From contig CAZNMJ010000003.1 in NCBI GenBank assembly GCA_964573815.1, positions 1-44,560 of the forward strand: 44,560 nt of DNA, given 5' to 3'. The notes under the pieces were generated by a model. That model ran no database searches and was not told the origin of the DNA. It worked only from the letters and a program-made list of their open reading frames with translations. Below, piece after piece: positions 1 through 44,560 of this stretch. Position numbers and translations under genes: made by a program. Origin of the DNA: an uncultured Anaerolineales bacterium. Lineage in GTDB: Bacteria > Chloroflexota > Anaerolineae > UBA7937 > B3-Chlor. Within the stretch, counting starts at the first letter, position 1. Each line of letters opens with the position of its first letter.

Positions 1-259
1 CCAGCAATCATGCGGCTTTCTTCGAGGTGAGGCGGGCCGGGCCAAAGAGAGTGGAGTGGGCCTGTAAGCCGAGTTGCCGGTCCACAGGTGGCGGAGTGGT
101 ACCGGTTGGGTAGCGGAATTGCGGGGCTTGTGCGGCATTCCCGCGCATTTTCCGCAGGGTGGCCATAATCAGCGAGAGGCGATTTACCCGCATGATTGCT
201 GGGAAAACGAGCTCCGCGAGACTCGCGATGCAGGGTCCGGGCGAGACTGCTTGGGGTAG

Positions 260-339
260 CGGATCGGTAGCGCTCTGGTACCGGATCGGTAGCGCTTCAC
301 GGCCCTAGAGGGTGTCGGTCTGGTGGCGGATCGGTAGCG
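260..339. repeat. Three exact 13-bp direct repeats CGGATCGGTAGCG
   Basis: Copies at 260-272, 282-294 and 327-339 (start-to-start 22 and 45 bp); partial GGTAGCGG at 109-116. Confidence 0.7.
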
Positions 340-436
340 GACATTGGCCGTCTTCGACGGCAGGCGCTCCGCGCCAGGGCGCCAAGCGGCGAGCCGGGCC
401 TGAGGAACCTCGCTCATCGTAGTGATGGCACTCGGG

Positions 437-1528
437 CTAGCGGGAACGCGCCTTCTTTGCGCGATACCGGCGACTGGCCATGAGCGCGTGGACGCGGGGG
501 TTGCTGCATTTGGGGCAGTAGCGTCGGCCGCGATGCGCCGTGGCGAAGGTCTCCCCACACTCGGGGTATGCGCAGACCCGCAGTTCGATGGGCGTGTCAC
601 TGTGTTGGGGATAGGCGGCCGCGAGCGCGAGGCAGTCGAGCAGCTCGCCCCACAGCCGTGCCGCGGGTGGCCCGCCCCGCGGGCTAGGGTCTGGTTCGCG
701 GGGCAGGAGGCTGTCGGGGAGCAAGCGCATTGCCGCCAGTCTGCTCGCCAGGAAGAGCTGGCAACCGGGCCACTCCGGGTGCCGCTGCAACGCGGTGAGC
801 ATAGAGGCCGCCCACAGGTAGAAGCCGACAGGAGCAGGGACGAGCAAGGGCGGGTCGCGGCGCGCCGACAGCTTGGTGTGGATGTCATGGGCCCAGCGAA
901 GCCACTGCGCAGGCCACAGCCGGGCGTCCGCGCCGAGCCGAGCAAGAGGCGAGCCCCACAAGGGTTCCAGGTTGGGGTGACCGCGGCCCAGGCGAACCCG
1001 CTCGCCCGCGGCAAGCCAGGCGCCGAAGTCCACCACCAGCGGTCCCCAGCGGCAGACGAACTGGCGCACACCCTCGGCCGACCGTTCGGCGCGCTGAGGC
1101 TGGAAGAAGAAGCCGACGGGCTCAGGATGACCGGCCTGGCGCTTTCGCTCCTCCCGCGCCTGTTCGGTCCAACCCGCCAGGTAACCAGCTATGCCCTGGG
1201 CAGTCTCCCGCCCGACATGCCAGTCTGAGTAGGTCTGCACCTGGCGCTTGAGGGTCGTGTCGTCCGCGCCGGCTGACCGCGCCAGGTGGAACAGGTCTTC
1301 TAGGATGCGATGGGCGTTGTCGTGGATGGGATAGAGGACTAGCTCAGGCGCATAGGGGGACCCCCACACCACCGCCAGGCCCGCTGGGGGCCGCGAGAGG
1401 CGCGGGCGGTTGCGGCCCAGAGGCCTAGCCTTCTCGCGAAAGCGCCGGTGGTGGGCGCTCGCCGGCATCACCTCCGCCCATTCCGTGGTGAACCACCAGC
1501 CCGGCTTGACCTCGCTCACCCGTGCCAT
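437..1528 (-). CDS. Hypothetical protein with C-terminal Cys4 zinc finger (CGNR-like), possible regulator
   Basis: 363-aa ORF, ATG preceded by AGGAG; C-terminal CAYPECGETF...RRYCPKCSN followed by a basic tail. Confidence 0.6.
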   Translation of the reverse strand: MARVSEVKPGWWFTTEWAEVMPASAHHRRFREKARPLGRNRPRLSRPPAGLAVVWGSPYAPELVLYPIHDNAHRILEDLFHLARSAGADDTTLKRQVQTYSDWHVGRETAQGIAGYLAGWTEQAREERKRQAGHPEPVGFFFQPQRAERSAEGVRQFVCRWGPLVVDFGAWLAAGERVRLGRGHPNLEPLWGSPLARLGADARLWPAQWLRWAHDIHTKLSARRDPPLLVPAPVGFYLWAASMLTALQRHPEWPGCQLFLASRLAAMRLLPDSLLPREPDPSPRGGPPAARLWGELLDCLALAAAYPQHSDTPIELRVCAYPECGETFATAHRGRRYCPKCSNPRVHALMASRRYRAKKARSR

Positions 1529-1668
1529 GCTCCCGCTCCTGCGTCATGGTAGCGTCATGGTCTTCTGCGGGGGTTCGACTAGGTGCCGTGGTATCCTCTC
1601 GGGCGTCAGCGCGGAGAGCGAGGTCTGTGTGGCGGGCGGCGCCTCGTGTCCTCTGGCGACAGGAGCGG

Positions 1669-2319
1669 ATGATGGGGACAACTGCCGGTGAAGCCAAGGT
1701 GTGGGAGCAGGTGCAGGCCGAGTCCGGTCAGGCCTACGCGGCATTCGTTGCGTACCGAGACATGGGCCCCAGACGAACCTTCGTGGGCGCGGCACGGCTG
1801 GTGGGCAGGAGCGAGAGCTTGCTGCGGCGGTGGGCCGGACGGCACAACTGGCGGGAGAGGGTATGGCAGTGGGACCTGCAGCAAGCGAGACAGGATGAGA
1901 CAGTGGTGCGCCAGCATCGCGCAGCGGTGTTGAGCGAGCGCTTGGACGATCTTGATCGAATGGGCCTGGCCTGCCTGGCATTCTTCCGTACGATGGTCAG
2001 GCGCGATCCGGCGACCGGCGAGGTGGCATTCGATCCGCGCTTCACGCCGCAGGTCGCTCTGCGATTCCTGGAGCTTGCGCTGAAGGCGCAGGGCGCGTTC
2101 GATCGGCCCTCCCGTGATGAGAAGGCTGAAGAGCGGCCGGCGGCCGATCTCTTCGGGATGGCCGACGCGGAGCTGATGGAGCTTATCGAGCTAGCCCGGC
2201 AGCGGGCGGGCCAGCAAGACCCCGGACAGGAGACAGACGATGAGTCAGACCAGGGAGCCACGAGTCAAGAACAGCAGCGGAAGGACACGGATCGACAGGA
2301 CGAGGCCGATGGCGACTGA
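1669..2319 (+). CDS. Phage protein, probable terminase small subunit-like HTH protein
   Basis: AGGAG at 1661 before ATG 1669; WEQ..ES..AY.AF..YRDMG and W..RHNW.ER motifs typical of genes upstream of terL. Confidence 0.6.
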   Translation: MMGTTAGEAKVWEQVQAESGQAYAAFVAYRDMGPRRTFVGAARLVGRSESLLRRWAGRHNWRERVWQWDLQQARQDETVVRQHRAAVLSERLDDLDRMGLACLAFFRTMVRRDPATGEVAFDPRFTPQVALRFLELALKAQGAFDRPSRDEKAEERPAADLFGMADAELMELIELARQRAGQQDPGQETDDESDQGATSQEQQRKDTDRQDEADGD

Positions 2320-3589
2320 TCGCCAGTCGCTTCGGGTTGTCGAGGTGCGGATCGATCATCTCCGGCCGTGGTCGGGCAATCCGCGGATCATGGGCGAGGC
2401 CGAGATGCGCAAGCTGATGCGGTCGATAGAGAGCTTCGGCCTGGTCGAGCCGTTGGTCGTGCGGCGATCCGACCAGCTTGTGATCGGCGGCCACCAGCGA
2501 TTGGAGGCCGCCAAAGCCTTGGGCCTGACGAAGGTCCCTGTGGTCTTCGTCGAGGTAAGCGACGAGCGAGCAAAAGCACTGAACCTCGCGCTCAACCGCA
2601 TCCAGGGGGAGTGGGATCTTCCCAAGCTGGGGGAACTGCTGGACGAACTCCGCGAGCTGCCTGACTTCGATGTCGCTCTGACCGGCTTCGATGGGCCGGA
2701 GATCGAGGACCTACTCGCAGAGCTGGAGCACCAGCAGCCGCTGCCCGAGTTCGAGGAGAGCTTCGACGTCGAGCAGGCGATGGCGGAAGCGGAGAGGAGA
2801 GCCGGTCCCACCCGCGTGCAGCCCGGCGATCTCTGGGCGCTGGGCAAGCACCGCCTGCTGTGCGGGGATGCGACTGATCCCGCGTGCTGGCAACGGATGA
2901 TGCAGGGCAAGAAGGCACACGCGGTCATCACCGATCCGCCCTATGCGGTCCACTATATCGGAGGTCGCGCTGCACAGCAGGAGCGCATCGGCCGGGCGAG
3001 GCGGGGAGTGGATGGCCCCTCCGATGTCTACTGGGATGATCTGAACCCAGAGGCATACCGGAGTCTGCTGCTCTCGAGTCTCTCGCTCGCCTATTCCCAC
3101 ACTGACGCCAAGGCTCCCCTGTATCTGTGGTTCGGCACCAGCCATTTGCGGGATGTACTTGACTGCCTGAAGGAAGCCGGCTGGCAGGAACGGAGCCTGC
3201 TGGTGTGGGTGAAGAACAACGGCGCCGGCGCGCTCTTTGCGCAGTACAAACACTGGTACGAGCCGTGCTTCTACGCCTTCAAGACGGGCAAGTCGCCCCG
3301 CTGGCACGGGCCAAGCAGCGAACGCACCGTATGGCTCCATGACAAGCCGACCGTCAATGAGCTCCATCCGACGATGAAGCCGGTGGCCCTGATCGAGCGC
3401 TCGGTCCTCAACTCCACCTCCCGCAGACAGCTGGTGGTGGACTGCTTCCTGGGATCGGGCACCGCTATCATTGCCGCCCAGCGGACAGAGCGGATCTGCT
3501 ACGGGATGGAGCGTGATGCGCGCTATTGCGACGTCATCCTGGCCCGCTGGGAAGCACTCACCGGCGAGCAGGCCGCGCGGGCGGAGTGA
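2309..3589 (+). CDS. ParB/Srx N-terminal domain fused to N6/N4 DNA methyltransferase (phage type)
   Basis: NPR...SIESFGLVEPL...IGGHQRL (ParBc); DPPY, HPTMKP and DCFLGSGT motifs; likely start ATG 2309 (track start 2240). Confidence 0.9.
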   Translation: MATDRQSLRVVEVRIDHLRPWSGNPRIMGEAEMRKLMRSIESFGLVEPLVVRRSDQLVIGGHQRLEAAKALGLTKVPVVFVEVSDERAKALNLALNRIQGEWDLPKLGELLDELRELPDFDVALTGFDGPEIEDLLAELEHQQPLPEFEESFDVEQAMAEAERRAGPTRVQPGDLWALGKHRLLCGDATDPACWQRMMQGKKAHAVITDPPYAVHYIGGRAAQQERIGRARRGVDGPSDVYWDDLNPEAYRSLLLSSLSLAYSHTDAKAPLYLWFGTSHLRDVLDCLKEAGWQERSLLVWVKNNGAGALFAQYKHWYEPCFYAFKTGKSPRWHGPSSERTVWLHDKPTVNELHPTMKPVALIERSVLNSTSRRQLVVDCFLGSGTAIIAAQRTERICYGMERDARYCDVILARWEALTGEQAARAE

Positions 3590-3599
3590 GGAGCGGAAC

Positions 3600-5138
3600 A
3601 TGGCCAAGACCAGACCATTGTCTCCTTCATCGCGCGAGGAATACCTGGCGCTGGCTGAACGGGCGCAGGAACTGCTGAACCAGAGAAACGATCCGCGCGC
3701 TTGGATCGAAGCCAACCTCTGGCTACGCAGCAAAGACCAAAGGATGGTGCCCTTTCACCTGTGGCCGGCGCAGGCCCATTGGTATGAACATCGCTCCCGC
3801 CACGATGTGATCCTGAAGGCCCGCCAGTTAGGCTTCACGAGCATCATCGAGGCCTGCTTCTTCGCCGACACGGTGCTGCGGCCCAACACCACCTCGGTGA
3901 TCGTCGCCTACGAACTGGACTCGGCAGAGAAGATCTTCGCTGCAGTCAGGGGATTCTGGGAAAGACTCCCCGAGGAGGAGCAGCGGCGGATCGGGCAGCC
4001 CCGTTATGTGACCAGGAGGGAGATGTACTGGCCGGAACTCAATAGCCGCTTCTGGGTGGGAACGGCAGGGTCGACCGCCTCCGGGCGGGGGCACACCATT
4101 CACAACCTCCACTGCTCTGAGTTCGCCTACTGGCCCCGCCCGGAGAAGGTGCTGGCAGGACTGACCGAAGCGGTGCCCGTGGGCGGACGGATCTGCATCG
4201 AGTCCACGGCCAGCGGCCTTGGTGGCTACTTCCACGACCTCTGGCTCCAGGCCAAGCAGGGCGAGAACCTCTACCGGCCCCACTTCTACCCATGGTTCTG
4301 GGATGCAAGCTATCGGATGTCAGGCCCGCCGTTGGGAGAGCTGACCGAGGAGGAACTGCGACTGAGGCGGGCCCACGGCCTTGGCGATGACCAGCTGCGA
4401 TGGCGCCGGGTCAAGATGCGGGAACTGCGAGATCGGTTTGCGCAGGAGTACCCGGAAGATGATGTCAGCTGCTTCCTCGCCAGCGGCCGCGGCCGCTTCA
4501 ACGCGGCCGTGTTGGCCCAGCTCCAGAGCCGTATAGCGACCGAGCCCGAGCCAGAATCCGTGGCGATCATCCATCTGCCGGACGGGAGGTCATTGCCTCT
4601 GGGCCCGGCTGAGCTTGTCATCTGGAGGGAACCGGAGCCCGGGCGCCGTTACGTCATCGGCGCGGACATCGGGGAAGGGCTCGCCCACGGCGATCCCTCC
4701 TCCGCCGTCGTGCTCGAGGAGGCAACCGGCGAGCAGGTGGCCGAGCTGCACGGCCGGTTGCCGCCGGCGCAGTTCGCTAGGCTACTGGGCGCGTTGGGCT
4801 ACTACTACCTGGAGGCCCTACTGGGGGTGGAGCGGAACAACCACGGCCACAGCGCCCTCAATACGCTGATGAACGAGGTCCAGTACAGCAACCTCTATCG
4901 ACATATCGACTACCACGATCCCCGCAACTACGGACAGCTCCCGGGCTGGCCGACAAATGCGAAGACCAAGCCTGTGATGATCGACGATCTGGACGAAGCG
5001 ATCGCGGAAGGACACCTCCGCGTTCACTCGGCGGAGCTGGTGCGGGAGTGCCTCACATATGTGGTCGACGATGCCGGGGCCACTGGAGCCCAGCCCGGCC
5101 ACCACGACGACAGAGTCATCGCGGCCGCCATCGCCTGA
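3600..5138 (+). CDS. terL: Phage terminase large subunit, possibly C-terminally truncated
   Basis: ILKARQLGFTS, LHCSEFAYW, IESTA, IGADIGEG, VERNNHG and HDD motifs; GAGGAG before ATG 3600; stop lies 1 bp from the IS end. Confidence 0.88.
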   Translation: MAKTRPLSPSSREEYLALAERAQELLNQRNDPRAWIEANLWLRSKDQRMVPFHLWPAQAHWYEHRSRHDVILKARQLGFTSIIEACFFADTVLRPNTTSVIVAYELDSAEKIFAAVRGFWERLPEEEQRRIGQPRYVTRREMYWPELNSRFWVGTAGSTASGRGHTIHNLHCSEFAYWPRPEKVLAGLTEAVPVGGRICIESTASGLGGYFHDLWLQAKQGENLYRPHFYPWFWDASYRMSGPPLGELTEEELRLRRAHGLGDDQLRWRRVKMRELRDRFAQEYPEDDVSCFLASGRGRFNAAVLAQLQSRIATEPEPESVAIIHLPDGRSLPLGPAELVIWREPEPGRRYVIGADIGEGLAHGDPSSAVVLEEATGEQVAELHGRLPPAQFARLLGALGYYYLEALLGVERNNHGHSALNTLMNEVQYSNLYRHIDYHDPRNYGQLPGWPTNAKTKPVMIDDLDEAIAEGHLRVHSAELVRECLTYVVDDAGATGAQPGHHDDRVIAAAIA

Positions 5139-5204
5139 GTGTCAATCGGCATCCAAAACTGACCCACCATCGGCGTCCAATATTGACCCACCCAGAATGG
5201 TGTT

Positions 5205-5952
5205 TCAGTGCTTCTCGCTCCTGGCGTTCCTGGTCTTGATCCGCCAGCTGTCGTTGCCGGTTTCGATGATCTCGCAGTGATGGGTGAGGCGGTCCAGCAG
5301 GGCGGTGGTCATCTTCGCGTCCCCGAAGACCTGGGGCCACTCTCCGAAGGTGAGGTTGGTGGTGATGATGACCGAGGTGCGCTCATACAGCTTGGAGACC
5401 AGGTGAAACAGCAGCTGGCCGCCGTTGCTGGAGAAGGGCAGGTAGCCCAGCTCGTCCAGGATCACCAGCTCGATGCGAGCCAGCCTCTCTGCGGTGCGCC
5501 CCCCCTTGCCCCGCCAGCTTCTCCTGTTCCAGCCGGTTGACCAGATCCACCACGTTGTAGAAGTGGACCCGGTGCGCGTCTCGGATCGCCTGGCGGCCGA
5601 TGGCGATGGCGAGGTGGGTCTTGCCGGTGCCAGTGCCGCCCACGAAGATCACATTCGTGTGCTGGGCGAGGAAGGCGCCCTCGCACAGGGACCTGAGGCG
5701 GGGCTCCTGCTGGGGCAGGGCGCTCCAGTCGAAGCTGTCCAGGTCCTTGGAGATGGGGAATCTGGCCTGCCCCATGCGATAGCGGATGCTGCGGGCCTCG
5801 CGATGAGCCGCCTCCGCCAGCAGCAGCTCATGCAGGATCTTCTCCGGGGTCGCCCGCCGCTTGAGCCCCACCGGGACGATCTCGTCGTAAGCCGCCAGCA
5901 TCCCTTTGAGCTTCAGCTGCGCCAGGTGGGCGTGGATCTGCTCACGAAGCAT
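5205..5952 (-). pseudogene. istB: IS21 helper ATPase IstB, frameshifted
   Basis: Walker [10 protein letters not shown] and Walker [11 protein letters not shown] in different frames; the shift is at a 7-C run (5499-5505), and 6 C would restore the frame. Confidence 0.9.
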
Positions 5953-7453
5953 GGGTGCCCCCCTCCAGCAGCCGGTCATAGCGGCTGCAGTCGGCGATCG
6001 GAAGGTGGCGGATCGTCAGATGCTCCGGGACATGCTCGGCGGGCGGGGGAGGCGGCGGCTCCAGCTGCCGGGAGAGCAGGTTAAAGATGACATCGAAGCT
6101 GATCGCGCCCAGGGAGATCGCTTCCCGGGCGGCTCCCGCCACCGCCTCGCTGCCGTGGGTATTGATAGCGGAGAGCAGGTCGACGAATTCCCGGTCGCCC
6201 CCGGGCCGTTGCTTCAGCACCTTCCAGACGGTCTGGATCGGCGCCGGCAGATCCCAGCCCTTGAAGGGAGCGCCGTTGCGCAGGGCTCCGGGCTTGCGCT
6301 CCAACACCGGCAGATAGTGCCAGGGGTCGTAGACGGTCTTGTCCCGGCCGAATTGGCGCCGGTGCTCCCCAATCACCTCTCCATCGCTGAGGATGACCAC
6401 GCGGTCGGCGTAGGCCCGTACCTGCGCCGTGCGTTTGGCCTTGGCGCTGTCGACACTGTAGTGGTTCCGGTCGAAGGCCACCAGGGAGGTCGTGCTGACG
6501 CGGACATTGCACTCCACGAAGCCGTCAAAGGGGAGCTCCACCCGGATCAGCTGGGGCCGCTCCTGCTGCTGGTACACCTCCCAGATGGTCCGCTCCCGCT
6601 GCTCGGGGTGGGGCTGAGTCCTCGCCCAGGCCAGACACTGCGAGACCAGGAAGCCGTTGAGATCCTCCAGGTCCTCGAAGCGGCGTCGCCCACAGAAGAA
6701 TCGCCTCCTGGCCAGCCCCACCTGGTTCTCCACCTGGCCCTTCTCCCACCCCGCCGCCGGCGTGCAGGCCACCGGCTCGAACAGGTAGTGTCCCGCCAAG
6801 GCCAGGAAGCGGGGGTTGAAGGTCCGCTCCTTGCCCAGCAGGATCTTGCCCACCACCGTCTTCATATTGTCGTAGATGCCCCGACGACACACCCCGCCGA
6901 AGAAGGCGAAAGCCTGCCGATGGGCATCCATCACCATCTCCAGGCTCTCCCGCACATACCCCACGCAGATCGGCAGCCGGCTGTGGCAGAGCCGGAAGTG
7001 GGCGAGGCTAACCTTCGTGGTCCGGCCCCCAAGGATCAGCGTCTCGGCACTCCAGTCGAACTGGAAGGCTTCCCCCGGCTCGAAGCACAGGGGGATGAAC
7101 ACATCGCCCACTGATCTGCGCCCAGCCTTCCACGCCTTCACCTGCCGCCGTACGCTGTCGTAAGCCCCCTCATAGCCCCGTCGCTGCAGCTCCTCAAACA
7201 GCAGCAGCGCACTCCGGCGCTCGGGCTTGGGCAGCTTCGCATCCTCCTCCAGCAGCTGCTCGAGATCCCCCAGAAACGGACCCAGCTTGGGTTTTGCCTC
7301 CTGCCGGCGCCGGTACCGGGGCTCCACCTCACCCCGGCGCAGGTACTTGCGCACGGTGTTGCGAGAGAGACGGTACTTCTTCGCGATTTCCCGCACCGAC
7401 TCGCCATCTCGTCTCGCCAGACGGACCTTCAACACGGTTTCCACGGTCAGCAT
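5942..7453 (-). CDS. istA: IS21 transposase IstA
   Basis: N-terminal HTH (SRNTVRKYL), PGEAFQFDW, YDNMKT and WEKGQVE DDE motifs. Confidence 0.96.
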   Translation of the reverse strand: MLTVETVLKVRLARRDGESVREIAKKYRLSRNTVRKYLRRGEVEPRYRRRQEAKPKLGPFLGDLEQLLEEDAKLPKPERRSALLLFEELQRRGYEGAYDSVRRQVKAWKAGRRSVGDVFIPLCFEPGEAFQFDWSAETLILGGRTTKVSLAHFRLCHSRLPICVGYVRESLEMVMDAHRQAFAFFGGVCRRGIYDNMKTVVGKILLGKERTFNPRFLALAGHYLFEPVACTPAAGWEKGQVENQVGLARRRFFCGRRRFEDLEDLNGFLVSQCLAWARTQPHPEQRERTIWEVYQQQERPQLIRVELPFDGFVECNVRVSTTSLVAFDRNHYSVDSAKAKRTAQVRAYADRVVILSDGEVIGEHRRQFGRDKTVYDPWHYLPVLERKPGALRNGAPFKGWDLPAPIQTVWKVLKQRPGGDREFVDLLSAINTHGSEAVAGAAREAISLGAISFDVIFNLLSRQLEPPPPPPAEHVPEHLTIRHLPIADCSRYDRLLEGGTHAS

Positions 7454-7603
7454 CTCCCTTGGCTGCTCCCTTCGCTATGGGGTCTTCCCCCACAGCAGAA
7501 GCAGCGCCAGGGGTGGGTCACTTTTCGACGCCGATTACCTCTCTAGGTGGGTCATTATTGCACGCCGACTAACAGGATTACTAGCGAGCCTCCGATATCC
7601 AGC

Positions 7604-7632
7604 TTGACATGCCGTCCCATTTGGCATAGAAT
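7604..7632 (+). promoter_or_regulatory. Sigma70-type promoter upstream of parB
   Basis: TTGACA (7604-7609), 17 bp spacer, TAGAAT (7627-7632). Confidence 0.7.
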
Positions 7633-7723
7633 ACCCCTTGCTGGGGCGATTTCCTCGTCTCGTTGGTGCCTCACGCCTCCCTAATCTGGGGCCCCTGCAG
7701 CCTACTGCGGCAGAGATGCGGAT

Positions 7724-7749
7724 CCAGAGTTAAAACATTTTAACTCTGG
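7724..7749. promoter_or_regulatory. Perfect 12-bp inverted repeat, candidate ParB-binding/operator site
   Basis: CCAGAGTTAAAA-CA-TTTTAACTCTGG, AT-rich in GC-rich DNA, 33 bp before the parB ATG. Confidence 0.55.
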
Positions 7750-7782
7750 CGCAGTGAGACCGTTCACCTTGCAGAGGCATCC

Positions 7783-8646
7783 ATGGCTGCCACTGATGCA
7801 GGCGCGGACTCGGCACAGTTAGTCAGTCTTCCCCTCAGTCAACTCCATCCGAGTCCGTATCAACCCCGTCGTACCCACTCACAGACCAGCATCGAGGAAC
7901 TCGCGGTCTCTCTACGCGAGGTGGGTCTGCTAGAGCCAGTGTGCGTTCGGCCAGTAGAGGAGTGCACATACGAGATCATCGCAGGCGAACGTCGCTGGCG
8001 AGCGGCCGGATTGGCCGGATTCACACGTATTCTCTGTCGCCTCTTTCATGTTTCGGCGGACACGGCTTTCGTCATGGCCGTGACCGAGAACCTGCAGCGA
8101 CGTTCACTGGCACCATTGGAAGAGGCCCTGGCCTATCAGGCGATGCTCGACCGCGGGATTGCGAGGAATCGGGCGACAATCGCGCGACTGCTGGGGGTGA
8201 ATCGGCCTCGCATCACTCAGCGTATGAAGCTTCTCGAGCTGGACGAAGGCACTCAACGTAGGATGCAGGAGCACAGAGACATCCTGACTGAGTACCATGG
8301 CCGCCTGTTGTGGGGAGTGAAGACGCTGGCTGACCGTCACCGGATCGCTGACGAAGCGATCGAGGGGCAGTGGTCGGGACGGCAACTGAAGCAGAGAGTC
8401 GACGAGTACCTTCGGATGCGAGAGATTGATGCGTGGCAGTTGCATGCAGGGGGCCTGCCGCGCACGTGGAGTGTCTCTCTCCCGGGCTTCTCTGTGAGAA
8501 TCAACTTCCTGCGCGCCGACGTGTATCGGGCTCTCGAGGAAACGCGCAATATGGTAAGTCGCCTGGAAGATCTGCTGACAGTTGATAGTCAGAGTACATC
8601 TTGTCACCACGTCCAAGCCGATGCAGATCAAGGGCCCGAATCCTGA
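7783..8646 (+). CDS. parB: ParB/RepB/Spo0J family partition protein (no parA nearby)
   Basis: PYQPR, GLLEP, IIAGERRWRA and ENLQR motifs plus a central HTH. Confidence 0.9.
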   Translation: MAATDAGADSAQLVSLPLSQLHPSPYQPRRTHSQTSIEELAVSLREVGLLEPVCVRPVEECTYEIIAGERRWRAAGLAGFTRILCRLFHVSADTAFVMAVTENLQRRSLAPLEEALAYQAMLDRGIARNRATIARLLGVNRPRITQRMKLLELDEGTQRRMQEHRDILTEYHGRLLWGVKTLADRHRIADEAIEGQWSGRQLKQRVDEYLRMREIDAWQLHAGGLPRTWSVSLPGFSVRINFLRADVYRALEETRNMVSRLEDLLTVDSQSTSCHHVQADADQGPES

Positions 8647-8692
8647 GACGCCTTCCTTCCGGAAGTCTCCTAAGCAGGGAACTACTGATCCG

Positions 8693-10567
8693 ATGACTGG
8701 TGGAATGGAGCATACGCCAAACTGCAGTTGTCGGCGTCATGCGTTCCTCACTCTGATGATCGCAGCAGCTGCGTCTGCGGCCGTCTTCTGCTGGACGGTG
8801 CAGTTCGTTTTCCTCTTGCTAGCTGCTGGTGTCTTCTTGCGCCTGATAGAGCGCGATATCGACCAAGCTCCGCTGGCCTTCCACGCCGTTGCCGTTGTGG
8901 GGGCCGCTGTGGGTGCCAGTGCCATCGCGTGCATGATTGCCGAGCGACGAGGAGGCGCGCGACGTAGCCTTCTGGCAGTGTTGGGAGCAGCGATCGGCGC
9001 GGGTTCAATCGTCCTCATGGGATTGACAGGCGCGCCTTGGCTGTGGCCTCTCCAACGCACGGGCTTGGGTGGGGTAGTGGCACTGGTGGTGCTCATGACC
9101 GGGCTCCCTAACCTTGGCATCTGGCGCATCGCGGTCAGTCGCCTCTACGGTGTAGGTGATCGAGCGTATTGCAGGATGCACGCTGGGATTCTGTTGGCGA
9201 TTTGGCTCATCGGTGGGTTCATAGCATACATGGGACCGCATAGTCTTCTGTTAAGCACCGGTGCGGTACTGTTCGCTCTCCATAGCTACCCTCGCCTAAA
9301 CTCATTCCCACGTGTGCATCTCGCTAAGAACGCTGTCTTGGCCATAGCCGCTGTAGTCCTTCTGTGCGTCCCTGCCCGCGATCTTGTTCTACTTACTCAG
9401 GGCGTCAGTTACGGCTCCTACTCAAGCCCGAACTTCACCGTCTTGGGCTATCTACCCCACCTGGGACTGGTCGGAGCGTTCATTCTCTCATTGGGGGCTG
9501 CAGTTGCTGTGACCACGCTTCTCGCAGACGGAGAGGGCGAGCAAGTGCGCCATCGGTCGGCGCTTGCACACGGCGGTCTAGCGATGCTCGTGCTCGCGCC
9601 AACGGCATTCACCGACCAGTTGTTTCACCACCTCCCCCAGATGCTGCTCCTGCTGCTCTACACCTACTATCTGTTTGCGAATGGGCTCGCGCTCCGCCCG
9701 TTCTTCTTCTGGACAGTAGCCGTTGTGGCGTGGGTGCCATTCGTGGGTCTGGCACAATACGGCTGGCACTATGTGATGCAGTGGCAGTCGACATCTAGTC
9801 TACCTACTCTCTGGGCACATACGATTGGATGCTCGGATCCCTTCATGTGGCACGACTGCTTGGCAACGAGCTTGTGTGTCACGCTGATCATTGCGTATGG
9901 ATTGTGGCGCACGAGTAAGAACTCGTCCGAACGTCGGTTTCTCGGATACATTATGCCCCTGTTCCTTGCGACGTTCGTCCTAGCATTCGCGCGAGGGGCG
10001 ATGGTCTCATTGCTATCGGCAGTCGCTGTTGGTGCCGTGCTTATAGGTGGTCGTAGACGCTGGTGGGTGCCAGCCATCGTCATTGCAGCCGTAGTTGCGT
10101 TCATCATTGTACAGGTCACGGGTGCAGTTCCACTCGAGCGCGTATTCGATCGGGAAGGGTCAACTGCATTTCGCGTTCGCACGGCGCAGACTGCATGGGA
10201 AGTAGCGCGACAGCATCCACTATTCGGCGTTGCGCCGATGGAGTGGGATCGACTTCAGACCGAGCGAGGACACTCCTACGGAAGAAGGAGTATTCTCGGA
10301 TGGCTACAAGTGCCGGCCCAAGGGGGGGGTGTCGCCACGATGGCGCTGCTCGTATTGCTCGCAACGTTCGGAGGGAAGCTCCGCCGAGTGATCGCAGATG
10401 CACCGAATTCTGAGGACCGCCTTCTGGTCAAGTGCGCCGTGCTCGCAATAATAGCGCTGGTTGTTGGCAACTTCTTCGACATTGTGATGTTGGAGGAGGG
10501 CGTCCACATGCTGCCGATTCTGCTAGGAGCGGCGCTGGGGGCGAGGTCCGCGTGGTGTTCCACGTAA
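8693..10567 (+). CDS. O-antigen ligase/Wzy_C-family polytopic membrane protein
   Basis: Many TM segments; ARGAMV and S..FR...W....HPLFGV motifs; start uncertain (8582/8693/8705). Confidence 0.7.
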   Translation: MTGGMEHTPNCSCRRHAFLTLMIAAAASAAVFCWTVQFVFLLLAAGVFLRLIERDIDQAPLAFHAVAVVGAAVGASAIACMIAERRGGARRSLLAVLGAAIGAGSIVLMGLTGAPWLWPLQRTGLGGVVALVVLMTGLPNLGIWRIAVSRLYGVGDRAYCRMHAGILLAIWLIGGFIAYMGPHSLLLSTGAVLFALHSYPRLNSFPRVHLAKNAVLAIAAVVLLCVPARDLVLLTQGVSYGSYSSPNFTVLGYLPHLGLVGAFILSLGAAVAVTTLLADGEGEQVRHRSALAHGGLAMLVLAPTAFTDQLFHHLPQMLLLLLYTYYLFANGLALRPFFFWTVAVVAWVPFVGLAQYGWHYVMQWQSTSSLPTLWAHTIGCSDPFMWHDCLATSLCVTLIIAYGLWRTSKNSSERRFLGYIMPLFLATFVLAFARGAMVSLLSAVAVGAVLIGGRRRWWVPAIVIAAVVAFIIVQVTGAVPLERVFDREGSTAFRVRTAQTAWEVARQHPLFGVAPMEWDRLQTERGHSYGRRSILGWLQVPAQGGGVATMALLVLLATFGGKLRRVIADAPNSEDRLLVKCAVLAIIALVVGNFFDIVMLEEGVHMLPILLGAALGARSAWCST

Positions 10568-10965
10568 ACGTCTCCAGGGACGCGAGGAATTACGCTTGTC
10601 CGACGCGGCGGAGTTGATCTGCTTCCTGGTCTGTCCCTCCCGTCATCGTAGAACCGTAGCAGAAACCATGCATAATGCCATGTTGACGAACGGTCACACA
10701 TCCCCAGAACCGCCATAACCTACGTATTGCCGGGCGCGCCAATTGCATGGCCTACCTTACGTTGCTTAACCCTAACACTCTCCGGCGTGCATGCGCATGG
10801 TACACGCATCTATGAGGTGTCATGATGATAGCGGGCGTGTAGACACATAGTAACGACCCTATCTCGCGCCGTAAACCTAAGCACGATGGCGTGTCATGTG
10901 CTTGCTGACGACAACGAACGAATGGGCTGAATAAACAGTGCCCACAACAGACTTAGGAGGTCAAA

Positions 10966-13323
10966 CTGAGGATCCCATTCACTAGATCTCTTTGGAGACT
11001 TGCGCAGCTTGGTTTGTGTCTTGTCGTAACAGGACTTCTCACCGGGCCGCTGTGCGCGCAGGAGATCCACCCAGGACTAGCCATCCACCAGCTTACAAAT
11101 GATGGTAAATCGCACACTGAGCGAGGGGCAGGTTTCGCGCCAACCGGTGACCACATCGCCTTCTTCAAGGAGGTCAGCAAAAGTGACCGCCAGCTCTGGC
11201 TCGCGCGCGGTGACGGCACTAAGGCACAAGCCATCAGTCCGGTGGGCTGGCCTATGGTCTGCGCATGGTCCCCGGACGGGACCAAGCTCGCCTATGTCTT
11301 CGCTAACAAGAACGAGAGTAGCAGCGATGCCTGTGTCTGCATCTACGATCTCGCCACTGGTGAGACGAAGAAGATCTCGGGCGGCTACAAACGCAGCGAC
11401 TTCGGTGAAGGAGAAGATGCGCCCCCCGCTTGGTCTCCGAACGGAAAGCACTTCGCGTACCACATTGCGGATCACGGCTCCGGCCTCATACACCTCTGGA
11501 GCTTCCGAGCATCCGATGGGGAGGCCAAGAGACTTACACCGAATCTTCAGGGCACGAATAGCTGGGATCTGACGGCATCCTGGTCACCAGACAGCACTTG
11601 GATTGCGTTCTTGGCCTTCGCCTCTAAACAGGAGCGAGAGAAGTGGGGGAACCGTGAGATCTGGAAGTGCCGCGCGGACGGTTCGGAACTGACACAGGTA
11701 ACCCATGATCTCTGCACGCTGGGCGATCCCGCTTGGTCACCGAGAGGGGATTGGATACTCTATCACTCAGACAAAGACCGCACTCCAGAGGAACGGCGCG
11801 CCGGGTATAACTGGGACATATGGATGATGCGGCCAGACGGCTCAGACGCCCGTGCGATCACCCATGGTGGCAGTCTTGGCAGATCGGGACGCTGGTCGTA
11901 CGTGCATGTGAAGTGGCTACCCGATGGGAGCGGTGCGTACTTCCATGGCTGGCGCAGGGATGAGTTTGGGCGAGGCACCGTCATCTTCATCTGCGATGCG
12001 GATGGGAGCAATGTGCGGGAGTCTATAGGGTATCCAGAGCGCGATCGCCGAGTGAGTGGATACCGCAAGTGGGCCTCGCCAGATAGTACCAAGCTAATGC
12101 GTCACGCGGTGGAGTACACGCGGCGCGGAGAAGGCGACAACGCTCATTGGGAAGAGATTGATGATGTTATCAAGATATCCGATGTCGCCACCGGGGAGGT
12201 GACGAGTCTCATTCGCGCGCGGCGCAATGAAGATGCCGTGCACATATATGTGGACTCAGAGTCATGGGCACCGGATAGCAGGCGGATTCTGTTCACCCAG
12301 GCCAAGGTCATTAGTTGGCAGCAGGAGCAGTGCGAGCCTGACCTCTATGTGCTGGAGCTGCCGGACGAAGAAGTCGAAGGAACCGAGCCCGAGGGGGGTG
12401 AGTTGCGATCAGAGGAGGAAGCTCCTGTCGAAGCGCCGATCTCAGCCGGGAGTACCGCGGCAGAGGTCGAGCTTATCCGCCCCGAGTACCTCACTGTGCA
12501 ACAGGCTCTTGACTGCCTGCCCGAGGCCGACAAAGCATTCCTGGAAGCTAACCCGGAGCGGAATCTGTTGATCGTCAACGGATCGCCGGAAGCGGCGCAA
12601 CGAATCCGAGATTATCTTGCGAAGGTCGATACGCCGGCGCCGCAAGTGACCCTGGACGTGCTGGTCATGGAGATGTCCAAGACGGCCAGCCGCGAGCTGG
12701 GTCTAGACTGGGTGCACAGTGAGGGCCACATCGGAGGGCAACTCCCGCTGACCGAACTTGGCGCGGGGCAGGTCTTCTATCGCGGGGTCGAGACGCTGGA
12801 GGAGGAGTTCTTCGTCAGTCTGAACGCACTGGAGCAGAACGGCGAAGTCTCCATCCGTGCCAACCCGCGCCTGGTAGCGCTGAGCGGCAGTCCTGCCACC
12901 ATGAATGTGCGGCGCACGAAGTATTACTTCTACACCCAGGGATATGATCAGTACGGACGGCCTTACTTGCAGCAGAGTGATATCTCGGCCGACATCACCG
13001 GCAAGGTGACCCCTACCGTGCTGGGTGACGGGAATATCCTGGTGGAGGTTGCGGTAGGGGTGGGCAACTTCACCTTCACCTCCGCCAGCAGTCTACCGGA
13101 TGTGACGACGCGTCAGGCCTCTGCCCGCGTGATGGTGAGAGAAGGGGAGACAATTACGATTGGAGGGCTAGTGCTTTCACAGGAGACTCGGTCGGTCAGC
13201 AAGACGCCGATCCTGGGAGACTTGCCGTTGCTCGGTCAGCTCTTCCGCTCCACACATCGACAGGTGGAGGAGAACATACTGACGATTATGATAACGCCAC
13301 GACTGGGGTTAGAAAGGGACTGA
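10966..13323 (+). CDS. TolB-like PD40 beta-propeller fused to a secretin (GspD/PilQ-like) domain
   Basis: Repeated WSPDG motifs; N-domain ERNLLIVNG...KVDTPAPQV; REGETITIGGL...KTPILGDLPLLGQLFRS...IMITPR; signal peptide; probable CTG start (track start 11014). Confidence 0.85.
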   Translation: MRIPFTRSLWRLAQLGLCLVVTGLLTGPLCAQEIHPGLAIHQLTNDGKSHTERGAGFAPTGDHIAFFKEVSKSDRQLWLARGDGTKAQAISPVGWPMVCAWSPDGTKLAYVFANKNESSSDACVCIYDLATGETKKISGGYKRSDFGEGEDAPPAWSPNGKHFAYHIADHGSGLIHLWSFRASDGEAKRLTPNLQGTNSWDLTASWSPDSTWIAFLAFASKQEREKWGNREIWKCRADGSELTQVTHDLCTLGDPAWSPRGDWILYHSDKDRTPEERRAGYNWDIWMMRPDGSDARAITHGGSLGRSGRWSYVHVKWLPDGSGAYFHGWRRDEFGRGTVIFICDADGSNVRESIGYPERDRRVSGYRKWASPDSTKLMRHAVEYTRRGEGDNAHWEEIDDVIKISDVATGEVTSLIRARRNEDAVHIYVDSESWAPDSRRILFTQAKVISWQQEQCEPDLYVLELPDEEVEGTEPEGGELRSEEEAPVEAPISAGSTAAEVELIRPEYLTVQQALDCLPEADKAFLEANPERNLLIVNGSPEAAQRIRDYLAKVDTPAPQVTLDVLVMEMSKTASRELGLDWVHSEGHIGGQLPLTELGAGQVFYRGVETLEEEFFVSLNALEQNGEVSIRANPRLVALSGSPATMNVRRTKYYFYTQGYDQYGRPYLQQSDISADITGKVTPTVLGDGNILVEVAVGVGNFTFTSASSLPDVTTRQASARVMVREGETITIGGLVLSQETRSVSKTPILGDLPLLGQLFRSTHRQVEENILTIMITPRLGLERD

Positions 13324-13411
13324 AGCTGCGGATCATTCCGCAACTGGTACGAAGCGCACATCACACCTGCGTCAGACGAATGCGTCGCTATTCTGGAAGC
13401 TTTCAGTAGCT

Positions 13412-14536
13412 GTGAACGTAACGACTTCAACAGAGGTGAAAATCCCTCTTTCTCGACCCTCGGTGGGAGAAGAGGAGCTCGCTCGTATAGCCGAGGTATT
13501 GGCGACCGGCTACCTCGGCTGCGGACCTGCCGTGGAGTGCTTCGAAGAACGCGTCAAAGCTCTTCTGGGGGCCAAACACTTCGTGGCGACGGCGACTGGC
13601 AGCGCGGCACTTCACCTGTCGTTGGAGGCACTAGGCTTACCGTCCGACTGTGAAGTGATAGTGCCATCACTGACCTTCGCATCAGCTGTTCAGGCAGTAC
13701 TGATGGCAAGGTTGCGGCCGGTGTTCTGTGAAGTGGGAGAAGATCTGCTTCTCGACATTGACGATGCCCGAAGGCGTTTGACGCCGCAGGTAAGGGTCGT
13801 GATGCCAGTCCATTACGGCGGGCGCGTTTGCGACGTGACCGAACTCCGAGAAGAACTCGGTCTGGAAGTTGTGGAGGACGCGGCACACGCCTTCGGATCC
13901 TGTTGCGACGGTAAGTGTCTGGGCAGCCGAGGCCGAGCCGTGTGCTTCAGCTTCGATCCCGTGAAAACGGTCACTTGCGGCGACGGAGGCGGTATCGCCA
14001 CCGATGACGGCGACTTGGCGGATCATCTACGACTCCTCCGATCAGGTGGCGTAGCTCATCCACGGCGCGGGTCTTCGGGATCAGGTCATTCAGTGATGGG
14101 ATTCGGCTATCGCTATAACATGAACGACATCGCGGCCTCAATTGGTCTCGCCCAGTTAGACAAGTTCAAGTACTCACGCCAGCGCAGGCAAGAGATATGC
14201 AAGCGCTATGTGGAGAGTCTACAGCCGCTTCCAGGAATCCGTATTCCTCCCGCCGATTATGATGAGATCGTTCCGTACAATTTTGCGATCTTAGTGCTCA
14301 ACGGAAAGCGGCCTGCGCTGCAACAGTGCCTGAATGCGCGCGGAATCGTTACCGGGGTGCACTACGCCCCGAACCATCTGCAGCCGGCATTCCAAGACTT
14401 CTACACCCCGCTTCCCGCCACGGAACAGATTGGAAGACAAGTCCTGGCACTTCCACTCTATTCGAGGATGGTTGATGAGGAAGTCGATGCTGTGGTAAAC
14501 GCGATTGACAGTTTCTTCCGTGATAGCACAAACTGA
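13412..14536 (+). CDS. DegT/DnrJ/EryC1/StrS PLP-dependent sugar aminotransferase
   Basis: VMPVHYGG, EDAAHAFG, SFDPVKTVTCGDGG and GYRYNM motifs. Confidence 0.92.
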   Translation: MNVTTSTEVKIPLSRPSVGEEELARIAEVLATGYLGCGPAVECFEERVKALLGAKHFVATATGSAALHLSLEALGLPSDCEVIVPSLTFASAVQAVLMARLRPVFCEVGEDLLLDIDDARRRLTPQVRVVMPVHYGGRVCDVTELREELGLEVVEDAAHAFGSCCDGKCLGSRGRAVCFSFDPVKTVTCGDGGGIATDDGDLADHLRLLRSGGVAHPRRGSSGSGHSVMGFGYRYNMNDIAASIGLAQLDKFKYSRQRRQEICKRYVESLQPLPGIRIPPADYDEIVPYNFAILVLNGKRPALQQCLNARGIVTGVHYAPNHLQPAFQDFYTPLPATEQIGRQVLALPLYSRMVDEEVDAVVNAIDSFFRDSTN

Positions 14537-15365
14537 ACGCAGCACGGGGGAGGGTGCCGTACCTCTCCTCGCGATCCACGATTTGTGGGTGCGATACCCG
14601 AAGGCGCGACGTTTTCAGGACGCGCTCCGCCAACCGTTTCGCAGGGAGTATGTCTCTGCTCTAAAAGGCCTTTCCCTGGAGATCCTAGAGGGGGAAGTTC
14701 TCACAGTGGTGGGGGCAAATGGCGCGGGCAAGACGACGCTGTGCCGGGTCGTGGCAGGACTCCTGGAGCACTCATGTGGTGAGATCTCATTCTTGGGGAA
14801 GCGGATCGAGAAATCGAACGAATTACGCGGGAAGGTCGGCATCACATCCAGTGAGGAACGGAGCTTCTTGTTCCGCTTAAGCGGCTACGAGAACCTCCTT
14901 CTATTCGGCATGCTATCCGGCCTCACGCTCTCGCGGGCAAAGCACCGGGCCGAGGATAGCCTGAAGGCGCTAGACGCGTGGGCCTATGCTCACCTACCGT
15001 TCATGTACTGTTCAACCGGAATGCGACAACGGGTGAATATCGCCCGCGCCATGCTCTCTCTCTCTCCGCTCATCATCCTTGATGAGCCGACCAAGTCCGT
15101 AGACCCAGTATCAGCCCGACAGCTTCGCCAGTATGCCCGTGACAAGTTGGCTGGTCGCGGCCGAGCGGTCCTCTGGTGCACACACATCCTTTCTGAAGTG
15201 GAAGAATTCGGCGGTCGTACGGCGGTGTTGCATCGCGGCAATCTGGTGTATTTCGGAAGCCCCGAGTATCTGCAGCAGACGGTGAACGGACCCTCCGAGG
15301 GCGAGGCCGGGCGCACCCCTTCCGTGACGGAGGCAATCTACGCCCTGCTGGAGAGCACGCCATGA
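14505..15365 (+). CDS. ABC transporter ATP-binding protein
   Basis: GANGAGKT, STGMRQR, ILDEPT and H-loop motifs. Confidence 0.92.
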   Translation: MTVSSVIAQTERSTGEGAVPLLAIHDLWVRYPKARRFQDALRQPFRREYVSALKGLSLEILEGEVLTVVGANGAGKTTLCRVVAGLLEHSCGEISFLGKRIEKSNELRGKVGITSSEERSFLFRLSGYENLLLFGMLSGLTLSRAKHRAEDSLKALDAWAYAHLPFMYCSTGMRQRVNIARAMLSLSPLIILDEPTKSVDPVSARQLRQYARDKLAGRGRAVLWCTHILSEVEEFGGRTAVLHRGNLVYFGSPEYLQQTVNGPSEGEAGRTPSVTEAIYALLESTP

Positions 15366-16168
15366 ACTGCTTCTGGCGATGCTATGCCCTGCTGCGTGCG
15401 CAGCTCCTGGTGGCGGTGAGCTATCCGATCGATCTGACGCTGAGTCTGGTGAATGCGATCTTCGTCATTGCCGCCTTCCATTTCCTGGCGAAGTACCTGC
15501 TGCCAAGTCAATCCGGTGCAGTTGGCGCCCAGACCTACTTCTCGTTCGTCGCGCTGGGGATCGTGTTCTCCTCCCTATTGAGCACCTGGTTTTCGACGTT
15601 CTCTCGGGAGCTGCGAGAGTTCCAGACCACGGGAGCGCTGGAAATGCTGTTGGCCACTGGTGCGAGACCGACGCTCGTTATTGTGGGGATGACTCTGGGA
15701 GGGCTGACTTTGGCCGGCCTCGAGAGTGTGGGAGCCCTGGTCGCGGCGAAAGTGTTGTTCCAACTCAACGTAGCCGTGGCCTTCTGGGGGGCACTCCTGA
15801 CCGCGCTTGTGCTCGGAATAGGCATCTACTGTTGCCTCGGCCTCATGTCTGCAAGCTTCGTGCTTCTGTTTAAGCGCGGGAATCCGGTGGCTTTTCTGTT
15901 CGATAAGGCGTCAGTCCTGCTGGGTGGGGTCTACTTCCCTGTCACGGTACTGCCCCTCCATCTGCGGCAGTGCGCCGAGTTCTTCCCCCTTACCCACTTG
16001 CTCCGATTGCTGCGGACCGCGGTGGGGACGAATAGCACAGGCGTCGGGATCGCGTCGGAGAGTCTCTTGCTGCTGGGCCTGCTGGTCGCACTAGTGCTGG
16101 CGGCGGGGATTACCTTTCGCGGGTGCCTGACAATAGTGCTACGACATGGCACAGTCGCGCACTACTGA
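15362..16168 (+). CDS. ABC-2 type permease
   Basis: About 6 TM helices; GALEMLL and GGVYFPVTVLP...PLTH; ATGA overlap with the ATPase gene. Confidence 0.88.
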   Translation: MNCFWRCYALLRAQLLVAVSYPIDLTLSLVNAIFVIAAFHFLAKYLLPSQSGAVGAQTYFSFVALGIVFSSLLSTWFSTFSRELREFQTTGALEMLLATGARPTLVIVGMTLGGLTLAGLESVGALVAAKVLFQLNVAVAFWGALLTALVLGIGIYCCLGLMSASFVLLFKRGNPVAFLFDKASVLLGGVYFPVTVLPLHLRQCAEFFPLTHLLRLLRTAVGTNSTGVGIASESLLLLGLLVALVLAAGITFRGCLTIVLRHGTVAHY

Positions 16169-17231
16169 TAGTGGAGACTGCGCCCTCTGTGCCGCGAAGT
16201 GCGGCGCAGCGCCGAGGCCTTTCTCCGAGGGCATCCGGTGGCTCGCGCGCGTCGGAATCCAGGGTACGGTGGTAGTTGCCGGTTGCACCTCGGCCCACTG
16301 GGCGTCCCGGGCAGGAGTGCGAGTGCTCTCCGAACGGGAGGCGTCGGACAGCAAGACATTGTTTGACGCGGTCTGGCTGACCAATAGTGCGTGCTGCTCC
16401 CAGGCACACTTCCTCTCCTTGATCTATCGGGTGAGGCCGGGAGGAGGCATTCTCATCACCGATCCTCACCTGTGGGAGGAGACGCCTTCTGCTCTCCTCG
16501 CGATGGTGGCGGAAATCCAAGCGGTATGTCGGTTGCCTCACCTCTTCTTGGCGCTTCGCAAGGTGGCCGCACCCGAGACTGAATTGGCGCGACTGGTGGC
16601 GCGGTATGCCCCGCGAGGATGGAATCGGGCTTTCACGCGCACGGTTGATCTTCTCTTGGGGGGCCTGGGATTGGTGGTGAGCCTTCCCCTGATGGCCGGC
16701 GTCGCCGCGCTGATTCTCCTTACAAGTCGCGGGCCTGCGCTGATGCGCCAGGTGCGCGTGAAGCAAGGGGGAGAGCTCTTCACCTTCTATAAGTTCCGAA
16801 CCATGCCCATTGATTCGAAGCTGCGCTTCCCCGCGATGTACGCTTATGAGTATAGCGAGGAAGACCTTCAGCAAAAACCTTTTAAGGTTCCTGAGGACCC
16901 TCGCAATACGCCAATAGGCCGATTCATCCGCCGGTTCAGTATTGACGAACTGCCGAATCTAATCAACTGCGTACGCGGAGATATCAGCCTGGTAGGACCG
17001 AGACCCGACCTTCCGGAGATGATCTCATACTACACGAAAGAAGATTTGGCGGTGTTGGCCGTTAAACCCGGCATCACGGGGGCCGCGCAGGTCAGTGGAC
17101 GCGGCGATCTATGTGTGCGCAGCCAACTCGCGATCGACCGTGAGTATGTGCTGACGCATTCTCTCTGGAGGGACGCTACCATATTGATGAAAACCGTCAT
17201 GAGAGTTCTCCGGCGAGTGGGTGCCTATTAG
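16146..17231 (+). CDS. Bacterial sugar transferase (WcaJ/WbaP-type phosphoglycosyltransferase)
   Basis: YKFRTM, DPR.T.IGRFIR..SIDELP.L.N...GD.SLVGPRP and VKPGITG.AQV motifs; atypical N-terminus. Confidence 0.88.
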   Translation: MAQSRTTDSGDCALCAAKCGAAPRPFSEGIRWLARVGIQGTVVVAGCTSAHWASRAGVRVLSEREASDSKTLFDAVWLTNSACCSQAHFLSLIYRVRPGGGILITDPHLWEETPSALLAMVAEIQAVCRLPHLFLALRKVAAPETELARLVARYAPRGWNRAFTRTVDLLLGGLGLVVSLPLMAGVAALILLTSRGPALMRQVRVKQGGELFTFYKFRTMPIDSKLRFPAMYAYEYSEEDLQQKPFKVPEDPRNTPIGRFIRRFSIDELPNLINCVRGDISLVGPRPDLPEMISYYTKEDLAVLAVKPGITGAAQVSGRGDLCVRSQLAIDREYVLTHSLWRDATILMKTVMRVLRRVGAY

Positions 17232-17251
17232 CACCATCAGTGAGGTAATGC

Positions 17252-19072
17252 GTGCGGGCCACACCATCAACACCCTCCTCTGACAGAGTGAAGATCAGCC
17301 CAGTCATCTGGGAGGACGAAGGGATTCAGTTGCACGGCATGCTCTTCTTACCGAGAATCCCTTTCTCCCAGGTGGCGATACTATGCAACGCGACCTGGGA
17401 GGAAGGCGAGTGTAGTCGTCGTGCGCTCACCGGCCTCGCCCTCCAATTGGCCGATACAGGAGTGGCGGCCCTTCGTTTCGACTACGCTGGAACCGGAGAG
17501 AGCGCGGGGGAGGACTTCGAGGCGAGTCTGGAAACGTACCGGGGCAACATACGGTCGGCGATACAGTGGGTGAACGGTGCCTTCTCTGGAGCCGCCATCT
17601 GTCTGGTAGGAGTGAGAGTGGGGGCCAACCTCTTGGCGACGATGGAACTGCCTCCCCACGACCTGGTGCTCATTGCGCCCATTGCAGAGGTCCGGCGCTT
17701 CTGGCGAGATCAGCGACTGGCCACCATCGTGGTCTGTCCAGGAGCGCCCTTGGGCCTCATTGCCGACGATTCCCACTGTCCGACGGTGCGCTACCTCCTC
17801 CGCTACGGGCATCGTCTCCACCACCGCGTGACTGAGGAAGTCCGCCACCTTACCCTGCCCGAGAGTCTGCTCCAGGGGATTTCTCACACTCTCGTAGTAT
17901 CCACGCAAGCTGAAAAAGAGAGTCGCCAGTTCCGGAAGTTGGTCTCGCGCTGGCAGTACGACAACGCCCGTCTCAAACATATTGCCTGTGATGCTCCTCC
18001 CTTCTGGATGTCCCATGATCGCGATAGGATCGAACTCTACCGTTATCAAGGCCTCTATCAGACTATCTGCGAGTGGCAGGTCCGGGTAGGCCCGAGAGCG
18101 CGGCCGGCTGCCCACGTGCCTCCTCCGTTCCAGCTGACCTCCGCCGCGCTCCCGGCGCTGCCGAGGCATGAGATCGAGACGCGCTTTGTCTACACGGAGG
18201 CAGAGCGGATCTGCCTGGCTATTCATAAACCCCGGAACGCCACCCCGGTGGCAGATGTCGCCGTCCTACTCCTCCCGGCGACGCCTCAGGACAGAAGCGG
18301 GCCGCAACGTCTGTACCTCCGCATGGCGAACGCCCTGAGCGAGTCAGGATTATGGACCTGCCGGGTGGATCACGTCGGCTGCGGTGATAGCTCAGGAACC
18401 GGGGAGTTCATGGAACAGCAAGCGCTTGGGCATCACGTAGAAGCCTGCATGGAGGAGTTGCGGACACGTGGTTTCACCCGGTTCATTCTCATTGGGCTCT
18501 GCGGTGGTGCCTCTATGGGGGTTCGAGTGGCGTTGCGACGGCGTGACGTCGTCGGCGTTGCGATGCTGAACGCCTATCGAGGAGAAGGCGGGGCCGCCTG
18601 GCAAGTCATGAAGAGCGCGCTTCGCCGCGGTGTACACATGATGCGTCGAGGAGTAAACCCCCTTGCGATACTCAGGCTGTTTAGCATAGCCTCAATCATA
18701 CACCGAGTTGGTCTCCCCACCCGCCCGGAGCAGCCGCAGGAAGATCTGCCTGCGAAGGAGAAGACCAAGATTCTCCCCGAGTACGTCGTGCTGAGTAGGC
18801 TGCACTGTTCGCTGCTGGTCGTCTACGGCGAGGCGAGTCGATATCGGGACGCTTTTCAGGAGCAACTCCGGCACGGGAGTCTGGCCTTTCTGCAGCAACG
18901 CAGCAACACCGGCTTCTGCGTCGTCCCAGGTGGTACCGATGTGTTTCATCTACCGGAGAGCCGCGCCCTCCTCTTTCGGGAGTTGGTGGATTGGTGTCTT
19001 AGATTGGTAGAGCCGTTAGCGAGTCGTTTACAGGCCGCTGCCACCGCCACGGACTGTGACGGCCTCCCGTAG
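17252..19072 (+). CDS. Tandem alpha/beta-hydrolase fusion resembling exosortase-A-associated hydrolase 2 plus hydrolase 1
   Basis: RFDYAGTGES...GVRVGA in the N-half; RSGPQRLY...RVDHVGCGDS...GLCGGA in the C-half. Confidence 0.75.
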   Translation: MRATPSTPSSDRVKISPVIWEDEGIQLHGMLFLPRIPFSQVAILCNATWEEGECSRRALTGLALQLADTGVAALRFDYAGTGESAGEDFEASLETYRGNIRSAIQWVNGAFSGAAICLVGVRVGANLLATMELPPHDLVLIAPIAEVRRFWRDQRLATIVVCPGAPLGLIADDSHCPTVRYLLRYGHRLHHRVTEEVRHLTLPESLLQGISHTLVVSTQAEKESRQFRKLVSRWQYDNARLKHIACDAPPFWMSHDRDRIELYRYQGLYQTICEWQVRVGPRARPAAHVPPPFQLTSAALPALPRHEIETRFVYTEAERICLAIHKPRNATPVADVAVLLLPATPQDRSGPQRLYLRMANALSESGLWTCRVDHVGCGDSSGTGEFMEQQALGHHVEACMEELRTRGFTRFILIGLCGGASMGVRVALRRRDVVGVAMLNAYRGEGGAAWQVMKSALRRGVHMMRRGVNPLAILRLFSIASIIHRVGLPTRPEQPQEDLPAKEKTKILPEYVVLSRLHCSLLVVYGEASRYRDAFQEQLRHGSLAFLQQRSNTGFCVVPGGTDVFHLPESRALLFRELVDWCLRLVEPLASRLQAAATATDCDGLP

Positions 19073-19158
19073 TGCACGTCGTCAGAGACTGCGCGCGGGA
19101 GGCTAGATGGCGGGAACTCCGCCGCCAGGGAAACATACGCATTGGATGGTCTGGACCA

Positions 19159-20355
19159 GTGAATATCTTGATGGTTACGTTTGACTATCCACCCGAGCCA
19201 GCATGGGGGATGGGATGGAACGTATATGATTTGCGACGGGCGCTCGAGGCCACTGGCCACGCGGTCAGGGTTGTCACCGTAGATCGCTACGCGAAGATCC
19301 GCGACGGCGCTAAGGAGGTCATCTTCCACCCCTGTGCTCGGGTGGCGGAGAACCTGCGGAGCAAAGGAGAAGCTTGCGCGTGCAGCACCGGCGAAGCCAC
19401 TTGCCTTGACCGGTTGCCGGATACCGTGCTTTCGGTACTGCAGGATGAGGGTTTTCGGCCGGACATCATCCATTGCCATGGGTGGATGATCTTTCCCGTC
19501 GCCCAACAGCTATCGAGGCAGTATATCACCCCTGTTGTCAGCACGCTGCATTTTCTCGAGATCCAGTTTGGGAGTCTCTCAACCCACCCCTTTAAGCATG
19601 AGTTGGCTGGCATCCTGGCGCGAGAAGCGCAGATGATCGGTGGCTCGACGGCCCTAATCTGCATCAGTGACTATGGCCGAGAGCTTCTGGAGAGAGCGTA
19701 TCCAGGAAACGCGCACAAGGCCGCTCTCGTGCCTCACGGGATTGAACTCGGAGCCTGTCCCTCCTTCGCGCGGAACCGTAATCCGGCACGGAGGACCTTC
19801 ACCTTTGTCGGAAGGCTCGAGGAGGAAAAGGGCATCACCTCTTTGTGCGAGGCCTTCGCGGGAGGTCCTTTTCACATGAATGCAGCACTGGATATCGTGG
19901 GGACCGGTTCTCTGGAGGCTTGTCTGAGAGATACGTACGGCCAGAGGTTTACCTTCTACGGGCATCTCGAGAGGAGTGCCGTCAGAGAAATCCTCCTGTC
20001 GAGTGAATTCCTGGTCGCTCCCTCTCTTGAGGAGCAACTCGGTCTCGTGGTCCTGGAGGCCATGGCCTCGGGGGCCGTTCCGATCGTCGCCAATACCGGT
20101 GGGCTCAAGGAACTCGTCCGAGATGGAGAGAACGGCTTCTTGTGCGACTTGGGTGGACCTCGGCCCTATGTGGATACGCAGGCCTTGTCGGTGGCCCTGC
20201 ACAGGGCGCTGATGACCTCGGAACGCGACCTGATCGCCATCAGGAAGCGGAATCGTGCCGCGATAGAGAATCACTATTCGCTAGAAGTGATGGCGCAGCG
20301 GACGATCGAGATGTATTATCGCGCGCGGGAGGCGCTGTGCATACACCCACAGTAG
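19159..20355 (+). CDS. Glycosyltransferase family 4
   Basis: NILMVTFDYPP, IHCHGW, FVGRLEEEKG and E.LGLVVLEAM motifs; start GTG 19159 (track start 19072). Confidence 0.92.
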   Translation: MNILMVTFDYPPEPAWGMGWNVYDLRRALEATGHAVRVVTVDRYAKIRDGAKEVIFHPCARVAENLRSKGEACACSTGEATCLDRLPDTVLSVLQDEGFRPDIIHCHGWMIFPVAQQLSRQYITPVVSTLHFLEIQFGSLSTHPFKHELAGILAREAQMIGGSTALICISDYGRELLERAYPGNAHKAALVPHGIELGACPSFARNRNPARRTFTFVGRLEEEKGITSLCEAFAGGPFHMNAALDIVGTGSLEACLRDTYGQRFTFYGHLERSAVREILLSSEFLVAPSLEEQLGLVVLEAMASGAVPIVANTGGLKELVRDGENGFLCDLGGPRPYVDTQALSVALHRALMTSERDLIAIRKRNRAAIENHYSLEVMAQRTIEMYYRAREALCIHPQ

Positions 20356-20490
20356 GCCCAGGCGACTTATTCCCGGGCAAAGAACGAGACGGTACTGCAG
20401 AGCCGTCAGTACTCGAGGTTGCGCCTGGAGGTGTTATGGCACGTCACAGACGCAAGGCTGCATGAGGAGGAGGCAAAGCTGGATTCCGTC

Positions 20491-20754
20491 ATGAGTGATC
20501 GTATGTTGGAGCAGGTAATTCGTGTGATTGTGAGCACCTGCATTGTGCCAGTGCCGAAGGAGCAAATCCGGGAGGATACGGATCTTCTGACGGACCTGGG
20601 CCTGGAGTCGATCCAGATTGTGGAACTCGTGCTCTCGCTCGAAGAAGAGTTCGGTATCGAGTTTGATGATGACGACCTCAACCCCGATAACTTCCAGATC
20701 GTCGGGAGCATCGTTCGTACCATTGAACTGCTGACCGAGAATGCCACCTCATAG
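20491..20754 (+). CDS. Acyl carrier protein
   Basis: DLGLESIQIVELVLSLEEEFGIEF with the phosphopantetheine Ser; acidic; start ATG 20491 or CTG 20479. Confidence 0.88.
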   Translation: MSDRMLEQVIRVIVSTCIVPVPKEQIREDTDLLTDLGLESIQIVELVLSLEEEFGIEFDDDDLNPDNFQIVGSIVRTIELLTENATS

Positions 20755-20794
20755 GCGTGTCTCCGCGCCATAAGATACGAGTAGGAGGCAGCTC

Positions 20795-21331
20795 TTGGAT
20801 ACGATCGAACTGCTGCGTACACGATGTAGTGTACGCAGGTATACCGACAGGCCCATCGAGCAGGGGGTGATCGAGGCCATCGTTGACTGTGGTAGGCTTG
20901 CGCCTTCGTCGCATAACCTGCAACCGTGGCACTTCGTCGTAGTGACAAAGGCCTCCACGCTGGCCGACCTTGCCGCACTTGCGGACAACGGGAGGTTTAT
21001 CGCTTCCTCAGCCGCGTGCATCGCGGTCTTCGGGAACACCGCCGCCCAACGCTACCTCGAAGATGGGGCGGCCGCAACGGAGAACATGATCATTGCGGCG
21101 TGGACGTATGGCATCGGATCGTGCTGGGTCGCGGGATACGACACGGAGTACGCGACCGAGGTGCGATTGTTGCTTGGAGTTCCAGAGGATTATCGTCTAG
21201 TCTCCTTAGTAGCGCTTGGCTATCCGGTTGGGGCGAAGCTGCTCCGATGCTCCAAGAAATCTCTCTCGGAGATGCTCCACTGGAACTACTTCCAGGGAGC
21301 GAGCAAGGACGGTTCGCGCGGGAACGTCTGA
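20795..21331 (+). CDS. Nitroreductase family protein
   Basis: RCSVRRY, APSSHNLQPWHF and GIGSCWV motifs; AGGAGG before TTG. Confidence 0.92.
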   Translation: MDTIELLRTRCSVRRYTDRPIEQGVIEAIVDCGRLAPSSHNLQPWHFVVVTKASTLADLAALADNGRFIASSAACIAVFGNTAAQRYLEDGAAATENMIIAAWTYGIGSCWVAGYDTEYATEVRLLLGVPEDYRLVSLVALGYPVGAKLLRCSKKSLSEMLHWNYFQGASKDGSRGNV

Positions 21332-21456
21332 ATCCGTAGCATCCGGCCGAGGAGACGCGTGCCGAGTTCGCCCGGCAGTGATGGATTCTTCGAGAGGTAT
21401 TCTTATGTAGCCCTCTCGTGCTCCTTTTGAAAGGTCTATAGAGTGGTCATTCTTCT

Positions 21457-22179
21457 TTGTCGCGCGAGTCGGCGAGGACAGAGCTAGAACCTTTGGAAAG
21501 CCGCCTTGCCTATTCCGACATCGCCCATGGCTGCACGCGCATCCTCGCACTTGCCCCTCACCCAGATGATGAGGTTTTCGGATGCGGTGGGTTGCTGTAC
21601 AGGCTACGGAACACCGACCATGTATCGGTGAAGGTGGTGTTCTTCTCCGACGGGGCAAAGGGGACGCCCGAGAGCGCGCCGAGTCAGCAGCTGTCGGAGA
21701 GGCGACGAACCGAGGCGTGTCAAGTGCTCTCGAACATGAATATTGAGGAGCACCGCTTCCTGCAACTGCCCGACGGCTTCTTACTGCAGCATATCAAAGT
21801 CATGGCGGAAGCCATCAGCAGCGAACTAGGCAGCCATGCGCCGGAGGCGGTGCTGTTTCCGCACCGGGGGGATCGTCATCCGGATCACCTCGCAGTGACG
21901 CAGGCCTCGCTTCGCGCGTGCAGAGGAACGGAAACGCCCTTCCTCATCGGGTACGAGGTCTGGAACAGGATCAGAGATCCCAATTTGTACCTCCCGCTCA
22001 GCGCAGAGGACTACGCGACGCTGCAGGGTTTGTCGCGCCAATACGAATCACAACATCAGCTGTTTAACTATGACGCGATGCTATTCAGGTCTCGGTCCAG
22101 CCGAGGCGCGGAGATCGGGATGGAATTTGCGGAGGCGTATCATGTGGTCGAGCACGGTCTACACCACCCCCAGAGGTGA
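21457..22179 (+). CDS. PIG-L/LmbE family de-N-acetylase
   Basis: APHPDDE and HPDH metal-binding motifs. Confidence 0.9.
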   Translation: MSRESARTELEPLESRLAYSDIAHGCTRILALAPHPDDEVFGCGGLLYRLRNTDHVSVKVVFFSDGAKGTPESAPSQQLSERRRTEACQVLSNMNIEEHRFLQLPDGFLLQHIKVMAEAISSELGSHAPEAVLFPHRGDRHPDHLAVTQASLRACRGTETPFLIGYEVWNRIRDPNLYLPLSAEDYATLQGLSRQYESQHQLFNYDAMLFRSRSSRGAEIGMEFAEAYHVVEHGLHHPQR

Positions 22180-22266
22180 GCGCGCCGTCTCTCTCCACGT
22201 GGAGGGTCGAGTGCGTCGTGTGGCGCGGTCGCGTCGCGTGCTTCCCAGCCTTTCCGAGGGGGCGCG

Positions 22267-23427
22267 TTGACCATCCTCAACATAGCAGCCGCTCGCTCCT
22301 GCCTCGCGGAAATTGGTATTCCCGAGGACTGCCTCTGCAAGCTTACGGAGGTCTTACGGCAGATCGCCGCCAGCGACGAACTCAAGCGACTCTTCACGAG
22401 CTACTATCGTGATGAGGTGCTCAGCGGTCGATGGAAGCAGAAATGGAGCATTGTGAGACCGCACCATCCGCTCATCTACCAGACCTTTGGTGCAGAATTC
22501 TCGCTGTTCTACTTGTTGTGCTGCCTGGAACGGCTATATGACGCAAAGGAGGAGTATGCCGCGCGTGGATATCCTCACTCCCTCTATGTGCGGACTATGG
22601 GAGATATTGCCTATTGGATACGGTACTGGCGGGACACCTACGGCACGTACTGCTTCCCGAATATTGGTTGGATCTGGCAGCACCTTTCTTGCGAACTCTT
22701 CCAGTTGGGAGCATTCCAGTTTCGGCTCATCACTTATGAGGGGGATATAGTAGCTTTCGTGGATGCCCGCAATCAGCGCACCATGGTCTTTCGTTCATCA
22801 CCTTGCGACATTAACAAGAATGGTGACGTGGTCGGGGCCGGAGGCGGCGACTCTGAACCGGCCTTTCGCACCTCCTATGATGAGGACAATGAGGTGGTGC
22901 GTGCGAATTTGGTTACCCCTTACGGAAAGGTCACACCAGAAACAGTCACTTTGAAGAAGGCGGAATGGCAATGCGTCTTCAGAACAGGGAGTGATATCCT
23001 CGACTTTCACATCCCCCGGATAGATGCCCTCACGACGGAAGTGTGCGTGGAGACGCTCAACCTGGCGGAAAGGTTCTACGCAACGCACTTCAAGGAGAGG
23101 CCTCCGGTTGGGCTACTCGGTATGCCCTCCTGGTTATTCGCGCCGCAACTCCAGGACATGTTGGGTCGTGAAACGAACATCGTCAAGTTTCAGCGGGAAT
23201 TCTTCCTGTTGCCTCACGCGGGAAGCTATCGAAGCATCTGGAATTTCGTCTTCAGTCCCGCGACGACCCTCGCCACTGCACCACGAGATACCTCCCTGAG
23301 AAGAAAAGTCATTGAGTATATTGAGAACAAACGACCGCTGTTCGACCTCGGAGGTCTCTACTTGCAGCCGTTCCACGAATGGGGTGCACAGAGATACATG
23401 ACAGACTACGACAATGAGGTTCAGTAG
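22267..23427 (+). CDS. N-acyltransferase (NAT_N + GNAT_C / DUF5596-like)
   Basis: LFQLGAFQF, LDFHIP, SWLFAPQL, NIVKFQ and TSLRR motifs. Confidence 0.75.
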   Translation: MTILNIAAARSCLAEIGIPEDCLCKLTEVLRQIAASDELKRLFTSYYRDEVLSGRWKQKWSIVRPHHPLIYQTFGAEFSLFYLLCCLERLYDAKEEYAARGYPHSLYVRTMGDIAYWIRYWRDTYGTYCFPNIGWIWQHLSCELFQLGAFQFRLITYEGDIVAFVDARNQRTMVFRSSPCDINKNGDVVGAGGGDSEPAFRTSYDEDNEVVRANLVTPYGKVTPETVTLKKAEWQCVFRTGSDILDFHIPRIDALTTEVCVETLNLAERFYATHFKERPPVGLLGMPSWLFAPQLQDMLGRETNIVKFQREFFLLPHAGSYRSIWNFVFSPATTLATAPRDTSLRRKVIEYIENKRPLFDLGGLYLQPFHEWGAQRYMTDYDNEVQ

Positions 23428-23916
23428 CCAGCGGCCCTGCATCTTTCGCCTCTCTTCTGCCTTTAGCATTGGCAAAGTACAGACTTGAAATGCGAGGCGC
23501 GCAGATGAGCAAATATCTGCATCGGCGAACGTCGACATCTGGGCACCTAAATACTGCTACGGATGTGGCGAACGACGTCTGCCTGGTATCCTCGAGCGAA
23601 TCTCCGACATACAGATGTCACCGACGACGATTTGTAAAACTGTGGAGGAACTGAGACGCAAGCGACTTATCATGGATGTCGATGGGAGGGTGATCGCGCT
23701 GGCTACCCAAGGCCTTCCTTTAGACCTACCGTCGTGGGATAATGCCCCGTTTGGAAGAGTACTGGATGGCGAGGGAAGGGAGGATACCTCAAACTGAGCA
23801 CGTCGCTTCTTCGGGGAGGGATCTTCATCGCGTTTACATAGAAACTAAGCGAATTGCGCAGTTTGGATTCATCCGTTCGCCGACGAGTAGCAAGGCCTGA
23901 ATCTCGAGGGGTCAGA

Positions 23917-24675
23917 ATGGAGAACGAAGTCGAGCATCCAGTTTCCATAGCGTCCACGGACAGAGAGCTATATGGGATCTACCACGAGAGCCTTCCGTGT
24001 CGTGGAGCAGTCTTGATCTGCCATGGCCTGGGAGGAACGCGCGTTGATGTGCATAGGATATGTGTCCGACTGGCAAGGTCACTTGTAGAAAGGCAGTTCT
24101 CTTGTCTCCGCATAGATCTGACTGGATCCGGGATCAGCCAGGGCAGATTCTACGAGTGTACCCTTCCGCAGCAGCATTGTGATATGCAACACGCGCTGGA
24201 TTGGCTGCGGCACGAGAGGCGCGCAACCCGTCTGTATCTCCTGGGATTCAGTGACGGGGCGATTGTCGTGCATAATCTTGGAGCACAGAGTAGTCACGTG
24301 AGTGGCATGGTGTTTTGGAGCCCCACCTTCTTTCCCGAGGGTGAGGCCGCCGCTGAACCGGAGGCGAGGTTTGCACGAAGGTTGCACCGGGTGGACAACA
24401 GAGCCGTCTGGCCGGTGCTAGGTCACTGGCTATACAAGGACTACTTTGAGGATAAGGAGAGAGAACGCGCTGGCATTGACCTGGAGGAGATGGATAAGAG
24501 GTGCCTTCTCGTGTATGGCGAGCACGATGAGTACCTCCGGATGAGGGTAGGAGAGATTCGTAACCCGCTCATACGAGTTGAGCAGATTCCGGAAGCTAAC
24601 CACCTGTTCTTCTCTCCCACGTGGACGCGCCGTGTCATTGATCTGACGATAGACTGGCTTGCTGATGATGCATAG
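23917..24675 (+). CDS. Alpha/beta hydrolase
   Basis: CHGLGG, GFSDG nucleophile elbow, YGEHD and ANH; ATG 23917. Confidence 0.85.
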   Translation: MENEVEHPVSIASTDRELYGIYHESLPCRGAVLICHGLGGTRVDVHRICVRLARSLVERQFSCLRIDLTGSGISQGRFYECTLPQQHCDMQHALDWLRHERRATRLYLLGFSDGAIVVHNLGAQSSHVSGMVFWSPTFFPEGEAAAEPEARFARRLHRVDNRAVWPVLGHWLYKDYFEDKERERAGIDLEEMDKRCLLVYGEHDEYLRMRVGEIRNPLIRVEQIPEANHLFFSPTWTRRVIDLTIDWLADDA

Positions 24676-24723
24676 CAAGCTATCGTACAGTTGTCTGGTA
24701 CACGCATCGCTTTGAGAACAGAT

Positions 24724-25551
24724 ATGAACACGCAGCAGCTCTTTCTTAAGGTGCCTTCCGGAGAGAGGTTGTTCTGCTTCCTCCAGAACGCGCGAGCCGG
24801 CAATACCTGGGCTCTCTGTTGTCATGGACTGTTCCAGGACAAGTGTGAAAGCTGGTTCCTACTCTCAAAGCTTTCAGTGGCCTTGATGGAGCTAGGTGTG
24901 AGTGTCTGCAGATATGACGCGCGGGGATGTGGGGATAGCACGGGTAGCCTAAGCCAACTCGGCGTTCGAGATCTATACGATGACGCCTGCAGTGCCCTTG
25001 ATTTCGTCGAGCACAACTACGCTCCGGCTAGAACAGTTGTGATTGGTGTGGGATTCGGATGCGTCACTGCCTGCGAAATTGCAGACGCCAGAACGCTCGA
25101 TTCCGTCGTACTCGTCAATCCCACTTTCGCCCCCATCTTTGACTATCAGCAGGCATTCAAACCCTCCGCAGTGGTCGAGCTGCTGGAGACCAAGCAGCTC
25201 GATATGAGAGAAGGCGCGATTGAATTGGCTTGGCTAGAACGGCTTCACGAGTCCGGTTCGCAGTATTGGAATGTGTTGGGTCAGAGTGTGGGGCTGCAGC
25301 TCTTGCAGGAGATCTCGGAAGTCAGCCTGGAGAGGGTGATGGAGGGCAATCCGTCCCTCCGATGGTTCGCCATCGTAAGCTCGTGCAAAGAACAATGCGT
25401 CGCGCGCGGTGCCCAGTTGCTGCAAGGCGGCCTGAACGAGCTGCAACTCGTGGACTCCGACCCTCTATTCACCCACCCCAAGGCACAAATGGAAGTCGTC
25501 GGACGGATCCGAGACTGGGTAGCGACGCGTGTACTCACCGCCCCCGAGTAG
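24724..25551 (+). CDS. Alpha/beta hydrolase fold protein lacking the catalytic Ser
   Basis: CHGL, RYDARGCGDS; the elbow reads GVGFG. Confidence 0.75.
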   Translation: MNTQQLFLKVPSGERLFCFLQNARAGNTWALCCHGLFQDKCESWFLLSKLSVALMELGVSVCRYDARGCGDSTGSLSQLGVRDLYDDACSALDFVEHNYAPARTVVIGVGFGCVTACEIADARTLDSVVLVNPTFAPIFDYQQAFKPSAVVELLETKQLDMREGAIELAWLERLHESGSQYWNVLGQSVGLQLLQEISEVSLERVMEGNPSLRWFAIVSSCKEQCVARGAQLLQGGLNELQLVDSDPLFTHPKAQMEVVGRIRDWVATRVLTAPE

Positions 25552-25639
25552 CCGTGGGGACGGTGTGGGGCATTGTGCGTAGATGCTCGAGGCAGCGGAA
25601 GCTCGTGAGAATCACGAAGACACCCATTGGGGTCCAAAC

Positions 25640-27247
25640 ATGAAGGTCTGCTTGGTAAATCCTCCCGACGGTAACAAACGGGAAAGGAATATGGATTACT
25701 GCGAGACCGCCTACAACTTCGCCCACCTGGGTCTCGGTTACATCGCGGCCGTGCTGGAGGACAGCGGAATACAGGCTGACATATATGAGTGCATGGGCAT
25801 GGATATCTCGCCGAAGGAACTCTGCGAGGTGATACAAAGAGAGCATTACCGAATCGTCGGGATATCAACCTATGTGTACAACAGCCATTACGCACTCAAG
25901 ATAGTGCGGCAGATAAGGAAGATTGACCCTTCCATCTTTGTCTTCCTGGGGGGCTACTATGCGACGCTATGCCATGAGTCCATCCTTACCTCGGTGCGTG
26001 GCGTCGACTGCTGCGTCCTGGGTGAGGGGGAGCATACCTGCTTGGAGCTGGTGAAAGCAGTCGCCACACATGGCCACTACAAGGACATCGCTGGCCTGGC
26101 CTATCTCGAGGACGGAGTAGTGGTCAGAACGGCGCCACGACCACTCGTTGATGATCTCGATACCTTGCCTTTCCCTCGGAGGGCCTTCATCTCTAAGAAG
26201 AAGAGAGCCAGCATGGTCACGTCAAGAGGATGTTATGGCCATTGCTCGTTCTGTTCCATACGTGCCTTCTACAAGGGGCTACCTGGCAGAATGATCCGGA
26301 TGAGAACGGCCGAGAATGTCGTCGCTGAGATCGAGCATCTCGTACGAGATAAGGGGGTAGAGTTCCTCAATTTCTACGACGACAATTTCCTCGTATCATC
26401 CTCCGCAAACACCCGGAGAGTAGCACGGATGTGCCAACTGATTCGAGACAGGAAGATTCCCGTCTCTTTTTCGATATCCGCGCGAGCCACGGACGTCATC
26501 AAGAACAGGGAACTCCTTCCGAGGTTGAAAGAGGCTGGTCTGCAGTACGTGTTTGTCGGAGTGGAAACGATGGACCAGAGGCAACTGGAGTTTCTCTCCA
26601 AGAACACGACTGTGGAGGAGAACGCGGAAGCCATCAAGGTGCTCGCCGAGGTTGGCCTCAAGGTCGCCGTTGGATTCATAATGCTTGACCCGTTCAGCAC
26701 GATCGAAGAGGTGTCGCGCAGCATCGTCGGGCTCAAGGAGACCGGCTACTTCTCACACATGGCCGACGCGGCTTTTCCGTTGTCCCAGTATTCGGTGCTC
26801 CAAGTTGTACATGGCACTCCTTTCCACGAACTGATGAAGAGCCAAGGGTCATTAGTGAACAACGAAGTCGGGTACGAGTTCGTCGATGAGGCCGTGCGTC
26901 TCTTCTATAGGGTAAGGAAGGCTTGGGCCCAGAATGTATACCCGGTGAATCTGGCCACCTATGCGCTTGCCGAGGCGGAGGAACTAGGCTGGCACGACAT
27001 TGCCGATGAGTTCAGACGAGAGAAGCGCAAGCTGGTCGAGCTTGACGTGGAGTTTCTCTTGGACCTTTGTGCCCGGATCCAGCGCGGCCTCTTGACGGAA
27101 GCACACGTGGAGGCCTACGTCCTGAACTGGGCGAGGAAGCTAGCGCCGATCCAGGAAAGCATGGCCCTCGCAACGGACATGTTACGACAATCTACATGCA
27201 ATCCTGTCGCGATCGAGAATTTCCCTCCTGGAGGGATCCCCTGCTAG
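25640..27247 (+). CDS. Cobalamin-binding radical SAM enzyme (class B-like)
   Basis: MKVCLVNPP, HLGLGYIA, GGYYAT, GEGE and SRGCYGHCSFC motifs. Confidence 0.92.
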   Translation: MKVCLVNPPDGNKRERNMDYCETAYNFAHLGLGYIAAVLEDSGIQADIYECMGMDISPKELCEVIQREHYRIVGISTYVYNSHYALKIVRQIRKIDPSIFVFLGGYYATLCHESILTSVRGVDCCVLGEGEHTCLELVKAVATHGHYKDIAGLAYLEDGVVVRTAPRPLVDDLDTLPFPRRAFISKKKRASMVTSRGCYGHCSFCSIRAFYKGLPGRMIRMRTAENVVAEIEHLVRDKGVEFLNFYDDNFLVSSSANTRRVARMCQLIRDRKIPVSFSISARATDVIKNRELLPRLKEAGLQYVFVGVETMDQRQLEFLSKNTTVEENAEAIKVLAEVGLKVAVGFIMLDPFSTIEEVSRSIVGLKETGYFSHMADAAFPLSQYSVLQVVHGTPFHELMKSQGSLVNNEVGYEFVDEAVRLFYRVRKAWAQNVYPVNLATYALAEAEELGWHDIADEFRREKRKLVELDVEFLLDLCARIQRGLLTEAHVEAYVLNWARKLAPIQESMALATDMLRQSTCNPVAIENFPPGGIPC

Positions 27248-27287
27248 GCGTCCGTCTCCTCACGCGGGGCTACCGCCACTGCCCAGG

Positions 27288-28054
27288 CAGAGCAATCGCA
27301 TCTAGCTGGACCGTGTGAAGAAGACCCCTGAGGAAGGGCCTTGAAGCTCCAGAAGGACCTTCAAGTGGAATTCGGGGGCTTATTGGTTGCCAGAGCTGCT
27401 CAAGCTGCTGGACGTGCAGGGCTGTGCGGTGACGATGGATGCCATGGGCTGCAAGAGAGACCTAGCGGGACAGATCAAGAAGCAAGTATGTGTCTTGCCT
27501 CAAGCGGAATCAAGAGAGCCTGGACGAAGAATCGCGCCACTTCTTCGAGGAAGCCAAGCAACGGCAATTCCGCGACCTTCCCTATCGCAATCACGAGAGC
27601 GTAGAAAAGGACTATGGCGCACTGAGACGCGCCGCGTCTGGATGGTAGAAGAGGCGGCGATCACCGGCTTCCGCGCCAGGATCAATAGCCTGGGCTGGCC
27701 AGTCTCGTGATGGTGGAGACAGAGCGACTGGTCGGCCAGAAGCAGACCAAAGGGGCGCGTTACTTCCTCTCCAGTCTCATGGAGAATGTGAAGCAAGTGG
27801 CAGCGGCCCGTGCCCGCTAGGAAATCGAGAACTCTCTGCACTTGGTGCTGGATGTAACTATGAACGAAGATCAGGGTGGGGGCGCAAAGACCATGCCCCC
27901 CGAGAACCTGGCTCTATTGCGGCGCCTTGCGTTCAACCTCATCAGGAAAACCAAATCCGCCAAGCAGAGCGTGCGCGCCAGCCTTAAGAAAACCGGGTCG
28001 AACAACTCCTTCCTGGAAGCGATTCTGGTGGCAAGATAAGATGCGATTACCCTG
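27288..28054 (+). mobile_element. Internally deleted ISAs1-family element
   Basis: IRs CAGAGCAATCGCATCTA and (rc) CAGGGTAATCGCATCTT (14/17); flanked by ACTGCCCAGG and ACTGTCCAGG (10-bp TSD, 1 mismatch). Confidence 0.85.
27387..28039 (+). pseudogene. ISAs1 transposase fragments
   Basis: PELLKLLD.QG..VTMDAMGC, EIENSLH.VLDV...ED and NLALLRRLAFNL split by frameshifts and stops. Confidence 0.88.
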
Positions 28055-28064
28055 ACTGTCCAGG

Positions 28065-28730
28065 GGACTTGCGGTCGAGAGTGGAGACGCGGCAAGGGAC
28101 AGGGCGCGACTATACGCGTGCTCAGGAACGTCGGTCCGAGGCGATATGCACCTCTCAGAGAGAACCCGCGCGGCCATACGTCGCGCACTGCTTGCAACAG
28201 CGCGACGGAGAACGTCTGTAATTCGCGGGAGATAGTGACCTCCACGTGCCGAAAAGGAACAGACTATCTGCTGATGGGGTGCTGACATTTGTAGAAACTC
28301 TCTTTCGCGCGGATTCCTTTAGATCGCGAGGAAGTGCATCTATCCAGTAGAGTTCTTGCCGTATACAGATCTGCTCCATGATTTCTTCCCTGAGCGGGAC
28401 TAGGCGCTCTGCATCAACTCCTATGCCCAGGATCTCATTGCTACGGGCCATCGCCACCCCACAGTACCCGTCCGTGTGCGTGACGCTTCCGACCACACCT
28501 GGAGGCCAGGTAGGGAAACGATCTAGCTCTATGAGCACCGACCAACGCGCGATTCCCAACTGGGACAGCGCCGCGCGGGCACAATGTCATCCTGCCATAG
28601 ACTCGTCGCGTCGCTTCGGAACCATGTTCCTGGTGCACCGTTCTTCGTCGGGGTATAGGGGTTCGAGGCGAGCCGGCCTATATAGCTCCCGCGTTACAAT
28701 TTCCGCCGGAAAAAGCTTTCGGATCGGCAA
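28065..28730 (-). pseudogene. 4'-phosphopantetheinyl transferase (EntD/Npt-like), disrupted
   Basis: KRRDE..G*.CARAAL, P.WPPGVVGSVTH and GIGVDAE; AKESFYK in a shifted frame; in-frame TGA at 28587-28589 and a further stop. Confidence 0.82.
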
Positions 28731-28993
28731 TCCTTGGGCTTCTCTTCTCATACGCTGCTCCCCACTCTGTCTGTTGGCACGCCGGCTCCTGGACCTCTTT
28801 TTCACTCGACCGCGGTCCACAGCACTCATAATACTCCATCCATTCGGCGCTGGACAAGCGCGCGGCGCGACGCCATACATGAGGTCCACGGGTCTGTTCC
28901 CAAAGCGAGTAGGGTGCGTGGCGGAACCCCCTGGCACTGGAAGGCCCGCCTTAGACGGCTTTTTCTGATCCTGGTGCACGAAAGGGGACTTCC

Positions 28994-30442
28994 ATGCGTT
29001 TAGAGACAAGCGCACTCACTTCTCACTTCGGTCGTGCCGGAGTGGCCTTAACGGACGGGAAGACCGAGCTTACCTATCTGGAGTTGCCTCAGCAGATCGA
29101 GGCAGCGATCCACTCATTCAGGCAACAGGATGTCCGGAGTCTCGCGATCTACGCAAGGAACTCCATTGCCTGGTGCATCGCCTACCTGGCATGCCTTATT
29201 GCGGACATAAAAGTCTTCCCGGTGGCACGGCAGTCCAGCAGAAAGGTCCTGCTCGACCTTTGCCAGAGATGCCGGATAAACGCCATCCTCAGCGATGAAC
29301 CACTTGGCGATATCGGCCAGGACTGCGACCTTCTCCCCGGCCTCCCGGATATGTGGTTCACCCTGCTCAATAAGCTGGAATACACCCCACAGCTTTCCGA
29401 CGTTGTCACAGTGCTCTTCACATCAGGCACCACCGGCCAACACAAAGGCGTGATGCTGACCAAGGAAAACATCACGTGTAACGCGCAATCCGTGGTGCGT
29501 TATATGGGGTACTCTCCTCGCGATTGCCTGCTCGTGGTCAAACCCCTATGTCATTCATCGACGTTGACCGCAGAGTTCTTGGCTGGGATACAGAGTGGCG
29601 CGACGTTGTACATCATGAGAGAGAAGTTCAGCGCGCCCGGTGTTATGAAGGTTCTCAACGCTTCTCCCATCTCTATCCTCTGTGGTGTACCCACGATGTT
29701 TGTCCTGCTGGTGAGGCACGCCGCGAAATACGCGGGTGCATTGCGGGCCGTGTCCATCAGCGCATCACCGGCACATAGAGAACTGCTCTTGGACATACAG
29801 GAGACGTTTCGGTGTGATGTCTATCACGTTTATGGGCTCACTGAAGCATCACCTCGAGTCGCCTATCTCGACCCGAAGCACCTCGCGGCGAAATCCGGGT
29901 CAATCGGGAAGGCTATTCCCGATGTAGAGGTATGCTTGGTAGACAAGCAAGGGAATTCCATCAATGCCCCCCATTCCGTCGGGGAGCTTGTCGTGCAGGG
30001 TCGGAACGTCATGAAGGGCTACTACGGAGATGATGGACTCACGCGAGAAGTGCTGACAAATGGGTTGCTGCACACTGGGGACTTAGCCTACATGGATGAA
30101 GAAGGATTCTTGTACCTGTGTGGGAGGAAAGACGATATGATCGCACGGGGAGGAGTGAATATCTGGCCTGAACCAATCGAGCGCGCCATCAAGCAACTCG
30201 GCTACATTGAGGATGTGGCCGTCATCGGAGTCGAGAACTACCTCTTCTCGCAGAAGATAGTCGCGCTGGTCTCGTCGAGGGTTCCCATCGAGGAGAGCGA
30301 GATCGCCAAGATATGCCAAGCAAACGACGTGGTCTGTCCGGATGCCGTCGTTCGTGTCGATGCGGTGCCAAGGAACTCCGTGGGCAAGATTGACAGGGCT
30401 CTCCTGAGAGATCGCTGGTCCCGTGCCGGAAGTCCTCCTTAG
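28994..30442 (+). CDS. AMP-forming acyl-CoA/acyl-ACP ligase
   Basis: FTSGTTGQHKG, YGLTEA, HTGDL, GRKDD and GKIDR motifs. Confidence 0.92.
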   Translation: MRLETSALTSHFGRAGVALTDGKTELTYLELPQQIEAAIHSFRQQDVRSLAIYARNSIAWCIAYLACLIADIKVFPVARQSSRKVLLDLCQRCRINAILSDEPLGDIGQDCDLLPGLPDMWFTLLNKLEYTPQLSDVVTVLFTSGTTGQHKGVMLTKENITCNAQSVVRYMGYSPRDCLLVVKPLCHSSTLTAEFLAGIQSGATLYIMREKFSAPGVMKVLNASPISILCGVPTMFVLLVRHAAKYAGALRAVSISASPAHRELLLDIQETFRCDVYHVYGLTEASPRVAYLDPKHLAAKSGSIGKAIPDVEVCLVDKQGNSINAPHSVGELVVQGRNVMKGYYGDDGLTREVLTNGLLHTGDLAYMDEEGFLYLCGRKDDMIARGGVNIWPEPIERAIKQLGYIEDVAVIGVENYLFSQKIVALVSSRVPIEESEIAKICQANDVVCPDAVVRVDAVPRNSVGKIDRALLRDRWSRAGSPP

Positions 30443-30584
30443 GGGCTGAAGAGTCTCATCCCCCGTGGTACAGAAACGGGGAGCACCACATAGGCCGTGG
30501 GATTGACATGACGCGTGGCATCACGTGTCGGGGCAGGCCCCCTTTTTCTCACATTCTTTCAGCCGCCACTATGAGGAGTTCGCC

Positions 30585-31331
30585 ATGCCATCACCTTCAC
30601 TTCAGTCGCTCACCGAGGAGTTCCGCAAGCGGTATAGTCACGACTGTCAGGTGAATCAAGGAGCCAGTCTGATCATCCTGCAGGATGACGGTCTGTACTT
30701 CTCTCTCGTCAAGACGAAGTTCTGGAAACGCGCGGAGGCCGCAGCAGACAAGACAATCATCGATTTCAGTGGCATCGGGGGAGCCATCGAACACGGCGAA
30801 ACCCCCTTCGCCTGCCTGGAAAGAGAGCTTCGGGAAGAAATCCAACTCCCTCTGAGCGCCTTTCGCTTTGCCTTTCCGAGGAAGACGCTCCTCCTCAATC
30901 CCGATGATCACCTGGAGGAGATCTCCTTCGCGGAGGATGCTGACGAACCAGCCCCCATTTACGTGCTAGAGTTGCTCCTCCCCTTGCGGAGCGACGCGAA
31001 GGATGAGGGAAAGACCCACTCGTGTCTGCAGTTGTTCGTGTACTTGGCCGAGTTGAAAGATGGACATCACCCCCTGCTCTCAGACAGAGAGGACATACCG
31101 GCCTTGTTATTCGTGCGGGCCGGGGCACTCGAGGCGCTGCTGCGGGGAGAGCTAGAGGTGTGGAACGGACAAACCCCAGACGGGTTGACCCTCTTTTGGA
31201 GGAAGGAGAAGTTCGCCCTTCCCGACCATATCGTTCTCACACCGAAGTTCACCCCGTCAGGATTAAGGGAAGCGCGGCTAAGCTTTGACATGTTGACCGA
31301 CATGCTTCGCGACACGAGCGAGAGGAGCTGA
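30585..31331 (+). CDS. NUDIX hydrolase
   Basis: Nudix box GGAIEHGETPFACLERELREEI; GAGGAG before ATG 30585. Confidence 0.8.
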   Translation: MPSPSLQSLTEEFRKRYSHDCQVNQGASLIILQDDGLYFSLVKTKFWKRAEAAADKTIIDFSGIGGAIEHGETPFACLERELREEIQLPLSAFRFAFPRKTLLLNPDDHLEEISFAEDADEPAPIYVLELLLPLRSDAKDEGKTHSCLQLFVYLAELKDGHHPLLSDREDIPALLFVRAGALEALLRGELEVWNGQTPDGLTLFWRKEKFALPDHIVLTPKFTPSGLREARLSFDMLTDMLRDTSERS

Positions 31332-31333
31332 GG

Positions 31334-32797
31334 ATGATACTCAACCGCGACAACCATACGCTGGCAAGAGAGTATCTCAAGAAGATCGTTGATACCTGCA
31401 TTGATTTCAAGTTGCAGGAATGCGTCCGTTCTGAGGTGATTGAGCAGGCCGCGGGGCAGAGCCTCCTGGAGGCAATGCCTCAAGAAGGCATGGAGTTGCG
31501 GGGTGTCCTCAAAGAGTTTGAGGAGAGGCTGCTTCGCTACTGTACGAATTTCAGTTGCCGCAATTTCATGGGGTTTCCGGATAGTGGCAACTCCGTCGCC
31601 GCGATGGCGGGAGCGATCTTCGCCGAACTGTTGCAGCAGAACCTGATCAACCAGTCCTTCTGTGGGCCCTCGGCAACCTTTGCGGAGATAGCCGTCATTC
31701 AGTGGCTCCGCGAGGTGGTTGATTATCCGGTCTCCTCCATAGATACCATCTGGGACGTCGGCGGCGTGATCACGCCTGGAGGTACGTCGAGCAATGCGAT
31801 CGCGGTCATGCTCGCGCGGGAGAACCACGCTCCGGGAACCATGGAACGCGGCCTCTGCGACCCCAGCAGGTTCAAGATCATCATGCCGACCCAGATAGGC
31901 CACTACAGCATCCGGAGTAGTCAGATGTGGCTCGGGTGCGGCGACCACATTGTGGAGGTCCCGATCGAGGGCTTCAAGATGGACCTTCATGGCCTTGCGG
32001 AAGCTCTCCAGCGGAACCAGGGGAAGACCATGATGGTGGTGGCCTACGCCGGTGACAGTCGTACCATGGCGATTGACAATCTCCCCGAAGTGCACGACCT
32101 CGTGAAGAACTTCGATGAAAACATCTGGCTGCACGCGGATGCCTGCCACGGATTCAGCCTTGGGTTCAGCACCCAGCTGAAGCACAAGATACGCGGCATC
32201 GAGCTCTTCGATAGTGTGAGCACTGATCCCCACAAAGTACTGTGCTGTCCGTACGTCGTCAGCGCCGTCTTGGTCAAGGACCCTCAGCGTCTGAGATCCA
32301 TAACCAGCAAGTCCGACCTGATCATGCGCGAGGATTTCGCATTTGGCCAAGTCACGCCTTTCCTTGGTTCTCGCAACTGGGCCTCGCTAAAACTGTGGTT
32401 TCTGATCAAGTCTCTCGGGAGACAGGGGCTGGGCGAGATTATTGAGAGGCGGCACTCCTTGGCGCAGTACTTGCACCGTGAACTAGTGTCCCTGGATCAT
32501 TACGTTGTACTGAACGAGGTCAGCATCAACTCCGTGATGTTCATGTACAGAAGACCCGGAATGCATGATCTGGACGTCACGAATACGTTGAATCGCAACC
32601 TTCACCAACGCATCATCAATGAAGGCAAGTACCACCTGCACCAATTCCCGGTAGTAGACAACAACGGCGCGCTGGAAAAGAATGCCGTTGTCTATCCGCT
32701 CAGGTTCATGTGCGGGAACCCAAATAGCACCGAGGGGGACATTGACAACCTCATTGCGTACGTTGACGCGACCGCCAAGAGCCTCGGAGGCAAATGA
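31334..32797 (+). CDS. Group II PLP-dependent decarboxylase
   Basis: GGTSSN, HYSI, WLHADACHG and DPHK motifs. Confidence 0.92.
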   Translation: MILNRDNHTLAREYLKKIVDTCIDFKLQECVRSEVIEQAAGQSLLEAMPQEGMELRGVLKEFEERLLRYCTNFSCRNFMGFPDSGNSVAAMAGAIFAELLQQNLINQSFCGPSATFAEIAVIQWLREVVDYPVSSIDTIWDVGGVITPGGTSSNAIAVMLARENHAPGTMERGLCDPSRFKIIMPTQIGHYSIRSSQMWLGCGDHIVEVPIEGFKMDLHGLAEALQRNQGKTMMVVAYAGDSRTMAIDNLPEVHDLVKNFDENIWLHADACHGFSLGFSTQLKHKIRGIELFDSVSTDPHKVLCCPYVVSAVLVKDPQRLRSITSKSDLIMREDFAFGQVTPFLGSRNWASLKLWFLIKSLGRQGLGEIIERRHSLAQYLHRELVSLDHYVVLNEVSINSVMFMYRRPGMHDLDVTNTLNRNLHQRIINEGKYHLHQFPVVDNNGALEKNAVVYPLRFMCGNPNSTEGDIDNLIAYVDATAKSLGGK

Positions 32798-34611
32798 CCG
32801 TCATGGGCACCGCAAGGAACACCATATCAGCGCTCGCCGATAGGTACGTCACTGAGATCAACCGCCACCTCGGCGGCTTCGATCCCATCGTGCTGCTCTA
32901 TGGTTCTTCCGTCGAGGGCGCAGATACGAGCGACTTTGACGTTTGTAGCGTCCTGCACCACTACGGGCCAGCAGAGGTGGACCTGATCAAGCGCCTGACG
33001 ATCGACTTTCATGTGCAGAACGGCCTCAAGATAGATGACGAAGTTCCCTTCGAGCAGAAGTGCGTTTACTCGTACCATGATATTGAGATGGTGCTGAACA
33101 TACCGCCGTTTCCAATACGCCGAGGTAAGTTCTACATACCCGACATCCAGAAGTCACCGCAGTATCTATCGTCTCGCGAGATGAAGTTTCGACTGCTCCT
33201 GAATATCCTGACCACGCATGCCAGAGTGCTAACGGGAAACGAGCGCATCATCGATGGATACAGACGTCGCGCGTGGGCCACCCTGATTGGGATCATCTAC
33301 TCCTACACCGGAAACCGGCCCATGTCGGTCCAGGAATGTGTCGCCGCCATCTGCCGAGATCCTCACGATGGACGTCACGGAGAGGAGTATCTGGGATACG
33401 ACGACACGGACCCCGATCTCTTGGCTCACCTTCATCACTGTGCGGCGGCGGCCTTTGACAGCCTCTTGGCCGAGGGAAGGATGATCCAGAATGGTCCCGA
33501 CGGATACTGCTGTGCAGATTCCTGGCTGCAAACCATGATACGCGTCGCACATTGTGCTGCCGTCCAGCAGTACGATTTTCAACTACACGAATACGAGAAG
33601 ATGAAAGGACATGACTTCTCGGAGAATGCCAATCCTCTGGGCCCGACCCAGCTTGTTCAAAGCGCCCTCCGCGCCTGCTCCGAGTACATCAATGTCTACC
33701 CGGATTACCGGAACATCGAGGCCAACGAGTGTCTGGCGACATTCTTCTCTGTCCCGGTGGAGAACGTCGCGATCGCGAACGGTTCGTTGGAGGCTATTTT
33801 CGCCCTGCCGCGGTTGCTCGATGCAAGTGCACCCAGCGTAGTCGTACCGACGTATTGGGGATACGAAGCCGCGTTGAAGGCGATGGGGGCCGAACCAGGC
33901 CGCCTCTACATTGACGACACCCTTGAGTTCAATGACGCCGCAATCGGCCGACAGGCCTCCCGGAGTTCGTTGCTCTTCCTGTGCAACCCCAACAATCCTA
34001 CCTCTTCCTATATCACTAAAGCGCGGTTGCAGCGGATCGTTCAGGAGCATCCCACCTGTCACTTCATCGTAGACGAGTCTCACCTGATGCTACACCACAA
34101 CTACTCTGAGGAAACGTTGAGCTCTCACGTGGAGGAGCTGGGGAATGTCTCGCTCGTATACTCCCTCTCGAAGCTGTTCAGCGTGGCTGGTCTACGAGTA
34201 GGTGGCCTGGTCTCCAATGCGCGTCTGATAGAAGCCTTCAAGCAATGGCAGGTGCCCTACTCGCTGAACACCATCTCTCAGGTGCTGTTCCCGCTCATTA
34301 TGAATGATGCTGACTTTGTCGCGCAGACGCGGTCGGAGATTCATGTGCTCGTGCAGGAGCTGTTCGTCAGCCTGCAGGAGTTCCGGTGGCTGAAGGTGAG
34401 GCCGAGCGTGACGAATTTCCTCTTGTGCGAAGTGACGAGAGGGATAACGGCCATGGAGTTGGCAGAGCGGCTCCGCGAACGGGGGATGTTCATCCGAGAG
34501 CTGAAGTCATGCTATCCCGACCTTGCCGGGGAGTGGGTGCGGATATCGGTAGGTACCCGGGAGCTCAACAAGTTGCTGGTCCGCGAGATCAGAGCGCTTG
34601 GGATATCGTAA
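32794..34611 (+). CDS. Nucleotidyltransferase-like domain fused to class I/II PLP aminotransferase (HisC/CobD-like)
   Basis: N-terminal LYGSS...SDFD; C-terminal ENANPLG, YPD, CNPNNPT, DES and SLSK.F...GLRVG. Confidence 0.85.
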   Translation: MTVMGTARNTISALADRYVTEINRHLGGFDPIVLLYGSSVEGADTSDFDVCSVLHHYGPAEVDLIKRLTIDFHVQNGLKIDDEVPFEQKCVYSYHDIEMVLNIPPFPIRRGKFYIPDIQKSPQYLSSREMKFRLLLNILTTHARVLTGNERIIDGYRRRAWATLIGIIYSYTGNRPMSVQECVAAICRDPHDGRHGEEYLGYDDTDPDLLAHLHHCAAAAFDSLLAEGRMIQNGPDGYCCADSWLQTMIRVAHCAAVQQYDFQLHEYEKMKGHDFSENANPLGPTQLVQSALRACSEYINVYPDYRNIEANECLATFFSVPVENVAIANGSLEAIFALPRLLDASAPSVVVPTYWGYEAALKAMGAEPGRLYIDDTLEFNDAAIGRQASRSSLLFLCNPNNPTSSYITKARLQRIVQEHPTCHFIVDESHLMLHHNYSEETLSSHVEELGNVSLVYSLSKLFSVAGLRVGGLVSNARLIEAFKQWQVPYSLNTISQVLFPLIMNDADFVAQTRSEIHVLVQELFVSLQEFRWLKVRPSVTNFLLCEVTRGITAMELAERLRERGMFIRELKSCYPDLAGEWVRISVGTRELNKLLVREIRALGIS

Positions 34612-34755
34612 GATGATGGATCTGGCCGGAGCCTCCGGCCGCGTTAGGGTGTCCCGTCACTCCCGCGTGCGCGCTGCGGCGTTGGGGGTGGTGCGTTGCT
34701 CGGCTTGCTCTTCCCGCGGGGCTGGCGATACTGATATTGGGAGGATGGCAGAGCG

Positions 34756-36057
34756 ATGAACGTACTGATGGTGTGGCCGGAGGAATCCTATACAATGCCT
34801 ATGCACACGAAGATCCCCAAGCGGTGGGCCTACTTCGTGGAGATTGCCTCCTACCTGAAACGCATGAACTATACCGTGCGAACGATAGATTGCCTCAACC
34901 CGGAGATCTCTCACGGGGAGGTGTTCGCGGCGTTATCGGGGACGAGGTACGACGTGGTGATCATGATCGCCCGGATAGAAAGCGCTCGGTCAATACGGCG
35001 ACTGGCGCCGACGATCCGGCAGCTCGCACCGGAAACGAAAGTGATCATCTATGGCGACATTTCGAACTATGCCCCGAACTTCTTCATGGTTCACGGCGTG
35101 GACGCCGTTGTCATGGACGGAGATTGGGAATGCGCCATCGTCGACTATCTCAAATACGTTGCGGGCGAGATAGAGGAAGCTGAGATGTGCGGGGTCAGCT
35201 ACCGCCGTGATGGGGTGTGGCATACGGCGCGCAAGGGACGTGAGGTGCCGAATAACGGTTGGAGTTTCCCCAACCGCACTCTAAATCCGGCCGACTCAGC
35301 ATTGTACCTGTCCATCACCGACGGCGAGTTGACCATGAGTGTCTCTCGGGGGTGTCCGTTCAACTGCCATTTCTGCCCGGCGGTTATTACGTTTCGGGAG
35401 CATGATAGAAGAAAGCATCCCGATGAGATCATCGAGTACGTTCAGCGCCACCAGCAATCGGTCGCAGCGTTCAAGTTCTTCTCCCCCACTTTCACCATTG
35501 ATGTCGATTGGGTCAAGGGCTTCTGCCACGCCTTGCTCTCTTCCGGATGTCGTATCCGATGGTCAGCCACGACCCGGCCGAACTGTCTGGGAGACGAGGA
35601 GATGGTACGACTCATGAGCGAGAGCGGTTGCTATAAGCTGGCTATAGGGGTCGAGACGCTCGACTCGGATTCGACGCGGTCCTTGGGGAAGTTCTCCGTA
35701 GCGGATCACGTTGAGCAGACGCGGGAGGCGATATTGCTGCTGAGAAGATACAACATCGAGGCCAAAGCCCTGATGATGCTCGGCATTGAGGGGCAGACGG
35801 CCACGAACATCTACCGGACGTTCTCGCTGCTCCAACAATGGGGGGCTGATATCCGAGCGGCATCTTACTCGCCCCGGGATATCCTGAAGGTTAAGGATAC
35901 AGAGGGCACCCTCGAGGTCGATGAGATAGAGCTGCTGGATAAGATGGTCTATCAGCACGTGGCGATCCCCGGGATGACTAGAACCCAGTACCTTAACTTG
36001 GTATACAATACGCACGAGTACGGGAAGATACTCAACCAGCCTCGAGAGCAACGGTAG
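34756..36057 (+). CDS. Cobalamin-binding-like radical SAM enzyme
   Basis: SRGCPFNCHFC and GVET; N-terminal Rossmann-like domain; GGAGG upstream. Confidence 0.88.
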   Translation: MNVLMVWPEESYTMPMHTKIPKRWAYFVEIASYLKRMNYTVRTIDCLNPEISHGEVFAALSGTRYDVVIMIARIESARSIRRLAPTIRQLAPETKVIIYGDISNYAPNFFMVHGVDAVVMDGDWECAIVDYLKYVAGEIEEAEMCGVSYRRDGVWHTARKGREVPNNGWSFPNRTLNPADSALYLSITDGELTMSVSRGCPFNCHFCPAVITFREHDRRKHPDEIIEYVQRHQQSVAAFKFFSPTFTIDVDWVKGFCHALLSSGCRIRWSATTRPNCLGDEEMVRLMSESGCYKLAIGVETLDSDSTRSLGKFSVADHVEQTREAILLLRRYNIEAKALMMLGIEGQTATNIYRTFSLLQQWGADIRAASYSPRDILKVKDTEGTLEVDEIELLDKMVYQHVAIPGMTRTQYLNLVYNTHEYGKILNQPREQR

Positions 36058-36106
36058 CTCTGGCGACGGCTCCCATACAGTACAGCTTCCGTTGAGGATC
36101 ATTGGG

Positions 36107-36790
36107 ATGAAACAGATAGATGTCATGCTCTGGGATATCGGCAATGTCTTGCTGCAAGGGATACATGAGGAGTTGGCCGAGTGCATCTTCAGCAAGAGGA
36201 AGAGCGACCTCTCGCGCGAGGAGTTTGGGAAGTCCTTGGCCGCCATATTGGATGAGTCGTTCTATGGCCTGGCGACCTTGGACGAGACATGGCATAGGAT
36301 GCTTGATCTGGTGAATGTCACCGATCAGCAGGAGGCGCAGGCTATCAAGTCGTCCATTGTCGTCAATAGGAACGAGGCGCTGATAGCCCACCTCCACGAC
36401 TTTCGCGCGCAGGGTTACCGGCTGGGGATTGCGTCAGACCTCAGCCAGATTGGCCTTAGTATCGTGATGGAGCGTTACCAGGATGTGCTTGGCATCTGCG
36501 AGCGCGACCTGGTGTTCATTTCTGTTTACTTGGGGCTCACCAAGGTAAGAGACGGAGCGGCCTGGTTCACGCACGTCCTTGAGGGGCTTGATGTCAAGCC
36601 GGAGAGAGTGCTGTTTATCGACGATGACCAGCGAACGATAAGTGTTGCCAAGGGCCTCGGCATAACCAGCCTGTGGTATCCTAGGGATAAGGCCGAGGAG
36701 GGTTGGTCATCGGCCAACGATCAACTGCTAGTTCGGTTGGTGGAGCTAGGAGTCGAACCGGCCCAGCTCGGAGGAGGAGCCGCGCGGTAG
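36107..36790 (+). CDS. HAD-superfamily hydrolase
   Basis: WDIGNVL motif I, K motif and LFIDD motif IV. Confidence 0.85.
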   Translation: MKQIDVMLWDIGNVLLQGIHEELAECIFSKRKSDLSREEFGKSLAAILDESFYGLATLDETWHRMLDLVNVTDQQEAQAIKSSIVVNRNEALIAHLHDFRAQGYRLGIASDLSQIGLSIVMERYQDVLGICERDLVFISVYLGLTKVRDGAAWFTHVLEGLDVKPERVLFIDDDQRTISVAKGLGITSLWYPRDKAEEGWSSANDQLLVRLVELGVEPAQLGGGAAR

Positions 36791-36895
36791 GAAGCTTCAG
36801 GGCTGGTCTCCCCGCGACTAATGTCTTCCGTACTGGTTGTGGGAGGCGGCCTCGGTTAGGCTGGTCTGCCTCCCGTTGCCTAACAAGAGACGAAC

Positions 36896-37780
36896 ATGCA
36901 AGCAAGCGTAATAATCCCGGTATACAACCAGCTGACCCAACTGATGCTCACTCTGCACGGCTTCAACGCACAGGTCGCTGACACTAGTGTCTTTGAGGTC
37001 ATCATCGCGGACGACGGTTCAGACACGGCCGTGTCCATTGACGAGCGACTCTTTGGATTCCCTTGGCGTATCGTCCGCCAGGAACATGGCGGACGGGCCG
37101 CGGCCAGAAATTTCGCCATAGCCGCGGCGCAGGGCAAGATCATAATCATGAATGATGCCGATAGGATTCCTTCTTCCCTTTTTGTCGCAGAGCATTTGAA
37201 AGCGCACACTACTCAACCTGGTGCGGTGGTAATAGGGAATCCGAGAGAGCTGTACTTCTCGGAGATAGAGAAGAAGTCGCATGCTATCGTCCAGCTGATT
37301 CGTGAAGGAAAGATTGTTAAGAAGTCAAGAGGCTATTTGTATGCGAAAAGAACTAGTAACTTGTTCGCCGCGAGTGGCAATACGACCAGCAAAATACCTT
37401 GGATCAGCTTTTTCTCTGGGAACGCTTCCGTCAGTAAGCAGACCCTGGCACTGGTAGGAGGTTTTAGCAACCTTTTCCGTACATGGGGGTGCGAACACTT
37501 TGAGCTCGGTTATCGCTTGTACCAACGCGGCTTCCCGTTCTTCCTCGCGCGCCGCGCGACGAACTGTCATCTCGCTCACGCGCGATCTCTCCAGTTCTAT
37601 AGGAAGCATTTCCAGGAGAGCATACAACTATTTTCCAAAACAACTGGCGATAGCAGGGTGCTCAGGCTATATGATTTCCTGATCGGGCGTATCTCTCTAC
37701 AACAGCTCGAGGAGATCTTCGGCGGGGGAAGGGAAGCCTTTGCGAACATACCTGACATCTTCTTCCGGTTGCCGAGATGA
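36896..37780 (+). CDS. Glycosyltransferase family 2
   Basis: SVIIPVYN, DDGS, AARN, DAD and WGCEHFELGYRL motifs. Confidence 0.92.
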   Translation: MQASVIIPVYNQLTQLMLTLHGFNAQVADTSVFEVIIADDGSDTAVSIDERLFGFPWRIVRQEHGGRAAARNFAIAAAQGKIIIMNDADRIPSSLFVAEHLKAHTTQPGAVVIGNPRELYFSEIEKKSHAIVQLIREGKIVKKSRGYLYAKRTSNLFAASGNTTSKIPWISFFSGNASVSKQTLALVGGFSNLFRTWGCEHFELGYRLYQRGFPFFLARRATNCHLAHARSLQFYRKHFQESIQLFSKTTGDSRVLRLYDFLIGRISLQQLEEIFGGGREAFANIPDIFFRLPR

Positions 37781-38002
37781 CCAGCCACCTTGGCGAGAGT
37801 GTCGCGTGCGTATACGTCTGGTGGTGGGGTTTAGCCACGGTCTAGCACCCCCATGCTCCGTTGCGCGTTATCAGGCGCTCTGTCTCCCTCTTTGTGCGCG
37901 GCTTGCTAGACGATGACAGTTTCAGTTCCCCCGCATCCCCCATACTCCGCCCGCGGTAATCGCTTCCCCCGATTCTTCAGGTGCGGGACGGTACTGGAGC
38001 AC

Positions 38003-39670
38003 CTATGGCGCACCCAATCCGGCGAGTTCATCAGCGATAATAGACTTTTCCAGCTTCTTCACAAGCAACGTTGGCGTGTGAAGATCATGATCCGCCGCCA
38101 ACTCCCGATACTCCCACATGGGTCGTTCGTTGAGAAACCCCAAGGCGGTCTCTGCAGTAAATGGTAGGAATGGGAAAGACACACTGGCCATATTGAGAAT
38201 CACATCCAAGCAAATCTTCAAGCTTGTCGCTGCCCGTTCCCCGTCTTCCGATAGGGCTGCCCACGGGGCTTGCTTGTCAATGTATTTGTTCGCATCTTGC
38301 ACGACGGAAAAGATCTCTTTCAATGCCTCCCGCATCTCGCCGCGTTCCACCAGCGCACCCACTCTCTCAAACACCGATCTGCATCTCTCGGCGATGGCCC
38401 GATCTTCATGAGTATACACCCCCGGACAGGGAACCTTGGGGCCAAATCCTTTCAGGACCAACGTCAACGTTCTATTGACGAGATTACCGAAATCTCCGAG
38501 CAACTCGCCATTATTCTTCTCCAGGAACTCGTGCCACGAGAAGTCGCTATCTCTCTTCTCGGGAGCGTTCGTGATGAGGGCATAGCGGAGCGGATCTGGA
38601 TCATACTTCGCAAGGTAGTCGTTCGCCCATACCGCCCAGTTCCTGCTCGTGGAGATCTTCTTGCCCTCTATGGTGAGGTATTCACTAGACAGCACGTAGT
38701 GTGGCAAGGAGGCGAAGTCGAGTCCCATCAGCAGGCTGGGCAAGATCAGGGTATGGAAGGGGATGTTGTCCTTCCCATGGATGAAATACGATGTCGACTG
38801 AGGTCCCCAGAAATCCCTCCACAGCGACGTATCCCCTCTCTCGTTCGCCCACTCCATGCTCGCCGTCAAGTAGCCAAGTACCGCCTCGAACCACACGTAG
38901 ATCTTCTTGTCCTCGAAGCCCTTGATGGGAACATCAATACCCCAATCCAAATCCCTGGTCACCGCCCGGTCTTTCAGACCTTCCTTCAGGTATCTTCTCG
39001 TCAGGGCTACGGCATTGTCTCGCCACCGTGAGCTGCTCCTTTCGAGAAGCTCTTCCAGGGCTTCCTGGAATTGCGAGAGACCCAAGAACAGGTGCTCTGT
39101 TTCGCGTATCTCCGGCTCATGGCCACACAAGGTGCACTTCATGTTGATGAGTTTCTCTACGTCAACCAGCAGGCTGCACTCATCGCATTGATCTCCCCTG
39201 GCCGCGGTAGATCCACAGTTATAGCAAGTGCCAACAATGTAGCGGTCCGGAAGAAACCGGTTGCAGTGAACGCAGAAGGCCATCTTCACGGGCTTCGCGT
39301 AGAGCAGTCCCTTCTCGTCGAGCGTCGAGAAGAACTTCCTCACTTCCTCCTTGTGAAATGTGCACATCGTGGCCGTGTAGATGTCGTAACTGAACCCAAT
39401 GGCCTCGAATGTCTGCTTGAACTCGTCATGATAGCGCTGTGCAACGACCGCTGGAGATACCCCTTCACTCGCGGCCTTGACGGAGATAGGAGTCCCGTGA
39501 CAGTCCGATCCGGATACGTAGAGTACGTGGGCGCCCGTCATCCGGAAATATCTCGCGAGAACGTCTCCGGGCAGCAAGGCGGCAATGTGGCCCAGGTGGA
39601 GTGATCCATTGGCGTAGGGCCAGGCCCCTCCAATCAGTATGTGCTTGCCAGTGTTCTTCCGCGCTGACAT
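38003..39670 (-). CDS. metG: Methionine--tRNA ligase (two-knuckle type, no C-terminal tRNA-binding appendage)
   Basis: PYANGSLHLGH, GSDCHG, four CxxC pairs, YVWFEA, GKDNIPFH and KISTS; GGAGAGG before ATG 39670. Confidence 0.96.
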   Translation of the reverse strand: MSARKNTGKHILIGGAWPYANGSLHLGHIAALLPGDVLARYFRMTGAHVLYVSGSDCHGTPISVKAASEGVSPAVVAQRYHDEFKQTFEAIGFSYDIYTATMCTFHKEEVRKFFSTLDEKGLLYAKPVKMAFCVHCNRFLPDRYIVGTCYNCGSTAARGDQCDECSLLVDVEKLINMKCTLCGHEPEIRETEHLFLGLSQFQEALEELLERSSSRWRDNAVALTRRYLKEGLKDRAVTRDLDWGIDVPIKGFEDKKIYVWFEAVLGYLTASMEWANERGDTSLWRDFWGPQSTSYFIHGKDNIPFHTLILPSLLMGLDFASLPHYVLSSEYLTIEGKKISTSRNWAVWANDYLAKYDPDPLRYALITNAPEKRDSDFSWHEFLEKNNGELLGDFGNLVNRTLTLVLKGFGPKVPCPGVYTHEDRAIAERCRSVFERVGALVERGEMREALKEIFSVVQDANKYIDKQAPWAALSEDGERAATSLKICLDVILNMASVSFPFLPFTAETALGFLNERPMWEYRELAADHDLHTPTLLVKKLEKSIIADELAGLGAP

Positions 39671-39776
39671 CCCAGACCTCTCCAGGGAACTCCCGCTCCC
39701 AGTATCGTCGGCCACATGCGAAGCGCCAGCGCGGGTTAACGGCTGGTCGTTCGGCCGGTGCCCGTACCTCAAGCAG

Positions 39777-39805
39777 AGGATACCGTGCTTACCTGTGGGT
39801 GTCAA
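39777..39805 (-). promoter_or_regulatory. Sigma70-type promoter of metG
   Basis: TTGACA (39805-39800), 17 bp spacer, TATCCT (39782-39777). Confidence 0.6.
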
Positions 39806-39820
39806 ATGAGTATGGGACAC
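39793..39820. repeat. 28-bp putative recombination site, copy C
   Basis: CTGTGGGTGTC-AAATGA-GTATGGGACAC; overlaps the metG -35. Confidence 0.5.
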
Positions 39821-39871
39821 GCCTTTGGCCTGCAAAGCACGCCATGACCACTTAAATGGCAACGCGACAAC

Positions 39872-40004
39872 GTGTGCCTGCCAAATGGCGATGGGACACG
39901 TCTTGGAGAAGCCAGAACGCTCGGAGCGGTGCTACCGGAGGCGAGATGAGCGGCGCAGTCACACGTGTGTTTGTGGCTTCGAAACACCCGTTCTGTGCCC
40001 AATC
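39872..40004. repeat. Imperfect direct repeat copy A, beginning with the 28-bp site
   Basis: GTGTGCCTGCC-AAATGG-CGATGGGACAC; 55/70 identical to 44188-44257, with weaker similarity further on. Confidence 0.75.
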
Positions 40005-40053
40005 ACACCGGTCTGGCGCACGCCCGACAACGACCCTCTGCCCAGGGAAACTC

Positions 40054-43000
40054 CTAGTAGCGTAGCCGTCTCTCTACTGCCGACCTGGTGTCCTCCGTTC
40101 TGGCCTGTTGATCATACGTGACGGCGATGCCTTCCAGCAGATCGGCTACGTAGGGATACTCGCCCGCCAGCTTCCGCGACCAGTTTCTGTACCTCGATGC
40201 GAGCTCGCGTTCCTGTTCCCCACCTTCGCCACGCGCGTGAACGCCACGAGAGTTGTAGACGCCAATCTGCATGCCTTCTGCCATGTCGGGGGTGCCGCAT
40301 TGTTGCAGCGCTGCGCACAGTTCTACACATGGCCACGTTCCATCAGGTCCCGCAGGGGCTGCCGACAGCAGCTCACCGATCTGATGATCTCCCACTTCAG
40401 CGCGTCCGAATCTGGCACAGAGCGACTGTGCTTCTTTGATCCAAGCTACCAGTTTGCCGTCGTCGATCTTCCCCGTCTCGTCGGTACCTGGAATGCGTCT
40501 GGCGCCTCTCAGCAGATGGTAGGCTGTTCTCCCAACACTAGACTCCTGCTCTGGATCGCTCACTTTCCACTCGGGAGGGTCCTCGCCACCGTCGATCCGT
40601 CGATAGACAAGAGCAAGAGCCTGAACAAACAACGCGGGTGAGCTCGCAATCTGCTTCTGTAGATTCGGGATGCCATGCTGGGTGTGATCGAGGACTGCTA
40701 CGTAGCGGAGCTCAAGACTGGCCATTTCCTCTTCGCTCATGTTGGCGCGCCCCTGCAGGACGTCAAACGCTTCGGAGAGATAGTGTCGATCCAGTCGGTA
40801 GGCTTCAGCGCCTTCAGAATCGCAAGTGGCAATTTCCTGAAGGAGGCGCGCCAAGCGCAGAGTCTCGATCTGCTCCAGTGCATGCTGGATGGCGTGGAAG
40901 GCCGCCCGCGGCCTGCGAGCCTCCAGCAGCCGGTCAACCGCCTCGTTGAGATCAGGCGAGTCTCTCCTCAGCCATTCCGGATACACCTCGTGCCAGTACC
41001 GCTGGCTGACCTCGGGACCCGCGGAGTCGGCGAGTACCCACGTGTCGTGCTGGAAGGGAGAGGACTTGAGGAGGCGGCAGGCCAGCGACGGCGACACGAC
41101 ATCCAGCAGCTGCTGTGTGATCTGACCACGAGTGCCGTCATCCACTCCCAGGAGGAAGCCGCGCACCATCTGGTCGAATCTGCCAATTAGGCCCTTGTCC
41201 TCAATCCTCAGGCACTGCTCGAGGAAGTCGGGGGCGGCAGATCGCTCGATTAGGCTGTCCGCCATGAGGAAGCCGATCGCCATTGCTGCGCCGCTGCTCT
41301 CTAGGAGCGCTGTGATCCCCTCGAGCCCCTCTGCTTGCCAGATCTCCTTAAGAGCATCGATCCGGAGCTGCTTGATCCTCTCTTCTCGCTTCTGGAAGTC
41401 TCGTTCGCTGTCTTCTAGTTCGTCAGGAGATTCCGGAACCCACCCCTCCCCAAAAAGCCACCGGTGTCTCATTACAGGGTCTGTTGGAGTCAGAAGGGCA
41501 TACGCATGCCGAGCCCGGTCCACTGTATTGGTCTTCGGTCCGAGCCCCGTGCCCTGCCGCAAAGAAACAGAGCGCCTGATTCTATCTCTCAGGGTGGCCT
41601 TCCGGCCCTCGTCTTCTTCGTCTGTCGCCCAGCGATCTACGAGGTCCCAGATTGCCTGCTGGTCTTCCTGGGACAGCATTCGAAGACTCTCAACGAGATC
41701 ACCGAGCGTGTTCTCATCGTGTGAGGGCCAGGAAAGAGCGAGCTCGAGCGCCTTGCGATTGAACTCGAAGAACTCCGACTCTGGCACCGGATGTCCTGCT
41801 CCCGAGGCATCGCCGCGCCATCTCGGTCTGTAGTTGTATGCACCTATGCGCGGGCCGGGCTCGAGTTGCGCCAGACAGACCTGCCAGCCCGCGGCCGGGA
41901 ATCTCCGCGTCAGGGCCGCAAGGGCGCTCTTGCGCTCGTCGAGTGTCGCGGCGGTCTGCGGCATCCACGAGCGGAATATCGCCTGAAGGCTGTTCTCCGG
42001 CCTATTGCCCCAATTGTCGTCTATCTTCGTTTCTGAAAGCTGAGCAAGGACGAGAGCCACACGCTGCATCAGCTCAGGTGTCCAGGCAATGCTCTCCAGT
42101 GCCCACAGCAGCCCCGTTCGGGGACAGCCGCCGCCGAACAGGTCCGTGTCCGCAGGCTTCAGCAATCCAAGAACTTTCGGTTCATCGCTTCTCAGATCGT
42201 CCTCTATGATCTGCAGGAATTGCAGAGGCGCTGCCTCGGCATACGCGGGAAGGTCACGCGTCTGGGAAAGGAGCTTCTCAGTCGTGAGCGGCGTCAACAA
42301 GCGGCGGATCAGCGCGTCGATCTCTGCCTGAACATCGACCCCCAAACGGTTGCCGAAGAGACCGTTTCCGTGGATGCCCAGAAGGACCAGAGTTTCGCAG
42401 ACACCAGTGCGAAGTGCTCCCGAATGCTCACGGACCTTCCCATATATACCTGCAAACGCTCTCTTGTCTTCCGGAAGATCCAGAGCGGGGTCCTTCTCCG
42501 ACAAGACGAACTCCGCCGCTAGTAGGAAGTCCTCAAGGTCCTTGCGTGTGACAGCTCTCTGGACGGCAAAGAAGGCGTCGATCTTCGACACCACACCTCG
42601 AAACGTGCCAGCACACCAGACAGGCGGGTCATCGAAGTTTACGAGCTCTGTGATCTCCTGTTCGACCTTGTCATACGGCCTATCTGTAAGTAGGGACATG
42701 ACTCCACGGTCGCCTTCCGACTGCGCGTGCCACGCCCCAACGAACATCATCGGGACCAGACTTCGAACAGCACGAGCATCCTTCGCCCACTCGGGATTCT
42801 GGATCGCGGGGATCTTCGAGAGCAGACGACGCAAGATCGTCGGCGAGTGACCCGACTGCCGCGCCAGGTCATCGGCTCTAAGATGGTCATCGATGCCCAT
42901 GGCTGCGAGTGCCACCCTGAACGGTTCATGCCCAAGGAGATCAAGTACAACCGATGGTTCGGGATCGACTGTGTTCCTGGGACGGATCACTATCGTGTGT

Positions 43001-44127
43001 GTGCTCTTCACGATCCGCGCAAGTTCTCGTTCAGCTTCGTCAGTGAACACAATCGGGACAAAGGATGAGGAAGTGGTCGCCAGTTTGCGGAGCATCTTCG
43101 CTTCAGAGAAGACAAGGGCCCTGTCCTTGAGCATTCCGAACGTCTGGTCATCGCTCTCAAACAGGCAATACAGGAAAGCCAGCGCTTCGAGTTTCGAATC
43201 GCCGCATACTATGAGAGGGGAAGAGGGACTCCTTTCCAGCCACTCCTTCACCTCGCCCTTGTAGCGCTCCACCGACGGAGTGAACAGTTCCCTCGGCAGT
43301 TCGGGTGTGGTAGCTGCCGACCACTCCTGCCATAGGTCTTCCAGAGACCGCACACCGTCGGCTGGGTGGCCCATCCTCTCCGCTAACCATCCTTGTGCTT
43401 GTATGGACTGCTCAAGCCATTGTTCGAGATCGCTCGCGTCGTACACCCTCACCGACTTCCATTCCCCTCGTGCCTCGTTGTCCTGTGCCCACTGTCCTTT
43501 TCCGCTCCAGCTTCTTGGGGTCACAAAGACGAAATCCATCGCCAGCCGATCACTTTCAGGAATGGCTCCGACTCGCGCCTTGTAGTCTGAATTGGCCTTC
43601 TGCCTTGGATCCTCACTACATCCGAACTCCCAACGAGACTTGCCCAGCGGAATCCATGGCGTTGCCACACCCGCATCGACGCGGCCATCCCACCCTTTCC
43701 TCTCGGCATTGCCATAGCCGGGGAAGTCAACAAGGGAGAGTTCCTGACCGGTCGAGTTGACTAGCCTTCTCAGAAGAACAGCAAGGTGCGATCGCGCCTC
43801 CAGGTTGCCCTCGGTCCATTGCTCAATGTCCCGTGCCGTGATCTTCAGGAATGGTGGCACATAGGCCCCGACCGCGAGGTTGGGAGCGTGCGCCCGCTGC
43901 TGGTGTTGTTCGAACTCTGCCTGCCGTTCAAGGAGGTCTTTCTGACTGACCCCAAAGGCCTTCTCAAGCCGGGCGGCCATCCTCGCAGAAAGGCCCGCTT
44001 TGCCGTTAAGGAGGTTCGAGAGTGCTGGCCGTCCTACGCCAAGGAGTCTGGCGGCCTCTGTGACTGACATCTCAGGGGGGATGACATTACTGCGAATGTA
44101 CAAGCCCGGGTGGACTCGTCTCTCCAT
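40054..44127 (-). CDS. HigA-type HTH fused to a putative PD-(D/E)XK nuclease-like domain, degenerate NTPase-like region and long helical C-terminus
   Basis: HPG...SVTEAARLLGVGRPALSNLLNGK...MAARLEKAFG; GWDG...WEFG...KANSDY..R...FVFVTPR; AAGGAG RBS. Confidence 0.8.
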   Translation of the reverse strand: MERRVHPGLYIRSNVIPPEMSVTEAARLLGVGRPALSNLLNGKAGLSARMAARLEKAFGVSQKDLLERQAEFEQHQQRAHAPNLAVGAYVPPFLKITARDIEQWTEGNLEARSHLAVLLRRLVNSTGQELSLVDFPGYGNAERKGWDGRVDAGVATPWIPLGKSRWEFGCSEDPRQKANSDYKARVGAIPESDRLAMDFVFVTPRSWSGKGQWAQDNEARGEWKSVRVYDASDLEQWLEQSIQAQGWLAERMGHPADGVRSLEDLWQEWSAATTPELPRELFTPSVERYKGEVKEWLERSPSSPLIVCGDSKLEALAFLYCLFESDDQTFGMLKDRALVFSEAKMLRKLATTSSSFVPIVFTDEAERELARIVKSTHTIVIRPRNTVDPEPSVVLDLLGHEPFRVALAAMGIDDHLRADDLARQSGHSPTILRRLLSKIPAIQNPEWAKDARAVRSLVPMMFVGAWHAQSEGDRGVMSLLTDRPYDKVEQEITELVNFDDPPVWCAGTFRGVVSKIDAFFAVQRAVTRKDLEDFLLAAEFVLSEKDPALDLPEDKRAFAGIYGKVREHSGALRTGVCETLVLLGIHGNGLFGNRLGVDVQAEIDALIRRLLTPLTTEKLLSQTRDLPAYAEAAPLQFLQIIEDDLRSDEPKVLGLLKPADTDLFGGGCPRTGLLWALESIAWTPELMQRVALVLAQLSETKIDDNWGNRPENSLQAIFRSWMPQTAATLDERKSALAALTRRFPAAGWQVCLAQLEPGPRIGAYNYRPRWRGDASGAGHPVPESEFFEFNRKALELALSWPSHDENTLGDLVESLRMLSQEDQQAIWDLVDRWATDEEDEGRKATLRDRIRRSVSLRQGTGLGPKTNTVDRARHAYALLTPTDPVMRHRWLFGEGWVPESPDELEDSERDFQKREERIKQLRIDALKEIWQAEGLEGITALLESSGAAMAIGFLMADSLIERSAAPDFLEQCLRIEDKGLIGRFDQMVRGFLLGVDDGTRGQITQQLLDVVSPSLACRLLKSSPFQHDTWVLADSAGPEVSQRYWHEVYPEWLRRDSPDLNEAVDRLLEARRPRAAFHAIQHALEQIETLRLARLLQEIATCDSEGAEAYRLDRHYLSEAFDVLQGRANMSEEEMASLELRYVAVLDHTQHGIPNLQKQIASSPALFVQALALVYRRIDGGEDPPEWKVSDPEQESSVGRTAYHLLRGARRIPGTDETGKIDDGKLVAWIKEAQSLCARFGRAEVGDHQIGELLSAAPAGPDGTWPCVELCAALQQCGTPDMAEGMQIGVYNSRGVHARGEGGEQERELASRYRNWSRKLAGEYPYVADLLEGIAVTYDQQARTEDTRSAVERRLRY

Positions 44128-44141
44128 TTGTGTTCTCCTTT

Positions 44142-44180
44142 TGTAGCGTGTATCGTAACACGCTACATAAACCGTGTCAA
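44142..44180 (-). promoter_or_regulatory. Promoter with operator palindrome straddling the -10
   Basis: TTGACA (44180-44175), 17 bp spacer, TACGAT (44157-44152); perfect IR TGTAGCGTGT/ACACGCTACA (44142-44151, 44158-44167). Confidence 0.75.
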
Positions 44181-44187
44181 GGCCCTT

Positions 44188-44318
44188 GTGTCCCTGTCAC
44201 ATGCCGATGGGACACGTCCGGTAGAAGCCAGAACGCCGCGAGTAGTGGTGCCGAAGGGCGCAGCGCGAAACAACACACAGCTGCTTGTGGACTGAAGGCC
44301 CTTCTTCTGGGCTCAGTC
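44188..44318. repeat. Imperfect direct repeat copy B, beginning with the 28-bp site, adjoining the integrase stop
   Basis: GTGTCCCTGTC-ACATGC-CGATGGGACAC with GTGTCCC/GGGACAC inverted ends. Confidence 0.75.
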
Positions 44319-44560
44319 CGCGCGCTCGACCATTGCGCCTAGCAGACCACGAAGCTTCCCGACTGCTGTCTGCTTCGTCCTCGTATCCGAGTGCAGGTAC
44401 TTGGCGGTGGTCTCCAGGTCGGCGTGTCCGAGCAGCTCCTGCACGGTTCTGACATCGACACCGTTGCGGATCAGGTGGGTGGCGAAGGTGTGCCGGAGTT
44501 TATGCGGGGTGATGCCCTGGCCTTCGAGCCCAGCCTTGCGGACGGTGCCGGCCAGCATCG
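44313..44560 (-). CDS. Tyrosine recombinase/integrase (XerC/D-like), 3' part only
   Basis: [13 protein letters not shown]...[18 protein letters not shown] catalytic HxxR, H and Y; runs off the window. Confidence 0.92.

Follow-up and report, generated by a model that had tools for sequence, protein, structure and literature searches.

In the 44,560-nt stretch of DNA from an uncultured Anaerolineales bacterium that was analysed here as a whole (hereafter the window), three directly repeated 28-nt sites, named C, A and B, lie beside the 3' end of a gene for an Xer-like tyrosine recombinase at the contig edge, and these sites are homologous to the terminal repeats of an insertion sequence (IS) family. 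We give about an even chance (probability roughly 0.5) to a reading of C, A and B as a stack of left ends from related transposable elements, in which the last end leads into the recombinase gene. The first-pass annotation of this DNA had proposed an integron- or pdif-like cassette system with its own recombinase, or else a tandem accretion of related islands. The cassette system finds no support, given the homology to IS repeats, the non-integron clade of the recombinase, the lack of an attC fold and the single self-promoted cargo gene, while the accretion of islands comes close to the stacked element ends preferred here. What stood of that interpretation overall is that these are non-random sites of mobile DNA with an Xer-like recombinase about 100 nt from B; its cassette headline did not. 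The features of the locus are the following.

38003..39670, minus strand: metG, a second, divergent copy of the methionyl-tRNA synthetase gene that borders the array (Pfam tRNA-synt_1g, 6.8e-139)
39777..39805, minus strand: promoter-like site facing metG (TTGACA-17-TATCCT, 10/12 matches), with the -35 box (39800-39805) inside C and the -10 box in the flank
39793..39820, plus strand: site C, the outermost copy of the terminal repeat, standing solo beside metG (foreign-copy family profile at 39791-39824, E 9.1e-07)
39866..40009, plus strand: unit A, the terminal repeat (site 39872-39899) with about 100 nt of type-2 subterminal sequence (nhmmer with type-2 profile, E 1.7e-30; foreign-copy family profile at 39862-39918, E 8.3e-12)
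40054..44127, minus strand: cargo gene for a 1357-aa protein with an N-terminal HigA-like HTH domain (Pfam HTH_3, 4.6e-08; TIGR02607, 47.8 bits)
44143..44180, minus strand: promoter-like site of the cargo gene (TTGACA-17-TACGAT, 10/12 matches), with a 9-6-9 palindrome (44143-44166) over the -10 box
44181..44323, plus strand: unit B, the terminal repeat (site 44188-44215) with type-2 subterminal sequence (nhmmer with type-2 profile, E 2e-24; foreign-copy family profile at 44184-44234, E 6.8e-09)
44313..44560, minus strand: last 81 codons and stop codon of the Xer-like tyrosine recombinase gene (PF00589, 1.5e-20), cut by the contig end

Arrangement of the three sites

The 28-mers start at 39793 (C), 39872 (A) and 44188 (B), all on the plus strand and with the sequence as first written, which was read directly. 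A and B are identical at 24 of 28 positions, C and A at 21, and C and B at 20. In the 3.57-Mb genome, both strands included, only C, A and B match A at 21 or more of the 28 positions, and the regular expression of the first-pass annotation has three matches in the genome, all of them in this array. A and B each begin a 70-nt repeat with the annotated identity of 55/70, the local alignment score of 68 lying far outside that of 200 shuffles (20.4 ± 2.5, maximum 32). The score of the annotated continuation, identical at 28 of 45 positions, was reached by 83 of 500 shuffles and is not significant by itself; nevertheless the continuation is real, because a third copy on contig C78 of another genome (G514) aligns with both A and B over about 125-130 nt (39871-39996 on the A side and 44181-44309 on the B side). 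The whole A/B repeat is about 140 nt long. From A to B there are 4316 nt, which hold a single ORF on the minus strand (40054-44127) together with one promoter-like site (44152-44180), while the 79 nt from C to A are without any gene, both as annotated. Unit B extends to 44323 and so overlaps the recombinase stop codon (44313-44315), which agrees with the annotation that B runs into it.

Similarity breaks off sharply at the site, the three copies all have the direct orientation, and an inverted copy of the site was not found in the window. The 11-6-11 structure ascribed to the sites was an interpretation and not an observation. Inverted repeats occur in the arms only at their outer 7 nt (7/7 in B, 5/7 in A and 3/7 in C; the outer arms of A are inverted at 8/9 when read two bases further out), the inner 4 nt of the arms are not inverted, and the central hexamers are unlike one another (AAATGA in C, AAATGG in A and ACATGC in B). 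At C, the conservation covers the site only and does not extend into the type-2 subterminal sequence (match to positions 9-42 of the type-2 profile, E 0.034). The type-2 profile was trained on the window copies too, whereas the family profile was made from 26 foreign copies with the window left out; the latter gave no further significant match in the window on either strand. The G+C content is 56-62% in the A-B segment, 51-60% in the neighbouring DNA and 59% in the genome, with no clear foreign signature.

Homology to the terminal repeats of an insertion sequence family

A consensus of about 30 nt (TGTSSSTGTCAAATGGCGATGGGACACC.C, 21 specified bases, at most 3 mismatches) had 26 matches in five Armatimonadota genomes (3-8 copies in each), against 0 for the reversed-pattern control. 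When at most 2 mismatches were allowed in a sample of 401 Armatimonadota genomes, the motif was present in 12 genomes and the control in 1. In the five genomes, the majority of the copies are the outer ends of short elements. The similarity among the copies starts at TGT (relative positions from -13 to +6, one pair reaching -37). Its inward extent is 105-110 nt, and between L345 and L349 it is as long as 1528 nt. For ten copies there is an inverted partner at a distance of 196-1521 nt, the terminal repeats being identical at 19-23 of 34 positions, and two full-length elements of 1519 and 1521 nt encode proteins of 422 and 426 aa with an rve domain (9.8e-16). The 422-aa transposase also has a match to HTH_32; its best NCBIfam models (this one protein was tested) are those of IS3 and IS481 transposases, with scores below both cut-offs, so that the placement is approximate. 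Matches to the rve transposase were found in all five genomes tested, with 3-12 per genome, and the diverged transposase subfamilies have correspondingly diverged TGT...GTC...GAC ends. Target-site duplications were not visible in the 12-nt flanks of the ten inverted pairs; the copies may be old, or their true ends may lie a few bases further out.

Because of the TGT start, the inverted pairs and the rve transposase in the full elements, the 28-nt site is assigned by homology to the IS3/IS481-like terminal repeats, and not to dif, attC or pdif sites. The copies in the window are classed, on their sequence, as a 'type 2' variant end with its own subterminal stretch of about 100 nt; A, B and two copies in G514 (on C78 and C4) have this extended unit in common. 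The Armatimonadota family resembles IS3/IS481-type insertion sequences and their MITE-like derivatives in the TG-starting ends, the imperfect terminal inverted repeats of about 30 nt, the single rve/DDE transposase gene that begins some 110 nt inwards of the left end, and the many copies per genome with short derivatives that have no transposase. It differs from them in that target duplications were not seen at the complete copies. The window shares with them the outward -35 box in the end of the repeat, a classical property of IS ends, and differs in that its copies have no inverted partner, no transposase and another subterminal sequence, and all point in one direction.

A pattern of the site plus its flank (30 positions, 26 specified) had no match in the collection of genome contigs. 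In viral contigs, a 16-nt core had 15 matches that were set aside as chance, with an extended likeness of at most 21/28, 13 of those positions being fixed. Also dropped was a target preference, or tandem partial copies, suggested by the 13-15 nt to the left of the copies (one being a 'C-prime' at 39842-39871, another a partial copy to the left of B); the likeness of the left flanks had a mean of -11.2 against -11.8 in the control, and 2 of 26 copies were above the 95th percentile of the control.

Stacked transposon ends as the preferred reading

We assume that a DDE (rve) element family, common in one Armatimonadota lineage and with a repeat of about 30 nt that bounds a 1.5-kb IS and many MITE-like derivatives, gave rise to three related elements or remnants, which would have landed inside or beside one another upstream of the accessory metG. 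C would be a bare remnant whose TGTCAA motif now gives the -35 box facing metG; A would terminate an element in which the first gene inwards encodes the 1357-aa HTH-fused protein; and B would terminate another, in which the first gene inwards is that of the Xer-like recombinase, with the remainder past the contig end. Binding and cutting of these ends would then fall to a transposase provided from elsewhere. The homology to IS repeats, the sharp TGT boundary, the common type-2 unit and the gene content are direct results, whereas the order of insertion, the acting enzyme and any present activity are inferred. As A and B would both be left ends that point the same way, the segment between them would not be a transposable unit alone.

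Several observations weigh against stacked ends. Neither an inverted right-end copy nor a homologue of the rve transposase is present on the contig (C3) or elsewhere in the bin, which is 88.9% complete; the contig stops at 44560, 245 nt past the last base of unit B (44323). Moreover, no type-2 copy in any genome has an inverted partner within the stretches of up to 19 kb examined beside six copies, in which this unit was never seen as part of a complete transposon. The ten complete inverted pairs of the family, too, showed no target-site duplications. Site-specific integration predicts one orientation for three ends that lie within 4.4 kb, and nested transposition is expected to yield such an orientation only one time in four. 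Furthermore, the type-2 unit lies past the 3' end of a same-clade recombinase gene in two independent genomes. Homologous recombination would not be the origin of the arrangement, because A and B are too diverged, their longest identical run being 14 nt (CGATGGGACACGTC); should recombination have made it at all, it would have been site-specific.

The layout of the window is similar to that of Tn402 and class 1 integrons, where a TGT-starting transposon repeat lies shortly past the 3' end of an Xer-related tyrosine recombinase gene, and where the transposase is of the rve superfamily. It differs in that the recombinase in the window is not an integron integrase, that no attI/attC array was seen, and that the contig is without tni-type genes.

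The recombinase as a possible partner of the sites

The recombinase fragment is 85-96% identical to a clade of two-domain recombinases of 310-330 aa, which is multi-copy in Armatimonadota-type genomes. The remainder of the gene was not found in any contig of the bin, where the last 21-127 nt of the contig are unique. The fragment and its full-length relatives fall under every NCBIfam cut-off for Xer proteins and integron integrases (XerC, 220-244 bits against 335; TIGR02249 for the integron integrase, with a cut-off of 265 bits, 66.5 in the fragment and 99-133 in its full-length relatives). By these scores the enzyme is classed as Xer-like and not as a XerC, XerD, XerS or XerA equivalog, and its clade is placed outside the integron integrases. 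The closest relative with full context (G661, 92%) is beside leuS and has no type-2 unit near its end. No att-like repeats were found around the closest homologues (L005-L008, L199 and L200); a 59-nt repeat at L005 is a pair of paralogous membrane-protein genes.

It is conceivable, if rather unlikely, that C, A and B are the attachment or cassette sites of this recombinase. The A-B segment would then be a recombinase-less, cis-mobilizable-like module integrated in tandem with a recombinase-bearing element, recombination between A and B could excise a 4316-nt circle, and the sites would resemble IS ends because the elements of the recombinase use IS-end sequences or descend from them. The direct orientation of all copies and their sharp boundaries at the site are consistent with this, as are the distance of 100 nt between the 3' end of the recombinase gene and B, the compact order of site, gene, promoter and site, the outer inverted arms of B (and of A, when read two bases further out), and the 14 identical bases of A and B as a candidate crossover core. 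The arrangement also recurs in G514:C78, where the type-2 unit is just 3' of a same-clade recombinase gene, 950 nt apart, so that in both loci it lies 0.1-0.95 kb past the recombinase 3' end in the same relative orientation. However, the related sequence elsewhere demonstrably serves as the terminal inverted repeat of an IS, the central 6 nt are unlike among the three sites, and cargo-gene homologues are without such sites and without a nearby tyrosine recombinase. No recombined junction was listed for the assembled contigs of two sequencing runs from one study, one of them probably the source of the window, though contigs would not reveal rare excision products.

In addition, 25 of the 26 motif copies in the five Armatimonadota genomes have no same-clade recombinase within 1.5 kb. 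The type-2 unit is beside one of 31 close recombinase loci of Armatimonadota, and that one is a training sequence of the profile; it is absent from all of the more distant loci (0/80 in genomes and 0/80 in viruses) and from the DNA downstream of the six closest relatives as aligned. As to whether this recombinase is cognate to the sites, one other locus (G514:C78) speaks for it and 30 of the 31 close loci speak against it. An enrichment of the motif near integrase homologues, which the first-pass annotation had proposed as a test, mostly does not hold at these loci and does hold among genomes, the motif being carried by 8 of 11 recombinase-bearing genomes and by 4 of 390 others. This co-occurrence may be explained by shared ancestry, and the transposase too is present in the 5/5 genomes tested.

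Tandem accretion of integrative elements is known from streptococcal arrays with a CIME beside an ICE/IME, and tandem decayed elements with flanking att sites are an outcome of it, as described in PMC5704250. The window is similar to this account of CIME accretion in its integrase-less segment between direct related sites beside a tyrosine-recombinase element. It differs in that the target is neither a tRNA gene nor a gene 3' end, that the sites are homologous to IS ends, and that the recombinase, the putative partner of the sites, is a small two-domain Xer-like enzyme.

Improbable in our view is a bolder form of the same idea, a chromosomal platform for cassettes that would be distinct from integrons and pdif modules alike, on which a small Xer-like recombinase would capture single-gene, self-promoted modules at 28-nt sites shared with or borrowed from DDE IS repeats. 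One motif would then serve two unrelated machineries, and the module here would be the defence-like 1357-aa HTH-fused protein. As for integrons proper, an integron-type integrase was not found (TIGR02249 below the cut-off), the DNA of C, A and B does not fold as attC on either strand (z -1.02 to +0.56), and there is one cargo gene with its own promoter-like site, with the integrase 3' end facing the sites. In the pdif modules of Acinetobacter plasmids the sites alternate in orientation, whereas the three copies here are direct.

Regulatory DNA and dif sites as unlikely alternatives

That the repeats are regulatory or structural DNA of the neighbouring genes (operators, terminators or a small RNA), unrelated to mobility, is very unlikely. 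Each of the sites is located upstream of a gene on the minus strand, a promoter-like -35 box overlaps C (two promoter-like matches in total were found in 39600-44560, against a shuffle mean of 0.9), and the cargo protein has an HTH domain. However, there is no Rfam match at the locus even at E ≤ 1, no significant fold exists on either strand, and the family behaves elsewhere as the ends of mobile elements. The cargo gene itself can be followed in its homologues, 2222 of which were found at E ≤ 1e-10 among the 7999 candidates scored. In two genomes of the same genus (G341 and G075) its contexts are unrelated and it forms a module of about 4.25 kb, and neither 28-nt sites nor a tyrosine recombinase were found near the homologues. 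A palindrome similar to that at 44143-44166 was seen by eye upstream of a 55% homologue (L196), and the operator of the cargo gene is likely this palindrome, which is distinct from the 28-nt site. The long remaining part of the cargo protein has no family match, and PADLOC gave no credible match. On the other side of the array, metG shows 46-47% identity to its counterparts in genomes of the same genus and of the same family, and another metG is on contig C231. Since the array-side metG is a divergent second copy, synteny is unusable for locating the empty site, and no DNA match to 39600-40100 was found in 40 relatives.

The reading of the sites as the chromosomal dif of an adjacent single-recombinase Xer system, with A-B as an IMEX comparable to Legionella XerL/LME-1, is nearly refuted. 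As in dif/IMEX and pdif systems, 28-nt sites bracket a small gene module with an Xer-family enzyme nearby. A cumulative plot of GC skew over the window has its peak at about 37-38 kb, some 2 kb left of C, and elements integrated at dif leave directly repeated dif-like sites according to PMC9765430. Nevertheless, the skew change coincides with a switch in gene strand and spans 6.5 kb only. A dif site is present once per replicon and conserved among related genomes, whereas there are three copies here and 3-8 per genome where the motif occurs, and the motif is absent from 40 relatives (at most 2 mismatches) and from 400 genomes sampled from the phylum of the window (at most 1 mismatch). The 40 relatives have no close orthologue of the recombinase (best 62%) and conserve two other Xer-like genes. 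Moreover, there are no 11-nt arms with inverted inner parts around a common 6-nt centre, and the adjacent enzyme is not a XerC, XerD, XerS or XerA equivalog.

Implications

If C, A and B are stacked transposon ends, the locus would be an ordinary case of decayed, nested ends at a contig edge, one of which probably lends a -35 box to the neighbouring gene. If instead the recombinase acts on the sites, one family of sites would be common to a tyrosine recombinase and a DDE transposase, which would unusually link two kinds of mobility. The case also calls for caution, as a motif that resembled a recombinase core site when seen alone proved to be an IS terminal repeat after relatives had been found. 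An uncharacterised element family of an uncultivated lineage is now delimited by its terminal repeat, its type-2 unit, its transposase and a multi-copy Xer-like clade.

Organization of the locus and the contig end

The window contig (C3) comes from a metagenome bin of 374 contigs with 88.9% completeness and 2.0% contamination, and its right end is arranged as follows.

38003-39670, minus strand: metG
39793-39820, plus strand: site C
39872-39899, plus strand: site A
40054-44127, minus strand: cargo ORF, 1357 aa
44152-44180: promoter-like site of the cargo ORF
44188-44215, plus strand: site B
stop codon 44313-44315, minus strand: 3'-terminal 81 codons of a tyrosine recombinase gene that runs off the contig

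The three 28-nt sites picked out by the first-pass annotation are real and non-random: their pairwise identities are 24/28 (A/B), 21/28 (C/A) and 20/28 (C/B), and matches to A at ≥21/28 are confined to these three positions in the 3.57-Mb genome, both strands included. Its description of A and B as heads of an imperfect repeat of ~130 bp also holds. The first 70 nt are identical at 55/70 positions and reach an alignment score of 68 versus 20.4 ± 2.5 for shuffles; the weaker continuation is not significant taken alone (its score was reached by 83 of 500 shuffles), but a third homologous copy, from another genome, confirms it by aligning to both A and B over ~125-130 nt. There is no tRNA and no match to Rfam families even at E ≤ 1, and the single-strand fold of the sites is not significant (z from -1.0 to +0.6).

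The last base of unit B (site B plus ~100 nt of subterminal sequence) is 44323, and 245 nt remain to the contig end. The contig-terminal k-mers are unique in the bin, and the remainder of the recombinase gene is absent from the bin contigs. In the contigs of the one run containing this DNA, an alternative recombinase sequence with 10 differences covers 44421-44538 (118 nt) at a depth of 39 versus 44, and a second similar recombinase sequence is probably the cause of the assembly break. The similar depth of the alternative sequence over this stretch (44421-44560) means that the sample also contains another, closely related recombinase gene, which may belong to the same genome. Elsewhere in the window, an IS21-type pair (IstB-like ATPase and rve/Mu-type transposase; 5383-7453, minus strand) is unrelated to the terminal-repeat family described below.

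The site family in Armatimonadota

Among 31 Armatimonadota recombinase-homologue loci (112 kb), two places agree with the site consensus at 18 and 17 of its 21 specified bases, matches for which we estimate about 0.002 and 0.03 chance occurrences, respectively, in 112 kb. At ≤3 mismatches, the consensus gave 26 matches in five of those genomes versus none for the reversed pattern. At ≤2 mismatches in a sample of 401 Armatimonadota genomes, the motif was present in 12 genomes and the control in one; it was found in none of 400 sampled genomes of the window's own phylum (≤1 mismatch) and in none of 40 relatives of the bin (≤2 mismatches). The aligned and oriented copies have in common TGTSSSTGTCAAATGGCGATGGGACACC.C, and the similarity between them begins at TGT and extends inward, usually for 105-110 nt, for several hundred nucleotides in some pairs, and for 1528 nt in the longest case (locus L345 versus L349). 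For ten copies, an inverted partner lies at a distance of 196-1521 nt, and 19-23 of the 34 terminal bases are identical; no target duplications are visible at these ten pairs. At 1519 and 1521 nt, the two longest elements each carry a gene for a protein (422 and 426 aa) that has an rve integrase-core domain. The 422-aa protein additionally matches HTH_32; it was also the one compared with NCBIfam, where IS3 and IS481 transposase models rank highest but do not reach their cut-offs, so that the family name is approximate. Moreover, each of the five genomes has between 3 and 12 matches to the rve transposase, and more distant transposase subfamilies have correspondingly diverged TGT-initiated inverted ends. 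From the TGT boundary, the inverted pairs and the rve transposase in full elements it follows that the site is the terminal inverted repeat of a family of insertion sequences (IS), shared by shortened derivatives of the family that lack the transposase.

When a profile was trained on the 26 foreign copies, with the window copies left out, it matched A (E = 8.3e-12), B (6.8e-09) and C (9.1e-07), and nothing else significant on either strand of the window. In the rest of the bin it gave just a weak match on contig C69 (E = 0.011). This match (3881-3903) is confined to the left and middle portions of the site.

Type-2 variant and proposed stacking of element ends

Six of the 26 foreign copies, classified by eye, share a variant with different sequence past the first ~45 nt, called type 2. 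The full ~130-nt type-2 unit of A and B also occurs in two of these six, both in genome G514; at site C the repeat alone is conserved. Within 1.5 kb on each side, none of the six copies has an inverted partner, and for five of them a wider search, up to 19 kb, likewise found none. In addition, no rve gene adjoins the type-2 copies, and the genes inside them differ from one another.

Our favoured reading, at a probability of roughly 0.5, is a stack of left ends, C, A and B, derived from related transposable elements or from what remains of them. The first gene inside the element of B would be the recombinase and that inside the element of A the gene of the HTH-fused cargo protein, and C would be a bare remnant. 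The three ends would be recognised by a transposase acting in trans, and A and B, as two left ends, would define no transposable unit. The TGTCAA of C forms, on the other strand, the -35 element of one of just two promoter-like sites in the region, facing metG. Outward promoters occur in IS ends.

The recombinase and its link to the sites

The recombinase fragment is Xer-like and scores under all curated cut-offs. Its clade is tight (85-96% identity over the 81 residues) and consists of two-domain enzymes of 310-330 aa, frequently on short contigs, which reach ~230 bits on the XerC model (cut-off 335). Armatimonadota genomes carry multiple copies of this clade, in some cases arranged as tandem pairs, and the recombinase here is no housekeeping orthologue, since the best match in 40 relatives of the bin is 62%. 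Tandem same-strand gene pairs occur several times per genome (G566:C1 at 2841558-2843410, 2959730-2961579 and 3032164-3034016; also G441:C290), some copies containing in-frame stops, and look like a mobile element of their own with two tyrosine recombinases. On an IMG/VR contig (L199), an 84%-identical homologue lies with a ParB-like gene, an HTH gene and a DDE_Tnp_1 transposase, a context that is plasmid-like or mobile and not clearly phage.

A link between sites and recombinase exists, but it is narrow. Unit B ends in the recombinase stop codon, and on G514:C78 a type-2 unit and a clade recombinase are oriented to each other as in the window, the unit lying 950 nt past the recombinase 3' end and a 213-aa ORF separating the two. 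A TGT-initiated terminal repeat shortly past the 3' end of an Xer-related tyrosine recombinase gene is the layout of Tn402 and class 1 integrons. The motif occurs in 8 of 11 genomes with a strong recombinase match versus 4 of 390 others (five recombinase candidates scored per genome); because these genomes are kin and the rve transposase is present in all five genomes tested, the co-occurrence may be due to shared descent. No clade recombinase lies within 1.5 kb of 25 of the 26 foreign copies. At the level of loci, the anticipated enrichment of the motif near recombinase homologues mostly did not appear: the type-2 profile, which includes sequences that it afterwards matches, hit 1 of the 31 Armatimonadota loci (a training sequence), and the unit was absent from 80 genome loci and 80 viral-contig loci of the recombinase, as from 80 metG control loci. 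The second of the two initial matches (L316) is the right end of a complete IS adjoining a recombinase gene. The closest relative with full context (genome G661, 92%) stands beside leuS without the unit, the sole candidate nearby being a 16/21 match 4.3 kb off inside another gene.

Tandem accretion, also proposed in the first-pass annotation, is close to our favoured reading of stacked element ends; the main rival, that the recombinase itself acts on the sites, with A-B as a module integrated in tandem, seems to us less likely. Such accretion (CIME) is a known pattern, described in PMC5704250. The direct orientation of the sites, the two recombinase-adjacent copies (window and G514:C78), the compactness of the A-B module and an A/B divergence too great for homologous recombination would fit it, but the sites are homologous to IS ends and the unit is missing beside nearly all other clade members. 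The integron- or pdif-like cassette system of the same annotation is not supported, the site family being IS terminal inverted repeats. The clade scores 115-133 bits on the integron integrase model (cut-off 265), and the sites have no significant single-strand fold. All three sites are direct; pdif sites alternate in orientation. A dif/IMEX origin (cf. PMC9765430) is nearly excluded by the too high copy number of the site and its lack of conservation in relatives, against a cumulative GC skew that rises to ~37-38 kb and then falls, peaking ~2 kb left of C, a turn that coincides with the switch from plus- to minus-strand genes and, in a contig of 44 kb, is indistinguishable from an effect of gene strand.

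metG and the cargo gene

The metG of the window is a second, divergent copy, the other being on contig C231. It is just 46-47% identical to metG of same-genus and same-family genomes, and its best named relatives are in Bacillota (53-54%). It ends a run of biosynthesis-type genes (22267-37780; radical SAM/B12, AMP-binding, PLP decarboxylase, aminotransferase and glycosyltransferase), and may serve in self-resistance to a product targeting MetRS. A recombinase clade member adjoins an aminoacyl-tRNA synthetase gene in two genomes, leuS in G661 (L365, G661:C1 about 1363-1367 kb) and metG in the window (38003-44560), which may be coincidence.

The cargo protein has an N-terminal HigA-like HTH followed by ~1260 residues without a match to any Pfam, NCBIfam or PADLOC family. 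Its family is large and uniform in length; among 7999 candidates scored, 2222 proteins reach E ≤ 1e-10. The sites were found at none of the cargo homologue loci examined; in four genomes no tyrosine recombinase gene lies within 100 kb of the homologue. The homologue in G111 has 41-nt direct repeats (80%) on both sides, 4248 nt apart, and in a Chloroflexota genome (L297) a homologue lies between ~480-nt direct repeats (90%) that duplicate a GNAT-gene region. Two genomes of the same genus (G341 and G075) share 81% DNA identity across 4258 nt, which comprise the cargo gene and short flanks, within unrelated surroundings. The cargo gene is thus itself mobile, and its family moves as a module of ~4.25 kb with a single gene.
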